DNA from: Vicinamibacterales bacterium
GTDB lineage: Bacteria; Acidobacteriota; Vicinamibacteria; Vicinamibacterales; UBA8438
Reading direction: 5' to 3'
DNA length: 64,000 nucleotides
Assembly (NCBI GenBank): GCA_965215895.1
Contig: CBDCEY010000005.1
Location: 160,792-224,791, forward strand
Shown here one piece after another: positions 1 to 64,000 of this stretch. The notes beneath the pieces were generated by a model that saw only the letters and a program-made list of their open reading frames with translations, searched no databases and was not told where the DNA came from. Made by a program: the position numbers and the translations under genes. The number at the start of each line of letters is the position of its first letter. Position 1 is the first letter of the stretch.

Positions 1-36
1 TACCTGTAACGTGACCGGCGCGCCACCTGCGCGCCC

Positions 37-966
37 CTACCTGCGTCCGGCCACGCCGATCAGTGCGCCATCGAGCACATCGAGCGTCTCCAGCGCGGCG
101 CTCTGCACCTTCACGCTGGGGTCGTATTCCGCGAGAGCCGCAACGGCGGAACGCAGATCCTCGCCGACGCCGCCCGAACCCAACCCCGCCACCGCCCGCA
201 ACCCGCTGATCATCACCTCGCCGGCCGGATCGATGCGGGTCTCCGACGCCGTGACGAGCCCGGTGACATGGTCGCGATCGAGCATGCGGGCCAACACCCC
301 CGCGGACCGCGAATCGCCATGACGCGCCAGGGCGACGGCGGCGTTCCACTGCACATCCGGCGTCGGATCGCCGAGCGCCGCCCGCAGGGTGGTGTGCGCA
401 CCGTCGTCCGGCAATACCCCGAGGGCGTACACCGCCATCTTCCGCACCCCGGGGTCGGACGACTGATACATCGAGACGATGCGCGGCACGACTGATTCGC
501 CGCCGAGGGAGGCGAGCGCCCACACGACGCTGATCACGGTCTCGTTGTCCGCATCGTCGAGCGCGTCGGTGAGCGCGGCAATCGTGCCGGGCGGCGGTGC
601 GCCGAGACGCCCGATCGCCAGGGCCAGATAGCGGCGAATCCGCGGGTCGTCCCGCTCGGACTCGATGAACGCGTCCACGAGCGCCCTCCCCAGCCCGGGG
701 TGTCTCTCCTCGGTGCCCGGATCGCCCATCAGCCGGGACAGCTCGTAGGCCGCCGGCCAGCGCCGGTCGCGACCGCCCGCCCGCACTTCGAGCAGATACT
801 CCTCGGGAGTGCGCTCGTCGGTCACCATCATGCTGAATCCGCCGTAGATGGCCACGACGACCGCGACCACCGAGAGGGGAATCAGAAAGAACTGGACGGC
901 GAGAGAGGGTGCGGCTGCAAGCGGCCCGACGGGGCTCTCAGGCTCACGCTCGCGAAGCTTTTCCAT
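37..966 (-). CDS. HEAT-repeat protein with N-terminal transmembrane helix
   Basis: 309-aa ORF. A hydrophobic segment (FFLIPLSVVAVVVAIYGG) is followed by repeated Ala/Leu-rich units (RYLALAIGRLG, VISVVWALASLG, VRKMAVYALGVL, VQWNAAVALARHG) typical of HEAT/PBS-lyase repeats. Confidence 0.6.
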   Translation of the reverse strand: MEKLREREPESPVGPLAAAPSLAVQFFLIPLSVVAVVVAIYGGFSMMVTDERTPEEYLLEVRAGGRDRRWPAAYELSRLMGDPGTEERHPGLGRALVDAFIESERDDPRIRRYLALAIGRLGAPPPGTIAALTDALDDADNETVISVVWALASLGGESVVPRIVSMYQSSDPGVRKMAVYALGVLPDDGAHTTLRAALGDPTPDVQWNAAVALARHGDSRSAGVLARMLDRDHVTGLVTASETRIDPAGEVMISGLRAVAGLGSGGVGEDLRSAVAALAEYDPSVKVQSAALETLDVLDGALIGVAGRR

Positions 967-1064
967 CGGGAAGTCTGGAAGACCGGAGACCGTAACCGCG
1001 GGCTTGTGTCATCAGTCACAAGCCCTGACGGGGGGACGCAAAACCCGAATCAAATCGTGGGCAG

Positions 1065-1094
1065 ATATTACTACGCATCGCCCGTCAGGGTCAA
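1065..1094 (-). promoter_or_regulatory. Possible sigma70-type promoter for the HEAT-repeat gene
   Basis: The minus strand reads TTGACC (1094-1089), an 18-nt spacer, then TAATAT (1070-1065). This lies about 100 nt upstream of the ORF start at 966. A 9-bp stem hairpin (1000-1008/1017-1025) sits in the putative leader. Confidence 0.3.
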
Positions 1095-1131
1095 GAACAC
1101 GAACCCGGTTCGCCAAGCGTCCGACGCCGTT

Positions 1132-1560
1132 CTACGGCGCAGGCGCGCCGACCAGCTCCAGGCCGCGAAAGAAGTACCCGAGCTCGAACGCGGCGGTCTC
1201 CGGCGCATCGGAACCGTGCGTCGCGTTGTGCTCGATCGAGCTCCCGAATCGACGCCGCAGGGTCCCCTCCTCCGCCTGTCCCGGGTCCGTCGCCCCCATC
1301 AACGTCCGCCAGCGCGCGATCGCGTCCGCGGCCTCCAGGGCGAGCACCACCGCCGGTCCCGACGACATGAACGTCGTCAGGCTGTCGAAGAACGGACGCG
1401 CCCGATGCACGGCATAGAAGCCCTCGGCTTCCGCCTTGGTCATCCGCACCATGCGCATCGCCGCCACCCGGAAGCCGGCCTCCTCGATGCGCTGGAGGAT
1501 CGCCCCGGTATGACCGGACGAGACCGCATCCGGCTTGATAATCGCGAATGTCTGCTCCAT
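1132..1560 (-). CDS. ndk: Nucleoside diphosphate kinase
   Basis: 142 aa. Starts MEQTFAIIKPDAV, contains the NATHGSD active-site His region, and has typical NDK length. Confidence 0.95.
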   Translation of the reverse strand: MEQTFAIIKPDAVSSGHTGAILQRIEEAGFRVAAMRMVRMTKAEAEGFYAVHRARPFFDSLTTFMSSGPAVVLALEAADAIARWRTLMGATDPGQAEEGTLRRRFGSSIEHNATHGSDAPETAAFELGYFFRGLELVGAPAP

Positions 1561-1587
1561 ACGTCCCTACTCGTTGCCCGACCCTCG

Positions 1588-1643
1588 CCCGGAAACCGCG
1601 CGACCTTGCGGTCGCGTTGGGAGTTTCGCTGGCGCGAAACTCC
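1588..1643. repeat. REP-like GC-rich double hairpin (intergenic ndk/korB)
   Basis: The unit cccggaaaCcgcgcgaccTTGCggtcgcgTtg has a near-copy at 5727-5758. It is followed by a perfect 10-bp stem, ggagtttcgc (1620-1629) / gcgaaactcc (1634-1643). Confidence 0.7.
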
Positions 1644-1667
1644 TACGGCGCAAGCTCCTGGCCTTCC

Positions 1668-2777
1668 CTAGCCGAGACCGGCCATTATCTCGTCGAGAAC
1701 GGCCCTCGGCGGGCGCACCCGCGACTCCGGCAACGATGCCAGCGGCTCGTCGACCAGGTTCAGCGTGGTCAGGAAATCGTCGGCGGCCGGCTCCACGTAG
1801 ATGAGCCCGGTGGCGAACTCTCCGCGGGCGTGGGTCTCGTGCAGCACCCCCAGCGCCTGCATCTTGTCGGTCGGGTCGTACACGTCGTCGAGCTTCCGCA
1901 GATAGAGCCGCGACCCGTCGTGCAAGGCCACTTCCCGCATGGTTCCCGGCTCGTAGTCGATCGAGATGTCCTCGAAGAACGGCACGAAGTCCAGCTCCTC
2001 GAGCGGGTCGTCATGGCTCTTCACGTAGGCGTAGCTCTTCGTCGAGCCCTCGTGGTCGTTGAACGTCACGCAGGGCGACAGGACATCGATCATCGCGGTG
2101 CCGCGGTGGCCGAGCGCCGCCTTCAGAATCGTCGTCAACTGCTTCTTGTCGCCGGAAAAGGAACGCGCCACGAAGGTCGCGCCCAGTTGAATTGCGAGGG
2201 CGCAGGTATCGATGGGCGGCAGGTCGTTGACGACGCCGGTCTTCAACGTCGACCCCACGTCCGCGGTGGGCGAGAACTGTCCCTTCGTGAGGCCGTAGCA
2301 GCCATTGTCCTCGATGATGTAGATGATCGGCAGGTTCCGGCGCATGAGATGCACGAACTGCCCGATGCCGATCGCGCCGGTATCCCCGTCGCCGCTCACG
2401 CCGACCGCCACCAGCTTGTGATTGGCGAGCAGGGCGCCGGTGCCGACCGAGGGCATCCGACCGTGCACGGCGTTGAAGCCGTGCGACGACCCGAGGAAAT
2501 AGGCCGGGCTCTTGCTCGAGCAGCCGATGCCGGACAGCTTGATCACGCGATCCGGCTCGATCCCCATCGCGAAGCAGGCGTCGATGATCCGTTCCGAGAT
2601 GGCGTTGTGCCCGCATCCGGCGCACAGGGTGGTCTTGCCTCCCCGGTACGCGGGCAGATCGAGGCCGATCCGGTTGGTCTTCTTCTTCACAGGGGCAGTC
2701 ACTGTCGTCACGGTCTGTCCTCGCTCGAATGCCGGGCGAAAGGACCCGCCCGTCCCATCACCGGCCGGCCCGATCAC
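1668..2777 (-). CDS. korB: 2-oxoglutarate/2-oxoacid:ferredoxin oxidoreductase, beta subunit
   Basis: 369 aa with the TPP-binding region GDGDTGAIGIGQFVHLMRRNLPIIYIIEDNGCYGLTKGQ and a CAGCGH motif. The GTG start overlaps the korA stop. Confidence 0.9.
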   Translation of the reverse strand: MIGPAGDGTGGSFRPAFERGQTVTTVTAPVKKKTNRIGLDLPAYRGGKTTLCAGCGHNAISERIIDACFAMGIEPDRVIKLSGIGCSSKSPAYFLGSSHGFNAVHGRMPSVGTGALLANHKLVAVGVSGDGDTGAIGIGQFVHLMRRNLPIIYIIEDNGCYGLTKGQFSPTADVGSTLKTGVVNDLPPIDTCALAIQLGATFVARSFSGDKKQLTTILKAALGHRGTAMIDVLSPCVTFNDHEGSTKSYAYVKSHDDPLEELDFVPFFEDISIDYEPGTMREVALHDGSRLYLRKLDDVYDPTDKMQALGVLHETHARGEFATGLIYVEPAADDFLTTLNLVDEPLASLPESRVRPPRAVLDEIMAGLG

Positions 2778-4669
2778 TCTCCGCCGACGCCCGCCTCATG
2801 CGGAATCGGCCCATCGGCCACCGAGTACTCCGCTCGGAACCCTTCCTGAACCAGGATGTCGTCGGTGACGGTGCGGGCATCGAGGGGCACGCCCGCGTAG
2901 TGCAGGACGCTGCGGAGACGGCCCGCCAGCTCGGCCTTGAGCTCGAGCCGCATCAGGGACGCCATCTGCGCGTCCCGATTCTGCTCGACCACGTAGACGC
3001 GGTCGTGCCGCTCGATGAACGACGCCAGCCCCGAGCGAAACGGATAGGCGCGGAGCCGGTAGTACGAGGTCTGCAGGTCGGCTTCATCAAGGAGCTGGTC
3101 GCGCCCCTCGACCACCGCCCAGTGACTCGTGCCGTAGGCGATGATGCCGATGCTCGCCTGCTGGTTGATCTCGACCACCGGCGCGGGCATCCAGTTGCGG
3201 GCGGTCTCGAACTTGCGCGACAGGCGGTCGACGTTCTTCTCGTAGTCGTCCGAGCGTTCGCTGTACTGTCCCCACTCGTTGTGGCCCGACCCGCGGCAGA
3301 AGTAGGCGGGAGCGGAGCGGCCGGGGATGGACCGATACGGAATGCCGTCGCCGTCCACGTCGCGGTAGCGGCCGAACCGGCCGATCTTCTCGAGGGTCTC
3401 CTCGTCGAGCACCTTGCCGCGATCGATCGGCTTCGCGGGGTACTCGAACTTCGGAGACATCCAGGTGTTCATGCCGAGATCGAGGTCGCTCAACACGAAG
3501 ACGGGCGTCTGGAACCGCTCGGCCAGATTGAAGGCGTCGATCGACATCGAGTAGCACTCTTCCGGGGAGCAGGGGAACAGCATCGGATGCCGCGTATCCC
3601 CGTGCGAGAGAAACGCAGTCGTCAGAACGTCGCCCTGGGCGGTACGGGTCGGCAACCCCGTCGACGGCCCCACCCGCTGGATATCGAAGACGACCGCGGG
3701 CACCTCCGCGTAGTAGCCGAGCCCGGCGAACTCGCCCATGAGCGAGATGCCGGGTCCCGAGGTCGCGGTCATCGACCGGGCCCCGGCCCAGCCTCCGCCC
3801 AGCGCCATCCCCAGCGCGGCGATCTCGTCCTCGGCCTGCACGACGGCGAAGGTGGCCTTGCCGGTCTCCGCATCCACGCGGTACTTGCGCAGATAGTCGA
3901 TGAGGGTCTCGCACAGCGACGACGAAGGCGTGATCGGATACCAGGTGACGACGGTCACCCCGGCCATCATGCAGCCGATGGCCGCCGCCGCGTTGCCCTC
4001 GACGAGAATGCGCTCGCGGTTCTCGTTCATCGGCTCGATGAAGTACGGATCCCGCTTTTCCAGGTGCTCGTCGGCGAAGGCGAAGCCGATGTCGAGAGCC
4101 TCCCGGTTGAGGATGACGACCTTGGGCTTGCTGCCGAACTGTCTCCGGAGCGCGGCCTCCATCTCGTCGAGGTCCACCCCGAGCAGACGCGACAGCACCC
4201 CGTCGTACAACATGTTGCGCACGCGGCGCCGCAGCTTGACGTCGCGAGACACCTTCCCGAGGAGCGTGTCGAAAGGGACCGGGTAGAACACGAGATCGTC
4301 GCGCAACGCCGCGAGATCGAGCGGCTCGTCGTAGACGACCATCGCTCCCGCCGGCAGGCCGAGCACGTCCTCCCGGGCGGTCTCCGGATTCATCGCGACG
4401 AGGACGTCGATCTCCTTCTTACGGGCGATGTATCCCTGCCGGTTGGCCCGGATGGTGAACCAGGTGGGCAGACCGGCGATGTTTGACGGAAACAGGTTCT
4501 TCCCCGAAACGGGGACACCCATCTGAAAGATGGCGCGCAACAGCACGAGGTTCGCCGTCTGGCTTCCGGAACCGTTGACGGTCGCGACCTGGATGCTGAA
4601 ATCGTTGATGACGGGATCGACAGACGACGCGGAGGGACGTGCTTCGACTACGACCTCGTACGCGGCCAT
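2774..4669 (-). CDS. korA: 2-oxoglutarate/2-oxoacid:ferredoxin oxidoreductase, alpha subunit
   Basis: 631 aa. N-terminal region QVATVNGSGSQTANLVLLRAIFQMGVPVSGKNLFPSNIAGLPTW, then YPITPSS. A GAGGAA RBS precedes the ATG at 4669. Operonic with korB. Confidence 0.9.
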   Translation of the reverse strand: MAAYEVVVEARPSASSVDPVINDFSIQVATVNGSGSQTANLVLLRAIFQMGVPVSGKNLFPSNIAGLPTWFTIRANRQGYIARKKEIDVLVAMNPETAREDVLGLPAGAMVVYDEPLDLAALRDDLVFYPVPFDTLLGKVSRDVKLRRRVRNMLYDGVLSRLLGVDLDEMEAALRRQFGSKPKVVILNREALDIGFAFADEHLEKRDPYFIEPMNENRERILVEGNAAAAIGCMMAGVTVVTWYPITPSSSLCETLIDYLRKYRVDAETGKATFAVVQAEDEIAALGMALGGGWAGARSMTATSGPGISLMGEFAGLGYYAEVPAVVFDIQRVGPSTGLPTRTAQGDVLTTAFLSHGDTRHPMLFPCSPEECYSMSIDAFNLAERFQTPVFVLSDLDLGMNTWMSPKFEYPAKPIDRGKVLDEETLEKIGRFGRYRDVDGDGIPYRSIPGRSAPAYFCRGSGHNEWGQYSERSDDYEKNVDRLSRKFETARNWMPAPVVEINQQASIGIIAYGTSHWAVVEGRDQLLDEADLQTSYYRLRAYPFRSGLASFIERHDRVYVVEQNRDAQMASLMRLELKAELAGRLRSVLHYAGVPLDARTVTDDILVQEGFRAEYSVADGPIPHEAGVGGE

Positions 4670-4822
4670 TCAGATTCCTCGGGGCGATAGCGGGTGGTGA
4701 CGGGTGGAGGCGGTGACACGGTGTTCTTTGAAGTGAAGTACAGGGCGGCCTGTCTCAGTATAACAAACGCCCGCTCTTTTTGCGCCCTCCATCGAGGAGG
4801 AGCCGCCGCGCGTCCGGCCGGT

Positions 4823-5701
4823 TCACGACGCGGGCGGGATCGCCGCGGCCACCGCGGCGCCGATATCCGACGGGCTGCCGACGACGCTGACGCCGGCCGA
4901 CGACAGGGCCGCCATCTTCTCGACCGCGGTGCCCTGGCCGCCCGAGATGATGGCGCCCGCATGTCCCATGCGGCGACCGGGCGGGGCGGTCTGGCCGGCG
5001 ATGAACCCGATGACGGGCTTCCGGACGTTGTCGCGGATGAACGCCGCCGCCTCTTCCTCGGCGGCGCCGCCGATCTCGCCGATCAGCACGACCGCGTCGG
5101 TCGCGGGGTCATCCTCGAAGAGACCGAGGGCGTCGATGAAGCTCGTGCCGATCAACGGATCGCCGCCGATGCCGATGCAGGTGGTCTGCCCGAGCCCGAG
5201 CCGGGTCAACTGGTGGATCGCCTCGTAGGTCAACGTGCCGCTCTTCGAGACGATGCCGACCCGCCCTTCGCGGCAGATGTGGCCGGGAATGATGCCGGCC
5301 TTGGCGCGCCCCGGCGAGATGAGCCCGGGACAGTTCGGCCCGACGAGCCGGCAGTCCCGCTCCCCGATGAACGCCAGCACCCGCATCATGTCGAGGGTGG
5401 GAATCCCTTCGGTGATGCAGACCGCCAGCGCGACGCCCGCATCCGCCGCCTCCATGATCGCGTCGGCGGCAACCGCCGGCGGCACGAAGAGGACCGAGGC
5501 GTCCGCGCCGGTCTCTCGCACCGCGGCGGCGACCGTGTCGAACACCGGAAGCCCCTCGTGGGTGGTCCCCCCCTTGCCGGGCGTCACCCCGCCCACGACG
5601 TTCGTGCCGTACTCGATGGCCTGCCGGGCGTGAAAGGCCCCTTCCCGTCCCGTCAGGCCCTGGACGAGGAGCCGAGTCCGTTCATCGATCAGAACCGCCA
5701 T
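4823..5701 (-). CDS. sucD: Succinyl-CoA synthetase alpha subunit
   Basis: 292 aa: [35 protein letters not shown] ... [10 protein letters not shown]. Confidence 0.95.
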
Positions 5702-5726
5702 CTCACGAGCCTCACGAACCCGCCAG

Positions 5727-5822
5727 CCCGGAAATCGCGCGACCGTAGGGTCGCGCTGCGGCCTCCCATTGCCGCCTAACCAACTCTGCCGGGAATCTGC
5801 ACCGTTTCTACGGCGCAGACTC
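5727..5822. repeat. REP-like mosaic repeat (intergenic sucD/sucC)
   Basis: cccggaaaTcgcgcgaccGTAGggtcgcgCtg is a copy of the 1588 unit. ccaactctgccgggaatctgc is shared with 63040-63060. A hairpin, caccgtttCTAcggcg, carries the sucC stop codon. Confidence 0.7.
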
Positions 5823-6980
5823 CTGCCGCGCGACCTCGACGACCTGCCGCGCCGCCTCTCCCATGGTGTCCGCGGTGGTGAAGTTCAGGCCGCTCTCCCC
5901 GAGCATGCGCCGCCCTTCCTCCACGTTGGTCCCTTCCATGCGGATGACCACCGGCACGTCGACCCCGAGCTCCGTGACCGCCGTGATGACCCCGGCGGCG
6001 AGCACGTCGCACCGCAGGATGCCGCCGAAGATGTTGATCAGCACCGCACGCACCTGGCTATCCGACAGGAGAATCCGGAACGCGTTCCGGATCTGGTCGG
6101 CGTTGGCGCCCCCGCCCACGTCGAGAAAGTTCGCGGGCTCGCCGCCGGACACCTTGATGATGTCCATCGTCGCCATCGCCAGGCCCGCGCCGTTTACCAT
6201 GCAGCCGATGTTGCCGTCGAGCCGGATGTAGTTGAGCGCGTGCCGGGACGCCTCGATCTCCAACGGCTCTTCCTCCGCGAGATCGCGCAGCTCCGCCAGA
6301 TCGGCATGCCTGAACAACGCGTTGTCGTCCAGCGACACCTTCGCGTCGAGGGCGAGCACCGCGCCGGCGGCGGTCACCACCAGCGGATTGATCTCGACGA
6401 GCGAAGCGTCGGCGGTAGTGAACGCCGCATAGGCGCGGTCCATGAGCGCAGCCGCGGCCCGGGCCGGCGCCCCCGACAGCCCCACCGCGTGGGCCAGCCG
6501 CCGGGCCTGGAACGGCACGAGCCCGAGACGGGGGTCGACGTGAATCCTGTGGATGAGCTCGGGGGTGTCCGCCGCCACCGCCTCGATGTCCATCCCGCCC
6601 GCCGCGCTCGCCATCATGACCGGCCGCCCCGCCGCCCGGTCGACGAGCACGCCGAGATACAGCTCGCTGGCCACGTCGAGCGCCTCTTCCACGAGCAGCC
6701 GCCCGACGACCCGGCCGCCGGGTCCGGTCTGGGGGGTCACGAGGGTCATCCCCAGCATCTCCCCCGCGATCCGTTCCGCGTCGGCCGCGTCGGCGGCCAC
6801 CTTGACGCCCCCGCCCTTGCCGCGGCCACCGGCGTGGATCTGCGCCTTCACGACGACCCGGCCGCCGAGACGGCGCGCGATGGCGCCGGCCTCCGGGGCC
6901 GAGAGCGCCGGCTCCCCGCGCGGTACGGCGACGCCGTGACCCGCGAGCAGCGCCTTCGCCTGGTACTCGTGGATCTTCAC
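5808..6980 (-). CDS. sucC: Succinyl-CoA synthetase beta subunit
   Basis: 390 aa. Starts [22 protein letters not shown], with an ATP-grasp layout. Adjacent to sucD. Confidence 0.95.
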
Positions 6981-6984
6981 GACG

Positions 6985-7911
6985 CTACAGCCCCAGAACG
7001 TCGACCAGCTCCTTCACGGCCGCCGCCGACTTGTCCAGCGCGGCCCGCTCACCCGGTTCGAGGGCGATCTCGATCACCTGCTCGGCCCCGCCCGCGCCCA
7101 GCTTCACCGGCACGCCGACGAACAGATCCCGAATGCCGTACTCGCCCTGCAGGTAGACGGCGCAAGGCAGGATCTTCTTCTTGTCCTTCAGGATCGCCTC
7201 GACCATCTCCACCGCGGCCGAGCCCGGGGCGTAATAGGCGCTGCCGGTACCGAGCAGCTTGACGATCTCTGCTCCCCCGTTGGCGGTTCGCTCCACGATG
7301 GCCTCGATGGTCGCCTCGTCCAGCAACTGGGTGATCGGGATTCCGGCGACGGTGGAGAACCGCGGCAGAGGCACCATGGTGTCGCCATGCCCCCCGAGCA
7401 CGAAGGCGTGGGTGTTCTCGACCGAGACCTGCAGCGCCTCGGCGATGAACGAGCGCATGCGGGCGGAATCGAGCACCCCGGCCATGCCCACGACGCGTTC
7501 GCGGGGGAATCCGCTCGCTCGATACACGACCTGACACATCGCATCCAGCGGGTTCGTGACCGGGACGATGATGCAATCGGGCGAATGCCTGACGACCTCG
7601 GCCGTCACCGACCGGATGATGTTCGCGTTCTTCTGCAGCAGGTCGTCACGGCTCATGCCCGGCTTGCGAGCGAGACCGGCGGTGATCACGACGATGTCCG
7701 ATCCGGCGGTGTCGGCATAGTCGTTCGTGCCGAGCACCCGCGAGTCGGACCCCTCGATGGGACAGGCCTCGAGCATGTCGAGGGCCTTGCCCTGCGGCAC
7801 GCCGTCGAGGATGTCCAGGATCACGACATCGGCCAGTTCCTTGTCGGCGATGCTCCGCGCCGCGGTGGCGCCGACATTGCCGGACCCGATGACGCTGACT
7901 TTTCGATGCAT
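6985..7911 (-). CDS. mdh: Malate dehydrogenase (LDH-like family)
   Basis: 308 aa: [15 protein letters not shown] ... [17 protein letters not shown] ... [11 protein letters not shown]. Confidence 0.95.
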
Positions 7912-8201
7912 GACGCGCTCACTACCCCTTTCATTGCCGGCGATCCGGTGGCGGACGCTTGCCGTTCACCACGTGAATGCGATCTCACCGTGGCGCGCAA
8001 CCGAATCGTCACCGAAAACCGTGGAACCCTTGGTGGAAAATGCCCCCGCGGCGCTTCGCGAACCGCCCGTGCGGGGTCGTCGATCGCGTGGTGGCCGAAC
8101 AGCCGCCTATTATACTGCGGTACAGTGCAAGAGAGTTCAGGGGCCGGTTTCGGCCCCCCGTCCCCGCCTTCGGGAAAAATCCAGAGAGAAACGAGCGCGG
8201 A

Positions 8202-9800
8202 ATGAAGATCGTGATAGCCGATTCCCTGCCGTCGTCGGCGGCAGATCTGCTTCGCAACCAGGGATGGACCGTCGATGCCGAGGCCGGGCGGCCCCGGCCC
8301 CGGCTGCAGTTCGCCCTCGTGGATGCCGACGCCCTGATCGTCCGCAGCGCGACCCGGGTGGATGCCGAGCTGCTCGCCGGCTCGCCCCGGCTCAAGGTCG
8401 TCGCGCGGGCGGGCACCGGCGTCGACAACGTCGACCTCGACGCGGCCAGCGCGCGCGGGGTGCTGGTCGTCAACGCGCCGGGGGCCAACAGCATCAGCGT
8501 GGCCGAACATGCGCTGGCCCTCCTGCTCGCCTCCGCCCGGTCCGTGCCGCAGGCCGACGCCCTGCTCAAGGCGGGCCGCTGGGAGAAGAAGCGCCTGCTG
8601 GGGGTCGAGGTGCGCGGCAAGATCCTGGGCGTCGTCGGCCTCGGCCGCATCGGCCGGGAAGTGGTCCACCGGGCCCACGCCTTCGGCATGCGGTGCATCG
8701 CGCACGACCCCTTCATCGCGAGTCAGGTCGCCGCGGATCTCGACGTCGAGCTCCTGGAGCTGGACGAGCTGTGCGCGGCCGCGGACTTCATCACCCTGCA
8801 CGTGCCGGCCACCGGCCCCCAGCCGCTGTTCACCGCGGAACGGCTGGCCCGCTGTAAGCCAACGGCGCGCATCATCAATACGGCGCGCGGCGCTCTCATC
8901 GACGAGGCGGCCCTCGCCGACGCGATCGAGCGGGGCGCCTTCGGCGGCGCCGGGCTCGACGTCTTCCAGGTCGAGCCTCCGCCGGACGATCGCCTCCTCC
9001 GGCTTCCCCAGGTCGTCGCCACGCCGCACATCGCGGGGTCCACCCACGAGGCGCAGGAGCTGGTGGGGCTGGAGACGGCGGCCTGCGTGCGCGACTTTCT
9101 CGGCGCGGGCATCGTGCGGAACGCGGTCAACTACCCCTCCCTCGGCTCGGAGGAGCTGAAACGGAAGCAGCCTTACACGGTGCTGGCGCGCCGTCTCGGG
9201 ACCTTGCTGAAGCAAATCGCCACCGCGCGTCCGGAAGCCCTCTCCCTCCGGTACTACGGCGGCCTCGCCGAGGGCAACAACGAGCCGCTCGTGGGCGCCA
9301 GCCTGGTCGGTTTCTTCGGGTCGACCGTGGCCAACGTCACCCCCATCAACGCCCGGGCGGTGGCCCGCGACCGCGGGATCGAGGTCATCGAGTCCCGCAG
9401 CTCGAGACCCCGCAACTTCACCAACCTCATCTCGATGAAGCTCCACACCGCCCAGGGCGAGCACTGGGTCGAAGGGGTCCTGTTCGAACAGGCCGGCCCG
9501 CGGCTGGTCCTTCTCGACGGCGTGCAGATCGAGGCCCCCCTGGAGGGCACCCTCGTGGTGGTCCGCAACGAGGATCAGCCGGGCGTGATCGGCGAGGTGG
9601 GCGGGATTCTCGGCCGCCACGCCATCAACATCGAGACGTTCGCGCTGGGCCGGGGACCGGCGGGGGCGGGCGCGGTGGCGGTGGTCAAGATCGACCGGGA
9701 AGACACCGGCGGCCCGGGTATCGCAGACGAGGTCCTCCGCGAGATCGCGACGGTGCCCGCCGTCAGGCAGGCGTTCGTGATATCCACCTGGGAGGCATGA
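8202..9800 (+). CDS. serA: D-3-phosphoglycerate dehydrogenase
   Basis: Start chosen at ATG 8202 (MKIVIADSL), inside a longer open frame. NAD-binding motif GVVGLGRIGREV and a C-terminal ACT-like domain. 532 aa. Confidence 0.9.
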   Translation: MKIVIADSLPSSAADLLRNQGWTVDAEAGRPRPRLQFALVDADALIVRSATRVDAELLAGSPRLKVVARAGTGVDNVDLDAASARGVLVVNAPGANSISVAEHALALLLASARSVPQADALLKAGRWEKKRLLGVEVRGKILGVVGLGRIGREVVHRAHAFGMRCIAHDPFIASQVAADLDVELLELDELCAAADFITLHVPATGPQPLFTAERLARCKPTARIINTARGALIDEAALADAIERGAFGGAGLDVFQVEPPPDDRLLRLPQVVATPHIAGSTHEAQELVGLETAACVRDFLGAGIVRNAVNYPSLGSEELKRKQPYTVLARRLGTLLKQIATARPEALSLRYYGGLAEGNNEPLVGASLVGFFGSTVANVTPINARAVARDRGIEVIESRSSRPRNFTNLISMKLHTAQGEHWVEGVLFEQAGPRLVLLDGVQIEAPLEGTLVVVRNEDQPGVIGEVGGILGRHAINIETFALGRGPAGAGAVAVVKIDREDTGGPGIADEVLREIATVPAVRQAFVISTWEA

Positions 9801-9804
9801 GCCG

Positions 9805-10356
9805 TTACGGCAACTTCAGTTGAAAGGACACCTGCCGGCCGGGATCGAACAGCTCGACGCCGTCGGCGTCGATGCGCTCCACCCGGTACCGACCCGGCAG
9901 CTCGTCGCCGACCTGCGCCAGCACCACCCGTCCGTCGACGGACAGGATCGCGGTCCGGCGGGGACCCGACGGCGTCTCGTCGGCCGCGATGCCCGCGAGC
10001 GACACCCGGAGCGCGACGGCCTGCGCCGCCGCTGCCGCCGGGCTCGGCGCCCAGCCGTCGGGAACGACCGGTTCCGGCGCCGCAACCGCGGCGGAGCCGC
10101 GGGAAGCGAGCGTGAACGGGTTGCGGACGACCGGCCGCGGACGGGGCGCCTGCTCGAGGTAGGCGGCCATCCGCGCCACTTCCCGGTCCAGATCGATTCC
10201 CCCGATGGGGGAGGGCGAGGCTTGCGGAGGGGGGGCCGGATCGCCGGCGGAAGGCGGGGACGGGTTCACGCCGGGCGTCGTCCCCGCCGCCGAGGACAAC
10301 CACGCCGCCAGGAGCGCGGCACCGGCCGCCCAAACCGCCAGACGCGTCCTGCTCAT
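9805..10356 (-). CDS. Hypothetical secreted Pro/Ala-rich protein
   Basis: 183 aa. Signal-like N-terminus (MSRTRLAVWAAGAALLAAWLSSAAG), a Pro-rich linker and a small C-terminal beta-rich domain. I cannot assign a family. Confidence 0.5.
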   Translation of the reverse strand: MSRTRLAVWAAGAALLAAWLSSAAGTTPGVNPSPPSAGDPAPPPQASPSPIGGIDLDREVARMAAYLEQAPRPRPVVRNPFTLASRGSAAVAAPEPVVPDGWAPSPAAAAAQAVALRVSLAGIAADETPSGPRRTAILSVDGRVVLAQVGDELPGRYRVERIDADGVELFDPGRQVSFQLKLP

Positions 10357-10546
10357 GACCTCACCTGCCGTGGCGAAAGCCCGGCGGTCTCACCGGGGAG
10401 TCCCCCTCTGCATCGTACCATGCCGTGACGGATCCGGCACGCGTCAGCCGGCGGGAGGGGTGCACGACAAGAAAGTTGGGGATTTTCCGTTGGGGGTATT
10501 GAGCGAGCACTGATCGACCGATTCCTCGGGTAGGAGGACTCCGACC

Positions 10547-10774
10547 ATGCCCGAGGCGCAGTTGACTGAACCGCTCGATCACGCGGCCGAAAAAGGGGGC
10601 GTCAAGGAGCTGTTCGCCGCGTTGGACGCGGCGGTCAAGGCCGACGTGGACGCGTTCCTCAGACAAGGAGACGCGAATGCCCAGGACTTCGAGACCCTCT
10701 TGCAGACCGTTCACCGTCGAGCCCTCGCCACGGCGAGCCAAGCCGTCAAGGTGATTGGCGCGCAGCGTTCGTAG
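10547..10774 (+). CDS. Transposase N-terminal ORF (out of frame with the main transposase ORF)
   Basis: 75 aa in frame 2. Its C-terminal half (AQDFETLLQTVHRRALATASQAV) is homologous to the frame-1 sequence just upstream of the main ORF (AQDFEALEQALRRQALGLAAQAM). Confidence 0.4.
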   Translation: MPEAQLTEPLDHAAEKGGVKELFAALDAAVKADVDAFLRQGDANAQDFETLLQTVHRRALATASQAVKVIGAQRS

Positions 10775-10890
10775 CCGCGTTTGCGGCTGAAATCGATGCG
10801 CTCATCGGACCGCGGCGGTCCGCCGCGCAGGACTTCGAGGCCCTCGAGCAGGCCCTCCGCCGCCAAGCCCTCGGCCTCGCCGCTCAGGCG

Positions 10891-12090
10891 ATGGCGGAGT
10901 ACTACGACGCGGACGATTCCGACCATTCGAGTTCGACGATAGCGTGCGCCTGCGGCCAGACGGCGCACTACGCCGGCCGCCGCCCGAAGACCTTCACCAC
11001 GCTGTTGGGACCGCTGACCCTGCACCGCGCCTACTACCACTGCGCCGCCTGCCGCCGGGGAAGCTATCCCCGCGACCAAGCCCTGGGTCTGCAAGACACC
11101 TCGCTGTCGCCCGCCACGGCGCGGCTGGTGGGACTGGCGGCGACGAGCGTCAGCTTCGCCGAAGCGAGCGAGTGGATGGGGGAGCTGGCCGGCGTGGCGG
11201 TCGACCCCAAACAGGTCGAGCGCATCGCCGAAGCGCTGGGCCGCGAAGTCGCGGCCGACGAACGCGAGAGGGTCGAGCCCGCACCCGGCGCGGCATCGAC
11301 GATGTACCTGGGGCTTGACGGCACCGGCGTGCCGGTGCGCAAGTCCGAGGTGGAAGGCCGGCGCGGCAAGCAGCCCGACGGGTCGGCCAAGACCCGCGAG
11401 GTCAAGCTCGTCACCGTGTGGACGGCGGAAACACGCAACGCCGACGGCCTCCCCGAACGCGACCCCGGGTCGGTCAGCTACAGCGCCGCGGTCGAGAGCG
11501 CGGCCAGCCGCCCCACCGACCCGCTGCCTTCCCCGTTCGCGCAACGGGCGTACCGCGAAGCGCGGCGGCGCGGCTTCGACACCGCGGCGCGACGCGTCAT
11601 CATCGGCGACGGGGCCGAGTGGATCTGGAATCTGTCCGCCGAACAGTTCCCCGGCGCCATCGAAATCGTCGACATCTACCATGCCAAGGGGCATCTGTGC
11701 GATGTCGCCAAGGCCATCTACGGCGCCGGCACGGACTTGGCCGCCCAGTGGGGCAAGGACCGGCGGGACGAGTTGGACGCCGGGCGGTTCGATGCGATCC
11801 TGACCGCCCTGCGCGCCCACCGTGAGACTTGCGAGGAGGCCCGCAAGTGTATCGACTACCTGACCCGCAACCGCCACCGGATGCGCTATCCGGAGTTCCG
11901 AGCGTGGGGTCTTTGCGTGTCGTCGGGCGTCGTCGAGGCCGGATGCAAGCTCGCTATCGGCGCCCGGCTCAAGCGCGCCGGCATGCACTGGACCGTGGCC
12001 GGCGCCAACGCCATCATCGCCCTGCGGTGCTGCAAGCTCAGCGGCCGCTTCGAGGATTTCTGGGAAGGACGAGCCGCCAGGGCCGCCTGA
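10891..12090 (+). CDS. DDE transposase, ISKra4-like family
   Basis: 399 aa from the first ATG, though the frame is open from 10570. Motifs: CxC...CxxC zinc motif (ACACGQ...HCAACRRG), LGLDGTGVP, IIGDGAEWIWN and DIYHAKGHL. The family name is from memory of this motif set. Confidence 0.8.
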   Translation: MAEYYDADDSDHSSSTIACACGQTAHYAGRRPKTFTTLLGPLTLHRAYYHCAACRRGSYPRDQALGLQDTSLSPATARLVGLAATSVSFAEASEWMGELAGVAVDPKQVERIAEALGREVAADERERVEPAPGAASTMYLGLDGTGVPVRKSEVEGRRGKQPDGSAKTREVKLVTVWTAETRNADGLPERDPGSVSYSAAVESAASRPTDPLPSPFAQRAYREARRRGFDTAARRVIIGDGAEWIWNLSAEQFPGAIEIVDIYHAKGHLCDVAKAIYGAGTDLAAQWGKDRRDELDAGRFDAILTALRAHRETCEEARKCIDYLTRNRHRMRYPEFRAWGLCVSSGVVEAGCKLAIGARLKRAGMHWTVAGANAIIALRCCKLSGRFEDFWEGRAARAA

Positions 12091-12110
12091 CAGTCATCTC
12101 ACGAATCTGA

Positions 12111-14612
<2,502 letters not shown>

Positions 14613-14666
14613 CGAAGGCCGCGAGCGGCGATCCGCGGCGTCGCGCTGGACCTCTATAATGGTCGC

Positions 14667-15485
14667 GTGTCCGTGGTGCGCATCGGGGATATCGCGATCG
14701 GCGATGGTGGGCCGCTCGTGCTCATCGCGGGGCCTTGCGTCATAGAGAGCGAAGCGCATGCGCTGTTTCTGGGCGGCGCCATCGCCGATATCACCCGGCA
14801 ACTCGGCGTTCCCTATATCTTCAAGGCGTCGTTCGACAAGGCCAATCGCACCTCCGCCCACTCGTTTCGCGGCCCCGGCCTGGAGGCCGGCCTGGCCGCG
14901 TTGAAGGCCGTCCGGGGCGCCCATCACGTCCCGGTCCTGACCGACGTCCACGAGACCGCGCAGGTGGACGCGGTCGCGGAGGTGGCCGACGTCCTCCAGA
15001 TCCCGGCCTTCCTGGCGCGGCAGACCGATCTGATCACCGCGGCGGCCGGCACCGGGCGCGCCGTGAACCTCAAGAAGGGCCAGTTCATGGCCCCCGCGGA
15101 CATGCGCCACGCCGTCGCGAAGGTCACCGAGACCGGCAACCGGCGCGTCCTGCTCACGGAACGGGGGGTCAGCTTCGGCTACCACAACCTGGTGGTCGAC
15201 TTCCGCGCGTTCCCCCAGCTCCGGGCGCTCGGCGCTCCGGTGGTGTTCGACGTGACGCACAGCCTGCAGCTGCCCGGGGCCGGCAACGGCGTGACCGCGG
15301 GCCAGGCCGAGTACATCGAGCCGCTGGCGGCGGCCGGCGCGGCAAGCGGGGTGGACGCCCTCTTCCTCGAGATTCACGAAGACCCCTCCCGCGCGAAGAG
15401 CGACGCGCAGAACGCGCTCCGGCTCGACCGGTTGCAGCCGCTCCTCGAACGGGTGTTGCGGATCGCCGAGGCGGCGAGGGACTGA
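14667..15485 (+). CDS. kdsA: 3-deoxy-8-phosphooctulonate (Kdo8P) synthase
   Basis: 272 aa: LIAGPCVIESEAHAL ... YIFKASFDKANRTS ... VFDVTHSLQLPG. Confidence 0.93.
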   Translation: MSVVRIGDIAIGDGGPLVLIAGPCVIESEAHALFLGGAIADITRQLGVPYIFKASFDKANRTSAHSFRGPGLEAGLAALKAVRGAHHVPVLTDVHETAQVDAVAEVADVLQIPAFLARQTDLITAAAGTGRAVNLKKGQFMAPADMRHAVAKVTETGNRRVLLTERGVSFGYHNLVVDFRAFPQLRALGAPVVFDVTHSLQLPGAGNGVTAGQAEYIEPLAAAGAASGVDALFLEIHEDPSRAKSDAQNALRLDRLQPLLERVLRIAEAARD

Positions 15486-15490
15486 ACCGC

Positions 15491-16483
15491 ATGACGACCA
15501 CCGGCTCCCCGCCGGCGCCCCCGCCGGTCGACCGGAGGCTGGCGCGGCAGGTCATCGAGACCGAGGCCGCCGCGATCAGGGCGCTCGCCGACCGTCTCGA
15601 CGAACGGTTCGACGCGGCCGTGCGCCTGCTGGACACGTGCACCGGGCGGGTCATCGTCACCGGCATGGGCAAGTCGGGGATCATCAGCCGCAAGATCGCC
15701 GCCACCCTCGCCAGCACCGGCACGCCGGCGTTCTTCCTGCATCCGGCCGAGGCGGTCCACGGAGACCTGGGGGTCGTGCAGGAAGACGACGTCGTCGTGG
15801 CCCTGTCCCACAGCGGCGAAACCAACGAGATCCTGCGCCTGATCGACACCATCCGGCGGGTCGGCGCCCGGCTCGTCTGTCTGACCGGAGCGCCGGAGTC
15901 GACCCTGGCGCGGACCGCCGACGTCACGCTCGACTGCGGCGTGCGCGTCGAGGCCTGCCCCCTGAACCTCGTGCCGACGGCGAGCACCACGGCCTCGCTG
16001 GCGCTGGGAGACGCCCTCGCCATGACCCTGCTCGTCCGGAAGGGGTTTCGCGAGGACGACTTCGCCAACCTGCATCCCGGCGGAGGGCTCGGCAAGCGTC
16101 TGTTGCACGTGGGCCGCCTGATGCGGACCGGCGACGACGTCCCGGCCGTCCACACCGACACCCCGATGCCCGCGGTGCTGCGGGAGATGACCGACAAGAG
16201 GATGGGCATGACCTGCGTGCGGGACGCCGCCGAACGACTGGCCGGCGTGATCACCGACGGGGATCTCCGGCGGCAGCTCGTCGGCGGCCGGCCGCTGTCC
16301 GCCTGCACCGCCGGGGACGTCATGTCGACGGAGCCGCGCACGACCACCGCATCGACGCTGGCCGCCCAGGCGCTCCACCTCATGGAGGCCCACCGCGTAA
16401 CCGCGCTCGTGGTGGTCGGCGACGCCCGACAGGTCGAAGGCGTCGTCCACCTCCACGACCTGTGGCGCACCGAGCTGTTCTGA
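15491..16483 (+). CDS. kdsD: Arabinose-5-phosphate isomerase (KpsF/GutQ family, SIS + tandem CBS)
   Basis: Start at ATG 15491. GRVIVTGMGKSGIISRKIAATLASTGTPAFFLHPAEAVHGDLG, with C-terminal CBS pairs. 330 aa. Confidence 0.9.
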   Translation: MTTTGSPPAPPPVDRRLARQVIETEAAAIRALADRLDERFDAAVRLLDTCTGRVIVTGMGKSGIISRKIAATLASTGTPAFFLHPAEAVHGDLGVVQEDDVVVALSHSGETNEILRLIDTIRRVGARLVCLTGAPESTLARTADVTLDCGVRVEACPLNLVPTASTTASLALGDALAMTLLVRKGFREDDFANLHPGGGLGKRLLHVGRLMRTGDDVPAVHTDTPMPAVLREMTDKRMGMTCVRDAAERLAGVITDGDLRRQLVGGRPLSACTAGDVMSTEPRTTTASTLAAQALHLMEAHRVTALVVVGDARQVEGVVHLHDLWRTELF

Positions 16484-17688
16484 TGAGCGACTCCGTGGGG
16501 CTGCTCGTCGCGCTGCTGGCCCTGCTGCTGGGTCTCGCCGCCGGGAAGGCGTGGGAGCGCTACAAGCTCAGCGCAGGACGCTGGATCGACCGGCGCCGGG
16601 CCCGCGAGTCGCCCCGCTACCTGCTGGGGCTCAACCTGCTGGTGTCCAACCAGCTCGACCTCGCCATCGAGGAGTTGAACACCGCCGCCGGCTTCGATGC
16701 CGACGCCCTCGAGATCCAACTGATACTCGGGAACCTGTATCGGGAGAAGGGCCAGGTGACCCGGGCAATCCAGCTCCATCAGCAGTTGCTGCAACGGTCG
16801 AAGCTGACCCGAAAGGAGCAGGCGTACATCCTCCTGTGTCTCGGGCTCGACTTCAAGCGCGGCGGCTTCGTCGACCGGGCCCTCGAGACCCTTACGGAAG
16901 TGCTGCGCATGGACGGCGCCAACCAGCAGGCGTTGTCGAACCTCGAGAAGCTGCACGAGGAACAGCAGCAGTGGCAGGAGGCCTGGGCCATCCGCCAACG
17001 GCTCGCGGCCCTGGCCGAACCTGCCCAGCGGCCGCAGCACCAGGCGATACTCGCGTTTCTGGAGACCCGCCTGGGTCTGCAGGCGCTGGAGCGGGACGAC
17101 CCGGCAGAGGCGGTGTCGCGATACGAGGCGGCGATCGCCCTCGATGACCGCGCCGTCCCCGCCTATCTCAATCTCGGCGACCTGCAACGCGGGGAAGGCC
17201 GCATGGACGAGGCGATCGTGACCTGGGAGAAGGTCGCCGATATCGCCCCGGACCGCGCCTACCTGATTCTGGACCGGGTCGAAGGCGCGAGCCGCGAGCA
17301 GGAAGACGCGGAGCGGTTCCCGGCCCTGTGCCGCCGTCTGATCGACGCCAATCCCCAGGACTGGCGGGCGCGGCTCGCGCTGGGACGCCACCTCGCGGAT
17401 CGCGGGGAGCCGTCCGCCGCCCTCGATCTGCTCTTCGAATCGCTGGTCCACAACCCGCACGCCCTGGCCATTCATCAGGTGATGTGGCAGGCCCTCGCGG
17501 CTCTGCGCTTCGACGAGCCCCGGGTTCGCCGCTACATGGAGCTGACGCGCGGCGCGGTGTTCTATCTCGACCCGCACGTGTGCATGCGGTGCCGCTACCG
17601 CAGCACCGAGCTGTTGTGGCAGTGTCCCCAATGCCACGAATGGAACACCTTCGTCGAGGAGCGGATCACCCCGGCCGAAGAAGACTGA
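16483..17688 (+). CDS. lapB: Lipopolysaccharide assembly protein B (TPR + rubredoxin-like zinc finger)
   Basis: The ATG at 16483 overlaps the kdsD TGA. N-terminal TM helix, TPR repeats and C-terminal CMRCRY...WQCPQCHEWNTF. 401 aa. Confidence 0.85.
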   Translation: MSDSVGLLVALLALLLGLAAGKAWERYKLSAGRWIDRRRARESPRYLLGLNLLVSNQLDLAIEELNTAAGFDADALEIQLILGNLYREKGQVTRAIQLHQQLLQRSKLTRKEQAYILLCLGLDFKRGGFVDRALETLTEVLRMDGANQQALSNLEKLHEEQQQWQEAWAIRQRLAALAEPAQRPQHQAILAFLETRLGLQALERDDPAEAVSRYEAAIALDDRAVPAYLNLGDLQRGEGRMDEAIVTWEKVADIAPDRAYLILDRVEGASREQEDAERFPALCRRLIDANPQDWRARLALGRHLADRGEPSAALDLLFESLVHNPHALAIHQVMWQALAALRFDEPRVRRYMELTRGAVFYLDPHVCMRCRYRSTELLWQCPQCHEWNTFVEERITPAEED

Positions 17689-17690
17689 CG

Positions 17691-18293
17691 ATGCGGGTCG
17701 TGCTGACGGGCGGTATCGCGACCGGCAAGAGCCATGCGCTGGCTCGGTTCGCAGTCCACGGCGTGCCGACGTCGGACGCGGACCGGTGGGCCCACGAGGC
17801 GACCGCGCCGGGCGGCCCCGCGTGGCAGGACCTGCGCGACCGCTTCGGGCCGGACGTTTTCGACGCGGAGGGGCGCGTCGACCGGCGCCGGCTCGGCGCC
17901 CTCGTCTTCGCCGACGACGCGGCCCGGGCCGACCTGAACGCCATCGTCCATCCCCGCGTCCGTTCGGCCATCACCAGCTGGTTCGCCGATCTCGAGCGCC
18001 GCCCGGGCCACCGGTTCGGCATCGTCGCGATACCGCTGTTCTTCGAGGGCTCCCGGACCGAGTCGTTCGATCGGGTCATCGTCACCGCCTGCGAGCACCC
18101 CGCGCAGGTCGCGCGGGTGGTCGCGCGCGGGTTCAGCCGGGACGAGGCCGAACGCCGCATCGCCGCCCAGCTGCCGACCCCGGAGAAGACGCGCCGGGCC
18201 GACTGCGTGATCCGGACGGACGGGACGCTGGCCGACACCGACCGCCAAGTGGACGCGATTCATCGCGCGCTCGCGACCCTGTCGGCGGCCTGA
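17691..18293 (+). CDS. coaE: Dephospho-CoA kinase
   Basis: Start at ATG 17691. MRVVLTGGIATGKS P-loop. 200 aa. Confidence 0.9.
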   Translation: MRVVLTGGIATGKSHALARFAVHGVPTSDADRWAHEATAPGGPAWQDLRDRFGPDVFDAEGRVDRRRLGALVFADDAARADLNAIVHPRVRSAITSWFADLERRPGHRFGIVAIPLFFEGSRTESFDRVIVTACEHPAQVARVVARGFSRDEAERRIAAQLPTPEKTRRADCVIRTDGTLADTDRQVDAIHRALATLSAA

Positions 18294-18439
18294 ACGGGGT
18301 CGACGCCGGACGGCAGGCCGAGACCGGGCCCTTCGCTATCCGGTTCCGAAGTTCGCCAGGCTCGCCCCCACGCGGGGGCGGCGGTCGAGCTCGGCCGTCG
18401 AGCGCGGTCGGCAACGGACGCCCTGGCTGGACCGGCGAA

Positions 18440-18496
18440 CCAGGTGGCGCCCGACCCGCCAGGTGGCGCCCGGCCCGCCAAGTGGCGCCCGCACGC
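18440..18496. repeat. 19-bp x 3 tandem repeat
   Basis: ccaggtggcgcccgacccg / ccaggtggcgcccggcccg / ccaagtggcgcccgcacgc, inside the 361-bp coaE/ABC intergenic region. Confidence 0.85.
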
Positions 18497-18655
18497 AATG
18501 CCAGTATCCTGTATCGTGCTGGGAGCCTCCCGCGGCTGCCCGTCGTCCGACGACTCGGTCGGATCGCCGAACCGACACGGGGGTCGCAACGTAGATGAAG
18601 GCGACGGCGTCGTGAAGGCGGAGAGTACCGTGGCGCGGCTCCCGGAGGCAGGTCG

Positions 18656-19351
18656 ATGAACGAGACGGAGGCGTTAGTGGAGATCCGGAACCTGCACAAG
18701 CAGTTCCGGCGCGGATCGGAGCGGATCGACGTCCTGCAGGGGGTCACGATCGATCTGCCGCGGGGAGACTTCCTCGCGCTGATGGGACCGTCGGGCTCCG
18801 GCAAGACGACGCTGTTGAACCTGCTCGGCGGCCTCGACACGCCGAGCGAGGGCTCGGTGACGGTCGGCGGCGACCGGATCGACCGCATCTCGGGCGGGAA
18901 GCTCGCGCGCTGGCGGGCGCGGCACATCGGCTTCGTCTTCCAGCTCTACAACCTGCTGCCGGTGCTCACGGCGGAGCGCAACGTCGAGCTTCCGCTGCTG
19001 CTGACGCCGTTGTCGCGCGCCGAACGGCGACGGCACGTCGCCACCGCGCTGGAGGTCGTCGGCCTGTCGGACCGTGCAAAACACTATCCGCGTCAGCTCT
19101 CGGGCGGACAGGAGCAGCGCGTCGGCATCGCGCGGGCCATCGTGACCGACCCGACCCTGCTGCTCTGCGACGAGCCGACGGGCGACCTCGACCGGAAGGC
19201 CGGCGACGAGATCCTCGACCTGCTGCAGGCGCTGAACGCCGAGCACGGCAAGACCATCGTCATGGTCACCCACGACGCGCACGCCGCCGCCCGCGCCCGG
19301 CGCACGCTCCATCTGAACAAGGGCCTGCTCTCCACGGAGGCGGACTCATGA
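18656..19351 (+). CDS. ABC transporter ATP-binding protein (MacB/LolD-like)
   Basis: 231 aa. Walker A GPSGSGKTT, signature LSGGQEQR, Walker B LLLCDEPT. Confidence 0.9.
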   Translation: MNETEALVEIRNLHKQFRRGSERIDVLQGVTIDLPRGDFLALMGPSGSGKTTLLNLLGGLDTPSEGSVTVGGDRIDRISGGKLARWRARHIGFVFQLYNLLPVLTAERNVELPLLLTPLSRAERRRHVATALEVVGLSDRAKHYPRQLSGGQEQRVGIARAIVTDPTLLLCDEPTGDLDRKAGDEILDLLQALNAEHGKTIVMVTHDAHAAARARRTLHLNKGLLSTEADS

Positions 19352-20499
19352 GGTTCCTGCCCCTCGTGTGGAAGAACCTGTTCCGGCGCCGGGTTCGCAC
19401 CCTGTTCACGGTGCTGTCGATCGTGGTGGCCTTCGTCCTTTTCTCGTACCTCGCCGCCATCCGCATCGCGTTCAGCTCCGGGGTCGAGGTGGCGGGCGCG
19501 GACCGCATGCTCGTCATCCACAAGATATCGCTCATCCAGCCGCTGCCCGAGAGCTACCTGGGGCGAATAGCGTCGATCGACGGGGTCGCGGACATCAGCC
19601 ACATGTCGTGGTTCGGCGGGGTCTATCAGGACCCGCGGAACTTCTTCGCGCAGTTCGCGGTCGACCCCGAGAGCTATCTGCGCCTCTACCCGGAGATCGT
19701 CCTGACCGACACCGAGCGCGAGACGTGGCGGCGGAACCGGACCGGGGCGATCGTCGGCCGGGCGACCGCCGACCGGTTCGGGTGGGAGGTCGGAGATCGG
19801 ATTCCCCTCCAGGGGACCATCTTCCGGACCCGCAGCGGCCCGACCTGGGAGTTCACGATCGACGGCATCTACGAGGCGGGGGTGGAGGGCTACGACACGT
19901 CGACCTTCTACTTCCACCACGAGTACCTGATGGAGGCCAACGCGCTGGGCCAGCGTTTCATCGGCCAGTTCATCATCCGCATCGACGACCCGGCGCGGTC
20001 GGCTGACGTAGCGGCCGCCGTCGACGCGCGCTTCGCCAACTCGCCGGCGGAGACCAGGACCTCGACCGAGCAGGCGTTCCTGCAGGGATTCGCCGACCAG
20101 TTGGGCAACATCGGCGCCATCGTCACCGCGGTGCTGACCGCGGTCTTCTTCACCATTCTCCTGATCACCGCCAATACGATGGCGCAGTCGATCCGGGAGC
20201 GGACCGGCGAGCTGGCGGTGCTGAAGACGCTCGGCTTCACCGACGGCGCGGTGCTGGCCCTGGTGCTCGGCGAGTCGTTCGCGATTGCCGTCGCCGGGGG
20301 CGCGCTCGGCCTCGGCCTCGGCCGGCTGCTGATCGGCCTGGGCGACCCCACCGGCGGCTTTCTGCCGACCTTCATCATGCCGCCGCGCGATCTCGTCACC
20401 GGGGGCGCCCTGGTGATCCTGCTCGGGCTTGCGTCGGGGGTCGTACCGGCCGTGCAGGCGACGCGGCTCCGAATCGTCGACGCGTTGCGGAAGGTGTGA
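19348..20499 (+). CDS. ABC transporter permease (FtsX/MacB-type)
   Basis: 383 aa. N-terminal TM, a large periplasmic domain and a C-terminal FtsX-like 3-TM bundle. 4-nt overlap with the ATPase gene. Confidence 0.85.
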   Translation: MRFLPLVWKNLFRRRVRTLFTVLSIVVAFVLFSYLAAIRIAFSSGVEVAGADRMLVIHKISLIQPLPESYLGRIASIDGVADISHMSWFGGVYQDPRNFFAQFAVDPESYLRLYPEIVLTDTERETWRRNRTGAIVGRATADRFGWEVGDRIPLQGTIFRTRSGPTWEFTIDGIYEAGVEGYDTSTFYFHHEYLMEANALGQRFIGQFIIRIDDPARSADVAAAVDARFANSPAETRTSTEQAFLQGFADQLGNIGAIVTAVLTAVFFTILLITANTMAQSIRERTGELAVLKTLGFTDGAVLALVLGESFAIAVAGGALGLGLGRLLIGLGDPTGGFLPTFIMPPRDLVTGGALVILLGLASGVVPAVQATRLRIVDALRKV

Positions 20500-21689
20500 C
20501 GATGCGCTTCCTGGCTCAGGTATTCACGATGATCGCGCTCACGCTGCGCACCGTGCCGCAGCGCGCCGGCTCGTCCCTCGTCGCGGTGACGGGGGTGACG
20601 GGGGTGGTGATCGTCTTCGTCGCGGTGCTCTCCATCGCCGAGGGGTTCCAGGCCGCGCTCGCGGGGGCCGGGTCGCCCGACACCGCGATCGTCATGCGGG
20701 GCGGCAGCGATACCGAGCTGAGCAGCGGGTTGCCCCTCGCGAGCACCCGGGTCATCAAGGACGCCCCCGGCGTGCAGCGGTCCGCGGACGGCCCCCTCGC
20801 GTCGGCCGAGCTGTTCGTGGTCGTCGACGTGCCGAAGCGCAGCACCGGAACGCCGGCAAACGTCCCCCTGCGCGGGGTCGAGCCGGCGGCTTTCGCCATC
20901 CGGGACGAGGTGCGCATCGTCGAGGGACGCACCTTCCGGCCGGGAACCAACGAGATCATCGTTGGCCGCAGCGCCGCCGCCCAGTTCGCGGGCATCGACC
21001 TCGGGTCCACGCAGCAGTGGGGCGAGAACGCGTGGGAGGTCGTCGGCATCTTCGAGGCCGGCGGCACCATCGCCGAGTCGGAGATCTGGTGCGACGCCCG
21101 CGTGCTGCAGCCGGCGTACCGCCGCGGCGACTCGTTCCAGTCGGTGTACGCGAGACTCGAGTCGGCCGACGCCTTCGACGCCTTCAAGGACGCCCTGACC
21201 ACCGATCCCCGCGTCGACGTCATGGTCGAGCGCGAGGAGGACTACTACCTGGGGCAGTCCCAGATGGTCACAGGCATCATCACCGGCATCGGCACCGTCA
21301 TCGCGCTCCTGATGGGCATCGGCGCGGTGTTCGGCGCCATCAACACGATGTACACCGCGGTGGCCAGCCGGACCCGCGAGATCGCGACGCTGCGCGCGCT
21401 CGGGTTCTCCAGCGGGCCGGTGGTCATCTCGGTGATGGCGGAATCGGTGGCCCTGTCCATCGCCGGCGGGGCTCTCGGCGGTTTCCTCGCCTACGCCGGC
21501 TTCAACGGCTATCAGACCGCCACCATCAACTGGCAGACGTTCAGCCAAGTGGCGTTCGCGTTCAGAGTCACGCCCGCGCTACTCGTCCAGGGAGTCGTCT
21601 GGGCGGTGGTGATGGGGTTCCTCGGCGGGATCTTCCCCGCCCTCCGCGCCGCACGGCTGCCCGTGGCCACCGCCCTGCGGGAGCTGTGA
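20496..21689 (+). CDS. ABC transporter permease (FtsX/MacB-type), second copy
   Basis: 397 aa with the same architecture as the upstream permease. 4-nt overlap with it. Confidence 0.85.
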   Translation: MTMRFLAQVFTMIALTLRTVPQRAGSSLVAVTGVTGVVIVFVAVLSIAEGFQAALAGAGSPDTAIVMRGGSDTELSSGLPLASTRVIKDAPGVQRSADGPLASAELFVVVDVPKRSTGTPANVPLRGVEPAAFAIRDEVRIVEGRTFRPGTNEIIVGRSAAAQFAGIDLGSTQQWGENAWEVVGIFEAGGTIAESEIWCDARVLQPAYRRGDSFQSVYARLESADAFDAFKDALTTDPRVDVMVEREEDYYLGQSQMVTGIITGIGTVIALLMGIGAVFGAINTMYTAVASRTREIATLRALGFSSGPVVISVMAESVALSIAGGALGGFLAYAGFNGYQTATINWQTFSQVAFAFRVTPALLVQGVVWAVVMGFLGGIFPALRAARLPVATALREL

Positions 21690-21699
21690 CCCACCCCAT

Positions 21700-21986
21700 C
21701 CCCGGAGCCCACCTCCACATGACCAGACCTTCCTCACAGGCCCCGCTGTCCCACTACTCCCCCAACTGCGACCCCACGACAGCACGAACGGCTCCCCCTC
21801 GCCCCTCCGCCACCGACCACACCCAACTACTGCCCCGGCCACCCAGCCCCCAAGCCCACGACAGCACCCCGACGCCCCTCCGGGATCTTCATCTGCCAAG
21901 TCCCCCCAAAACCGTCCGACTGCCCCCGAACACTACGCACCACAAATCACTGCCAAGCCCTTTTCACCCCCCGTCACCCCAGCCCG
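21700..21986. other. Strongly strand-asymmetric C-rich, G-poor non-coding tract at the island's left edge
   Basis: In one hand-counted 60-nt line (21781-21840), G = 10 and C is about 33. The minus strand carries many G3-G6 runs. No credible ORF. Confidence 0.6.
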
Positions 21987-23021
21987 TCACCCCCCGCGCC
22001 CAAACCCCTCCAACGCCAATCGATACAAACACCCCACACCTTGTGTGTAGTCCTCCGGCGCTGCAAACACTCTCGGCGTCGGATACACCACCTGCACATC
22101 CCGCAAGAAACCGCACGCCAGTCCCACCGCCAACGACTGCATCTTGCTCCCGGTTGGCACCACAACCAGCTTCTCCCGCTGCCCGTGAACACCGTACACC
22201 TTCAAGAGCAACTCAAGAGTCTCCCGATAGTCCAAAGTACTCACGCATAACTCATCTCTCGCAGGTAACGACTCCACCCGATTGAGCTCGCGGATCGCCG
22301 CAGGCCGCCACTTGTTCTCATCACTCGGAGGATTTCCATGCACAACCGTAAAGTACGCCGCCTGCATCTCAGAACAAACCGCGGCCAGCTGTCTCGTGTT
22401 CCACGATGGAAATACAATAACCCGCATCGGTTGACCCTGCATCGCAACACTCGACAGTTCCGGCACAATCGTCAAGCCAAACACGCCCCCCGACACAAAC
22501 ATCGTGAGGCCCAATACATCTCCTTCCTCCGCTAGCCTCAGATCAACTTCGTCCGCCCTCGGCCGGTACAGCGCTGCGCTACAGTACAACACCTCCGAAC
22601 GCGCGACGTGTCCACCCCTCACCAGAGCGGCCACGAGCTGCACGATCAGAATTCTCGACATACCTGACAAATCACAATGCAGATAGCACCCACTCGGTAC
22701 CCGCGCCAAAATCCGCTCCGCAGCCCCGGCCGGATCCTCCCGATCAAAGGCCACCCATTCCAGGCTCGCTCCCGCCTGCGCGCAAAGGCTGCCAACCTCC
22801 GCATTTTGGTTTACCACAAGTGTCGGCAGGTACTCAATGCACAGTACCCGAAACCCCCGGCAGCCCGCAACTACCGATCGTCGCAAAGCCTCTGTGGATC
22901 GCTCTTCAAACCCGGCGCACGTCAACAACACATCACCCGCACCGATTTCCGCCTGCTCCACAACCTCTAGTTCCGGATGCACGAGCCGCGCAAGCCATTC
23001 ATCAACCCGATACACCCTCAT
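21987..23021 (-). CDS. Hypothetical protein, third gene of the methyltransferase/kinase-NTPase operon
   Basis: 344-aa ORF in lower-GC DNA. In the reconstructed locus its ATG lies 3 nt after the upstream gene's stop. It has two beta-alpha-beta-like halves (VLLTCAGFEERS...YLHCDLSGMSRILIVQL, and MRVIVFPSW...KLVVVPTGSKMQSLAVG). I cannot recognise a family. Confidence 0.7.
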   Translation of the reverse strand: MRVYRVDEWLARLVHPELEVVEQAEIGAGDVLLTCAGFEERSTEALRRSVVAGCRGFRVLCIEYLPTLVVNQNAEVGSLCAQAGASLEWVAFDREDPAGAAERILARVPSGCYLHCDLSGMSRILIVQLVAALVRGGHVARSEVLYCSAALYRPRADEVDLRLAEEGDVLGLTMFVSGGVFGLTIVPELSSVAMQGQPMRVIVFPSWNTRQLAAVCSEMQAAYFTVVHGNPPSDENKWRPAAIRELNRVESLPARDELCVSTLDYRETLELLLKVYGVHGQREKLVVVPTGSKMQSLAVGLACGFLRDVQVVYPTPRVFAAPEDYTQGVGCLYRLALEGFGRGG

Positions 23022-23039
23022 GTTCTACTCCCCCGCTAA

Positions 23040-24530
23040 CAGCCTGTGGCAAAAGTCGATAGATCGGAGTCGACCTGAGTCGACGGAGTGGCGTAGACTT
23101 GGCGGCATGGCAATGGGCAAGAAGCCGGCGGCGCGACAGCCGTCGCCGATGTGGGTGACCACAGCGGACCTTCCGACGAGCGCGGGACATCCCTTTTTCG
23201 AACGGCTGAACCGGGTTCTGGAGGAGGCCGGATTCGATGCCTTTGTGGAGGGGTTGTGCGCGGTGTTCTACGCGTCGCGGCTGGGCCGCCCGAGTCTGCG
23301 TCCTGGGCGGTATTTCCGGCTGCTGTTCATCGGCTACTTCGAGGGTCTGTCGTCGGAGCGGGGGATTGCGTGGCGGGTCGCGGATTCTCTGAGCCTGCGG
23401 GCTTTCCTGGACCTGGACGTGACCGAGGCGCCGCCGAACCACTCGACGCTGTCGCGCACGCGGCGTCTGATCGACGTGGAAACGCACGTGGCGGTTTTCA
23501 CGTGGGTGCTGGAACGGTTGGCGGGAGCGGGTCTGGTGCAGGGGAAGACGGTCGGCGTCGATGCGACGACGCTGGAAGCGAACGCGGCGATGCGGAGCAT
23601 CGAGCGGCGGGATACCGGGGAATCGTACGAGGCGTTCGTGCGTCAGCTGGCGAAGGCATCGGGGATTGAGACGCCGACGCGAGCGGAGTTGGCGCGGTTT
23701 GACCGGTCCCGGAAGGACAGGAAGACGTCGAACAAGGAGTGGCAGTCTCCGCAGGACCCGGACGCGAAGATCGCAAAGATGAAGGACGGTCGGACGCACT
23801 TGGCCCACAAGGCGGAGCACGGGATCGACCTGGAGACGGGCGCCATCCTCTCGGTGACGGTGCAGGAGGCGTCGGAGGGCGATTCGGCGACGCTGCCGGC
23901 GACGCTGACGATGGCGGCTGAGCAGGTCGAGGCGGTGCAGCCGGCCGGTGCGGAGGTCGAAGAGGTGGTCGCCGACAAGGGGTACCACAGCGACGCGACG
24001 CTGGTGGCTCTCGACGAGATTGGGGTTCGCAGTTACGTCTCGGAGCCGGAGCGGGGTCGGCGCTGTTGGCAGGACAAGAAGACGGGAGAGACGCCGGTGG
24101 AGAAGCGTGCTGCGCAGAAGGCATTATATGGGAACCGTCGGCGTATTCGCGGCGACCGAGGTCGTCGTCTTCAACGCCGCCGCGGGGAGCTGGTGGAGCG
24201 GCCTTTCGCGCACCAGTACGAGACCGGGGGGCTGCGGCGGGTGTGGGTGCGCGGCCACGAGAATGTGCGCAAGCGGGTGCTCATCCAGGCGGCCGGTTGC
24301 AACCTCGGACTGCTGCTGCGCCGGCTGACCGGCGTCGGCACGCCCCGGAGCCTGCAGGGGCGGGCTCTTTCGGCCATTTGCGGACTGATCGGTCGCCTGA
24401 CCGCGCTCTGGGGGCGTCTGACGGCCTCTTGGGACTTCCAATGGACGCCGGCGGGGCTGGTCGGCTCAATCGCTCATCGCCAAGCTGCCTGAACAGGCCG
24501 GCTCAGCGAACAGCCTTCTTCCACGGGCTG
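23040..24530 (+). mobile_element. IS5/IS1182-type insertion sequence, copy A (1491 bp)
   Basis: Inverted repeats are CAGCCTGTGGCAAAAG (left) and CAGCCCGTGGAAGAAG (reverse complement of the right end), matching at 13 of 16 positions. The 4-bp target duplication CTAA occurs at 23036-23039 and 24531-24534. Confidence 0.9.
23107..24492 (+). CDS. IS5/IS1182-family DDE transposase (copy A)
   Basis: 461 aa from MAMGKKP. HPFFERLNRVLEEAGFDAFVE...GRPSLRPGRYFRLLFIGYFEGLSSERGIAWRVADSLSLRAFL...PNHSTLSRTRRLI (InsH-type N-terminal region) plus a C-terminal DDE region. Confidence 0.9.
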   Translation: MAMGKKPAARQPSPMWVTTADLPTSAGHPFFERLNRVLEEAGFDAFVEGLCAVFYASRLGRPSLRPGRYFRLLFIGYFEGLSSERGIAWRVADSLSLRAFLDLDVTEAPPNHSTLSRTRRLIDVETHVAVFTWVLERLAGAGLVQGKTVGVDATTLEANAAMRSIERRDTGESYEAFVRQLAKASGIETPTRAELARFDRSRKDRKTSNKEWQSPQDPDAKIAKMKDGRTHLAHKAEHGIDLETGAILSVTVQEASEGDSATLPATLTMAAEQVEAVQPAGAEVEEVVADKGYHSDATLVALDEIGVRSYVSEPERGRRCWQDKKTGETPVEKRAAQKALYGNRRRIRGDRGRRLQRRRGELVERPFAHQYETGGLRRVWVRGHENVRKRVLIQAAGCNLGLLLRRLTGVGTPRSLQGRALSAICGLIGRLTALWGRLTASWDFQWTPAGLVGSIAHRQAA

Positions 24531-25033
24531 CTAAACCTCCCAACCCAAGGGCCAGCTGTCCCGAACCCCTGCCTCCCCCGGGCTCTCCATCTGCCTCTTC
24601 TCCCGCCACCAAGCTCCTAAGCCGCTTCCTGCTCTTGAAACCCTTCGGGTCCACGAGCAAGCGTTCAAAATCCTCTACGCTCAGCTCCAAAGAGTCCCGC
24701 CGACTGAATGTAAGGTTGAAAAAGGGGATTAAGAACCGCCTCAAATAGAGTCTCGGGACGACGTTCCCCCTTCGACTCTTTCCCCGGACATCTTCGATAA
24801 ACACCGAATACCGCAATAGGTCCTCGTAAACCTCCTTCGCCTTACCCTCCAGATGCGGGTCCTCGTACGGCTCAATTCGGGATGCCTGGTGTGGCGGACA
24901 CGTGCTCTCGTTCTTCGAATCCCTAAACCGCAGATATGACGCGGCCACGCTACCGAAGGCCTCCACGACCTCTACCAACGGTTGTCCAGTCGGCACCTTC
25001 CTCAGGTTTCTCAAGAAGTTGCCGGCCTCACCC

Positions 25034-26371
25034 TCATGCATCCCCTTATTTTTCTTTGTTTCTAACATCAAATTACACCGAAGACCCCTCGATACACCCG
25101 CTGTTCCAGGAGCATCTCTCCGAACGTCTCCATCAACGGACGAATCCGGTCATCGGGCCAATTGGGAAGATGGTGATACAGCATCAACCCCTGCCGAAAC
25201 AACGAATGCGTCCGCCGCTTCACGGTGTTCGCCTTCAACCAGCGGTCATAGCCGATGCGCTCGCCCGCTGCACCCAGCAGCGACAGCATCGCGATCGCCA
25301 ATGCACTGATCAGCAACAGCCGGTCCCGCCGGTCCGGGCGCGAAACGTGCATCGACGACAGGCCCATCCCGAAGCGCATGTCCTTGATGTCCCGAAAGCC
25401 CGCTTCAATCCCCCAGCGCTTGCCGTAGTACCGAATCAACACCGGCGTCGGCACGGTCGCTTCGCTGGCCACCAAGCACCACGGTTCGTCCATCTTCCGA
25501 TCGTGTACACACACGACCACGCCCACCGGCAGCTCGTGAGCATCGGTCACCCGAGCGCCCACCAACCGCCGCGCACGCCCCCCAGCGCCGACCCACGCTG
25601 CGGCCGGTCGCCGCTCGCCCCGCGCATTCGTCACGTAGATGTCTCCGCGCAACCGAATCACGTATTCAAAGGTCAGTTCCTCCGTCAGTGCGTAGAACAG
25701 CTTGCAATCCGCAAAGCCCCGATCCGCCACGACCGTGACCTTCACCCCCGCCGGCAGTACCTCCCGCAAGCGGCACAGCACTTCGTACTCGTAGCGGCGC
25801 TGGTTGCCCTTCAGGGTCGACGACGCCACGGTCTTCCACAGCAGGGGCGTCGCGCGCCCGTGGCCTGTCAACATCGACAGCACAATAGTGTCCTGCCCGT
25901 CCGCGGCAAAGCTCGTCCAATCCAGCGCGACGATTACTTCCTTGCGAGCACCAACAATGTACGGCGTCCAATAGGCGAAGAAAGTCCCGACATCAACCCC
26001 TCGATTGCTCAGGAGCCGATCCACCTGTTTCACACCATGCTTGGTCAACGTGCCCATGGCCTGGGCCAAGCCACGCCCCACCGCATGGATCGCCAGCGAC
26101 GCACTCGCCAGCACGCCCAAGGTGGCATTGGCCAACGACAGCACCCGTTTGGCATGCAAATCGCCCTCGTACAAGGTGGTTACGAAGTTCAGAAGATCGT
26201 GTCTCTGGAGCAGTCGGTTGCGAGATGTTGGCGGCTTCTGATGTAAGCGCATGGGTCAACATACTAACCCAGGCGCGCGACATTGTGCAAAGTCCATCCC
26301 GTCGGAGATGTTTGTTCCACCGAACGGTTTCGTCTTATTGATTCACGTGATAAAATGAGGGGATCTCTGAG
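25034..26371 (-). mobile_element. IS4-family insertion sequence (about 1338 bp)
   Basis: The 10-bp target duplication GGCCTCACCC occurs at 25024-25033 and 26372-26381. Imperfect terminal inverted repeats are TCATGCATCCCCTTATTTTT and TCAGAGATCCCCTCATTTTA (about 16 of 20 match). Confidence 0.85.
25068..26252 (-). CDS. IS4-family DDE transposase
   Basis: 394 aa: ALDWTSF ... VVADRGFAD ... YGKRWGIEAGFRDIK (YREK-type C-terminal signature). Confidence 0.9.
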   Translation of the reverse strand: MRLHQKPPTSRNRLLQRHDLLNFVTTLYEGDLHAKRVLSLANATLGVLASASLAIHAVGRGLAQAMGTLTKHGVKQVDRLLSNRGVDVGTFFAYWTPYIVGARKEVIVALDWTSFAADGQDTIVLSMLTGHGRATPLLWKTVASSTLKGNQRRYEYEVLCRLREVLPAGVKVTVVADRGFADCKLFYALTEELTFEYVIRLRGDIYVTNARGERRPAAAWVGAGGRARRLVGARVTDAHELPVGVVVCVHDRKMDEPWCLVASEATVPTPVLIRYYGKRWGIEAGFRDIKDMRFGMGLSSMHVSRPDRRDRLLLISALAIAMLSLLGAAGERIGYDRWLKANTVKRRTHSLFRQGLMLYHHLPNWPDDRIRPLMETFGEMLLEQRVYRGVFGVI

Positions 26372-26625
26372 GGCCTCACCCCCTATCGCCTTGTTCTGGA
26401 TATCGGCCGCAACGCCCGGCACCGCACCGCCCCCTATCAAGCTGTCCACACCACCAGCCGCCGCTACCATCTTACCAACCAATTCAATTAAGAAGTGGAC
26501 ATCACCACTGCACAGCTCCGCAAGCGCACCGCGCCCCCAGATCCGCGGATGTTTGCCCTCGCGCAGGGCTCTCGCCATCTCGTTGTGTGTCAGCTCACTC
26601 GGCACGTCCCCAACAAGAGCCTCAA

Positions 26626-28116
26626 CAGCCTGTGGCAAAAGTCGATAGATCGGAGTCGACCTGAGTCGACGGAGTGGCGTAGACTTGGCGGCATGGCAAT
26701 GGGCAAGAAGCCGGCGGCGCGACAGCCGTCGCCGATGTGGGTGACCACAGCGGACCTTCCGACGAGCGCGGGACATCCCTTTTTCGAACGGCTGAACCGG
26801 GTTCTGGAGGAGGCCGGATTCGATGCCTTTGTGGAGGGGTTGTGCGCGGTGTTCTACGCGTCGCGGCTGGGCCGCCCGAGTCTGCGTCCTGGGCGGTATT
26901 TCCGGCTGCTGTTCATCGGCTACTTCGAGGGTCTGTCGTCGGAGCGGGGGATTGCGTGGCGGGTCGCGGATTCTCTGAGCCTGCGGGCTTTCCTGGACCT
27001 GGACGTGACCGAGGCGCCGCCGAACCACTCGACGCTGTCGCGCACGCGGCGTCTGATCGACGTGGAAACGCACGTGGCGGTGTTCACGTGGGTGCTGGAA
27101 CGGTTGGCGGGAGCGGGTCTGGTGCAGGGGAAGACGGTCGGCGTCGATGCGACGACGCTGGAAGCGAACGCGGCGATGCGGAGCATCGAGCGGCGGGATA
27201 CCGGGGAATCGTACGAGGCGTTCGTGCGTCAGCTGGCGAAGGCATCGGGGATTGAGACGCCGACGCGAGCGGAGTTGGCGCGGTTTGACCGGTCCCGGAA
27301 GGACAGGAAGACGTCGAACAAGGAGTGGCAGTCTCCGCAGGACCCGGACGCGAAGATCGCAAAGATGAAGGACGGTCGGACGCACTTGGCCCACAAGGCG
27401 GAGCACGGGATCGACCTGGAGACGGGCGCCATCCTCTCGGTGACGGTGCAGGAGGCGTCGGAGGGCGATTCGGCGACGCTGCCGGCGACGCTGACGATGG
27501 CGGCTGAGCAGGTCGAGGCGGTGCAGCCGGCCGGTGCGGAGGTCGAAGAGGTGGTCGCCGACAAGGGGTACCACAGCGACGCGACGCTGGTGGCTCTCGA
27601 CGAGATTGGGGTTCGCAGTTACGTCTCGGAGCCGGAGCGGGGTCGGCGCTGTTGGCAGGACAAGAAGACGGGAGAGACGCCGGCGGAGAAGCGTGCTGCG
27701 CAGAAGGCACTATATGGGAACCGTCGGCGTATTCGCGGCGACCGAGGTCGTCGTCTTCAACGCCGCCGCGGGGAGCTCGTGGAGCGGCCTTTCGCGCACC
27801 AGTACGAGACCGGGGGGCTGCGGCGGGTGTGGGTGCGCGGCCACGAGAATGTGCGCAAGCGGGTGCTCATCCAGGCGGCCGGTTGCAACCTCGGACTGCT
27901 GCTGCGCCGGCTGACCGGCGTCGGCACGCCCCGGAGCCTGCAGGGGCGGGCTCTTTCGGCCATTTGCGGACTGATCGGTCGCCTGACCGCGCTCTGGGGG
28001 CGTCTGACGGCCTCTTGGGACTTCCAATGGACGCCGGCGGGGCTGGTCGGCTCAATCGCTCATCGCCAAGCTGCCTGAACAGGCCGGCTCAGCGAACAGC
28101 CTTCTTCCACGGGCTG
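26626..28116 (+). mobile_element. IS5/IS1182-type insertion sequence, copy B (1491 bp)
   Basis: Same ends as copy A. The 4-bp target duplication TCAA occurs at 26622-26625 and 28117-28120. I saw 4 nucleotide differences from copy A. Confidence 0.9.
26693..28078 (+). CDS. IS5/IS1182-family DDE transposase (copy B)
   Basis: 461 aa. Identical to copy A except for one substitution I noticed (PVEKR to PAEKR). Confidence 0.9.
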   Translation: MAMGKKPAARQPSPMWVTTADLPTSAGHPFFERLNRVLEEAGFDAFVEGLCAVFYASRLGRPSLRPGRYFRLLFIGYFEGLSSERGIAWRVADSLSLRAFLDLDVTEAPPNHSTLSRTRRLIDVETHVAVFTWVLERLAGAGLVQGKTVGVDATTLEANAAMRSIERRDTGESYEAFVRQLAKASGIETPTRAELARFDRSRKDRKTSNKEWQSPQDPDAKIAKMKDGRTHLAHKAEHGIDLETGAILSVTVQEASEGDSATLPATLTMAAEQVEAVQPAGAEVEEVVADKGYHSDATLVALDEIGVRSYVSEPERGRRCWQDKKTGETPAEKRAAQKALYGNRRRIRGDRGRRLQRRRGELVERPFAHQYETGGLRRVWVRGHENVRKRVLIQAAGCNLGLLLRRLTGVGTPRSLQGRALSAICGLIGRLTALWGRLTASWDFQWTPAGLVGSIAHRQAA

Positions 28117-28363
28117 TCAAGGGTCGACACCGGATAACCCTCCGTATATTCAAATCGCCGCCGAAACACATCATCCACGAACCGCAGCTTGTCTTCGTTC
28201 TCCGCGTTTATAAAGTCGATACCGAGAGAGCCTCTTGCGAAAAGCGTGTTCGGCCGAGTTTTTGCCTGAGGCCGCGGGGCGAGCGAGGGTCAGCGGACGG
28301 GACGCAGCGTTCGCAGGATGACAGTGACCGCCACTGTGGCCGGGGAGCCGGAGCCGCGGGGGT

Positions 28364-28759
28364 TCATGGAGCCTGCCTGCCTGTGATGAGGGCAAGCACA
28401 CGCGAAGAGATGCGGCGCATTTCCTCCACGAGCCGTTCCAGTTCACGGTTGTTCTCGATCCACTCCCGGTAAAGGCCGAGTTCGTCTTCGGTGAGCTTCA
28501 AGCCGACGGTTTTTCCGCGGGCCTTCCGCGTCCAGTAGTGGTAGGGGCCGTGGCGGGCGTCCGGGTCGTGATGGCAGCGGCAGGTGGGCGACCCACAGGC
28601 TATACGGCGGGTCTGGACGCTGCCCTGGCCGATGAACCCGACCGCTTGTAGTTTCGCCTTGAGCGCATCGTACTGTTCCTCGTACCGATGCATCGCTTCG
28701 TCGTGGGCCATCGATTGGCTGCTTGACATCCTCTTTGCTCGTAAATGTACAGTAGGCAA
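28364..28759 (-). CDS. Small Cys-rich IS-associated protein
   Basis: 131 aa, with CGSPTCRCHHDPDARHGPYHYWTRKARGKTVGLKL followed by a coiled-coil tail. It resembles small proteins often found beside transposases (possibly DUF6788, from memory and unverified). Confidence 0.55.
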   Translation of the reverse strand: MPTVHLRAKRMSSSQSMAHDEAMHRYEEQYDALKAKLQAVGFIGQGSVQTRRIACGSPTCRCHHDPDARHGPYHYWTRKARGKTVGLKLTEDELGLYREWIENNRELERLVEEMRRISSRVLALITGRQAP

Positions 28760-28775
28760 CAGGAGTGGTCAAGAA

Positions 28776-29915
28776 ATGAATCACCTGCGCGTCGCCTTCG
28801 CCCCCTACTGGCAGTCGATCCAGCATGCCCTGTTTCCGCAGTTGGAGCGCGTGTTGGGTCCGCTGACCGAGAAACAACAGCAGTTGGTGCAGACCCTGGA
28901 GGTCATCCGTATCGAGCAGATGATTCCCCGGCGCTTCCGAGTGCCGGGGCGTCCGCCCAAGGACCGTGCGGCGATGGCGCGGGCCTTGGTGGCCAAGGCG
29001 GTCTACGACATGCCGACGACGCGCGTGCTGCTGGACCGATTGGACACCGACGTGGTGCTGCGGCGGATCTGCGGCTGGGAGCGAAGGAGTGAGGTGCCGA
29101 GCGAGTCGGTCTTCTCGCGCGCCTTCGCCGAGTTCTCGGACACGCAGTTGCCCCAGCGCGTGCACGAAGCGCTGATCTGGAACACCCACCGCGACCGGCT
29201 GGTGGGCCACCTCTCTCGCGACTCGACGGCCATCGAGGCCCGCGAGAAGCCGGCCGCGAAGGAGAAGGCGCCTCCGCCGCCCAAGCGCAAACGGGGACGG
29301 CTGAAGAAGGGTGAGGAACGACCGAAGGTCCTCAAGCGCCTCGACCGGCAGGCGACCATGAGCCTGCCGGCGATGCTCGACGACCTGCCGACCGCCTGTG
29401 ATGTCGGCATGAAGAAGGACAGCAAGGGCTACAAGTCCACCTGGGTCGGCTACAAGCTGCACATCGACGTGGCCGACGGCCAGATTCCGATCAGTTGCCT
29501 GCTGACGTCCGCCTCGCTGCACGACAGCCAAGCCGCCATTCCGCTGGCGACGTTGTCGGCCGGGCGGACGACCAATCTGTATGACCTGATGGACGCCGCC
29601 TACGACGCGGAACCGATCCGGCAGCACAGCCGCTCACTCGGCCACGTCCCGTTGATTGACACCAACCCCCGCCGCGACAAGACGCTGGCGGAGGAACTGC
29701 GAACCGAAGCCCGGCGCCTGAAAAATATCGGCTTTCAGCTTGCCGAGCAGGTTCGCTACAACGAGCGTACGGCGGGTGAGCGCGTCAATGGCCGACTCAA
29801 GGACGAGTTTGGCGGTCGCCATGTCCGGGTCCGTGGCGCCTCGAAAGTGATGTGTCACTGCATGTTCGGCGTGCTCGCACTCATCGCCGACCAGCTCGTA
29901 CGCCTGGTGACATAA
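28776..29915 (+). CDS. IS4/IS5-superfamily (DDE_Tnp_1-like) transposase
   Basis: Start at ATG 28776, preceded by AGGAG. 379 aa: LSRDSTAIEA ... GYKLHIDVADGQIPISCLLTSASLHDSQ ... LMDAAYDA ... YNERTAGERVNGRLKDEFG. Confidence 0.85.
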   Translation: MNHLRVAFAPYWQSIQHALFPQLERVLGPLTEKQQQLVQTLEVIRIEQMIPRRFRVPGRPPKDRAAMARALVAKAVYDMPTTRVLLDRLDTDVVLRRICGWERRSEVPSESVFSRAFAEFSDTQLPQRVHEALIWNTHRDRLVGHLSRDSTAIEAREKPAAKEKAPPPPKRKRGRLKKGEERPKVLKRLDRQATMSLPAMLDDLPTACDVGMKKDSKGYKSTWVGYKLHIDVADGQIPISCLLTSASLHDSQAAIPLATLSAGRTTNLYDLMDAAYDAEPIRQHSRSLGHVPLIDTNPRRDKTLAEELRTEARRLKNIGFQLAEQVRYNERTAGERVNGRLKDEFGGRHVRVRGASKVMCHCMFGVLALIADQLVRLVT

Positions 29916-31806
29916 CCAGCGCACCGCCGGCAACGCCCCTCGGCGCCCGACCGGCGTCAGTCACCCACCGGTGTTCCGACGCTCGGTCGGCGACACGTCG
30001 AAACAGCCCTACTTCCACCTCTCGGCGTGCCGCCGGTCCTCCAGAGCCGGCATCCAGTCGGCGATCCAGGGCGAATGGGTGTTTACCAGGAGAATTGAGG
30101 ACTGCGCCAAGCCGCCAGCCCCAGGAGTTTCGCAAGCGGCTCGAGATTCACAAGTCTAAACTCCCGCCCCTCAACGTACGACTTTCCGTCAACATCGCTG
30201 CTCTCGTACGACGCCGGGCTCTCCGTGGCCAGCTTAAAAAAGCACGCAGCACTGCGTTGCATCAATAACCGGTTAATGTTTCGCTGCAAATCCCCGCTGA
30301 TTTTCGGCGTCGAGTAGTCGTCAAAGAAAAAGAATATCGGTCGCCCGGCGAGACACCGCAGCCCTCTTGATAACGTTGAACATACCGCCGGCAGGATACC
30401 CGGTCCAAAATAGCGTCCAAAACTCTGCTTTGGGTCCTCCACAAACCGCTGCTTCCTGGCGGCCCGTTCCCGCTCCCGATCCAACGCGCGCTGAATGACC
30501 GCAAACGTATCCGCGCTCGGCTGTTGCGGCTTCGCCAAGCCCAAAACCCTCCAGAGCTCCCGTGCGACCTTCGGCTCGTCGTTCCGCCGAGCCTCCGGGA
30601 AATGTCGCCCGGCCCACAGGTCCAAAGACTTCAACAATTCCCGAACCAACGTCGCGGTCACGAAGTGCAACGGCACGTCAATCGCCGCGCTGCGGGTCGG
30701 GCGCGTGTACCGCGGAAAGTTGTAATAGAGATCATCGCATCTATAGTAGATGCCGACGTACGCAACCGAATCCGGCGCATCATCTTCCGTATAAAACCGA
30801 TGCTCCAGGCTCAGGCTCCGGAATACAGTCGTCTTGCCGCAGCCTCTCGGCCCCGTCAGTACCAGGTTATTGGTGTCTTCAATAACCCGCAGACCGAGCA
30901 TCTTGTCCGAATACAGTTCCTTCAGGAGAGCGTGAGATTCTCCGATTTGTTCGCAACTTAGATAATCAAAGGGCGTTGTCAGTGTTCGCCGCGCCACGCC
31001 GGCGCTCTGGACCGCAAAGCTCTGTTCCGCCTTTCTCAATGACTCGAACAGCAAAGCCGGGTCCCGCGCTCGTTCGTCGTAGGCAGAATCCTGCTCAAAA
31101 AGCCCCTTCGCCAAGAAATCGTTATTGATAACGTCGTACATGTATCGATCTTCGGACCTACATGCCTGGTAGTCCACAGCTGCCAGTAAGTCGCGCAGCA
31201 TCACGCCAACCTGGTCGAAGTCGTCCACAAGCCCCGCGCTACTGGTTAACGGAGCCACACCAAAGTCGGTTATCCGAAATACATATGGAGACCCAGTCAA
31301 CGACATTGATCGATCTTCGACGAGCACGTTACCGGCGTGAAGGTCACCATGCTGGACGCCCATCTGCTGCAGCTCTCGCAGGAAGTCCAACATATCTCTG
31401 AAGAAATCCAATATAAAGAGGATGGTAACCGGCTCCTTCTTCTGGTACTCCCGCAAAGTCGAGCCTCGGACTAAGTCCGACAACAGGAACACACAGTCGC
31501 CCTCCTCGGTCGGCCAAGTGCCGGTGCTGTAGAACTTGACTACGCGGTTCGACGAAACCATGTTCGCCTTGAGGATCTCCTCCTTCCACGGTGGCGGACT
31601 ACGATCTGCACCTATAAGGTTGGAGACCGGAATTACCTTGCACGCAATCTCGCGCTGTAGCCCCTCGGACCTGGCAACGAATACGTGTCCGTTGCAGCCG
31701 GAAGCAACCCTGCGGACTACCGAGTATTCGATGTGGCCAGGTACTGGCCGGCCGATGAACTGCTCAACCGCGGGCAAGTGTCGTCTCATCGCGTTTCCCT
31801 TGCGCG

Positions 31807-33030
31807 TCAGATCGCCCGAGAGACCTCGGCGTTCCTTGCCCGCTTCGCCGGGCGGTGTCGAAACACGAGCACCGTTTCTCGTTTGGTGCCACGGAGGTCC
31901 CGGCGTGAGCGACGGATATCGGGGATGACGTCGCAGATAGTTCGCTCGAGTCGAAAGCCCGCGAGTTCCCTCGCCGTCGCGAATACGTTCGTGATGATGG
32001 AGGAACCGTCCAGGACGCGGCCGCCGCGGCTAGCTTCACCGACTACGAGGACGATGACACCGGAATCGGATACGTGCGGAGCAATGCGTACGAACGTACT
32101 ACTTAGCAGTTGGCGGAATCGCGCTTCTCGATTGCGCTTCGGAATGTCGCGCTGTGGAGGAAGCTGGCGCCCGAGGAACCAAAGGCGCAGGCGGTTATCT
32201 CGAACGTAGTCCAGTTCATTCATGTACGGCGGGCTAGTCACAACCGCGTGGACGGGAGCAGGCAGGCGCAATGCGCGGCTGTCTCCTTGGAGTATTTCGG
32301 AGGGCGCTTGGTGCAGTGCTGGGCGGCGATACGTGCGATGAATCTTAGCTTCCATCCGACTGAGCACGTCGCGCTCTTGATAGAGTTCAGGGAACTTCTC
32401 GCGATCAAAGAGCTTGTTTCTCAGATAGGGCACCAGATGACTACTAGGAAAGGACAGAAAGCCGGGTCGTTGGTGGTGCAGAATGCCGAGGAGGCAGGCG
32501 AGCAAAAGCCAATCTGCACGTGCAACTAGTTCATCCCGGAGGGCGAGGGCTCGGCGTAGGGTTTCGCGATGGAAAAAGTTGCGGACCCAATATGGTACTT
32601 TGCGCAGGTCTTGCATGGGGATTCGGCGTTGAGCGGCCTTCCAGGCCATGAGAAGGCGGTCGAGCGTCACTGCTTCGGATCTTGGTGCTCGCAGTTTTGC
32701 CCGGGTCAGCAACACCGCGTACGGGTTGATGTCGTTGGCGATTACTCTACGGCCCAAGAGTGAGGCCTCAAGTGGAATGACACCTGAGCCACAAAACGGA
32801 TCGAGCACTGTTTGGCCGGACTGGGTGAATTCACGGATGAGGTAGGCTGCGATGGTCGTTTTGATGCGCCCGATATAGGGAGCGATTTGGTGAAACGTAC
32901 AGTCGGTGGCCGTCGTGCAGGCTGGGGACCAAGGCAGGTGCTCACGCCGAGGCGGACGCACGGATTTGGCGTCCCCCGTGCGCTGCGCCGAATGCGCGGC
33001 TTCCGCGAGGCGGTCCACGTTACTAGCCAT
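31807..33030 (-). CDS. DNA methyltransferase (N6-adenine or N4-cytosine type)
   Basis: Motif I is VLDPFCGSGVIPLEA and motif IV is VVTSPPYMNELDY, about 190 aa downstream. I prefer the ATG at 33030 (MASNVDRL), which is preceded by GGGAGGA. The tracked ORF could extend to 33132. Confidence 0.85.
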   Translation of the reverse strand: MASNVDRLAEAAHSAQRTGDAKSVRPPRREHLPWSPACTTATDCTFHQIAPYIGRIKTTIAAYLIREFTQSGQTVLDPFCGSGVIPLEASLLGRRVIANDINPYAVLLTRAKLRAPRSEAVTLDRLLMAWKAAQRRIPMQDLRKVPYWVRNFFHRETLRRALALRDELVARADWLLLACLLGILHHQRPGFLSFPSSHLVPYLRNKLFDREKFPELYQERDVLSRMEAKIHRTYRRPALHQAPSEILQGDSRALRLPAPVHAVVTSPPYMNELDYVRDNRLRLWFLGRQLPPQRDIPKRNREARFRQLLSSTFVRIAPHVSDSGVIVLVVGEASRGGRVLDGSSIITNVFATARELAGFRLERTICDVIPDIRRSRRDLRGTKRETVLVFRHRPAKRARNAEVSRAI

Positions 33031-33135
33031 GGTCGCGCATTCCTCCCTCGCGTCCGACCGAGGTCTTCTGCAGAGTGCCGTGCGGTTCATGGTCGTCGCA
33101 GCTCGGAGTGAACCGGGAGGGGCGACCCTCACCAG

Positions 33136-34439
33136 TCACGGAGTCGCCCCCACGTCCGCGCGCCACGCGCCCAAAACCGCCACCAGGCGCTCGACCCGGC
33201 CCGGATAGGCCGCGGCCAGATCCTCCTGCTCCCCCAGGTCGTCGTCGAGGTTGAACAGCATCGGGGATCCCGGCGTCCCGTCGTGCCGGTCGATGACGAG
33301 CTTCCAGGGACCGTCGCGCACCGCCGCACCGTTCCAGAAGGTGCCGTCCGCCCCCCAGAAGAGCTGCCGCAGAGCCAGGGCCTCCTACCGGAGGAGGACC
33401 GGCGAGAGGTCGACCCCGTCGAGGGCCGAGACGAGCTGGTTCGACTCGGTGCCGGCGGGGATGCGGGCGGGCCAGACCGCGATGGACGGCAGGCGGTGAC
33501 CGCCCTCCCAGTCGGTCGCCTTGAGGCCGCGCAGCGGGCCGTTCGAGCCCCACTGGGCGGCGCCGTTGTCCGAGAAGAACCAGACCAGGGTCCGGTCGGC
33601 GATGCCGTGCGCCTCGAGCGCGTCGAGGACCTCGCCAACGCCCGCGTCCATCTCTCGCACCATGTCGCGATAGGCGCGCCGGCGGTCGGCGACCGACCCC
33701 CGCGGGTCGAACTCGCCGCCCACGGCCCGGTCGGCGGGGTCGTCAGGCCCCTGGAACGGATAGTGCGGGGCGTGGTGCGGCAGATAGAGGAAGAACGGCC
33801 GGTCGCGGTGCCGCTCGATGAAACGCAGCGCGTACTCGGTGACGAGGTGGGTGGCGTACCCCGCCTCGGTGCTCAGCTCGTCGTCGCGCCACCAGTCGGC
33901 GCGCCCCATCGTGTCGACGTGCGAGCGGTAGTCGATGTTGCCGCTGACGAAGCCGCGGAACTCGTCGAACCCGTGCCGCACCGGATTGAAACGGGCGCGG
34001 TAGCCGAGATGCCACTTGCCGAAGATGCCGGTGGCGTAGCCGCGCGCCCGCAGCGCCTCGGCCAGGGTCAGCTCTCCCGCCTCGATCCCGTCGTCGTGCG
34101 ACGAGCGGGCGGGATTGGCGAACAGCACCCCGGGAATGCCCGCCCGCTGCTGGTAGCGGCCGGTCATCAGGCCGGCCCGGGTCGGGCTGCAGACGTTGCC
34201 GCTCGAATGGAAGTCGAGGAACCGCATGCCGTCGCGGGCCATCCGGTCGAGCCGCGGCGTGTCGATCCACCCGTCGTAGGGGCCGATGTCGCCGTAGCCG
34301 AGGTCGTCGGCCATGATGACGACGATGTTGGGCGGCGCCCCGTCGCGGCCCCCGGTGCCTGGACCGCCGCCGGCGCCGGAGCCGCCGCAAACCCCGCGAG
34401 GCCGCCCAGTACCAGGAACCCGCACGTGCGCATGGTCAT
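33136..34439 (-). pseudogene. Arylsulfatase-family gene with a frameshift and an in-frame amber codon
   Basis: NIVVIMADDLGYGD and CSPTRAGLMTGR are sulfatase signatures. The signal peptide MTMRTCGFLVLGGLAGFAAAPAPAAVQAPG is in a different frame from the catalytic domain, and one extra G/C in the homopolymer near 34349-34353 would join them. A TAG at 33385-33387 is in frame with the conserved C-terminus (...VLLR*EALALRQLFWGADG...RDGPWKLVID). Confidence 0.75.
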
Positions 34440-34637
34440 CACAGCTCCCCCTCTGGTCTCGTCTCCGTGACGGCGTTCTCCGGCAACCGCGCCCCGGCGA
34501 GAATCCCAGGCATCCGGCATTGCCCTCGCAGCCATCGCAGGGCCGCGCCTGTCGTTTCAGACACATAGGCACCTGCACGGTCCACGACCGGGACATGGCA
34601 GGACGTCGGCCCCGAGCCCGCGGCATCGTGTCGGGCC

Positions 34638-36677
34638 TCACGGCAACCGGAACGCCACGAGCGACGGGACCGCGCCGCCCACCGTGACCGCGATGTACTG
34701 GCGCCCGTCGAGCATGTAGGTCATCGGCGTGCCGATGGCGCCGCCCGGCAGATCCACGGCTCCCCGCAGCTCGCCCGTCGCCTTGTCGTAGGCCACGAGC
34801 CGCGGGCCGTCGTCGGCGCCGCCGGCGGTGAGCGTGTAGATCAGCAGGGTCCGGGTCAGCAGCGGACCGTTCCGGCCGGCGTCGCCGCCCAGCGGGGGCA
34901 GATCGAGGTGGCGAAGCCGCGGGTGGTTGCGGAACCGGTCGCCGTTGCCGGTCGGCGTCATCCAGCGATGCTCGCCGGTGTGCATGTCGATGGCGGTCAT
35001 GCGCGAGTACGGCGGCTTCCACAGGGGCAGCCCGCCGGGCATCTGCGGGCGCCGCCGCAGGTTTCCCCCACCGAGGAACGCCGTGTTGCCCCGGCTGAGG
35101 AGATAGCGCAGGTTGGAGTCGTCGGCCGCCACGGGTTCCCGGAACCGCATGACCGAGTGCAGGTTGCGGGACGGCACGTAGAGCATGCCGGTCTCCGGGT
35201 CGACCCCTGCCCCGCCCCAGCTCGCACCGCCGCCGGCGCTGGGGCGGAAGACGGTGCCTCGCAGGGAGAGCGGCGTGTAGAGCGGCCCAAGGCGGAAACC
35301 CTCCACCGCCTCGATGGCCAACTCGCGGATCTCCGGGGTGAAGTCCACGAGGTCGTCGAGCGACGCCCCCTGATACTCGAAGGCGGCGGGCCGCGTGGGG
35401 AACGGCTGGGTCGGGGCCAGCAGCTCGCCCGCGAGGTCGGTGTCGGTGGCCACCGGCCGCTCCTCGATCGGCCATACCGGCTCGCCCGTCACCCGGTCGA
35501 AAACGTAGACGAAACCCTGCTTCGTGACCTGGGCGACGGCCTTCACGGGCCGCCCGTCGACCACGACGTCGATGAGGTTCGGGCCGGTGGGATTGTCGTA
35601 GTCCCAGACGCCGTGGTGCACCATCTGGAAGTGCCACACGCGCTGCCCGGTCTCGATGTCCACCGCCACCAGGCTCTCGGCGAACAGGTTGTCGCCCAGC
35701 CGCTGCCCGCCGTAGTAGTCGGACGTCGGCGTGCTCGTCGGCAGGTAGACGTAGCCCAGCTCGGGATCGGCGGCGATGTTGCCCCAGACGTTGGTGTTCC
35801 CCGAGTAGCGCCACGCCCCGTTCAGCCACGTGTCGGCCCCGTACGCGTCGGCGCTCTGGGGCACCATGTGGAAGTCCCAGCGGTGACGCCCGGTCTGCGC
35901 GTCATAGGCGCGCACGTAGCCCGGCGCGTTCTCCCTCCGGCTGAGATAGTCGTGGATCGAAGACCCCACGACGACCGTGTCGCCGACCACCAGGGGCGGA
36001 GACCGAGACGGCGGCGGCAGCCGGCTCGGATTCTCGCGCGCCCGCGGCAGCCCCGCTTCGAGGCTGACGCGGCCATTCTCGCCGAAGTCGGCGGCGGGCA
36101 GCCCCGTCGCCGCATCCACGGCCGTGAGCCACCCGTCGCCGGTGCCCCAGATGACGCGGGCCTGCCCGCCGGACTCCCAGTAGGCGACCCCGCGGTGGTT
36201 CCAGGGCGCGGGAAGGGGCGGGCTGCCCGCTTCGTACACGCGTGGGTTGTAGACCCACACCGTCTCCCCGGTGCGCGCGTCGATGGCCGCGGCCTGATAG
36301 ATCGGCGTGGCCAGATAGAGCCGGCCGCCGGCCATGACCGGGGTCGCCGACAGCCGCGCGATGCTCGGCCGGGTCACCCACCGGTCGGGATCGGCCGCCT
36401 CGAGCCGGTCGAACACCGTCCCCGCCGGCGCCAGCGCGACCCCCGACCCGTCCTCGACCGGCAGGTGCGCGTCGGCGCTGCCCCAGCGCCACGCCACCTC
36501 GAGGGTCTCGAAGTTGTCGGCGGTGATCTGGTCCAGCGGCGCGTACCGCGTGCCGTGGAGATCGCCGGCGTACGAGCGCCATTCCCAGTCGGCGCCCCCC
36601 GGCTGCGCCGCGGCCACGGCCGCGGACAGGCAGACGGACGCCACCAGCGCCCCGACGCGTTTCTCCATCGGCACCAA
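34638..36677 (-). CDS. PQQ-dependent dehydrogenase (quinoprotein beta-propeller), exported
   Basis: 679 aa. Signal peptide, then WRSYAGDLHGTRYAPLDQI ... repeated W-containing propeller motifs ... HHGVWDYD. Confidence 0.85.
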   Translation of the reverse strand: MVPMEKRVGALVASVCLSAAVAAAQPGGADWEWRSYAGDLHGTRYAPLDQITADNFETLEVAWRWGSADAHLPVEDGSGVALAPAGTVFDRLEAADPDRWVTRPSIARLSATPVMAGGRLYLATPIYQAAAIDARTGETVWVYNPRVYEAGSPPLPAPWNHRGVAYWESGGQARVIWGTGDGWLTAVDAATGLPAADFGENGRVSLEAGLPRARENPSRLPPPSRSPPLVVGDTVVVGSSIHDYLSRRENAPGYVRAYDAQTGRHRWDFHMVPQSADAYGADTWLNGAWRYSGNTNVWGNIAADPELGYVYLPTSTPTSDYYGGQRLGDNLFAESLVAVDIETGQRVWHFQMVHHGVWDYDNPTGPNLIDVVVDGRPVKAVAQVTKQGFVYVFDRVTGEPVWPIEERPVATDTDLAGELLAPTQPFPTRPAAFEYQGASLDDLVDFTPEIRELAIEAVEGFRLGPLYTPLSLRGTVFRPSAGGGASWGGAGVDPETGMLYVPSRNLHSVMRFREPVAADDSNLRYLLSRGNTAFLGGGNLRRRPQMPGGLPLWKPPYSRMTAIDMHTGEHRWMTPTGNGDRFRNHPRLRHLDLPPLGGDAGRNGPLLTRTLLIYTLTAGGADDGPRLVAYDKATGELRGAVDLPGGAIGTPMTYMLDGRQYIAVTVGGAVPSLVAFRLP

Positions 36678-36734
36678 GGCTCTCCCTCCGTTGGCCGCGC
36701 CCCGGCGCAGGCCGGCGCCGGGGCTCTCGCCGAA

Positions 36735-37565
36735 TCAGAACAACGACGTCGGGCGGCGCTTCCACTCCGGCATGATGCCTTCGAGCTTCGTGACGTGGGC
36801 ACCGGCCTGCGTCAGCAGGTGGTGCAGGTCGTTCCCGATGCTGATCAGGCTGAACCCCTGCTCGCGGAACTCGGCCACGCGGTCGGTGCCGAAGAGGAAC
36901 AGACCGAGAATCACGTTGTTGCGCCGGGCCGCCGCCTTCAGCGCGTCGGTGGCCTCCTTGAGCTCGGGCGAGGTGTACATGTCGGGGAACTGATACTTCT
37001 CGTAGAGTCCCATCGACATGCACAGGTCGTTCTGGCCCAGGAACAGGATGTCGACGCCGGGCACCGCCGCGATCTCGTCGATGTTCTTGATGCAGTCCGC
37101 GGTCTCGACCTGCAGGGCGCAGATGATGTTGTCGTTGGCGGGAACGGCGTAGCCGAGCAGCCCGGCCTTGTTCATGCTGCGCTGCGGGAAGTACACCGAG
37201 CGCGTCCCCACCGTCGGGTATCGCGTGCAGCTCACGGCCTGGCGGGCCTCGTCGGCATTGTTGATGTAGGGCACGAGGACGCCGTCGGAGCCCACGTCAA
37301 GCGCCTGTTGGATGCCCGCGCGGTCGCTGTAGCCGGTCACCCGCACCAGCGACTTCGCCCCGCCGCTGGCGACGCCCCCGATCATCGTGGACAGCGTCTC
37401 GTAGCCCATGGGGCCGTGCTGCGAGTCGATCAGCAGCCAGTCGTAGCCGCTGTGGGCCAGCTGCTCGACGGCGGTCACGCTGTGCGAATTGATGAACAGG
37501 CCCAGCTTCGGGGTGTTGTTCCGCAGTGCGGCCTTGAACTCTGCACCGGTCAAACTGTCGCTCAT
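36735..37565 (-). CDS. HpcH/HpaI-family aldolase
   Basis: 276 aa: GLFINSHSVTAVEQLAHSGYDWLLIDSQHGP ... VLVPYINNADEARQAV ... ALQVETADCIKNIDEIAAVPGVDILFLGQNDL. Confidence 0.85.
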   Translation of the reverse strand: MSDSLTGAEFKAALRNNTPKLGLFINSHSVTAVEQLAHSGYDWLLIDSQHGPMGYETLSTMIGGVASGGAKSLVRVTGYSDRAGIQQALDVGSDGVLVPYINNADEARQAVSCTRYPTVGTRSVYFPQRSMNKAGLLGYAVPANDNIICALQVETADCIKNIDEIAAVPGVDILFLGQNDLCMSMGLYEKYQFPDMYTSPELKEATDALKAAARRNNVILGLFLFGTDRVAEFREQGFSLISIGNDLHHLLTQAGAHVTKLEGIMPEWKRRPTSLF

Positions 37566-39691
37566 CTAGCTCTTCTCCTCTGCTTCCCTAGTTGATCCAT
37601 GCCTGCACGAGATAGTGGCGCTGTCAATCGTCCGGCCATTTTCCATCGCAGACCGGCTGGAGTATACCTGCCAGCGCCGGTCGCCTGGACCAAAACGGTC
37701 CAGGAACCGGTGGCAAAGGGCCCCGTGGCGAGACTCCGCAGAAGCTCCTCGACGTCCACCCGCCAGAGGTTTGCGGCCGCTTCCGTCAGGCTGTACACCA
37801 GGCCGGAGCCGTCGGGAAGCCAGTCGAAGCCGCCGACGTCGCCCTCGCGGGTGAGACGGGTCGCCGGCCCGCCCCCGGCGCCCGCGATGTGCAGCTCGCG
37901 ATCGGGCGCCGCGCCGGACAGGAACGCCACGCGAGTCCCGTCCGGCGACCAGCGGGGCCCCGTCTCGTCGTCGGCCGCGGTGGTCAGCCGGGCGCCGGGG
38001 CCGCCGCGGGCCGGCATGACCTGGATGTCGAACCCGACGTCGTCGTGAACCTGATAGGCGATCCGGCTGCCGTCGGGGGCGTAGTCCATGCGGGCGCTGT
38101 ATCCGCCGCGCGTGAGCTGCTCGGCCGGCCCGCCCTCCGCCCGCACCCGCCACACCTGCTCCTGGCCGTCCGCTCCCGGCGATCGGAACAACAGCGACCC
38201 GCCTTCGGGATGCCACCGGGGGGCGGGCGCCGCGCCCTGCGTCGTGAGGCGCCGCGGCGCGCTGCCGTCGGGCGCGATCAGCCAGATGTCGGATGCGCCG
38301 CCGGCCCGGTTGGACGAGAACGCCAGCGTTCCGCCCCCGGGCGACCACACCGGGTCGACGTCGCGCCCCGGATGCGTCGTCACCTGTCTGGCCTCGCCCC
38401 CCACCGCCGGCACGATCCAGATATCACTGTTCCCGCTGCGGCCGGACTCGAACGCGATGAACGCGCCGTCCGGAGACCACCGCGGCGCGGCGGTGCCGCC
38501 GGGGTTCGTCGTGAGCCGCCGCGGCGCGCCCCCGTCGATCGCGACGACGTGCACGTCACGCGCGCCTGCCCGCTCCGAGAGGAACGCGACCCGGGCGCCG
38601 TCCGGGGACACGACCGGATCGACAGCGATGTCGGGACCGGACGTGAGGGCCGTTGCCGCCCCGCCGTCGACCGGCACCGTCCACAGCCGCGTCCGCCGCG
38701 AAGCGACGCTGAACACCAGGGCCGCGCCGTCCCCCGACCACCGCGGAAGCCCCTCCTCCGCAGCGTCGTTCGTGACCGGTCTCGCCGCGCCCCCGGCCGC
38801 GGGCACGATCCAGATGTCGGCCTGGTCGTCGCGTATCGACCGAAACGCCACCCAGTTGCCATCCGGCGACCAGCGGGGCTGCTGGTCGTTCCCCGGCCCG
38901 CGCGTCAGCGGGACATCCGCCCCCCCGTCACGGGACGTCACCCAGAGGTCGGGGCTGCCGTTACGGTTCGAAACGAAGACGAGCCGGGCGCCGTCCGGCG
39001 ACCACTCCACCTGGTCGTGCCCGCCCGGCGCCACCGTCAGCGGCCGGTCCTCGCCGCCCGCCGCCGGCGCCACCCGAATGTGACGGGCGCCGCCGTCGGT
39101 GGACACGAAGGCAATCTCGCGGCCGTCGGGCGACCAGCGCGCCCAGTTGCGGGCGTTCCCGCTCGTCGTGAGCCGCACCGGCGCGCCGCCGCCGTCCGCC
39201 GGCACTGTCCAGAGATCGATGCGACCCTCGAAATTGCTCGAGTACAGCACCGTGGACCCGTCGGGCGACCACTGCGGATCGCGCACCCGCCCTGGGCCGG
39301 AGGTCATCCGCACCGGATCTCCCCCGGCCGCGGGCACGATCCAGAGATCGGCAGGTCCCTCCCGACCGGAGACGTAGGCGAGGCGGGAACCGTCGGGCGA
39401 CCAGCTCGGGGCCGTGAGAAAGTCGTGCCCGCCGGTCAGCATCGTGGCGTCGCCGCCGGCGAGCGGGGCCGTCCAGAGGCCGAGCGCATCGCCGCGATCG
39501 GACACGAAGGCGACCCGGGAGCCGTCCGGCGCCACTGCAATACCGCGATCCACGGCCGCGCCGGCGGTGACGGCGGCCCGCGAGAGGTCGCCCGCGTCGA
39601 AGCCGGCGCCGGCGGGCAACGGCGCCGGCGGATCGGCGCACCCGGAGGCCGTCAACAGCAACGCGAGGAGCCGGCGCCGCAGGCGTCCCAT
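37562..39691 (-). CDS. TolB-like multi-PD40 (WD40-like beta-propeller) lipoprotein
   Basis: Start at ATG 39691, with lipobox LLLTASGC. More than 15 repeats of the P.WSPDG..(I/L)AF.S pattern. 709 aa. Confidence 0.8.
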   Translation of the reverse strand: MGRLRRRLLALLLTASGCADPPAPLPAGAGFDAGDLSRAAVTAGAAVDRGIAVAPDGSRVAFVSDRGDALGLWTAPLAGGDATMLTGGHDFLTAPSWSPDGSRLAYVSGREGPADLWIVPAAGGDPVRMTSGPGRVRDPQWSPDGSTVLYSSNFEGRIDLWTVPADGGGAPVRLTTSGNARNWARWSPDGREIAFVSTDGGARHIRVAPAAGGEDRPLTVAPGGHDQVEWSPDGARLVFVSNRNGSPDLWVTSRDGGADVPLTRGPGNDQQPRWSPDGNWVAFRSIRDDQADIWIVPAAGGAARPVTNDAAEEGLPRWSGDGAALVFSVASRRTRLWTVPVDGGAATALTSGPDIAVDPVVSPDGARVAFLSERAGARDVHVVAIDGGAPRRLTTNPGGTAAPRWSPDGAFIAFESGRSGNSDIWIVPAVGGEARQVTTHPGRDVDPVWSPGGGTLAFSSNRAGGASDIWLIAPDGSAPRRLTTQGAAPAPRWHPEGGSLLFRSPGADGQEQVWRVRAEGGPAEQLTRGGYSARMDYAPDGSRIAYQVHDDVGFDIQVMPARGGPGARLTTAADDETGPRWSPDGTRVAFLSGAAPDRELHIAGAGGGPATRLTREGDVGGFDWLPDGSGLVYSLTEAAANLWRVDVEELLRSLATGPFATGSWTVLVQATGAGRYTPAGLRWKMAGRLTAPLSRAGMDQLGKQRRRAR

Positions 39692-39745
39692 GGTCTCGAC
39701 CGACGGCTGATTGTGCGGGAGCGGACGGGCCGGGTCAAGCCGCGC

Positions 39746-40084
39746 TTCGACCAGGAGGGCGCCCATCTCGACACGTGGTACCAGTTCAGCCGCATCAGCG
39801 GGCTGTTCATCGACGCCAACGACGTCCTCTATGCGATCGACTCCGAGTCGGACGAGAACTACAACCCCGGCGGCTGGCGGAAGGGGCTGCGCATCGGCAG
39901 CGCCCGCACCGGCGAGGTCCTGTACTTCATTCGAGAGCACGTCTCGGAACGGCCCTCGGGCATGGGAGGCTACGGCTCGATGGGCGAAGGAGTGACCGCC
40001 GACGCCGAGGGCAACGTCATCGCGGGCGAGGTCGGCCCCGTTCGGGGCCTCTCGAAGTTCGTCCCCCGCCTGCTCCCCGACTGA
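39746..40084 (+). pseudogene. 3' remnant of an NHL-repeat gene (paralog of 59943-61037)
   Basis: FDQEGAHLDTWYQFSRISGLFIDANDVLYAID...GWRKGLRIG...ADAEGNVIAGEV aligns with FDPDGNLLYIWTHYGKPSGLFIDGNDILYAGD...GWEKGVRIG...VDFDGNIYAGEV of the intact paralog. It has no N-terminal two-thirds and no start codon. It begins 55 nt from the divergent TolB-like start. Confidence 0.55.
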
Positions 40085-40244
40085 CGGCGTTCGCGGGCAG
40101 CGGTTCGGGGGACTCTGGGCCGGGGCCGCGATTGCGCGGCCGGTTCACGCGCCCCGCGGCCAGTCCCTCCGACCGCGGGGCGTTCGTCTCGCGAGCGGGC
40201 GCGGCCCCGCGTTCGGCGCACCGAACGGGCGGGGCGAATGCGGG

Positions 40245-41240
40245 TCAGGGCCGCAGCTCGCGCCCTGCCCTCTCCAGATTGCGCGCCCCCGCGAGAATGC
40301 CGTGGAGCCCGTAGTTGCCCTCGTGGCAGGCGTACTCGAACAGCGAACCGTCGGTCCGGCGGAATGGCATCATGACGGTGTAGGGCGCGGTGTAGACGGT
40401 CGGATCGGTGACCGTGAACTCGTAGGAGACGGTGTCGGGGTCGAGCCGCGTGAGCCGCTCGACGAGATGCATGTTCGGCCCCGTGCCCCCGCTCTGGCCG
40501 CCGCGGAACTGGGTGGTCTCGATGACCAGCGTCTCACCCTCCCAGCGACCGCGGGACACCCCGGCCAACTGCGGAAACGGCGGCTTCGCGGTGTCGCCGT
40601 CGATGGGGATGATGCGGGCGTTGTGCACCATCTCGTTGAGAATGGTCACGTAGCCCGGCGTCTGGAAGATCATGACGTTGTTGTTGTACGCGCTGGACCG
40701 CATCGGCGGGCCCGAGTTGAACCCCATGATGCACCGGTCGGCGAGGCTGCGGTTCTCGTACGAATCGTACATGTGCTCGCGGCGGTAGGCCGCGTTCTCC
40801 CGCGCCGCCATTGCCGCCTCTTCGGTCCGGGGCGGCAGGCGCCCGCCCGGCGGGTCGACGACCAGCGACGTGCGCTTGTCGGAGGTCAGCTCGATGCCCC
40901 GCTCGTACCAGAACTCGTTGTAGGACAGGACGCCCCCTTCCGAGCGGGGCCGATAGCCGGCCGCGCCGGTCTCGGGGTCGAAGAGATCGCGGTTCAACCG
41001 CGTCCGCTCCGCCGCCTCGAAGGCTGCCGCCTCCTCCGGCGTCAGGTTCTCCCGCCCATCGAACTGCGCGGGCCGCTCGAACGGCGTCAACGTGCGGAAG
41101 GTAAAGGTGCCGGACACGTCCGGCTGTCCGTCCGGGGTGCGCATCGGCATGGTGGGCTCGCCCGACTGCGCCGCCGCCATCGGCACGAGCGCGAGCACGA
41201 TCGCCGCGCCGACGAACGCCGCGAGACATTTCTTCAGCAT
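40245..41240 (-). CDS. Conserved secreted hypothetical protein (paralog of 57456-58469)
   Basis: Start at ATG 41240, preceded by GGGGAGA. Signal peptide MLKKCLAAFVGAAIVLALVPMAAAQ. Blocks shared with the paralog: SLVVDPPGGRLP, VMIFQTPGYVTILNEMVHNARIIP, RGRWEGETLVIET, EYACHEGN. Confidence 0.7.
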   Translation of the reverse strand: MLKKCLAAFVGAAIVLALVPMAAAQSGEPTMPMRTPDGQPDVSGTFTFRTLTPFERPAQFDGRENLTPEEAAAFEAAERTRLNRDLFDPETGAAGYRPRSEGGVLSYNEFWYERGIELTSDKRTSLVVDPPGGRLPPRTEEAAMAARENAAYRREHMYDSYENRSLADRCIMGFNSGPPMRSSAYNNNVMIFQTPGYVTILNEMVHNARIIPIDGDTAKPPFPQLAGVSRGRWEGETLVIETTQFRGGQSGGTGPNMHLVERLTRLDPDTVSYEFTVTDPTVYTAPYTVMMPFRRTDGSLFEYACHEGNYGLHGILAGARNLERAGRELRP

Positions 41241-41356
41241 CTGCAATCTCCCCTGGAAACGGGCGGCCGAATCAGCCCCGCCCGCGGCTCCATGTAACAG
41301 CACAGTAGACGGGCGCGGTCGCGAACGCAAGGGGCCGGCCGACGGCCCCGGCCAGG

Positions 41357-42373
41357 TTACGCCAGCAGCTCGAGCAGGGCCTCGGACACCGTATCGGGCC
41401 GCTGCACCGGCAGATCGTGACCCGCGCCCTCGACGATGCGCCGCGCGACGAGGTTCGTGAACCGGCTCTGGTCGCCCGACGGGTCGGGCGACGGCCGGCC
41501 GAAGCCGCTCTCGTCGCCGCGGAGGACGATCGCGGGCACCGTGATCGGCGGTCGCTCGGCCAGCTGCCGCTCGACCGCGAGGAAACGCTCCTCGCCGGGG
41601 GCGTTGAGGTGCCGGTGCCGGTAGGAGTGGATGACGATGTCGACGAAGTCGGGGTTGTCGAACGAGGGCACGGACCGCTCGAACGCCTCGTCGGTGTACT
41701 CCCACCCCGGCGACCACGTCTCCCACAGGTGCCGGATGATGTCGCGCCGGTTCGCCTCGAGTCCGGCCACGCCCTGCTCAGTGTTGAAGTACCACTGGTA
41801 CCAGAGCCGCGCCGCGCCCGCGGCCGAGCCCGGCCGGCCGGGATTGACGGTGTCCTGCACCGAGTAGCCATTGACCGCCACCTGGGCCCGCACCCGCTCC
41901 GGGTGCAGAATCGAGGTGATGCAGGCGGCCCGGTTGCCCCAGTCGAAGCCGGCCAGAGCCACCTGCTCCAGGCCGAGGGCGTCGGCGAAGTCGACCACGT
42001 CCTGGGCGATCGCGGCCTGCTCGGCCATCCGCGGCGCCTCGGGATCGAGAAACCGGGTCGACCCGTACCCGCGCAGGTACGGCACGAGCACCCGGTACCC
42101 CGCCTCGGCCAGGGGCGGCGCGACCCCGTCCCAGGAGCGGATGTCGTAGGGAAACCCGTGCAGCAGGATGATGGGAAAACCCCCGCTGTCGCCGTGCTCC
42201 TCGTAGCCGATCTCGAGCACCGCGGTGCGCACCGTCCGCACCGCCGGCCCCGAGGCCGGCTGCGCCGCCGCGCGCGCCTCGGCCGCGCTGCCGCGGTTCG
42301 CGGCGGCCGCCCCGGCCGCGGCCACCCCGGCCGCGCCGGCCTGCTTCAGGAAGTCTCGTCGGGTCTGGGTCAT
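41357..42373 (-). CDS. Alpha/beta hydrolase with twin-arginine signal
   Basis: Start at ATG 42373 (MTQTRRDFLKQAGAAG). PIILLHGFP...GFDWGN nucleophile-elbow region. 338 aa. Confidence 0.85.
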   Translation of the reverse strand: MTQTRRDFLKQAGAAGVAAAGAAAANRGSAAEARAAAQPASGPAVRTVRTAVLEIGYEEHGDSGGFPIILLHGFPYDIRSWDGVAPPLAEAGYRVLVPYLRGYGSTRFLDPEAPRMAEQAAIAQDVVDFADALGLEQVALAGFDWGNRAACITSILHPERVRAQVAVNGYSVQDTVNPGRPGSAAGAARLWYQWYFNTEQGVAGLEANRRDIIRHLWETWSPGWEYTDEAFERSVPSFDNPDFVDIVIHSYRHRHLNAPGEERFLAVERQLAERPPITVPAIVLRGDESGFGRPSPDPSGDQSRFTNLVARRIVEGAGHDLPVQRPDTVSEALLELLA

Positions 42374-42623
42374 GATGCTCCTCCGGCGACCGCCGGCCGC
42401 CGGCGGCGCGGCGGCAGACCTGGCCGCGAGAATCCTCGCCTGGGGCTCCGATTGGCCAACCAGCCAACCCTGCCGTGAAACTGCACCACGGCGGACACGG
42501 TTGGCGCCGGGCGGGCCGCCGCGCCTTCCTGCGCGGCCGTGGCAGCCTCGCGGAGGCCGGTATTGCGTGCATTGTAACCGGCGTGACGGCCGGTCGTCGC
42601 GGCTCCACCGATTCCGCAGCATG

Positions 42624-42666
42624 AATCCTTGAAAATAAGCATTTGACAGACCGATTTTCAAGGATT
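42624..42666. promoter_or_regulatory. Perfect 13-bp inverted repeat (possible operator or hairpin) upstream of the AAA_14/DUF4143 gene
   Basis: AATCCTTGAAAAT (42624-42636), a 17-nt spacer, then ATTTTCAAGGATT (42654-42666). It sits in a locally AT-rich patch. Confidence 0.45.
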
Positions 42667-43836
42667 AGCGTTCTCCGAGTGTACATCGAACGGCCGGCCT
42701 GGACCCGCCGGATCCACGAGGCGTTCTCCGTGCATCCGGTCGTCGCGGTGACCGGACCGCGGCAATGCGGCAAGACGACGCTGGCCCGCGCTATCGCGAC
42801 CGACTCCACGCCGGCCGCCTGGTTCGATCTCGAGGCGGCGGTCGACCGCAGGCGGCTGGGCACGCCCGAGCTGACCCTGGAACGCCTGCGGGGGCTGGTG
42901 GTCATCGACGAGGTGCAGCGGTCGCCGCAGCTCTACGAGACCATCCGCGTGCTGGTCGACCGGACCGACAACCCGGCGCGGTTCCTGCTGCTCGGCAGCG
43001 CGAGCCCGGCCCTGGCCACCGGCGTGTCGGAATCGCTCGCGGGCCGGGTCGGGATGGTCGACATGGCTGGATTCGACCTGGAGGAGGTCGGCGCCGGCGC
43101 CTGGCGCGAGCTCTGGCTGCGCGGCGGCTTTCCCCGCTCCTACCTCGCGGCCGGGACGTCGCGCGCCGCCCTCTGGCGCCGGAACTTCGTGCGCACCTTC
43201 CTGGAACGCGACGTTCCCCAGCTCGGCATCACGATACCCTCGGAGGCGCTCCGCCGTTTCTGGCAGATGATCGCCCACTATCACGGCGCAGTCTGGAATC
43301 GGGCGGAGTTCGCACGCGCCCTCGGCGTGCGTGAGAGCACGGCTCGCCGGTATCTCGACATCCTGGCCGGCGCGTTCATGGTGCGGGTGCTGCCGCCGTG
43401 GTTCGAGAACGTCCGGAAACGCCAAGTGAAGTCGCCGAAGATCTACGTGCGCGATTCCGGTCTGCTCCACACCCTGCTCGGTGTCGCCGACGGGCCGCAG
43501 CTTGGCGGCCACCCCAAGATCGGCGCCTCGTTCGAGGGCTTCGTCGTCGAGCAGGTCCTGGCCGCGTTCGCCGTCGACGATGCCTGCTTCTGGGCGACGC
43601 ACGCCGGCGCCGAGCTCGACCTGCTCATCGTACGCGGCGGAAAACGGTACGGCTTCGAATGCAAGCTCGCCGACGCGCCGGGCACGACCCGATCGATGCA
43701 CGTCGCGATGACGGATCTCGGACTCCGTCATCTGTACGTCGTGTATCCGGGCACAGAGGCGTATGCCCTGGGCGACGCCATCTCCGCGTTGCCGGCCAGC
43801 GGGATTCCGGCGCTGGCACGGACGCTGGAGACGTGA
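42643..43836 (+). CDS. AAA-family ATPase (AAA_14 + DUF4143-type)
   Basis: VAVTGPRQCGKTTLA (Walker A), VVIDEVQRSP (Walker B) and a C-terminal DUF4143-like region. The true start may be the GTG at 42679 (VYIERPAW). Confidence 0.85.
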   Translation: MTDRFSRISVLRVYIERPAWTRRIHEAFSVHPVVAVTGPRQCGKTTLARAIATDSTPAAWFDLEAAVDRRRLGTPELTLERLRGLVVIDEVQRSPQLYETIRVLVDRTDNPARFLLLGSASPALATGVSESLAGRVGMVDMAGFDLEEVGAGAWRELWLRGGFPRSYLAAGTSRAALWRRNFVRTFLERDVPQLGITIPSEALRRFWQMIAHYHGAVWNRAEFARALGVRESTARRYLDILAGAFMVRVLPPWFENVRKRQVKSPKIYVRDSGLLHTLLGVADGPQLGGHPKIGASFEGFVVEQVLAAFAVDDACFWATHAGAELDLLIVRGGKRYGFECKLADAPGTTRSMHVAMTDLGLRHLYVVYPGTEAYALGDAISALPASGIPALARTLET

Positions 43837-43848
43837 CGGTTCCCCGCG

Positions 43849-45492
43849 TCACCCGGGCCGCGGCAGCTCCGTCGTGTAGAACGGCTCCAAACGGTCGATC
43901 GCCTCGACCGGCTGGCGGTCGACGTCCCACCGGAACTGCCGCAACGCGATGCGGTCGGGCAGGAAGTCGCACAGCGTGAAGCCGTGGTCCTCGATGGGCG
44001 CCACCGACTCCTCGATGTCGAGATGAGCGGGGGGCGTGGCGCCGATGCCGCGCACCACCGACGGGAACCCCCGCACCGAGGTGCCGACCGGACCGCTGAG
44101 CACCGCGGTGATCGGCCGCGCGGCGAGGTCGACCCCGCCGGCGCGGTGGATGCGGCCGACGCCGATGGCGTGCAGATCGCCGCTGATGATCAGCGGGACG
44201 CGGTCGGGCTGGGCGCCGATGGACCGGGCGAGCCGGTCGTGCTGGCGCAGCCAGCCCTCCTGCCAGTACGGCTTGTCGACGGCGGTCGTGAGGCCGCCGC
44301 CCTCCCGGTCGAGGATGTCCGGATACCACTCGCCCCACTTGCCGGCGCTCCACCCGAACGGGTTCGAGGGCGCGTGCACGAGATGCCTGACCCCGGTCGA
44401 CGCGGTGCGGCCGAGCAGCCAGCGCTCGACCTGGGCCTCGACGAACACCGCGTTCGGTCCGGCGAGGCTCAGGGTCCGGCGCACGTCGTACAGCAGCACC
44501 TCGGCCAGATCGCCGTAGCGCACCGTCCCGAAGCTCTCGGACAGGTCGCCACGGTCGCCGGCCGACGACCACGGCAGCCCGGCCGGGCGCCCCGCGTCGG
44601 GCAGGAACTCCGGGTAATACAGATGCTGCGTGGCCCGCGCGAGCTGCAGCTGGAACCAGGGAATCGGGAAGCTCGCGATGTCGTCGGTGACCGCGTCGTT
44701 CTCCCAGTGGTCGTGGTCGTCCTGCAGGAAGAACACCGGCGTCGAGCGGAAGTCGCTGCCGTAGACGGGGACGATCTGGGGCCCCGCCGCCGCCTTCATC
44801 GCCGTCTCGTTGCTCCCGCCGAGCACGGTGGCGGAGTAATCGAAGTTCGACGTCCGGCCGCTCGGGCTGAGCTGCCCCGCGTTCTCGCCCTGCCACGTGT
44901 GCAGGTCCCAGTAGATGTGGTCGCCGTTGGCCACCGCAGCGTCCGGCTCGAACGACAGCGCGCGGCGCAGCAGCCGGTTGCGGATGATCGTCGGCAGGAA
45001 GCCGCTGCGCTGGCCGATGCCCTCGTACGACCCGCCGGGCCCGCCGGCGCAGGTGAAGAACAGCATCCGGAACCGCTCGGGGCTCGCATCCGGCGCCGGG
45101 AACGTCGACAGCGGCCAGGGCTCGCAGAGGGACGCTCCGTCCGCCCCGTGCAGCGACAGCGTGTGGCGGCGGTCCGGCGCGAGGCCGGTGGCGTGGAACT
45201 GCCAGTACTCCCCCGCCGTATCCGTCATGCGTCCCGGGACGTCGGTGGTCCCGATGCGCAGCACCGGCGTGCCCGACAACGGACCGTCGAACGACGCCTT
45301 CAGCAGGATGCGCGAGTCGCTGACCCCCGGCAGCAGGTGCCGGACCCGCCCGGGGTCCCACCCCTGCGGCGCGGGCGGAGCCCCCTGCTCGACCAGCGCG
45401 CCCAGCGGCAGCCGGCCGAAGAAGGCCGCGCCCATCGCGCCCGCGCTGCCGGCCAGGAACCGCCGGCGATCGACCGATCTCCGCCTGCTCAT
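43849..45492 (-). CDS. PhoD-like metallophosphatase with twin-arginine signal
   Basis: Start at ATG 45492 (MSRRRSVDRRRFLAGSAG). FFTCAGG ... ANGDHIYWD ... DDHDHWEND ... ISGDLH metallophosphoesterase motifs. 547 aa. Confidence 0.8.
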   Translation of the reverse strand: MSRRRSVDRRRFLAGSAGAMGAAFFGRLPLGALVEQGAPPAPQGWDPGRVRHLLPGVSDSRILLKASFDGPLSGTPVLRIGTTDVPGRMTDTAGEYWQFHATGLAPDRRHTLSLHGADGASLCEPWPLSTFPAPDASPERFRMLFFTCAGGPGGSYEGIGQRSGFLPTIIRNRLLRRALSFEPDAAVANGDHIYWDLHTWQGENAGQLSPSGRTSNFDYSATVLGGSNETAMKAAAGPQIVPVYGSDFRSTPVFFLQDDHDHWENDAVTDDIASFPIPWFQLQLARATQHLYYPEFLPDAGRPAGLPWSSAGDRGDLSESFGTVRYGDLAEVLLYDVRRTLSLAGPNAVFVEAQVERWLLGRTASTGVRHLVHAPSNPFGWSAGKWGEWYPDILDREGGGLTTAVDKPYWQEGWLRQHDRLARSIGAQPDRVPLIISGDLHAIGVGRIHRAGGVDLAARPITAVLSGPVGTSVRGFPSVVRGIGATPPAHLDIEESVAPIEDHGFTLCDFLPDRIALRQFRWDVDRQPVEAIDRLEPFYTTELPRPG

Positions 45493-45763
45493 GCTCTCCC
45501 TCCGCCGCTCACTGTGCCACAAGGCCGGCGGCGACGGCACCCCCGCCACCGGACAATCGTCCCGGCCGCCAGCCCCACCACCCGTGGATCCGGAGCTCCC
45601 CGCCCCCTGGTACGGCAACCGCTTGCCCGAACGCCTGCCACGGGCGACGACTTCATGGCCGAAAGGCCCGACTTGATCGACGATGACAGTCGCGTCGTGC
45701 TGTGACGCGGTGGCAGCATCCGCGAATCCCTGCCCGTCGCGAAATCGGCGCAGGCTCGAGACG

Positions 45764-46876
45764 TCAACCCCGCCCAGAGCCTAGCCGCCGCCGGAAGTCC
45801 TCCGCGTCGGTGCAGATCACCGCCGCCGCGACTGCGGCATCCCGAGGAACGTCGACGACGGCATCGGACACCTCGTCGGCGAAGGACAAGCCGCGCGCCT
45901 CGAGAATGCTCCGAACGACCGCCGCCAGCTCCTGCGCACGGCCCTCGGCCAGACCCTCCGCGCGCCCCTCGGCGACTCCCCGCGAACGGCCCTCGGCCAG
46001 TCCCCGCGAGTGGCCCTCGGCCAGTCCTCGCGCGAGCGTCTGCTCACCCAGGGCGCGCAGCATCGGGTCGTCGTCGGGCCCCGTCCCTTCCCGCGCGCCC
46101 AGCGCCCGCCCCACCCGCGCCAGCACGTCGTACGTCTGCGCCGTCACCGGCTCGGTCAGGCCCGCGTGAATCTCCGCCGCGGTCCAGCCCGGAAGGGCGA
46201 CACTCGCCGGCACGGACTGATACCGTCCGCCGAGCATCCGGTGAATCGTCACCCCCGCCGGCTTCCGCCGCGTCGCTCCGGCCGGCGGCACCACCACCCA
46301 CAGCTCCGGGAAGCCCCACGCCTCGTACAGCAGCAGCTTGCCGGGACGCACGTCGGTCGTGTGGTCCACCTCGAGCACCACGTCCGGCAGGTCGTGCTCG
46401 CCGATGACCAGCGACCCCTCAGGCGTCAACGCACGCTCCGGGCGCAGGTACACCGTCTCGTCCGCCTGCATCCTCCGATCCGGCTTCCCCTCCGCATCGC
46501 GCACCAGCAGATCCACCGACCCGAACGACGCGATCCGGGCGCCGCGCACCATCGCGATCCGCTCCACCAGATGCGGCAGCCGCCGCGACGTTCCCTCGTG
46601 AATGCCGCCGACCGGCTCCGCGACCACCCAGGCGGTCTCCGTCCGGGCCTCCCAGTACTCGATCCGGCCCTCGTAGTCATCGAGCCGGTCGCGCAGCAGC
46701 GGTATCTGCCGGCATCCCGGGAATCGCAAGTCCTTATCGGCTGCAGAGCCAAGGCGCCGCGGCGCGCCGAGCACCGGCGCCGCCGCGCCGCCAGCGCCAC
46801 GGGCCGACCAACGGTTCCCGCTGCCGTCCGTCATTCCCGCCATCTTAGCAGTTCGCCGCGGAACCCCGCGTCGCAC
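45764..46876 (-). CDS. Uma2-family (PD-(D/E)xK) endonuclease with repeat-containing C-terminal extension
   Basis: 370 aa. The core (IEYWE...VGGIHEG...PDVVLEVDHTTDVRPGKLLLYEAWGFPELWVV) matches the Uma2/DUF820 pattern. The C-terminus carries GLAEG(R/H)SR repeats. Confidence 0.7.
   Translation of the reverse strand: MRRGVPRRTAKMAGMTDGSGNRWSARGAGGAAAPVLGAPRRLGSAADKDLRFPGCRQIPLLRDRLDDYEGRIEYWEARTETAWVVAEPVGGIHEGTSRRLPHLVERIAMVRGARIASFGSVDLLVRDAEGKPDRRMQADETVYLRPERALTPEGSLVIGEHDLPDVVLEVDHTTDVRPGKLLLYEAWGFPELWVVVPPAGATRRKPAGVTIHRMLGGRYQSVPASVALPGWTAAEIHAGLTEPVTAQTYDVLARVGRALGAREGTGPDDDPMLRALGEQTLARGLAEGHSRGLAEGRSRGVAEGRAEGLAEGRAQELAAVVRSILEARGLSFADEVSDAVVDVPRDAAVAAAVICTDAEDFRRRLGSGRG
45934..46029. 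repeat. 24-nt x 4 in-frame tandem repeat inside the Uma2 gene
   Basis: The units are 45934-45957, 45958-45981, 45982-46005 and 46006-46029. They match one another at 18-21 of 24 positions and encode the repeated (G)LAEG(R/H)(S/A)(R/E) octapeptide. Confidence 0.8.
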
Positions 46877-46944
46877 CGAGGCCGAAGGCAGCGGGACCCT
46901 CTGCCATCCGCTGACATACCTTCACCAGGTATACTACGTCAGGC

Positions 46945-47236
46945 GTGGCGATTCATGGATTTGCCACTCGCGCCGTCGAGCGCTTCTTCGCGGATGGCAT
47001 CGCGCCGCACCGCGCCGGCTGGACCCCGGTCGCCCGGATCGCGCGACGGAAGCTCGACATGCTGGACTATGCCCACGAGCTCGGCGATCTGAAGTCACCG
47101 CCCGGGGAACAGACTGGAACCGCTGAAGGGCCGACTGGCCGGGCTGCACAGCATACGGATCAATGACCAGTGGCGCATCGTGTTTCGCTGGACGGCGGCC
47201 GGACCTGCTGACGTCGACATTCTCGACTATCACTGA
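46945..47236 (+). pseudogene. higB: HigB-type (RelE superfamily) toxin gene with a +1 frameshift
   Basis: The N-terminus (MAIHGFATRAVERFFADGI...[21 protein letters not shown]) runs in one frame. The conserved C-terminus ([42 protein letters not shown]) continues in the next frame after the cccgggg run near 47100-47106. Confidence 0.75.
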
Positions 47237-47257
47237 CGACCCCGATCGGAGGCGTTC

Positions 47258-47575
47258 ATGACGGTCCTGCGCCGGCGACGCGAACCCACGGGCCCCGGAG
47301 AGATCCTCCGAGAGGAGTTTCTCCGACCGCTCGGCATCACCCAGAAACAGCTTGCCGACCACCTCGGCTGCGACGTGAAAGTGATCAACCGAATCGTGAA
47401 TGGACGGACATCCGTCAGCGCCAGGATGGCACTGAAGCTGGCGGCGAGGTTCCGAACGTCACCCGAGTTCTGGCTCAATGCGCAGCAGGCCGTGGACCTC
47501 TACCGAGCCTCGCGCGATGCCATGGCCGAGGCGCCCGCAAGACCCCAGGTCAAGGCAGCACGTCCCGTGCTCTGA
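47258..47575 (+). CDS. higA: HigA-family antitoxin (XRE-type HTH)
   Basis: 105 aa: GEILREEFLRPLGITQKQLADHLGCDVKVINRIVNGRTSVSARMALKLAARFRTSPEFWLNAQ. Confidence 0.85.
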   Translation: MTVLRRRREPTGPGEILREEFLRPLGITQKQLADHLGCDVKVINRIVNGRTSVSARMALKLAARFRTSPEFWLNAQQAVDLYRASRDAMAEAPARPQVKAARPVL

Positions 47576-47586
47576 CCGGTCGCCCT

Positions 47587-47700
47587 ATCCAGCCGGTCTC
47601 GGAGCAGCGCTATCTGCCGGCACCCCGGGAATCGCAGGTCCGCATATACCGACGCGCCGAGGACCGGCGTGCCGAGACGCCGCTGCGCCCCCTGCTCCGA
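47587..47700 (-). pseudogene. 5' fragment of a second Uma2-family gene
   Basis: The minus strand encodes ...RRLGTPVLGASVYADLRFPGCRQIALLRDRLD, which matches ...APVLGAPRRLGSAADKDLRFPGCRQIPLLRDRLD of the intact copy. Nucleotide similarity to 46676-46790 is visible. Homology stops abruptly 12 nt from the higA stop. Confidence 0.5.
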
Positions 47701-47864
47701 TACCGACGTGCCCGCCGCGCGCCGACCACCGCCTTCGCTCCGGGTCCTGCGAACACAGCCATCGGTCCGGCGAAGACAATTGTCGTCAAGCGGCCCGAGT
47801 CCCTCCGCTTCAGGCTCGTTTCCTGGATTGGACAGGACTGCGTTCACCGTTCCGGTGGCGAGAC

Positions 47865-49157
47865 TCACTTCGCTGGCCGCACGGGCTGTATCTGTGCGAC
47901 GGCGCGGGTTCCGAGGCGCCAGACGAGGACGCCGTTGATGGCGCCTTCGGCGGCGCGGCCGGCCAGTGGGGCGAGCAGACCGGTCCCCACCGCCTCCCCA
48001 GTCCCGAGCCCGACCTCCGAGATCATGTCCTGCAGCGGGCCGTCCTCGGGGAGGTTGTCGGCTGCCGTCGTCGCGGCGTCCGCCGCATTGTCGGACACGT
48101 CCTGCAGCAGGCCGCTCAGGTAAGTCGTCATGACGGACCGCGCCAGAAGCAGCGCCGCCTGGAAGGCGGTGGGCCGTAGCCCATAGAGCGCCAGCAGCTC
48201 GCGGAGCAGCGCCATGCACGCGTACAGCACGATCGCCTGATCGAGCAGAGGGAAGCGGGACGCGGCGGTTCCAACGCCGACCTTGACCGCGTAGGCGCGA
48301 ACCCGCCGGGCCGCGACCGCATCCAGCACCGACTGGAACCGTCCGGTGAATGCCTCCAGCCATTCGGAGGGGGAAAGGGTCTGCGGTTCCACCAGCAGTT
48401 CGCGGCGCGCGTCCTCGAGGCGCGTCCGTTCGTCATCGTTCAACTGGCGGTGCGCGGCGCGGCTCTCGTACTCCTGCAGATGGCGCCGCAACTCGAGCCG
48501 TGCGCGATCGACGTGGTGGAGCGCGAGCCGCTGCCACTGCCGGCGCTCGCTCAGCGCCCGGAGGCCTGCCAGATTCACGGCAGGACTGCGGCGCAGACGC
48601 ATCAGCGCCCATCCGAGACGCGCGATCAGCGCCGCGAGGACAACGGAGCAACCGGTCGCGCCCACGCCCGCGATCCAGTTGAACGGCGTCGGCAGAGCCC
48701 GGATGTGGCCGACCGCCGCCGCCCCCTGGCCGACGAGCAGCAGGCCGAGAATCGACGCCGCGGCCAGCAGGGTCCAGCTCAGGAAGCTGAGTATCGGAGC
48801 CGGCAGCCGGAATCTCCCCGCATCGTCCGGCCGCAGCTTCCGCGCAAGCTCCCCGCGGATTTCTTCCTCCTCCTCTTTCTCCTCCCGGCGGTCGTGTTCC
48901 TCGACCTCCGCCCGGGTCAGCACCCGGCCGTCGCCCGCGTTGGATCTGGGGATGCCGAGTCCGTGGTCGCCGTCGCGGCGCGGTTCGTCCCAGGCATCAG
49001 GAGACGCCTCTCCCCGGCGGCGGCGCTCCTCGACCGTCCCTTCGTCAGGTGGACGGTGTCCAGCCGCGGCAGGGCGGCGCGAGGCAGGTCCGTGGTCGCG
49101 GCCCGACTCTCGGCCGCCGATGGACGATCGGTCGTGAGCGTGAGGCGTGTCGGTCAT
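47865..49157 (-). CDS. YcjF-like (DUF697) membrane protein with long charged N-terminal extension
   Basis: Start at ATG 49157, 5 nt after the upstream stop. Two TM helices (LSFLSWTLLAAASILGLLLVG, WIAGVGATGCSVVLAALIARL) are followed by a DUF697-like region (AYAVKVGVGTAASRFPLLDQAIVLYACMALLRELLALYG). Confidence 0.7.
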   Translation of the reverse strand: MTDTPHAHDRSSIGGRESGRDHGPASRRPAAAGHRPPDEGTVEERRRRGEASPDAWDEPRRDGDHGLGIPRSNAGDGRVLTRAEVEEHDRREEKEEEEEIRGELARKLRPDDAGRFRLPAPILSFLSWTLLAAASILGLLLVGQGAAAVGHIRALPTPFNWIAGVGATGCSVVLAALIARLGWALMRLRRSPAVNLAGLRALSERRQWQRLALHHVDRARLELRRHLQEYESRAAHRQLNDDERTRLEDARRELLVEPQTLSPSEWLEAFTGRFQSVLDAVAARRVRAYAVKVGVGTAASRFPLLDQAIVLYACMALLRELLALYGLRPTAFQAALLLARSVMTTYLSGLLQDVSDNAADAATTAADNLPEDGPLQDMISEVGLGTGEAVGTGLLAPLAGRAAEGAINGVLVWRLGTRAVAQIQPVRPAK

Positions 49158-49162
49158 GGCGA

Positions 49163-50140
49163 TCAGCCCAGCACTGTGAAGTCGAAGACGGCGTCCAGGT
49201 TCCGATGGTGCGGCGGGATCATGATGTTCTCCGGCACTCGGGGCCAGAAGTACTGATACTGGTAGTCGCCCTTCTTCCATGACCGGGGCCACTCCTCGGG
49301 GAGCGCCGACACGTCGAACTCTCTCGCCTGCCGGTCCGGGGTGTGCGGTCCCGGCTGCGTCTGGCCGACCAGCGTGTACGGCGCGCCGCCGGGCCGGGTC
49401 GAGACGCACGCGCTGCAGACGAACCACTTCACCTCGACCGCGGGCGAGAGCGCCTGCGCTGCGCGCGCGTTCATCGATCTGACCAGCGCCAGCAGGCGGC
49501 CGTTCCGAAGGTCCTCCGGCGACACCAGATCGGCCTTGGCGGCGACGAAGGCGACGCGCTCCAGGGAGTTCCGGAGCCCCAGCGCCCGCCGGAACCAGGC
49601 TCCGAGGGCGTCGTCGCGCATGGCCTCGAGCAGGGAGATGACCACCAGGCGCTCGTCCACGAAGCGGCGGTCCCCGGCGAGCAGCAACGCCGGGATGTCG
49701 ACCAGCACCACAAGACTGTTGGCGGTCATCAGATCCTGGAACAAGGGCAGCACCACCTCCTTGCGATACCCTGCGTAATGGCGCTGCATTTCGCCGATCA
49801 ACTCCGGATTCGCGTTCCGCACCGCCCGTGGGAGCGGCGCGAACTCGCGCGCTTCGTCCAGGCCGCACCGCCGCGAGGCTACCAGCCCCGTCTCGTCCAC
49901 GTCGCGGGCGCTGTCCCCGGTGCGATCCAGCAGAAAAACGGACGGCGACACGAGCGGCTTCCAGGCGCGTATCAGCCGCGCCAGCGCGAGCCGGTAGCCC
50001 AGGACGACATCCCTGGCGCCCGCCCCGGGCCTCGCGGCCGCATCCCGGAACTGCGCCGCCACCTCTCTGCCGACGGGGTCCTGATCGAGATGATCGAGCA
50101 TGTGGTCGGACCAGGCCCCGTAGTCCTTGTGCACCACCAT
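49163..50140 (-). CDS. YcjX-like protein lacking the N-terminal P-loop third
   Basis: 325 aa. DYGAWSDHML, VVLVDIPALL and FVAAKADLV correspond to E. coli YcjX DYLSWSRQM, IVLVDCLQPL and FAATKADHV (from memory). I found no GxxxxGK(S/T) in this ORF or upstream in its frame. Confidence 0.65.
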   Translation of the reverse strand: MVVHKDYGAWSDHMLDHLDQDPVGREVAAQFRDAAARPGAGARDVVLGYRLALARLIRAWKPLVSPSVFLLDRTGDSARDVDETGLVASRRCGLDEAREFAPLPRAVRNANPELIGEMQRHYAGYRKEVVLPLFQDLMTANSLVVLVDIPALLLAGDRRFVDERLVVISLLEAMRDDALGAWFRRALGLRNSLERVAFVAAKADLVSPEDLRNGRLLALVRSMNARAAQALSPAVEVKWFVCSACVSTRPGGAPYTLVGQTQPGPHTPDRQAREFDVSALPEEWPRSWKKGDYQYQYFWPRVPENIMIPPHHRNLDAVFDFTVLG

Positions 50141-50973
50141 GACCCGATGGCGGCCCCGCCGGCCGCTCCGCCTACACGGCCCCAGATTCCGCCGGCCCCC
50201 TTGCCCACCGTCTTCAGGGCTGCGGACGCCACGATCTTCTTGGCGAGCGCCTTCGCGAGAACCGCAACCGCTACGGTGCTGCCGGCGCCGGCGCCGACGG
50301 CCACGACGGCTGAAGGAACGGCAGATACCGTGAACCGTTCGACGGTGTCCGCGACAGTCACGTCCAACATGCGCTCATAGATTGTCGTCAGCCCAGCCGG
50401 GACCGTCTGTGACTCGCGGCGGACCCAATTCTCGATCTCGGTGCGCATTTCCTCTTGCATGACCCCGGCGACGGCTTCGGTGGCTGAACCGATACGTTCC
50501 TGCAGCTCTGCGAACAACCGCGATTCGATCTCCTCCTCCAAGACCCCGAGAGCCGCCTGGCCGAGCTCCGTATACTGCCCGACAATTGAGTAGTGCCAGT
50601 CCAGGAAGGCTGGAATTCGCTCGTAGACCGGAGCAAAAGCCTCGTCGACCTGCTCCCCGATGGCCAAGTTGGTCTGCGGCAACGGTTCACGGCGAAAGCG
50701 CTCCAGAAACTGCCTCCACTGCATCTCCGCCCGCCCCTCCAGTTCATCCTGGGGCATGGGGTCGGGCTCTGCCTCGTTGTGGTTCACCCCGGCCGAGGGT
50801 CGGTCCGTGGGTAGCGGGTCCTTCGGCGGCCGGGACTGGAGCGCCATCGCCAAGACGAACAGCAGGAGCGTGGCCGATATCAGCGTGAGGATCGTTCGAA
50901 AGGCCCACTTCATCGCCAAGCCCGGACGAGGCTGCCCTCGAACAAGCGAAGATCGAATCCGAGTCTCCATCAT
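49972..50973 (-). CDS. Hypothetical membrane-anchored protein
   Basis: I prefer the start at 50973 because it gives an ATGA overlap with the upstream stop. TM helix AFRTILTLISATLLLFVLAMA, a helical acidic domain and a Gly/Ala-rich tail. The last 168 nt overlap the YcjX-like ORF in another frame, so the 3' end is uncertain. Confidence 0.45.
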   Translation of the reverse strand: MMETRIRSSLVRGQPRPGLAMKWAFRTILTLISATLLLFVLAMALQSRPPKDPLPTDRPSAGVNHNEAEPDPMPQDELEGRAEMQWRQFLERFRREPLPQTNLAIGEQVDEAFAPVYERIPAFLDWHYSIVGQYTELGQAALGVLEEEIESRLFAELQERIGSATEAVAGVMQEEMRTEIENWVRRESQTVPAGLTTIYERMLDVTVADTVERFTVSAVPSAVVAVGAGAGSTVAVAVLAKALAKKIVASAALKTVGKGAGGIWGRVGGAAGGAAIGSWWCTRTTGPGPTTCSIISIRTPSAERWRRSSGMRPRGPGRAPGMSSWATGSRWRG

Positions 50974-51851
50974 CGTTCCCTTCGATATCGTTCCAGCTGC
51001 CATGCCAACAGAACACAACCCTCAAGCCCGCGAACGAACCCGCCGAACGCCATCGCCGCGTTGAAAAAGAAGCCGATCCACAAGACCAGTCTGATCCCGT
51101 CGTGGATCCAGGGCGACGTCGCCGCGGTGGTGACGAAGTACCACGACAGGCCTTCGATCTGCGCTGTCAAACGCAGTGTGTCATCTACGACCGGGCACGC
51201 CGAACTCACGTGCATGGAGAAGGCCTCCATGGTCCGTTCGAGCGAATCCGGAAAAATATCCTGCCCCGGCCCCGGGATCAGGTAGTAGCTGGCGTAGACA
51301 TAGGCCACGGCAAGGGCGGCCAGGAGGAGCGTTCCCGCCATGCGCGCGGCCAGCAGGTCGGCGACCGCCCCACGTCCTCCGCCTTCATCGCCGTCACGCC
51401 TGAAGTGACGCCCCGGCCAGGTCGACAGAGCGTTGAACAGGAGCGGCGCGGCCGCGGCTGCCGCGCAGAAGAAGAGCCAGTCGGTGGGCCGAGAGCGCGC
51501 CGCGAAGACGACCAGGAACGTAGCCAGCGGCAACGCCGCCGCCAGGCTCATCAGCACCGACAGCCCTGACCGACGAAGCCAGCGGCGCAGGGGCGATCCG
51601 CGGTCGAGGTAGTAGTCGACGGCGAAGCGCTTCCGTTCCAGCCTGTACTCCAACAGCCCGCTGAATATCGCGAGAGCGGTCAGGATGGGAAGCGCGAGCG
51701 CCAGGCAGGATCGTTCATGCGTACGCTGCCACAGGAACAGAACGGTCAGAAACAGCACGCATGCGAACACCGCATGGACCACGCGGTCGACCGCAGAAGC
51801 GGAGTCACGGCTCATTCGCGCCAACCGTCGACATCCGGAAGTACAGACCAT
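50970..51851 (-). CDS. Hypothetical polytopic membrane protein
   Basis: 293-aa ORF with about 6 hydrophobic helices. The start may be the internal ATG at 51815. No family recognised. Confidence 0.5.
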   Translation of the reverse strand: MVCTSGCRRLARMSRDSASAVDRVVHAVFACVLFLTVLFLWQRTHERSCLALALPILTALAIFSGLLEYRLERKRFAVDYYLDRGSPLRRWLRRSGLSVLMSLAAALPLATFLVVFAARSRPTDWLFFCAAAAAAPLLFNALSTWPGRHFRRDGDEGGGRGAVADLLAARMAGTLLLAALAVAYVYASYYLIPGPGQDIFPDSLERTMEAFSMHVSSACPVVDDTLRLTAQIEGLSWYFVTTAATSPWIHDGIRLVLWIGFFFNAAMAFGGFVRGLEGCVLLAWQLERYRRER

Positions 51852-52769
51852 AGAGGCGGTTGGGGAAACGGTACCCGCCCTGGACTTCCGGATCGACCTC
51901 TATGGCGCCCAGTTTCTTCATGCGGCGCAGGAAGTTGTCCAGCACGCTCTTTCCTGCTCCGTCAAGCGGTCCCGAAGCTGCGCTCGACGAAATCGCATCT
52001 GGTGGGGATCGGCCATCATCTTCCGGAAGATCGAGCGATACCGTTCGCTGGTGATGGCCCGGAAGATGCCGGGCTCCAGCAGCTTCCTGCCGACGACGGC
52101 AGCTGCCGCGACAATGCCGTCCACGACCTCGCTCCGGTCGATTCTCGGGCTGCGAGCCGTTCGCCAAACGGCGTCGCCGAGCTCATGCGCCAGCACCGGC
52201 AGTCCACCGGTATACCCCGCCAGCATCCGCACACTCGCTTCCGAGATCTCCGCGTTACCGTCACGAAATGCACTGCGGTAGAAATCAAGCACCTCATCGT
52301 CGGACCAGGGAGCGATTTCGATGGGGTCCAGGACGCGCGCCAGCGACGGCTGCCGCTTCACCAGTTCCCGCCGGCGCGCTTCGAGTCCCACCACGAGCAT
52401 GCAGAGCCGCGTCTCCGCATCGGATGTGGCGATCTCGTCGACGGTGCTCTTGAGCCAGTTGGCGAATTCGTCCGATCCCGCCAGGCCGTTGATGTCGTCG
52501 AGAATCAGAAACAGCGATCTCTTGTGCTCCGCGAGGCTGTCCAGCAATCGCCTCACCGACGACACGAAACCGTGCTTGATGGTCTCCAGGTCGTGCTCCT
52601 GAAGATTCAGCTCGAGAGTGACACCGAAGAGCCCGACCCTGCGAACACGGTCGCCGAAGAAGTCCCGCAGCTTCTCGTGCCAAGGCTTTTCGGTACTCTC
52701 GTTCAGGAGGCGCTCGAACGTCCGGCGCATGCAGGTATGAAGCGCGGGCGCTCTCGATTCCAGGCCCAT
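51805..52769 (-). pseudogene. AAA/ORC-like ATPase-family gene lacking Walker A and carrying a frameshift
   Basis: It has Walker B (SLFLILDDINGL) and a sensor/lid region (LPVLAHELGDAVW), but no P-loop. The reading frame breaks at caggaaagagcg (about 51945). One extra A would join ...LTEQE to KSVLDNFLRRMKKLGAIEVDPEVQGGYRFPNRLYGLYF, a winged-helix-like tail. Confidence 0.6.
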
Positions 52770-53284
52770 GCGAACGCCGCTGCCAGCACGGTGAGCACCG
52801 CCACCAAGAACCAGAGAGGCCCGGTCGGACTGTCCCTGACCGGTCGCTCATCTTCCAACAACTGGTCCAGCGCGCTGTTCAGCCTTTCCTGTAGCCGCTG
52901 GTTCTCACGGAGCAACCTCTGGATTTCCGACTCCCTCTGAAGATCCTCTTCCCGAAGGCGGTTTAGATCGTTCTGTAGTTTCTGGTTCGCTTCCTGCTGA
53001 TGCTCGCTCTCCGTACGCAGACGCTCGAACTGCAAGGCCAAGTCCTGATTGTCCGATTCCAGCCGCTGGATCGCCAACTGGTGCCTCGTATTCTCGTCCC
53101 GCAGCGCCCTGTTTTCCTCCCCCAGCGTCCCGAACTCACCCGGCGCTTGGTTCGCCGGTCCCCAGCTCAGGCCAAACAGGTAGGCGGCGATCGCCAAAAT
53201 GACCGCGGCTAGAGCCATAACCGCCGCTAGTGTCCTGCGTCCGAAGTTGCTTCGCAGTAGCGGGTGCTTGTGACACCGCTGCAC
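52703..53284 (-). CDS. Coiled-coil protein flanked by two TM helices
   Basis: 193 aa. N-terminal TM (LAAVMALAAVILAIAAYLF), about 100 aa of heptad-rich sequence (LRDENTRHQLAIQRLESDNQDLALQFERLRTESEHQQEANQKLQNDLNRLREEDLQRESEIQRLLRENQRLQERL) and a C-terminal TM. Confidence 0.5.
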   Translation of the reverse strand: MQRCHKHPLLRSNFGRRTLAAVMALAAVILAIAAYLFGLSWGPANQAPGEFGTLGEENRALRDENTRHQLAIQRLESDNQDLALQFERLRTESEHQQEANQKLQNDLNRLREEDLQRESEIQRLLRENQRLQERLNSALDQLLEDERPVRDSPTGPLWFLVAVLTVLAAAFAWAWNRERPRFIPACAGRSSAS

Positions 53285-53413
53285 GCGCGCCGTTTGCCTG
53301 TCGATACGGGCCGATCCGCTATCGTGTCACTCTGGGTCTACTGCGAACGGACTTGCAATTCGGGACACTAGCCTGACCTTCATTGTCCTGTGACCGCGAC
53401 CGTCGCTCGCCGC

Positions 53414-54940
53414 CTACTCGCCGTCGCCGTAGCTCCGCAGGAGCGCCGCGATCTCCGGCCGGGTGGCGCGGCGGCCGTTGGTGCCGGGGACCGGGAGCGC
53501 GGTCTCGGCCAGGGTCAGGGCGGTCTGGTCGCGGTCGTTCCGGGCCCGCGCGTCGGCGCCGTGCCGGGCCAGGAACTCGACCACCGGCAGGAACCCGTTG
53601 CGCACCGCGTCGTGCAGCGGGGTGTTCCCCCGCGCGTCCGCGGTGTTCACGTCGACCCCCATCCCGTGGACGACGCGCACGAGCTCAAGGGTCAGCTGTT
53701 GCTGGTCGACCTCCTCGGTCACCGCCACCCCGACCCGGTTGCGCCGGTTCTCCTGGGAGATGGCGGCGGCGCCGATGGCCGCCTGCAGCGACGACACGCC
53801 GTTGGACGGGATCATGAAGGGATCGGCCCCGTACTCGGCGAGGGTGCGGAGACTGCCGAGCTCGCCGTACTTGGCGGCCAGCCAGAAGGCGTTCGCCCCG
53901 ACGGCCTGGTGGCGGATGCTGTAGTCGGCGCTGAAGCGGCGGCCGGGGGTGCCCCGCACCACCGGGAGGTTCGGATCGGCGCCCTGCGCGAGCAGGATGC
54001 CGACCAGCGCCTCCTGCTCGCGCAGGACGGCGGCCTGCAGAGCGGTATAACCGGCCCCGGCCGCGTTGGGATCGGCGCCCTGCTCGAGGAAGAACGCGGC
54101 CAGCGCGGGGTGCCCGCTGTGGGCGGCGATGACGAGAGCGCTGGTGCCGGCGGCGGCGGTGTCGTCGACGTCGGCGCCGGCTTCAAGCAGCACCCGGGCG
54201 GTGTCGAGGTCGCCGTTGCGGGCCACGAACAGCAGGGCCGTCGAGCCGCCGTGGGCCATCCGGAAGTTGCCGATGGGATTGGTGTTCCCGGCGGTGTTCT
54301 CGAGCTGGTGCCAGACCCGGCTTCTCGAGTGCAGGTCCGCCCCGGCCGCCGCGAGCACGCGCGCGACCTCGGCGTGCCCCTGGGCCGCCGCCCACATGAG
54401 GGCGGTCTGGCCCCGCTCGCGCTCGGCCGCGTTCACCTCGGCGCCCGCCGCGAGCAACCGCCCGACGGTACCGGCGTGGCCGGACCGGGCTGCGCTCATC
54501 AGGGGGGTCTCGCCCATCTTGAGCGACAGGTTCACGTCGGCCCCTGCCGCCAGCAACCGGGCCACCAGCCGGGCGTCGCCGTTCTGCGACGCCAGCCACA
54601 GCGGCGTGGCGTCGAGAGCATTGGCGGCGTTGACATCCGCGTCCGCGGCGAGCAGCGCCTCGGCGAGCGCCAGATCGCCCCGGTGCGCGGCCCAGTGCAG
54701 GGCCGTCGTCCCGTCTCCCTGCCGGGCGTCGACGTCCGCCCCGTCCGCCACCAGGGCGCGCACGGCGGCCACGTCGCCGGCTCTCGCGGCGGCGATCACA
54801 TCTTCGGCGGCGAAGGCCTGCGGCGCCACCGCCGCCATCGCCAAGGACGTCAGCACCGCACCCCACCGCGGGACGATTGCGGCACGACGCAGGGCGCTCC
54901 GATACGGCCCGTTCCTTCCGATCAAGTGGCGTTCATCCAT
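53414..54940 (-). CDS. Ankyrin-repeat protein with signal peptide
   Basis: Start at ATG 54940. More than 10 ANK units (G.TALHWAA..G......LL..GADVN). 508 aa. Confidence 0.85.
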   Translation of the reverse strand: MDERHLIGRNGPYRSALRRAAIVPRWGAVLTSLAMAAVAPQAFAAEDVIAAARAGDVAAVRALVADGADVDARQGDGTTALHWAAHRGDLALAEALLAADADVNAANALDATPLWLASQNGDARLVARLLAAGADVNLSLKMGETPLMSAARSGHAGTVGRLLAAGAEVNAAERERGQTALMWAAAQGHAEVARVLAAAGADLHSRSRVWHQLENTAGNTNPIGNFRMAHGGSTALLFVARNGDLDTARVLLEAGADVDDTAAAGTSALVIAAHSGHPALAAFFLEQGADPNAAGAGYTALQAAVLREQEALVGILLAQGADPNLPVVRGTPGRRFSADYSIRHQAVGANAFWLAAKYGELGSLRTLAEYGADPFMIPSNGVSSLQAAIGAAAISQENRRNRVGVAVTEEVDQQQLTLELVRVVHGMGVDVNTADARGNTPLHDAVRNGFLPVVEFLARHGADARARNDRDQTALTLAETALPVPGTNGRRATRPEIAALLRSYGDGE

Positions 54941-55495
54941 TGCTCTGTCACCATCGTCCTGGCTGGTCGTCGTCAGCGGTTCGGTCGCCCTCCTCCAGGA
55001 TCCCGGGGCACGGCGCGCGGGGCTACGCCACGGGCTCCCGGCCCGCATTGCAGGCGGGGCCGTCGGCCGCTGCCGATCCGCGCTCGATTCGAGTGCCGCG
55101 CGGGCCGGCCTCGGCCTCCGGCGAACCTATCATGCCGGTTTTCGAGGGTCAATCGGACCGGCGCCCGGCGCGGACGCGTTGCGATCGAGGGACCGGCGCG
55201 TTGACCAGCCCGTGGTGGAACCTCGCGTTGCACCGAAAGCGGCGAGAACGCCAGGGGGCTGCAAGGGGCGCCAGCGGGCTGTAGAACGCCCGCCTGACAA
55301 GCCGGGGGGAGGGCGCATATCGGGCACAGGCGACCGCGGACTGAAAGCAGTCCGACGAACAACGCAGTTCAAGGCGGAATGCATCGCCGCTCGAATGCCA
55401 CGGCGCACCGCCACGGGCTGCTACAATCCCGGCACGGTCACGCTGCCCGTGAACAAGATTGCAGACCGCCGGAGGGCGGTCGGGGGAAGAAACCG

Positions 55496-57214
55496 ATGCA
55501 TCCTATCCGCACCGCCGCCGTCAGCCTGTGCGCGCTCTCCTTCCTGGCCGGCACCGCGGCGGCCCAGAACGTCGACTGGCCGCTTCATAACCTGGATCCG
55601 GCCGGCAGCCGGTTCGCCGAGACCGACCAGATCACGCCCGAGAACGCGCATCTGCTCACCCCGCGGTGGCTCTTTCAGCACGGGGTCATCGACGGCGTCA
55701 GCAACCAGACCACGCCGGTCATCGTCGACGGCGTCATGTACGTCACCGACTCGCGCGGCAGCGTCTACGCCGTCGACGCCGCCAACGGCCATCTGCTGTG
55801 GCTCTACGACGTGACGGAGCTGCTCGGCGGCGGCCGGCGCGAGGGGTACATCTTCCGCCACCGCGGCGTCACGTATGCGGACGGGGTGGTCTACAGCGCG
55901 GCCGGGTCGTTCATGTTCGCCCTCGACGCCAAGACCGGCGAGCCCATCGAGGGGTTCGGCGAGAACGGTCAGGCCAGCGTCATCCTCGACGTGCTCCGCC
56001 TCCGCTATCCCGACGTGGAGACCGCCATCTCGATGGGCTACTGGTTCACCAGCGCCCCCCAGATCCACGACGGCGTCCTCTACGTCGGCTCGACCCGCAG
56101 CGAGAGCATGATTCCGGGCGGCCACGTCCTCGCGGTGGACGCGACGACCGGCGAGGTGATCTGGCACTTCAACACCGTTCCCCAGGACGAGAACGACCAG
56201 GGCTGGGACGTCGCCGGCCCGACCTGGGTCGGCGGGGGCCGCAACGGCGGCGGCATCTGGGAGACGCCGTCCATCGACCCCGAGCTCGGCCTGCTCTACG
56301 CGGCGGTCGGGAACCCGTTCGGGGACAGCACGCAGCGGGCGGGCGCGAACCTGTTCACCGACTCGATCATCGCGCTGTCCCTCGAGACCGGCCAGCTCGC
56401 CTGGTACTACCAGCAGGTGCACCACGACGTCTGGGACTACGACAACGGCCAGCAGCCGGTCCTCTTCGACATGGTGGTCGACGGCGAGCCGGTCAAGGCG
56501 CTGGCCCAGGCCAACAAGAACAGCTGGCTCTACATCCTGAACCGCGAGACCGGCGAGCCCGTCCATCCCATCATCGAGACCCCGGTGCCGACCGAGACCG
56601 ACCGCGAGGGCGAGGTGCCCTACCCGACCCAGCCGATTCCCCACAAGGCGAACGGCGAGCGGATGGAGCCGGTCTCGCCGGTGTTCCCGACCGACATCCC
56701 CCCCGAGCACGCGGAGGGCAAGCGCTTCGTCCAGCAGTACACCCCGCTGCCCCGCGTGACCAGCGACATCGTCTTCGCCCCCGGCATGGGGGGCGGGGCC
56801 AGCTACGGGCCCATCGCCCACAGCCCCGACACCGGGCTGCTCTACGTGAACGCCATCGACCGGCCGTTCAACGGGGGGCGGGGGGCCAAGGGCTACTTCT
56901 CGGCCTACGACCCGACCACCGGCGAGCTGGTGTGGCGGCAGATCTTCGAAGGGTACGGGCAGGCCGGCGCGGTGGTCACCCGGGGCGGTGTGGTGTTCGT
57001 GGGGACCGGCAGCAACATCGCCGGCTACTTCTTCGCGTTCGACGCCCGCACCGGCGACGAGCTGTGGCGCTACAACACCGGCTCGGGCATCTTCGCGTCG
57101 CCGGCCGTGTACATGGTCGACGGCGAGGAGTTCGTCACCGTCGCGTCGGGCGGCGGCTCGCGCGGCCGCCGCGGCGGCGACCTCATCCTCAGCTTCGCCC
57201 TGCCGAAGCGATAG
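55496..57214 (+). CDS. PQQ-dependent dehydrogenase (quinoprotein beta-propeller), exported
   Basis: Start at ATG 55496. Signal peptide MHPIRTAAVSLCALSFLAGTAAAQ. TTPVIVDGVMYVTD...HHDVWDYD...GGASYGP. 572 aa. Confidence 0.85.
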   Translation: MHPIRTAAVSLCALSFLAGTAAAQNVDWPLHNLDPAGSRFAETDQITPENAHLLTPRWLFQHGVIDGVSNQTTPVIVDGVMYVTDSRGSVYAVDAANGHLLWLYDVTELLGGGRREGYIFRHRGVTYADGVVYSAAGSFMFALDAKTGEPIEGFGENGQASVILDVLRLRYPDVETAISMGYWFTSAPQIHDGVLYVGSTRSESMIPGGHVLAVDATTGEVIWHFNTVPQDENDQGWDVAGPTWVGGGRNGGGIWETPSIDPELGLLYAAVGNPFGDSTQRAGANLFTDSIIALSLETGQLAWYYQQVHHDVWDYDNGQQPVLFDMVVDGEPVKALAQANKNSWLYILNRETGEPVHPIIETPVPTETDREGEVPYPTQPIPHKANGERMEPVSPVFPTDIPPEHAEGKRFVQQYTPLPRVTSDIVFAPGMGGGASYGPIAHSPDTGLLYVNAIDRPFNGGRGAKGYFSAYDPTTGELVWRQIFEGYGQAGAVVTRGGVVFVGTGSNIAGYFFAFDARTGDELWRYNTGSGIFASPAVYMVDGEEFVTVASGGGSRGRRGGDLILSFALPKR

Positions 57215-57383
57215 CCCGGCTCACAGGGCGAGAGACGGAAGCGAGGAGACTCGGAATGACCAGCCATGGATGGGCACGCGCCGCCGCGCTCGCCACGGCG
57301 CTGGCCCGTGCCCCTGCCCTACAACAGGGCTGGGACTGTGAGCCGCCCCGGTAGGCGGCGCCGAACGGGTCCGTCCCGCTCCT

Positions 57384-57414
57384 GCCCCGCCCCGCCTTCC
57401 CGGTGGGGCGGGGC
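57384..57414. terminator. GC-rich hairpin between convergent genes
   Basis: 10-bp stem, gccccgcccc (57384-57393) / ggggcggggc (57405-57414), with an 11-nt loop. There is no U-tract, so terminator function is only a guess. Confidence 0.3.
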
Positions 57415-57455
57415 TGACGCCGCGCCCCACGCCTCCCGCCAAGCGCACGCACGGC

Positions 57456-58469
57456 TCAGTCCTGCTCCTGCTCCGCCCGCGCCTCCTCGGCCCGGGCGCC
57501 GCTCAGGACGTTGACCATCGCGTGGTTGCCTTCGTGGCAGGCGTACTCCCAGAGCTGTCCAGCCGTCACGCCGCGCGAGGCCTGATCGGTGGTCATGGGA
57601 GCCGAAGCGGTCCACGCCTGCGTGAAGACCTCCGGGTCCTCCAGGGTGAACGTGTAGTCGATCGACTCGGGACCGACCCGCGTGAACCGCTCGACCAGCC
57701 GCAGAGTGGAGCGCGACTTCCGCCACGGGGAGCTCCAGTAGGCGTCCGGCTTGTCGGCCAGGTTGACGGTCTCGACGACAAGGGTGTCGCCCTCCCACCG
57801 GCCCCGCGCCTCCCCGGTCCACTGCGCGATGCCCGTCAGGGGCCGGTCGTCCAGCGGGATGACCCGCAGCTCGTGATACATCTCGTGCAGCATCACCACC
57901 TGCCCCGGGGTCTGCAGGACCTGCAGGTTCATGTTGTAGGGCTGGAGCGGCACCATGTTCGGAAGCCCGTCGGTGATGCAGCGCTCCCCGGTGTCGGCAT
58001 CGGTGTAGGAGTGGAACGGGCCGACCCCGTAGCGCGCCCGCTCGCGGTCGTGGGCCTCCCGCTCGCCCGGACGCCACGGAATGCGGCCGTCGGGCGGATC
58101 GACGATCAGCGAGGTTCGCCGGCTGCCGGTTATCCGAGTGCCGGCGTCCAGCCACACCTGGTTGTAGCCGCCCACGCTGCCCGGCGCCGACTGGCCGTCG
58201 CTCGCGGCCCGGCTCGCGGCCGACTGCTGCTCCAGCTCCGCCGCCTCCTCGTCGGTCAGCAGATCCCGTCCCGCCTGCGGCGCCGGACGCTCCAGCGGGG
58301 TCAGGGTCGCGGAGGTCCACACCCCCTGCAGGTCGGGCGCGCCCCAGGGAGTGCGCGCGACCGTCCACCCGTCGTCAGCTCCGGACTGGGCCGTCGCCGA
58401 ATTCGGTTGCGACACCAGCAACGCGCACCCCACGGCGACCGCGGACACCCATCGCCATCTATTGCTCAT
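57456..58469 (-). CDS. Conserved secreted hypothetical protein (paralog of 40245-41240)
   Basis: Start at ATG 58469. Signal peptide MSNRWRWVSAVAVGCALLVSQPNSATAQ. Shared blocks: SLIVDPPDGRIP, LQVLQTPGQVVMLHEMYHELRVIP, RGRWEGDTLVVET, EYACHEGN. Confidence 0.7.
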   Translation of the reverse strand: MSNRWRWVSAVAVGCALLVSQPNSATAQSGADDGWTVARTPWGAPDLQGVWTSATLTPLERPAPQAGRDLLTDEEAAELEQQSAASRAASDGQSAPGSVGGYNQVWLDAGTRITGSRRTSLIVDPPDGRIPWRPGEREAHDRERARYGVGPFHSYTDADTGERCITDGLPNMVPLQPYNMNLQVLQTPGQVVMLHEMYHELRVIPLDDRPLTGIAQWTGEARGRWEGDTLVVETVNLADKPDAYWSSPWRKSRSTLRLVERFTRVGPESIDYTFTLEDPEVFTQAWTASAPMTTDQASRGVTAGQLWEYACHEGNHAMVNVLSGARAEEARAEQEQD

Positions 58470-58549
58470 CGACCCTCTCCTTCCCCGACGGCCCGGTCCG
58501 GCGCCGAGAGGACGCCGGACCGGGCCGTGCTCGAACAATGCTCGACGAC

Positions 58550-59698
58550 CTACTGCACGTCGAGCCCGCCGCCCGCCGCGATCTCGCGGATGCGGGCGGC
58601 CTGGTTGGGGTTCGCGGCCACGATCTCGCCGAGACGCCCCACGATGAGGCCCCGGTCCGCCTCGGACAGGGAACCGGCCGCCGACGCCGCGCTCTCCACC
58701 GCCGCGTAGCAGTCGGCCTCGTAGGTGATGGACCCGCACTCGGCCGTCAGGTTGGCGAGAAGCGCCGCCGCGTTCGAGGACGCGCCGCCCCCGCCGGTCG
58801 AGTTGAACCGGGCCTCGGCCTGCTGAATCTCGGCCGCGGCGCCGCGGCGGATGTTGGCCCCCTCGGTGCCGGCCTGGAAGCAGGTGAAGTCGGGCCGGTC
58901 GGCCCAGCGCAGCGGCGCGCAGGCGTGGATGCCGGCCTCCTTGGCGGCGGTCGCCACCTCGGTGATCAGCGCCTCGTACTCGGCGTCGCCCTCGCCGTAG
59001 CCCGAGAAGTTGCCGAGGTCGCCGCTCGCCGCGAACAGCCCGTCCACCCCCGGGATCCTCGCGATCTCGCGAGAGGCCTCCACCCCCTCCAGCGTCTCGA
59101 TCATCAGGATCAGCACGACGTTGTCGTTCCAGGTCTGGCGGTAGCCGCCGGGCACGTTGTTCCAGATCTCCCCGGGGCCCTGTCCGCCGCCGGAGCTACG
59201 CCGGCCGACGGGCGGGAAGTAGGTCCAGTCGACGGCGGCCTGGGCCTCCTCGACGCTGTCCACGGTCGGCACCACGATGACCGCCGCGCCCATGTCCGTC
59301 GCGTGCTGAATCTCCCTCTCGTTGGCGTACGCGATGCGGGTGCCCGGCGCGGCCGGTCCCGGGCAGGTCCGCCACAGGCGCGCCACCTGCTCCCAGGAGG
59401 TCGCCTCGTGCTGCATCTCGACCCACATGAAGTCGTAGCCGGCCGCGGCCATCGCGCAGTAGGTGCGCGGATCCGTCGACCGGACCGTCCCGCCGATCAT
59501 CGGGCCGCCGTCGAGCAGCTTCCGCATGGCGGGGTTCCAGATCTGCGCCTCCTCGCCCTCCGGCAGGGCGAACCGGTCGCCGTACTCGAAGTCCTCCGCC
59601 CTGAACTGCGCCTCCGCCGACCCGGCGGCTGCGCCCAGCAGCATGCCGAGGGCGAAGGTGAGAACCGTGAACGTCTGCAATCTGCGCATGTTTTCCAT
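58550..59698 (-). CDS. HpcH/HpaI-family aldolase-like protein with signal peptide and C-terminal extension
   Basis: Start at 59698 (MENMRRLQTFTVLTFALGMLLGAAAGSAEAQ). AAAGYDFMWVEMQHE...VIVVPTVDSVEEAQAAV...LILMIETLEGVEASREIARIPGVDGLFAASGDL, plus an extra Ala/Gly-rich tail of about 100 aa. Confidence 0.75.
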   Translation of the reverse strand: MENMRRLQTFTVLTFALGMLLGAAAGSAEAQFRAEDFEYGDRFALPEGEEAQIWNPAMRKLLDGGPMIGGTVRSTDPRTYCAMAAAGYDFMWVEMQHEATSWEQVARLWRTCPGPAAPGTRIAYANEREIQHATDMGAAVIVVPTVDSVEEAQAAVDWTYFPPVGRRSSGGGQGPGEIWNNVPGGYRQTWNDNVVLILMIETLEGVEASREIARIPGVDGLFAASGDLGNFSGYGEGDAEYEALITEVATAAKEAGIHACAPLRWADRPDFTCFQAGTEGANIRRGAAAEIQQAEARFNSTGGGGASSNAAALLANLTAECGSITYEADCYAAVESAASAAGSLSEADRGLIVGRLGEIVAANPNQAARIREIAAGGGLDVQ

Positions 59699-59739
59699 TC
59701 CTTTGGTCGAGAGTCCGTGCCAACCCGAGTGTTCGTTCA

Positions 59740-59942
59740 ACGCCGCTATTCTAGCCCGCCAACCGCCGCCCGACGGCTCCGCTTGGCGCCCAACCAACCC
59801 TCCGGGAGTCGGCGCCTCCGGCAGGAGGCAGTGCTCCAACAGGAAGCGGCGCCGTTCTACGGCGCAGACCCCTGCCCGCCTGCGGCGAAAGATCCGCCGC
59901 AGGCGACCGGCGCTTCGCCCCGCGCCGAACGCGGTGCCGCCG
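59740..59942. repeat. REP-like mosaic repeat cluster
   Basis: It contains ggctccgcttggcgcccaaccaaccctccggg (related units at 63018-63049 and 63087-63118), the hairpin ggcgccgttctacggcgcag (copies at 1121-1141, 5799-5818 and 63122-63141) and further GC palindromes. Confidence 0.7.
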
Positions 59943-61037
59943 TCATTGCTCCCTCAGCTCGGACGGCCGGTGCAGCACGTAGCGCACCAGCCGCCGGCGG
60001 CTGACCTCGCCCGCGTAGATGTTCCCGTCGAAGTCCACGCCGAGGAACTCGATGCCGGCGCCGACGTCCTCGTCGTGCTGGGGAATGAAGTGCGTCACCC
60101 AGGCCTGCTCCGTCTTCAGGTCGCCGATGCGGACGCCCTTCTCCCAGCCGAGGTTGCTGCGCCAGTTGTCCGGCGGTCCGGTCCGGACCATGCCGGACAG
60201 CCCGTCGCCGGCGTAGAGAATGTCGTTCCCGTCGATGAACAACCCGCTCGGCTTGCCGTAGTGGGTCCAGATGTAGAGCAGGTTGCCGTCGGGGTCGAAC
60301 ACCTGAATCCGGCTGTTGCCGCGGTCGGCCACGTAGACCCGCCCCTGCGAGTCCATCTTGATGTCGTGGGGGTCGCTGAAGCCGGCCGCCTCCTTGCTCT
60401 CGGACCCGACGCCGCCGCCGACCGCGAGCAGGAACGTGCCGTCGCCCGAGAACTTGACGATCCGGTTGTTGCCGCCGCGGTGCCCGTCCGACACCCAGAT
60501 GTCGCCGCTGGGGGCGACCACGACCCCGGACGGCCCGTTGAAGTGCGCCTCGTCGTCACCCCAGACCCCCGCCTCGCCGAGCCGCATCACCACCTCGCCC
60601 TGCTGGTTCAGCTTCAGCACCTGGTGGCCGATGCCCATGCTCTCGCCCAGCGTCGCCCGGGAGTCGCCGTGCGATCCCCCCTCGGTCACCCACAGGAAGC
60701 CCTCGTGGTCGAGAAAGAAGCCGTGCGGGAAGGCGAAGAGCCCGGCCCCGAAGCTGTCGACGAGGTTGCCCTCCAGATCGAACTTCATGATCGGGTCGAG
60801 GTCGGTGCCCGCGCACTCGTTGGCGCCGCACCGGTCCAGCATCCAGAGGTGACGCCCGTCGGGGTCCGGGAAGACGCCGCTGACCGTCCCCATCACCCGT
60901 CCCTCCGGCAGCTGCTCCCAGCCGAAGGTGGCCCGATAGGGATTGGTCGTCGACGACTGCGCCCCTACCCCGCCGGCGCCGACGAGAACGATGAGACCGA
61001 TTACCAGCATCCACCCGATGCGTCCGAACCTTGGCAT
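59943..61037 (-). CDS. NHL-repeat beta-propeller protein (peptidyl-alpha-hydroxyglycine lyase-like), membrane-anchored or secreted
   Basis: Start at ATG 61037, preceded by AGGAGG. N-terminal TM/signal (IGWMLVIGLIVLVGAGG). NHL-like units (FPHGFFLDHEGFLWVTE, FNGPSGVVVAPSGDIWVSD, FSDPHDIKMDSQGRVYVADRGNSRIQVF). 364 aa. Confidence 0.8.
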   Translation of the reverse strand: MPRFGRIGWMLVIGLIVLVGAGGVGAQSSTTNPYRATFGWEQLPEGRVMGTVSGVFPDPDGRHLWMLDRCGANECAGTDLDPIMKFDLEGNLVDSFGAGLFAFPHGFFLDHEGFLWVTEGGSHGDSRATLGESMGIGHQVLKLNQQGEVVMRLGEAGVWGDDEAHFNGPSGVVVAPSGDIWVSDGHRGGNNRIVKFSGDGTFLLAVGGGVGSESKEAAGFSDPHDIKMDSQGRVYVADRGNSRIQVFDPDGNLLYIWTHYGKPSGLFIDGNDILYAGDGLSGMVRTGPPDNWRSNLGWEKGVRIGDLKTEQAWVTHFIPQHDEDVGAGIEFLGVDFDGNIYAGEVSRRRLVRYVLHRPSELREQ

Positions 61038-61170
61038 GAAGCCTCCTTGCGCTGTGGCGTTCGCACTCCGCGACGCCGTTGCATCCCTGATGACGAGCAG
61101 CCTCAGTTCGAAATCCCAAGGCGTTGACAAACCGTTGACGGTAGCCCGTCCCCGCACGCCCGTCGCCGCG

Positions 61171-62790
61171 TCACAGGCTCCCCTCGGCGTGGCGGCGCCG
61201 CAGCACCTTCTTGTCGAACTTGCCCACTCCGGTCTTGGGCAGCTCGTCGACGAAGACGAACCGGTCCGGAATTTCGAACCTGGCGAAGCTCGCGGCCAGA
61301 CGCGCGCGCAGCTCGTCCGCCGAGACCTCGTCGCCGACGGTTCTGACCACCACCGCCATCGGCCGCTCCGACCACTTCTCGTCCGGAATCGCGATGACCG
61401 CCGCCTCCAGCACCTGCGGATGGGCCATCAGCGCCCCCTCGAGCGCGACGGTCGAGATCCACTCGCCGCCGCTCTTGACGAGGTCCTTGGTCCGGTCCGT
61501 GATGGTCAGATAGCCGTCGGGGGTCATGGTGCCGACGTCGCCGGTGCGGAACCAGCCGTCCGCCGTGAAGTGATCCGGGATCGGCTCGTGCTTGTAGTAG
61601 CTGCGGATGACCCACGCCCCGCGCGCCTGCAGCTCGCCCATCGTCTCGCCGTCCCAGGGCAACACCGCGCCGTCGTCGTCGACGATGCGCAGCTCGACCC
61701 CGCCGAGGGGGGTCCCCTGCCGCGCCTTCACGTCCCACTGCTCCGCCCGGGACAGGGCCTCGTGCTGCCGCTGGAGCTTCGACACGGTCCCCAGGGGCGA
61801 CATCTCGGTCATGCCCCAGGCATGCAGGACATTGACCCCGAGGTCGCGCTCGTAGCCCTCGATGAGGGCTCGCGGCATCGCCGACCCCCCGACGACGAGC
61901 GCCCGGATGGACGAGATGTCGCGCGGCGTCGCCTTCAGCTCGTGATACAGCCCGTTCCAGATGCTGGGCACGCCGGCCGCCACCGTGACCCGGTACGACT
62001 CGATCAGCTCGGCGAGGGCCGCCGGCTGCAGATGCGGGCCGGGCATCACCACGTCGGCGCCGCCCAGCGTGCACGCATAGGGCAGGCCCCAGCACATCGC
62101 GTGGAACTGCGGCACCACCGGCAGGACGACGTCGGTCTCGGTGATCCCCAGCCCCATCGCCTGGTTCTCGCCGAGCGTGTGCAGGAACATCGACCGGTGG
62201 CTGAAGAGGGCCCCCTTCGGGTCGCCGGTGGTCCCGCTGGTGTAGCACAGGCCCATCGCCATGCGCTCGTCGGTCGACCGCCACTCGAAGTCGGCGGCGG
62301 CGCCGTCGATGAGGTCCTCGTAGTGCAGCACGTCGGGCAGCGCGGTCTCGATGTCGCGCGGCGCATTGACGAGGACGTAGTGCTCGACGCAGTGGATGTC
62401 GCCCGCCACCCGCTCGAAGAGCGGGAGCACGGAGGCGTCGACGAACACCACCCGATCCTCGGCGTGATTGACGATGAACGCGAGCTGCCGCGGGAAGAGC
62501 CGCACGTTGAGGGTGTGGCAGACTGCGCCGGCCCCGGGGATGCCGAAGTACATCTCCAGGTGCTGGTGGTGGTTCCACGCGAACGTCGCCACGCGATCGC
62601 CGGGCGCGATGCCGAGGCCCGCAAGAGCGCTGGCGAGGCGCCGGCTGCGATGGCAGAGGTCGGCGTAGGTATAGTCGTGCATCCCGCCGTCGGGCTGCCG
62701 GCTGTATATCCGCTTGTGGGAAAACAGACGAGCCGCATGCTCGACGATCCGGTCGAGCGTCAGCGGGTAGTCCATCATCAGGCCATGCAT
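61171..62790 (-). CDS. AMP-dependent acyl-CoA synthetase (fatty-acid-CoA ligase family)
   Basis: 539 aa. AMP-binding signature [20 protein letters not shown], plus [31 protein letters not shown]. Confidence 0.9.
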
Positions 62791-62989
62791 CGCTTCGTCC
62801 TGACTGCGCGGTTCGGGCTGCCGGTCACCGGCCGCGGTGCTCCCCCTCCGGCTGGCGCGGCGAGGACACTAAGGACACTGACGGAAATCACCTTGCCGTG
62901 TGCCTAAACTAAGCGCGCGAAACCGTAGAAAACGGGCTGCGCCTGATGCAGTTGGCAACTTTATATCGATCGCTGTCCTGACCGGCGTG

Positions 62990-63150
62990 ACCGTCGCCCG
63001 GGAATCGTCGCTTTGCGGCTCCGCCCGCCGCCCCACCAACTCTCCAGGAATCTGCGCTGTCCCCGCCCGGGAATCGCCGCCTGGCGGCTCCGCTTCCCGC
63101 CCCACCAATCCTGCCAGGGTATGCGCCGTAGAAACGGCGCATACCCTGGG
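62990..63150. repeat. REP-like repeat cluster: two ~55-nt direct repeats plus a perfect 13-bp-stem hairpin
   Basis: The units start at 62995 and 63064, a 69-nt period: cgcccgggaatcg(t/c)cgc..ggcggctccgc......gccccaccaa(c/t)(t/c)ct.cc?agg. The hairpin is gggtatgcgccgt (63117-63129), loop agaa, acggcgcataccc (63134-63146). It lies 12 nt downstream of the lactonase stop, so it could act as a terminator. Confidence 0.75.
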
Positions 63151-63157
63151 GCGCAGA

Positions 63158-64000
63158 TTACTGACTCTCGAGATCGGCCAGCAACACCCACATCGGCCGA
63201 TTCCCGCCCTCATAGGTCTCGAGCGGGGTCAGCTCGCCGCCGTCCGGATCGATCCGATACGAGGCGATGCGGCCGGAATCGAGGCCGGCCGAGTAGAGGA
63301 AGCCTCCCCCGGGATCGAGGTTGAACGCCCGGGGCACCGGCTCGGTCGACACCCGGCCCGTCGCCGTCAGCCGGCCCGACGCCGGATCGACGGCGAAGCT
63401 GGCCACGCTGTTGTGCCCGCGATTCGGTGCGTAGAGGAATCGCCCGGACGGGTGAATCGCTATCTGCGAGCAGGTGTTGGGTCCGGCGTAGCCATCCGGT
63501 AACGTGGAGATCGTCTGGAACGGGGCCAGGGTCCCGGCACCCTTGTCGATGGCGTAGGCGCTGACGCTGCCCCCCTGCTCGTCGGAGAAGTAGACGACGT
63601 CGAGGGCGGGGTGAAACGCCAGGGCCCGGGGTCCGAGATAGGCCTCCGGGGCGTAGTGCGCCGGCGCGTTCGGGGTCAGGCGCCCGGTCGCCTGGTCGAA
63701 CGTGAACTGGAAGATCGCGTTGGGCCCCCGGTTGGCGATGTGCGGAACGTAGGCGAACCGGTTCGATCGATCCGTCAGGATGGCGTGGGCGCCGTGGGCG
63801 GTGAACCGCCACTCCACCGGCGGGAACGTCGCCGCACCGTCGCTGCCCACCGCGTGGACCGCCGCGGTGCTCTGGTAGTAGTAGGCGGACAGGACGAAGC
63901 GCCCCGATCGGTCCGTCGCCATGTACACCGGCTCGCCCTGGAGGGGCACGGTCCCGATCAGGGACAGCCCGCCCGAGCGCGGGTCGACCGCGAAGCTCGA
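63158..64000 (-). CDS. Lactonase-family 7-bladed beta-propeller protein (6-phosphogluconolactonase-like), 5' end outside the window
   Basis: Repeated blades: P.HAILTDRSNRFAYV, PRALAFHPALDVVYFSDE, SQIAIHPSGRFLYAPNRG, PRAFNLDPGGGFLYSAG. The open frame continues to the window edge. Confidence 0.8.
   Translation of the reverse strand, partial: SSFAVDPRSGGLSLIGTVPLQGEPVYMATDRSGRFVLSAYYYQSTAAVHAVGSDGAATFPPVEWRFTAHGAHAILTDRSNRFAYVPHIANRGPNAIFQFTFDQATGRLTPNAPAHYAPEAYLGPRALAFHPALDVVYFSDEQGGSVSAYAIDKGAGTLAPFQTISTLPDGYAGPNTCSQIAIHPSGRFLYAPNRGHNSVASFAVDPASGRLTATGRVSTEPVPRAFNLDPGGGFLYSAGLDSGRIASYRIDPDGGELTPLETYEGGNRPMWVLLADLESQ

Follow-up and report, generated by a model that had tools for sequence, protein, structure and literature searches.

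The gene set of Pgl / BREX type 2 comprises the methyltransferase PglX, the kinase PglW, the ATPase PglY and the phosphatase PglZ, and PglW contains kinase modules together with an inactive ORC/Cdc6-like domain (PMC12839542). The methylation-associated defence system MADS (mad1-mad8) places a methyltransferase and a protein kinase in one locus, and the PADLOC model CARF6--CARF_STK_AAA describes a protein in which CARF, Ser/Thr kinase and AAA modules are fused. The locus analysed here lies on the chromosome of a soil bacterium of the Vicinamibacterales (Acidobacteriota), within a stretch of 64,000 nucleotides that is referred to as the window. Its sequence predicts a three-gene cassette in the order DNA methyltransferase, Hanks-type kinase fused to an ORC/Cdc6-like ATPase, and tandem CARF/USP-like protein. 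With Pgl / BREX type 2 it shares the combination of a DNA methyltransferase, a Hanks-type kinase and an ORC/Cdc6- or STAND-like ATPase, but PglZ, BrxC, BrxL and the NERD nuclease are absent, the ATPase keeps its Walker motifs intact and forms a direct fusion with one kinase, and the methyltransferase is small (407 aa) and fits the PADLOC Type II MTase models, not PglX. The methyltransferase and protein kinase also recall MADS, and mad6, mad2 and mad8 weakly match the kinase domain, the methylase and the P-loop, respectively; however, these matches are limited to generic catalytic cores (NCBIfam MAD6 reaches 23 bits, cutoff 460), and the cassette has three genes where MADS has eight. The kinase-ATPase fits positions 330-669 of CARF6--CARF_STK_AAA (4e-25) and the separate 344-aa protein fits its C-terminus (positions 890-1178, 2.6e-6), which indicates that the same modules occur fused elsewhere, whereas here they form two genes paired with a methyltransferase, found directly upstream of the kinase-ATPase in 60 of 62 evaluable loci. 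The gene lists of the examined contexts contain neither CRISPR type III genes nor a cyclase.

The kinase-ATPase gene of the window is split by four insertion sequences (ISs), a phenomenon of a known kind, namely well-documented but ordinary gene decay. As in other cases of IS-mediated decay of acquired or defence genes, several IS families occupy one non-essential, compositionally foreign gene, the target duplications are clean, further insertions are nested within the locus, and clustered or nested ISs occur in related metagenome-assembled genomes (MAGs). The difference is that near-identical strains from different samples preserve intermediates here, which gives the order of events.

Composition and conservation of the cassette

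The first gene (31807..33030, minus strand, ATG at 33030) encodes the methyltransferase, which is intact in the window and matches Pfam N6_N4_Mtase, UPF0020 and MethyltransfD12 as well as PADLOC MTase_II (1.5e-25). It aligns without gaps to its orthologue in L001, a relative with about 95% DNA identity, but stops seven codons sooner at a point stop; the 407-aa form is called in L013 and L019 too. The third gene (21987..23021, minus strand) encodes the 344-aa protein with tandem Rossmann-like (CARF/USP-like) domains. As described earlier, it is uninterrupted, and all 47 family-invariant columns are kept. Pfam and NCBIfam give no match for it. The CARF6 profiles of PADLOC match at 4.8e-8, and Foldseek searches with the AF2 model (pLDDT 88, pTM 0.90) retrieve tandem USP proteins and the CARF proteins Cad1, Csm6, Can2 and Cam1, for most with a probability of 0.96-1.0 but a TM of only 0.2-0.3. 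The protein is probably a ligand sensor.

The CARF-like gene lies directly downstream of the kinase-ATPase in 67 of 68 loci, both flanking genes adjoin it in 52 of 54 evaluable metagenome loci, and the gene order is identical in L001, L002 and L016-L018. The GC content of the cassette is 57-60%, compared to about 70% in the flanks and the genome, and the cassette was probably acquired horizontally. An adjoining sulfatase gene resembles the host in GC and does not occur in the other contexts, and in L020 one kinase-ATPase homologue adjoins a PglW-like gene. A literature search retrieved no paper describing or experimentally characterising the cassette. Judging by its domains, its tight gene order and its genomic surroundings, the cassette most likely works like a methylation-linked defence module: self DNA would be marked by the methyltransferase, the ATPase-kinase would be both sensor and effector, and the CARF-like protein would be a ligand-binding regulator.

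The interrupted kinase-ATPase gene and its insertion sequences

The preliminary description of this DNA reported one gene split by ISs that can be repaired in silico, and the sequence bears this out at the coordinates given there, for the elements as well as for their target-site duplications (TSDs) and the repaired ORF. Excision of the four ISs with one TSD copy each yields 2508 nt on the minus strand (31789 to 23025), a continuous ORF of 835 codons plus stop without internal stops, and the four junction peptides given earlier all read in frame as written. The gene lies in five pieces, all on the minus strand. Piece 1 (30143..31789, residues 1-549) contains the Hanks-type kinase and Walker A and B, and is now part of a 568-aa ORF with an IS-derived tail (30083-31789, minus strand). 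Piece 2 (28117..28227, residues ~549-584) is 100% identical to L014 and L015, piece 3 (26372..26625, residues ~584-668) holds the codon of an R665G substitution and one TSD copy of the IS4-family element, and pieces 4 (24531..25032, residues ~665-832) and 5 (23025..23039, the last three codons and the stop) complete the gene. The repaired protein aligns gap-free and end-to-end with 835-aa homologues (P0001 with 96% identity across 100% of the length), and in L001 each of the four targets is present once, unduplicated; the empty sites and the full-length match support the repair independently.

In the repaired protein, Pfam detects Pkinase at residues 22-185 and an ORC-CDC6-like domain at 303-599 (E 1e-34), while K51, H147-G-D149, N154, D175-F-G, G313PRGCGKT and D490-D491 are invariant in 34 homologues. 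The frame left open in the window allele covers the first 549 codons, including the kinase and both Walker motifs, and the catalytic residues of kinase and ATPase are preserved within it. The statement that the gene has no other lesion is not quite right: the ORF has no internal stop, but R665G, encoded immediately 5' of the IS4 duplication, alters a position occupied by Arg in 94% of 34 family members and by Gly in none of them.

Two of the ISs are IS5/IS1182-like copies of 1491 bp on the plus strand, IS A (23040..24530; TSD CTAA at 23036-23039 and 24531-24534; transposase at 23107-24492, plus strand) and IS B (26626..28116; TSD TCAA at 26622-26625 and 28117-28120). They differ at four positions, and their transposases by one amino acid. 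The Pfam matches (DUF772, DDE_Tnp_1_6 and DDE_Tnp_1) were scored on the transposase of IS A, and the NCBIfam models IS1182 (183 bits, cutoff 270) and IS5_4 (102 bits, cutoff 140) stay below cutoff. IS A separates the kinase gene from the gene downstream, three codons ahead of the kinase stop, and since 832 of the 835 native residues are kept, IS A alone does not inactivate the protein. The third element, also IS5/IS1182-like, measures 1915 bp (28228..30142, plus strand; TSD GAGA at 28224-28227 and 30143-30146) and has inverted repeats that match at 16 of 20 positions; it contains a transposase ORF (28584-29915, plus strand, likely ATG at 28776; Pfam DDE_Tnp_1 and DUF772) and a second ORF with Pfam DUF6788 (28364-28759, minus strand). 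The fourth belongs to the IS4 family (minus strand); its terminal inverted repeats agree in 16 of 20 positions, and it encodes a 394-aa transposase (25068-26252, minus strand; NCBIfam IS4_2 233 bits, cutoff 152). This element is real, but the bounds proposed for it before (25034-26371, 1338 bp, TSD GGCCTCACCC) had to be corrected to 25033..26371, i.e., 1339 bp with the 9-bp TSD GGCCTCACC at 25024-25032 and 26372-26380, as set by a second IS4 copy in L014. A fifth IS of the window, of the ISKra4 family, is located at 10457-12119, so that four of the five window ISs are inside the kinase gene.

Sister alleles and the order of insertion

Sister alleles, i.e., the same chromosomal locus in other metagenome assemblies with flanks 99.9-100% identical to the window, carry fewer of these ISs in the kinase gene. 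L013 and L014 have IS4 alone there, and in L014 the methyltransferase gene is interrupted as well, by the second IS4 (window positions 32169-32177, target TCCTCGGGC), which is 5.8 kb from the first and itself hosts an IS1380-family element. L015 has IS4, IS A and IS B, the latter with 0 differences. All four ISs together occur in the window allele only, as does the 1915-bp insertion, whose fusion protein is recorded from a 491,677-nt contig that is apparently the window's source record and hence does not provide independent support. Exact empty sites are found at three of the four positions in L014 and at one in L015. The IS A site is empty in L013, L014 and L001, the IS B site in L014 and L001 (in L013 the readable part is only a 17-nt junction with a single TTGA), the site of the 1915-bp IS in L013, L014, L015 and L001, and the IS4 site in L001. 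Every window-type allele covering the site has the IS4 insertion after residue 668; L019 is L001-type there. Coverage is low in L013 (13x) and L015 (4.7x), and both assemblies contain local consensus errors.

On a single haplotype, the alleles build up a nested series, from IS4 to IS4 with IS A and IS B and then to IS4 with IS A, IS B and the 1915-bp IS. The sister-genome comparison suggested in the preliminary description has thus yielded stages lacking one or three ISs and, with them, the order. Its reading of four independent hits as evidence of repeated selection against the kinase is not supported, as the series is nested and the gene was broken after the first hit, and one of these hits, IS A, is only three codons from the stop. 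Recent inactivation by transposition is borne out by these stages with their near-identical flanks and by dN/dS relative to the intact 95% relative, which is 0.135 for the kinase gene vs. 0.184 for the uninterrupted methyltransferase gene, giving no sign of relaxed selection in the kinase. The methylase was described as spared, which holds for the window but not for L014, where it was hit later. A weaker version of this reading holds, in a single lineage: the effector-like gene was lost ahead of the methylase, as in decaying restriction-modification systems, in which restriction goes first. Between the window and the L014 contig, about 49 kb outside the locus are identical and without IS polymorphism, while the 3.8-kb methyltransferase-kinase stretch is five transposition events apart; against the five or six transposition events of the locus stand almost no point substitutions in the ~49 kb of flank.

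Explanations for the clustering of insertions

The best explanation, which we consider fairly probable, is one inactivation followed by IS accumulation in a dead, TA-richer island. IS4 inserted first, removing the conserved C-terminal part and breaking the kinase-ATPase, to which the nearby R665G may have contributed. The two 1491-bp copies followed, in one order or the other, after residues 584 and 832, and the 1915-bp IS last, after residue 549; in the sister lineage, the second IS4 with its nested IS1380-family element entered the methyltransferase gene instead. The clustering would then reflect the constraint lost after the first hit, a TA-richer, lower-GC target and possibly local hopping. 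TA-centred 4-mers are 3-5 times denser in the kinase gene than in the rest of the window, and the gene holds 12-17% of the TA-type target sites in 4.3% of the non-IS window. Elsewhere, the 1491-bp IS has inserted at 4-bp targets including CTAG, CTAC, TTAA and ATAA. This density agrees with the earlier idea of an AT-richer gene as preferred IS target, but AT-richness does not account for IS4, since the targets of both its copies, GGCCTCACC and TCCTCGGGC, are rich in GC. Neutral accumulation with a 3-5 fold enrichment falls numerically short of accounting for five or six events in less than 4 kb of a ~7 Mb genome, and a stronger local bias or selection must act at the locus.

Selection for repeated hits is a possible but unlikely alternative, in which the kinase-ATPase, or its IS4-truncated product without the C-terminal domain, is putatively costly or toxic and each further insertion is favoured because it shortens or silences the product; this would apply to the 1915-bp IS and IS B, both upstream of IS4, and, through a polar effect, to the IS4 in the methyltransferase gene of the sister lineage. 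The later insertions of known order run 5'-ward (from residue 668 to 584 to 549) and the additional hit of the sister lineage is upstream within the same operon, but a 5'-ward order has a chance of about 0.5 under uniform insertion within the gene and is statistically uninformative. The events are far denser at the locus than across the ~49-kb flank, and the catalytic residues are left intact in the 549-residue frame; yet the kinase and P-loop frame is still open in the final allele, IS A lies downstream of IS4 and cannot affect the kinase product, and the predicted independent single-hit alleles at differing sites are not seen among the sister alleles. The effector-like gene was lost ahead of the methylase, as predicted for a toxin-antidote-like pair: the former is broken in every window-type allele covering the site and the latter in one derived allele only. 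Unlike restriction-modification systems, the cassette has no nuclease, and protection by methylation against the kinase-ATPase is only putative.

Somewhat less likely still is a pure insertional hot spot, where the island DNA draws ISs regardless of the state of the gene, the first hit included, through its lower GC content, its TA-rich 4-mers, a possible effect of foreign-DNA silencing or structure, and local hopping from a resident IS. The density of TA-type targets fits this, and so do the short distance between the two IS4 copies, the tandem and nested clusters of the 1491-bp IS in related MAGs (L011 and L008), and the position of a 1214-bp element in L103, the one further polymorphic insertion found, in a lower-GC stretch (64% GC). 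However, the IS4 targets are GC-rich, the enrichment is orders of magnitude too small on the genome scale, and the persistence of an IS-free cassette in the 95% relative, together with the conserved adjacency of the flanking genes, indicates that the DNA is not generally unstable. An assembly artefact, with IS copies collapsed, misplaced or joined into a chimera and no four-IS molecule in reality, is very improbable even for a metagenome-assembled contig with three clustered differences in IS A that are absent from the L015 copy, and with L013 garbled inside IS4 and differing from the window in its flanks and L019 a two-lineage mosaic at 6x coverage, because inverted repeats, a perfect duplication of the target and a corresponding empty site accompany each IS, collapse is made less likely by the two 1491-bp copies being distinguishable, IS4 recurs in three further assemblies, and three of the four insertions occupy identical positions in L015, an independent assembly from another sample in which IS B is identical base for base.

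Excision of the insertion sequences and the restored gene

The kinase-ATPase gene is interrupted by four insertion sequences (ISs), four of the five that the window carries being located in this one 2.5-kb gene. In silico removal of every IS together with one copy of its target-site duplication (TSD) joins the pieces on the reverse strand into a single reading frame of 2508 nt, which runs from the ATG at 31789 to the stop codon at 23025-23027 and has 835 codons and no internal stop. The preliminary description had arrived at the same elements, duplications and frame, and the four junction peptides that it had read by hand are identical in the excised translation. A search with the repaired protein returned 612 homologues, mostly of 820-835 aa. 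One of these, P0001 (835 aa), is 96% identical to it across the whole length and is encoded on an IS-free metagenome contig, L001, which shares about 95% DNA identity with window 21950-35054 and has a single copy of the duplicated sequence at all four IS positions. With this exact repair recipe the ancestral protein can be expressed and assayed, and the recipe is useful for annotation.

At the four IS sites the native residues are retained up to positions 549, 584, 668, and 832. The element closest to the 3' end (IS A) thus costs just three residues, and three of the ISs fall in the C-terminal third of the protein, which is highly conserved. The protein cluster of P0001 includes the truncated products expected from such disruptions (661, 627, 492, and 390 aa), among them P0242, which comes from the window itself and joins its fragment to the terminal part of the 1915-bp IS. 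Two truncated homologues, P0058 and P0048, were considered as additional disrupted alleles and set aside as uninformative, both lying at contig ends. That the gene has no other lesion holds as far as stop codons are concerned, but one substitution stands out. Among the 35 positions at which the repaired protein differs from P0001, a single one, R665G, affects a column with conservation of 90% or more among 34 homologues (Arg in 94%, Gly in none). Codon 665 (window 26382-26384) starts 2 nt upstream of the TSD of the IS4-type element, and the substitution is common to all alleles that bear this element and absent from L001 and from the IS-free mosaic allele L019.

The IS4-type element (25033-26371, 1339 bp) had its ends fixed by a second copy in the sister allele L014. 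Its transposase matches NCBIfam NF033591 at 233 bits (cutoff 152) and contains Pfam DDE_Tnp_1, its inverted repeats agree at 16 of 20 positions, and two independent insertions are each flanked by 9-bp TSDs, GGCCTCACC in the window, where the flanks read GGCCTCACC(C), and TCCTCGGGC in L014. IS4-family elements typically generate direct target duplications of about 9-12 bp, and by its sequence features the element is a clear member of that family. The other two types, a 1491-bp element present as IS A (23040-24530, TSD CTAA) and IS B (26626-28116, TSD TCAA) and a 1915-bp element (28228-30142, 4-bp TSD GAGA), appear to be of the IS5/IS1182 kind, although their scores lie below the curated cutoffs: 183 and 94 bits, respectively, for IS1182 (cutoff 270), and 102 and 85 bits for IS5_4 (cutoff 140). 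Both transposases contain Pfam DUF772 and DDE_Tnp_1, that of the 1491-bp element also DDE_Tnp_1_6, and the inverted repeats match at 14 of 20 positions in the 1491-bp and 16 of 20 in the 1915-bp element, for which an exact empty site is found in four loci. Antisense to the transposase of the latter lies an ORF of 131 aa with a DUF6788 match (28364-28759, reverse strand; Pfam E 2e-31).

A scan of species-representative genomes with the IS end located at least 11 complete copies and one truncated copy of the 1491-bp element, 98-99.5% identical, in long-read Vicinamibacterales MAGs; the window's own genome is not in that set, and these copies, as the strongest indication of the host, assign it by association. 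Of 12 complete copies examined, 11 have a 4-bp TSD, the two flanks of the copy at L006 being mismatched, and the targets in the MAGs are CTAG (three times), CTAC (twice), and TTAA, ATAA, TCGA, and TCAG (once each). Four positions distinguish IS A from IS B, and three of them (24098, 24124, and 24192 in IS A) lie within 95 bp; copy A of the sister allele L015 has the B-type bases there. This pattern suggests that IS A was converted by a copy elsewhere in the genome, or else reflects noise in the assembly of L015 (4.7x).

Nested alleles and the order of insertion

An exact look-up of the window's 344-aa protein identified sister alleles of this chromosomal locus in two further samples, and these were compared with the window by BLAST. 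L015 (ERZ26694896, 4.7x) equals the window minus the 1915-bp IS, with IS B identical base for base. In L014 (ERZ25068966, 51x, a 1.6-Mb contig) the kinase gene carries the IS4-type element alone, and the target sites of the other three ISs are exactly empty; a second IS4 copy, itself split by a 1690-bp IS1380-family element, sits in the methyltransferase gene (window 32169-32177). The flanks are 99.9-100% identical among the sister alleles. Compared with window 1-23039, 30142-34886, and 39163-60140, the L014 contig shows about three mismatches, and its flanks are free of IS polymorphism. A fourth contig, L013, also has IS4 alone, but its consensus is poor and its flanks differ.

Comparison of L014, L015, and the window gives the order of events: IS4 came first, IS A and IS B followed in either order, and the 1915-bp IS came last. 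The four elements are therefore real, as first described, but rather than four independent hits they represent one knockout and a stepwise accumulation on an already broken gene. On the sister branch of L014 the methylase was interrupted after the kinase gene had been broken, and the earlier view that the methylase is tolerated does not hold for this strain. The proposal that the inactivation is recent agrees with the substitution pattern. Against L001, dN/dS is 0.135 for the kinase gene and 0.184 for the methylase, and within the kinase gene it is 0.123 upstream and 0.157 downstream of residue 549 (first IS site), so drift has not yet accumulated and all insertions are recent. The result is a clean natural series of IS accumulation, with four or five allelic states from different environmental samples and almost no point substitutions, which shows how fast the dismantling of a foreign cassette can proceed and cautions that several ISs in one gene do not equal several independent selective events.

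An exact-pattern scan of JGI metagenomes for the empty IS4 site found no fully IS-free allele of pure window type. L019 (ERZ25068966 ctg475698_6x, 1-5400) has an intact, IS-free cassette of mosaic sequence. The part that starts upstream of the methylase and reaches about nt 1650 of the kinase gene is 100% window-type, and everything after it is 100% L001-type, with the switch close to where the 1915-bp IS and IS B are inserted in the window. This allele is either a genuine recombinant, repaired by recombination, or a chimeric assembly at low coverage (6x). In L013, window 22010-35776 is present at about 100% identity between flanks that are both foreign to the window (L013 1-2872 and 11012-13552), and the left junction adjoins 220 nt internal to the 1915-bp IS (window 28462-28681). 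This may reflect a rearrangement, a misassembly, or an island that occupies a second genomic context.

A conserved three-gene cassette with defence-like features

The interrupted gene is the middle one of three. Its product contains a Pkinase domain at residues 22-185 (Pfam, 40.6 bits; cutoff 31.7) whose residues K51, H147-G-D149, N154, and D175-F-G do not vary across 34 homologues and whose fold matches PknB (target TM-score 0.62-0.66); judged by sequence, it is a Hanks-type protein kinase. Residues 303-599 match the ORC-CDC6-like AAA+ domain PF24389 (120.6 bits; cutoff 27; E 1e-34), with the Walker A motif GPRGCGKT and the Walker B pair D490-D491 invariant in the same homologues, as predicted for an ORC/Cdc6-like AAA+ ATPase with both motifs intact. 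Matches to the full-length model in the fold search are dominated by kinases, and the C-terminal domain is read from secondary structure only as a helical bundle followed by a winged-helix-like domain.

Upstream lies the methyltransferase gene (31807-33030, reverse strand; 407 aa), with N6_N4_Mtase, UPF0020, and D12-like signatures and a PADLOC Type II MTase match (1.5e-25). It aligns without gaps to its L001 orthologue and ends 7 codons earlier, an early end that it has in common with the intact-looking L019 allele. The downstream gene (21987-23021, reverse strand; 344 aa) is intact in the window. Its product has no Pfam or NCBIfam family and matches PADLOC CARF6 profiles (4.8e-8); it also matches the C-terminal part of a fused PADLOC profile, 'CARF6--CARF_STK_AAA', of which the kinase-ATPase matches the middle (4e-25). 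The AF2 model (pLDDT 88, pTM 0.90) shows two tandem Rossmann-like domains. Foldseek retrieves Cad1, Csm6, Can2, and Cam1 at a probability of 0.96-1.0 for most, with TM-scores of just 0.2-0.3, and tandem universal-stress (USP) proteins match as well as CARF proteins do. No Cas10 or CD-NTase family is present in the precomputed Pfam lists of the cassette neighborhoods; at L016, another cassette context, a gene with a PF00211 guanylate-cyclase domain lies on the opposite strand about 1.5 kb downstream.

The cassette is strongly conserved and has hundreds of relatives. Sorangium sp. So ce296 and four other contigs have the three genes in this order, with reading frames that overlap or abut. Among JGI metagenome loci representing the best 80 of 396 relatives, the methyltransferase immediately precedes the kinase-ATPase in 60 of 62 evaluable loci, the CARF-like gene immediately follows it in 67 of 68, and both are present in 52 of 54. 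The cassette has 57-60% GC within a genome of about 70% GC, and was therefore probably acquired horizontally. A gene for ThyX (Thy1, flavin-dependent thymidylate synthase) lies directly upstream of the methyltransferase in three of five hand-checked cassettes (L002 5822-6757, L016 3958-4881, and L017 3685-4668) and in 4 of 52 survey loci; the window has none at this position. ThyX may be an optional fourth component tied to nucleotide or DNA modification. The sulfatase gene at window 33385-34629 (alkaline-phosphatase superfamily) was considered as a PglZ-like partner and rejected, as its GC content is host-like and it is missing from the other contexts.

Neighbors of the cassette include ArdC, Eco57I-type, and M78/HTH genes (L017), Mom, RadC, and AEP (L002), and HigB (L019). 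L020 is a defence-island context, in which a kinase-ATPase homologue and its CARF-like partner (3963-8065) lie about 2 kb from a PglW-like gene of 1415 aa with NERD, two kinase domains, and an RNA_pol_A_CTD domain. In the window itself, a defence- or mobile-element-like AAA_14/DUF4143 ATPase is encoded at 42643-43836 (forward strand), a Uma2-like putative restriction endonuclease adjoins an HTH gene at 45764-46876 (reverse strand), and a stretch of lower GC content (62-65%) at 50970-52769 (reverse strand) holds ORFs with no family or a weak ATPase_2 match.

The cassette was compared with two known systems and assigned to neither. MADS requires a MAD6 equivalog and the full mad1-mad8 set, whereas here the match to MAD6 (NF047741) reaches 23 bits against a cutoff of 460 and three genes are conserved. 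BREX type 2 and Pgl comprise PglZ, a PglX-type methyltransferase, PglW, and a BrxC/PglY ATPase, whereas the cassette has three genes and no PglZ; Pgl/Brx PADLOC profiles are absent from the listed matches of its three proteins, the list for the methyltransferase covering the best 25 of 49. A description of the cassette was not found in the literature, where one BREX survey makes general remarks on ORC/Cdc6-like domains.

The tight gene order, the fused PADLOC architecture, and the contexts rich in mobile and defence genes support a putative methylation-linked defence mechanism. By analogy with such systems, the role of the methyltransferase would be to mark host DNA, that of the ORC/Cdc6-like ATPase and the C-terminal domain to sense the state of DNA or nucleoprotein, and that of the kinase to deliver the response, which the tandem CARF/USP-like protein would regulate by binding a small ligand. 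The observed loss of the effector first and of the methylase later agrees with this scheme, and it provides a testable hypothesis on which component harms without the other. The phenomenon as such is of a known kind, the IS-mediated decay of a foreign defence-like cassette; its distinct value lies in the surviving intermediates and in the pointer to an uncharacterised conserved three-gene system.

Accumulation of insertions in the broken cassette

Five or six transposition events fall within less than 4 kb, while the rest of the compared sequence shows one insertion (a 1214-bp element on L103, a contig of the L015 strain) and one inversion (of an ISKra4-family element, on sister contig L106). 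Most likely, the IS4 hit released the cassette from constraint, and the cassette then acted as a permissive sink with a composition favorable to ISs. Local hopping perhaps assisted, the second IS4 copy lying 5.8 kb from the first. The preliminary description had offered the AT-richer gene as a preferred target, and for the 1491-bp element this has some basis: TA-centred 4-mers of its target type are 3-5 times denser in the kinase gene, which holds 12-17% of the TA-type sites in 4.3% of the non-IS window. The IS4 targets, however, are GC-rich, and a 3-5-fold enrichment is small at genome scale, so the permissive sink does not account fully for the number of events.

This leaves room for selection, which may also contribute, for instance if a truncated kinase-ATPase is deregulated and disfavored. 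Where the order of the later hits is known, each lies further upstream than the one before (668, 584, 549, or in the methylase), as such selection would favor, but chance alone would give an upstream-moving order in roughly one case in two, and IS A is located downstream of the IS4 site. In its strongest form, selection would make the pile-up a natural record of how toxic a widespread, uncharacterised defence system linked to methylation can be: loss of the C-terminus through IS4 would have deregulated the kinase-ATPase, one upstream insertion after another (or, in a sister strain, a polar hit in the methylase) would have been positively selected, and the methylase would have become dispensable once the effector was dead. 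We regard this as doubtful; if it were true, the locus would indicate the effector, the antidote, and the regulatory C-terminal domain of a new system. An assembly artefact is an unlikely source of the four-IS arrangement, as all four elements are bounded by inverted repeats and a perfect duplication and have a matching empty site, and three of the four insertions, including an identical IS B, recur at the same positions in an independent assembly.

Two loci in Vicinamibacterales MAGs show comparable arrangements. In a related MAG, two copies of the 1491-bp element lie 392 bp apart (L011 1606-4969), and a further copy is split by an insertion of about 3 kb (L008 1907-6485), so that clustering and nesting of ISs recur in this lineage. 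The 1214-bp element (L103 6929-8142) is inserted at window 51990-51998, a position at which neither the window nor the L014 strain carries it. Its inverted repeats are perfect over 19 bp, its TSD is ATGCGATTT, its site lies in a stretch of about 64% GC, and its 228-aa ORF matches no transposase family. The fifth IS of the window (10457-12119, 1663 bp), flanked by CGGCGGGA, encodes a transposase at 10891-12090 (forward strand) that matches the ISKra4 family at 285 bits (NCBIfam, cutoff 205); in L106 (ERZ26167216, 17x) the whole 1663 bp is inverted between collinear flanks.
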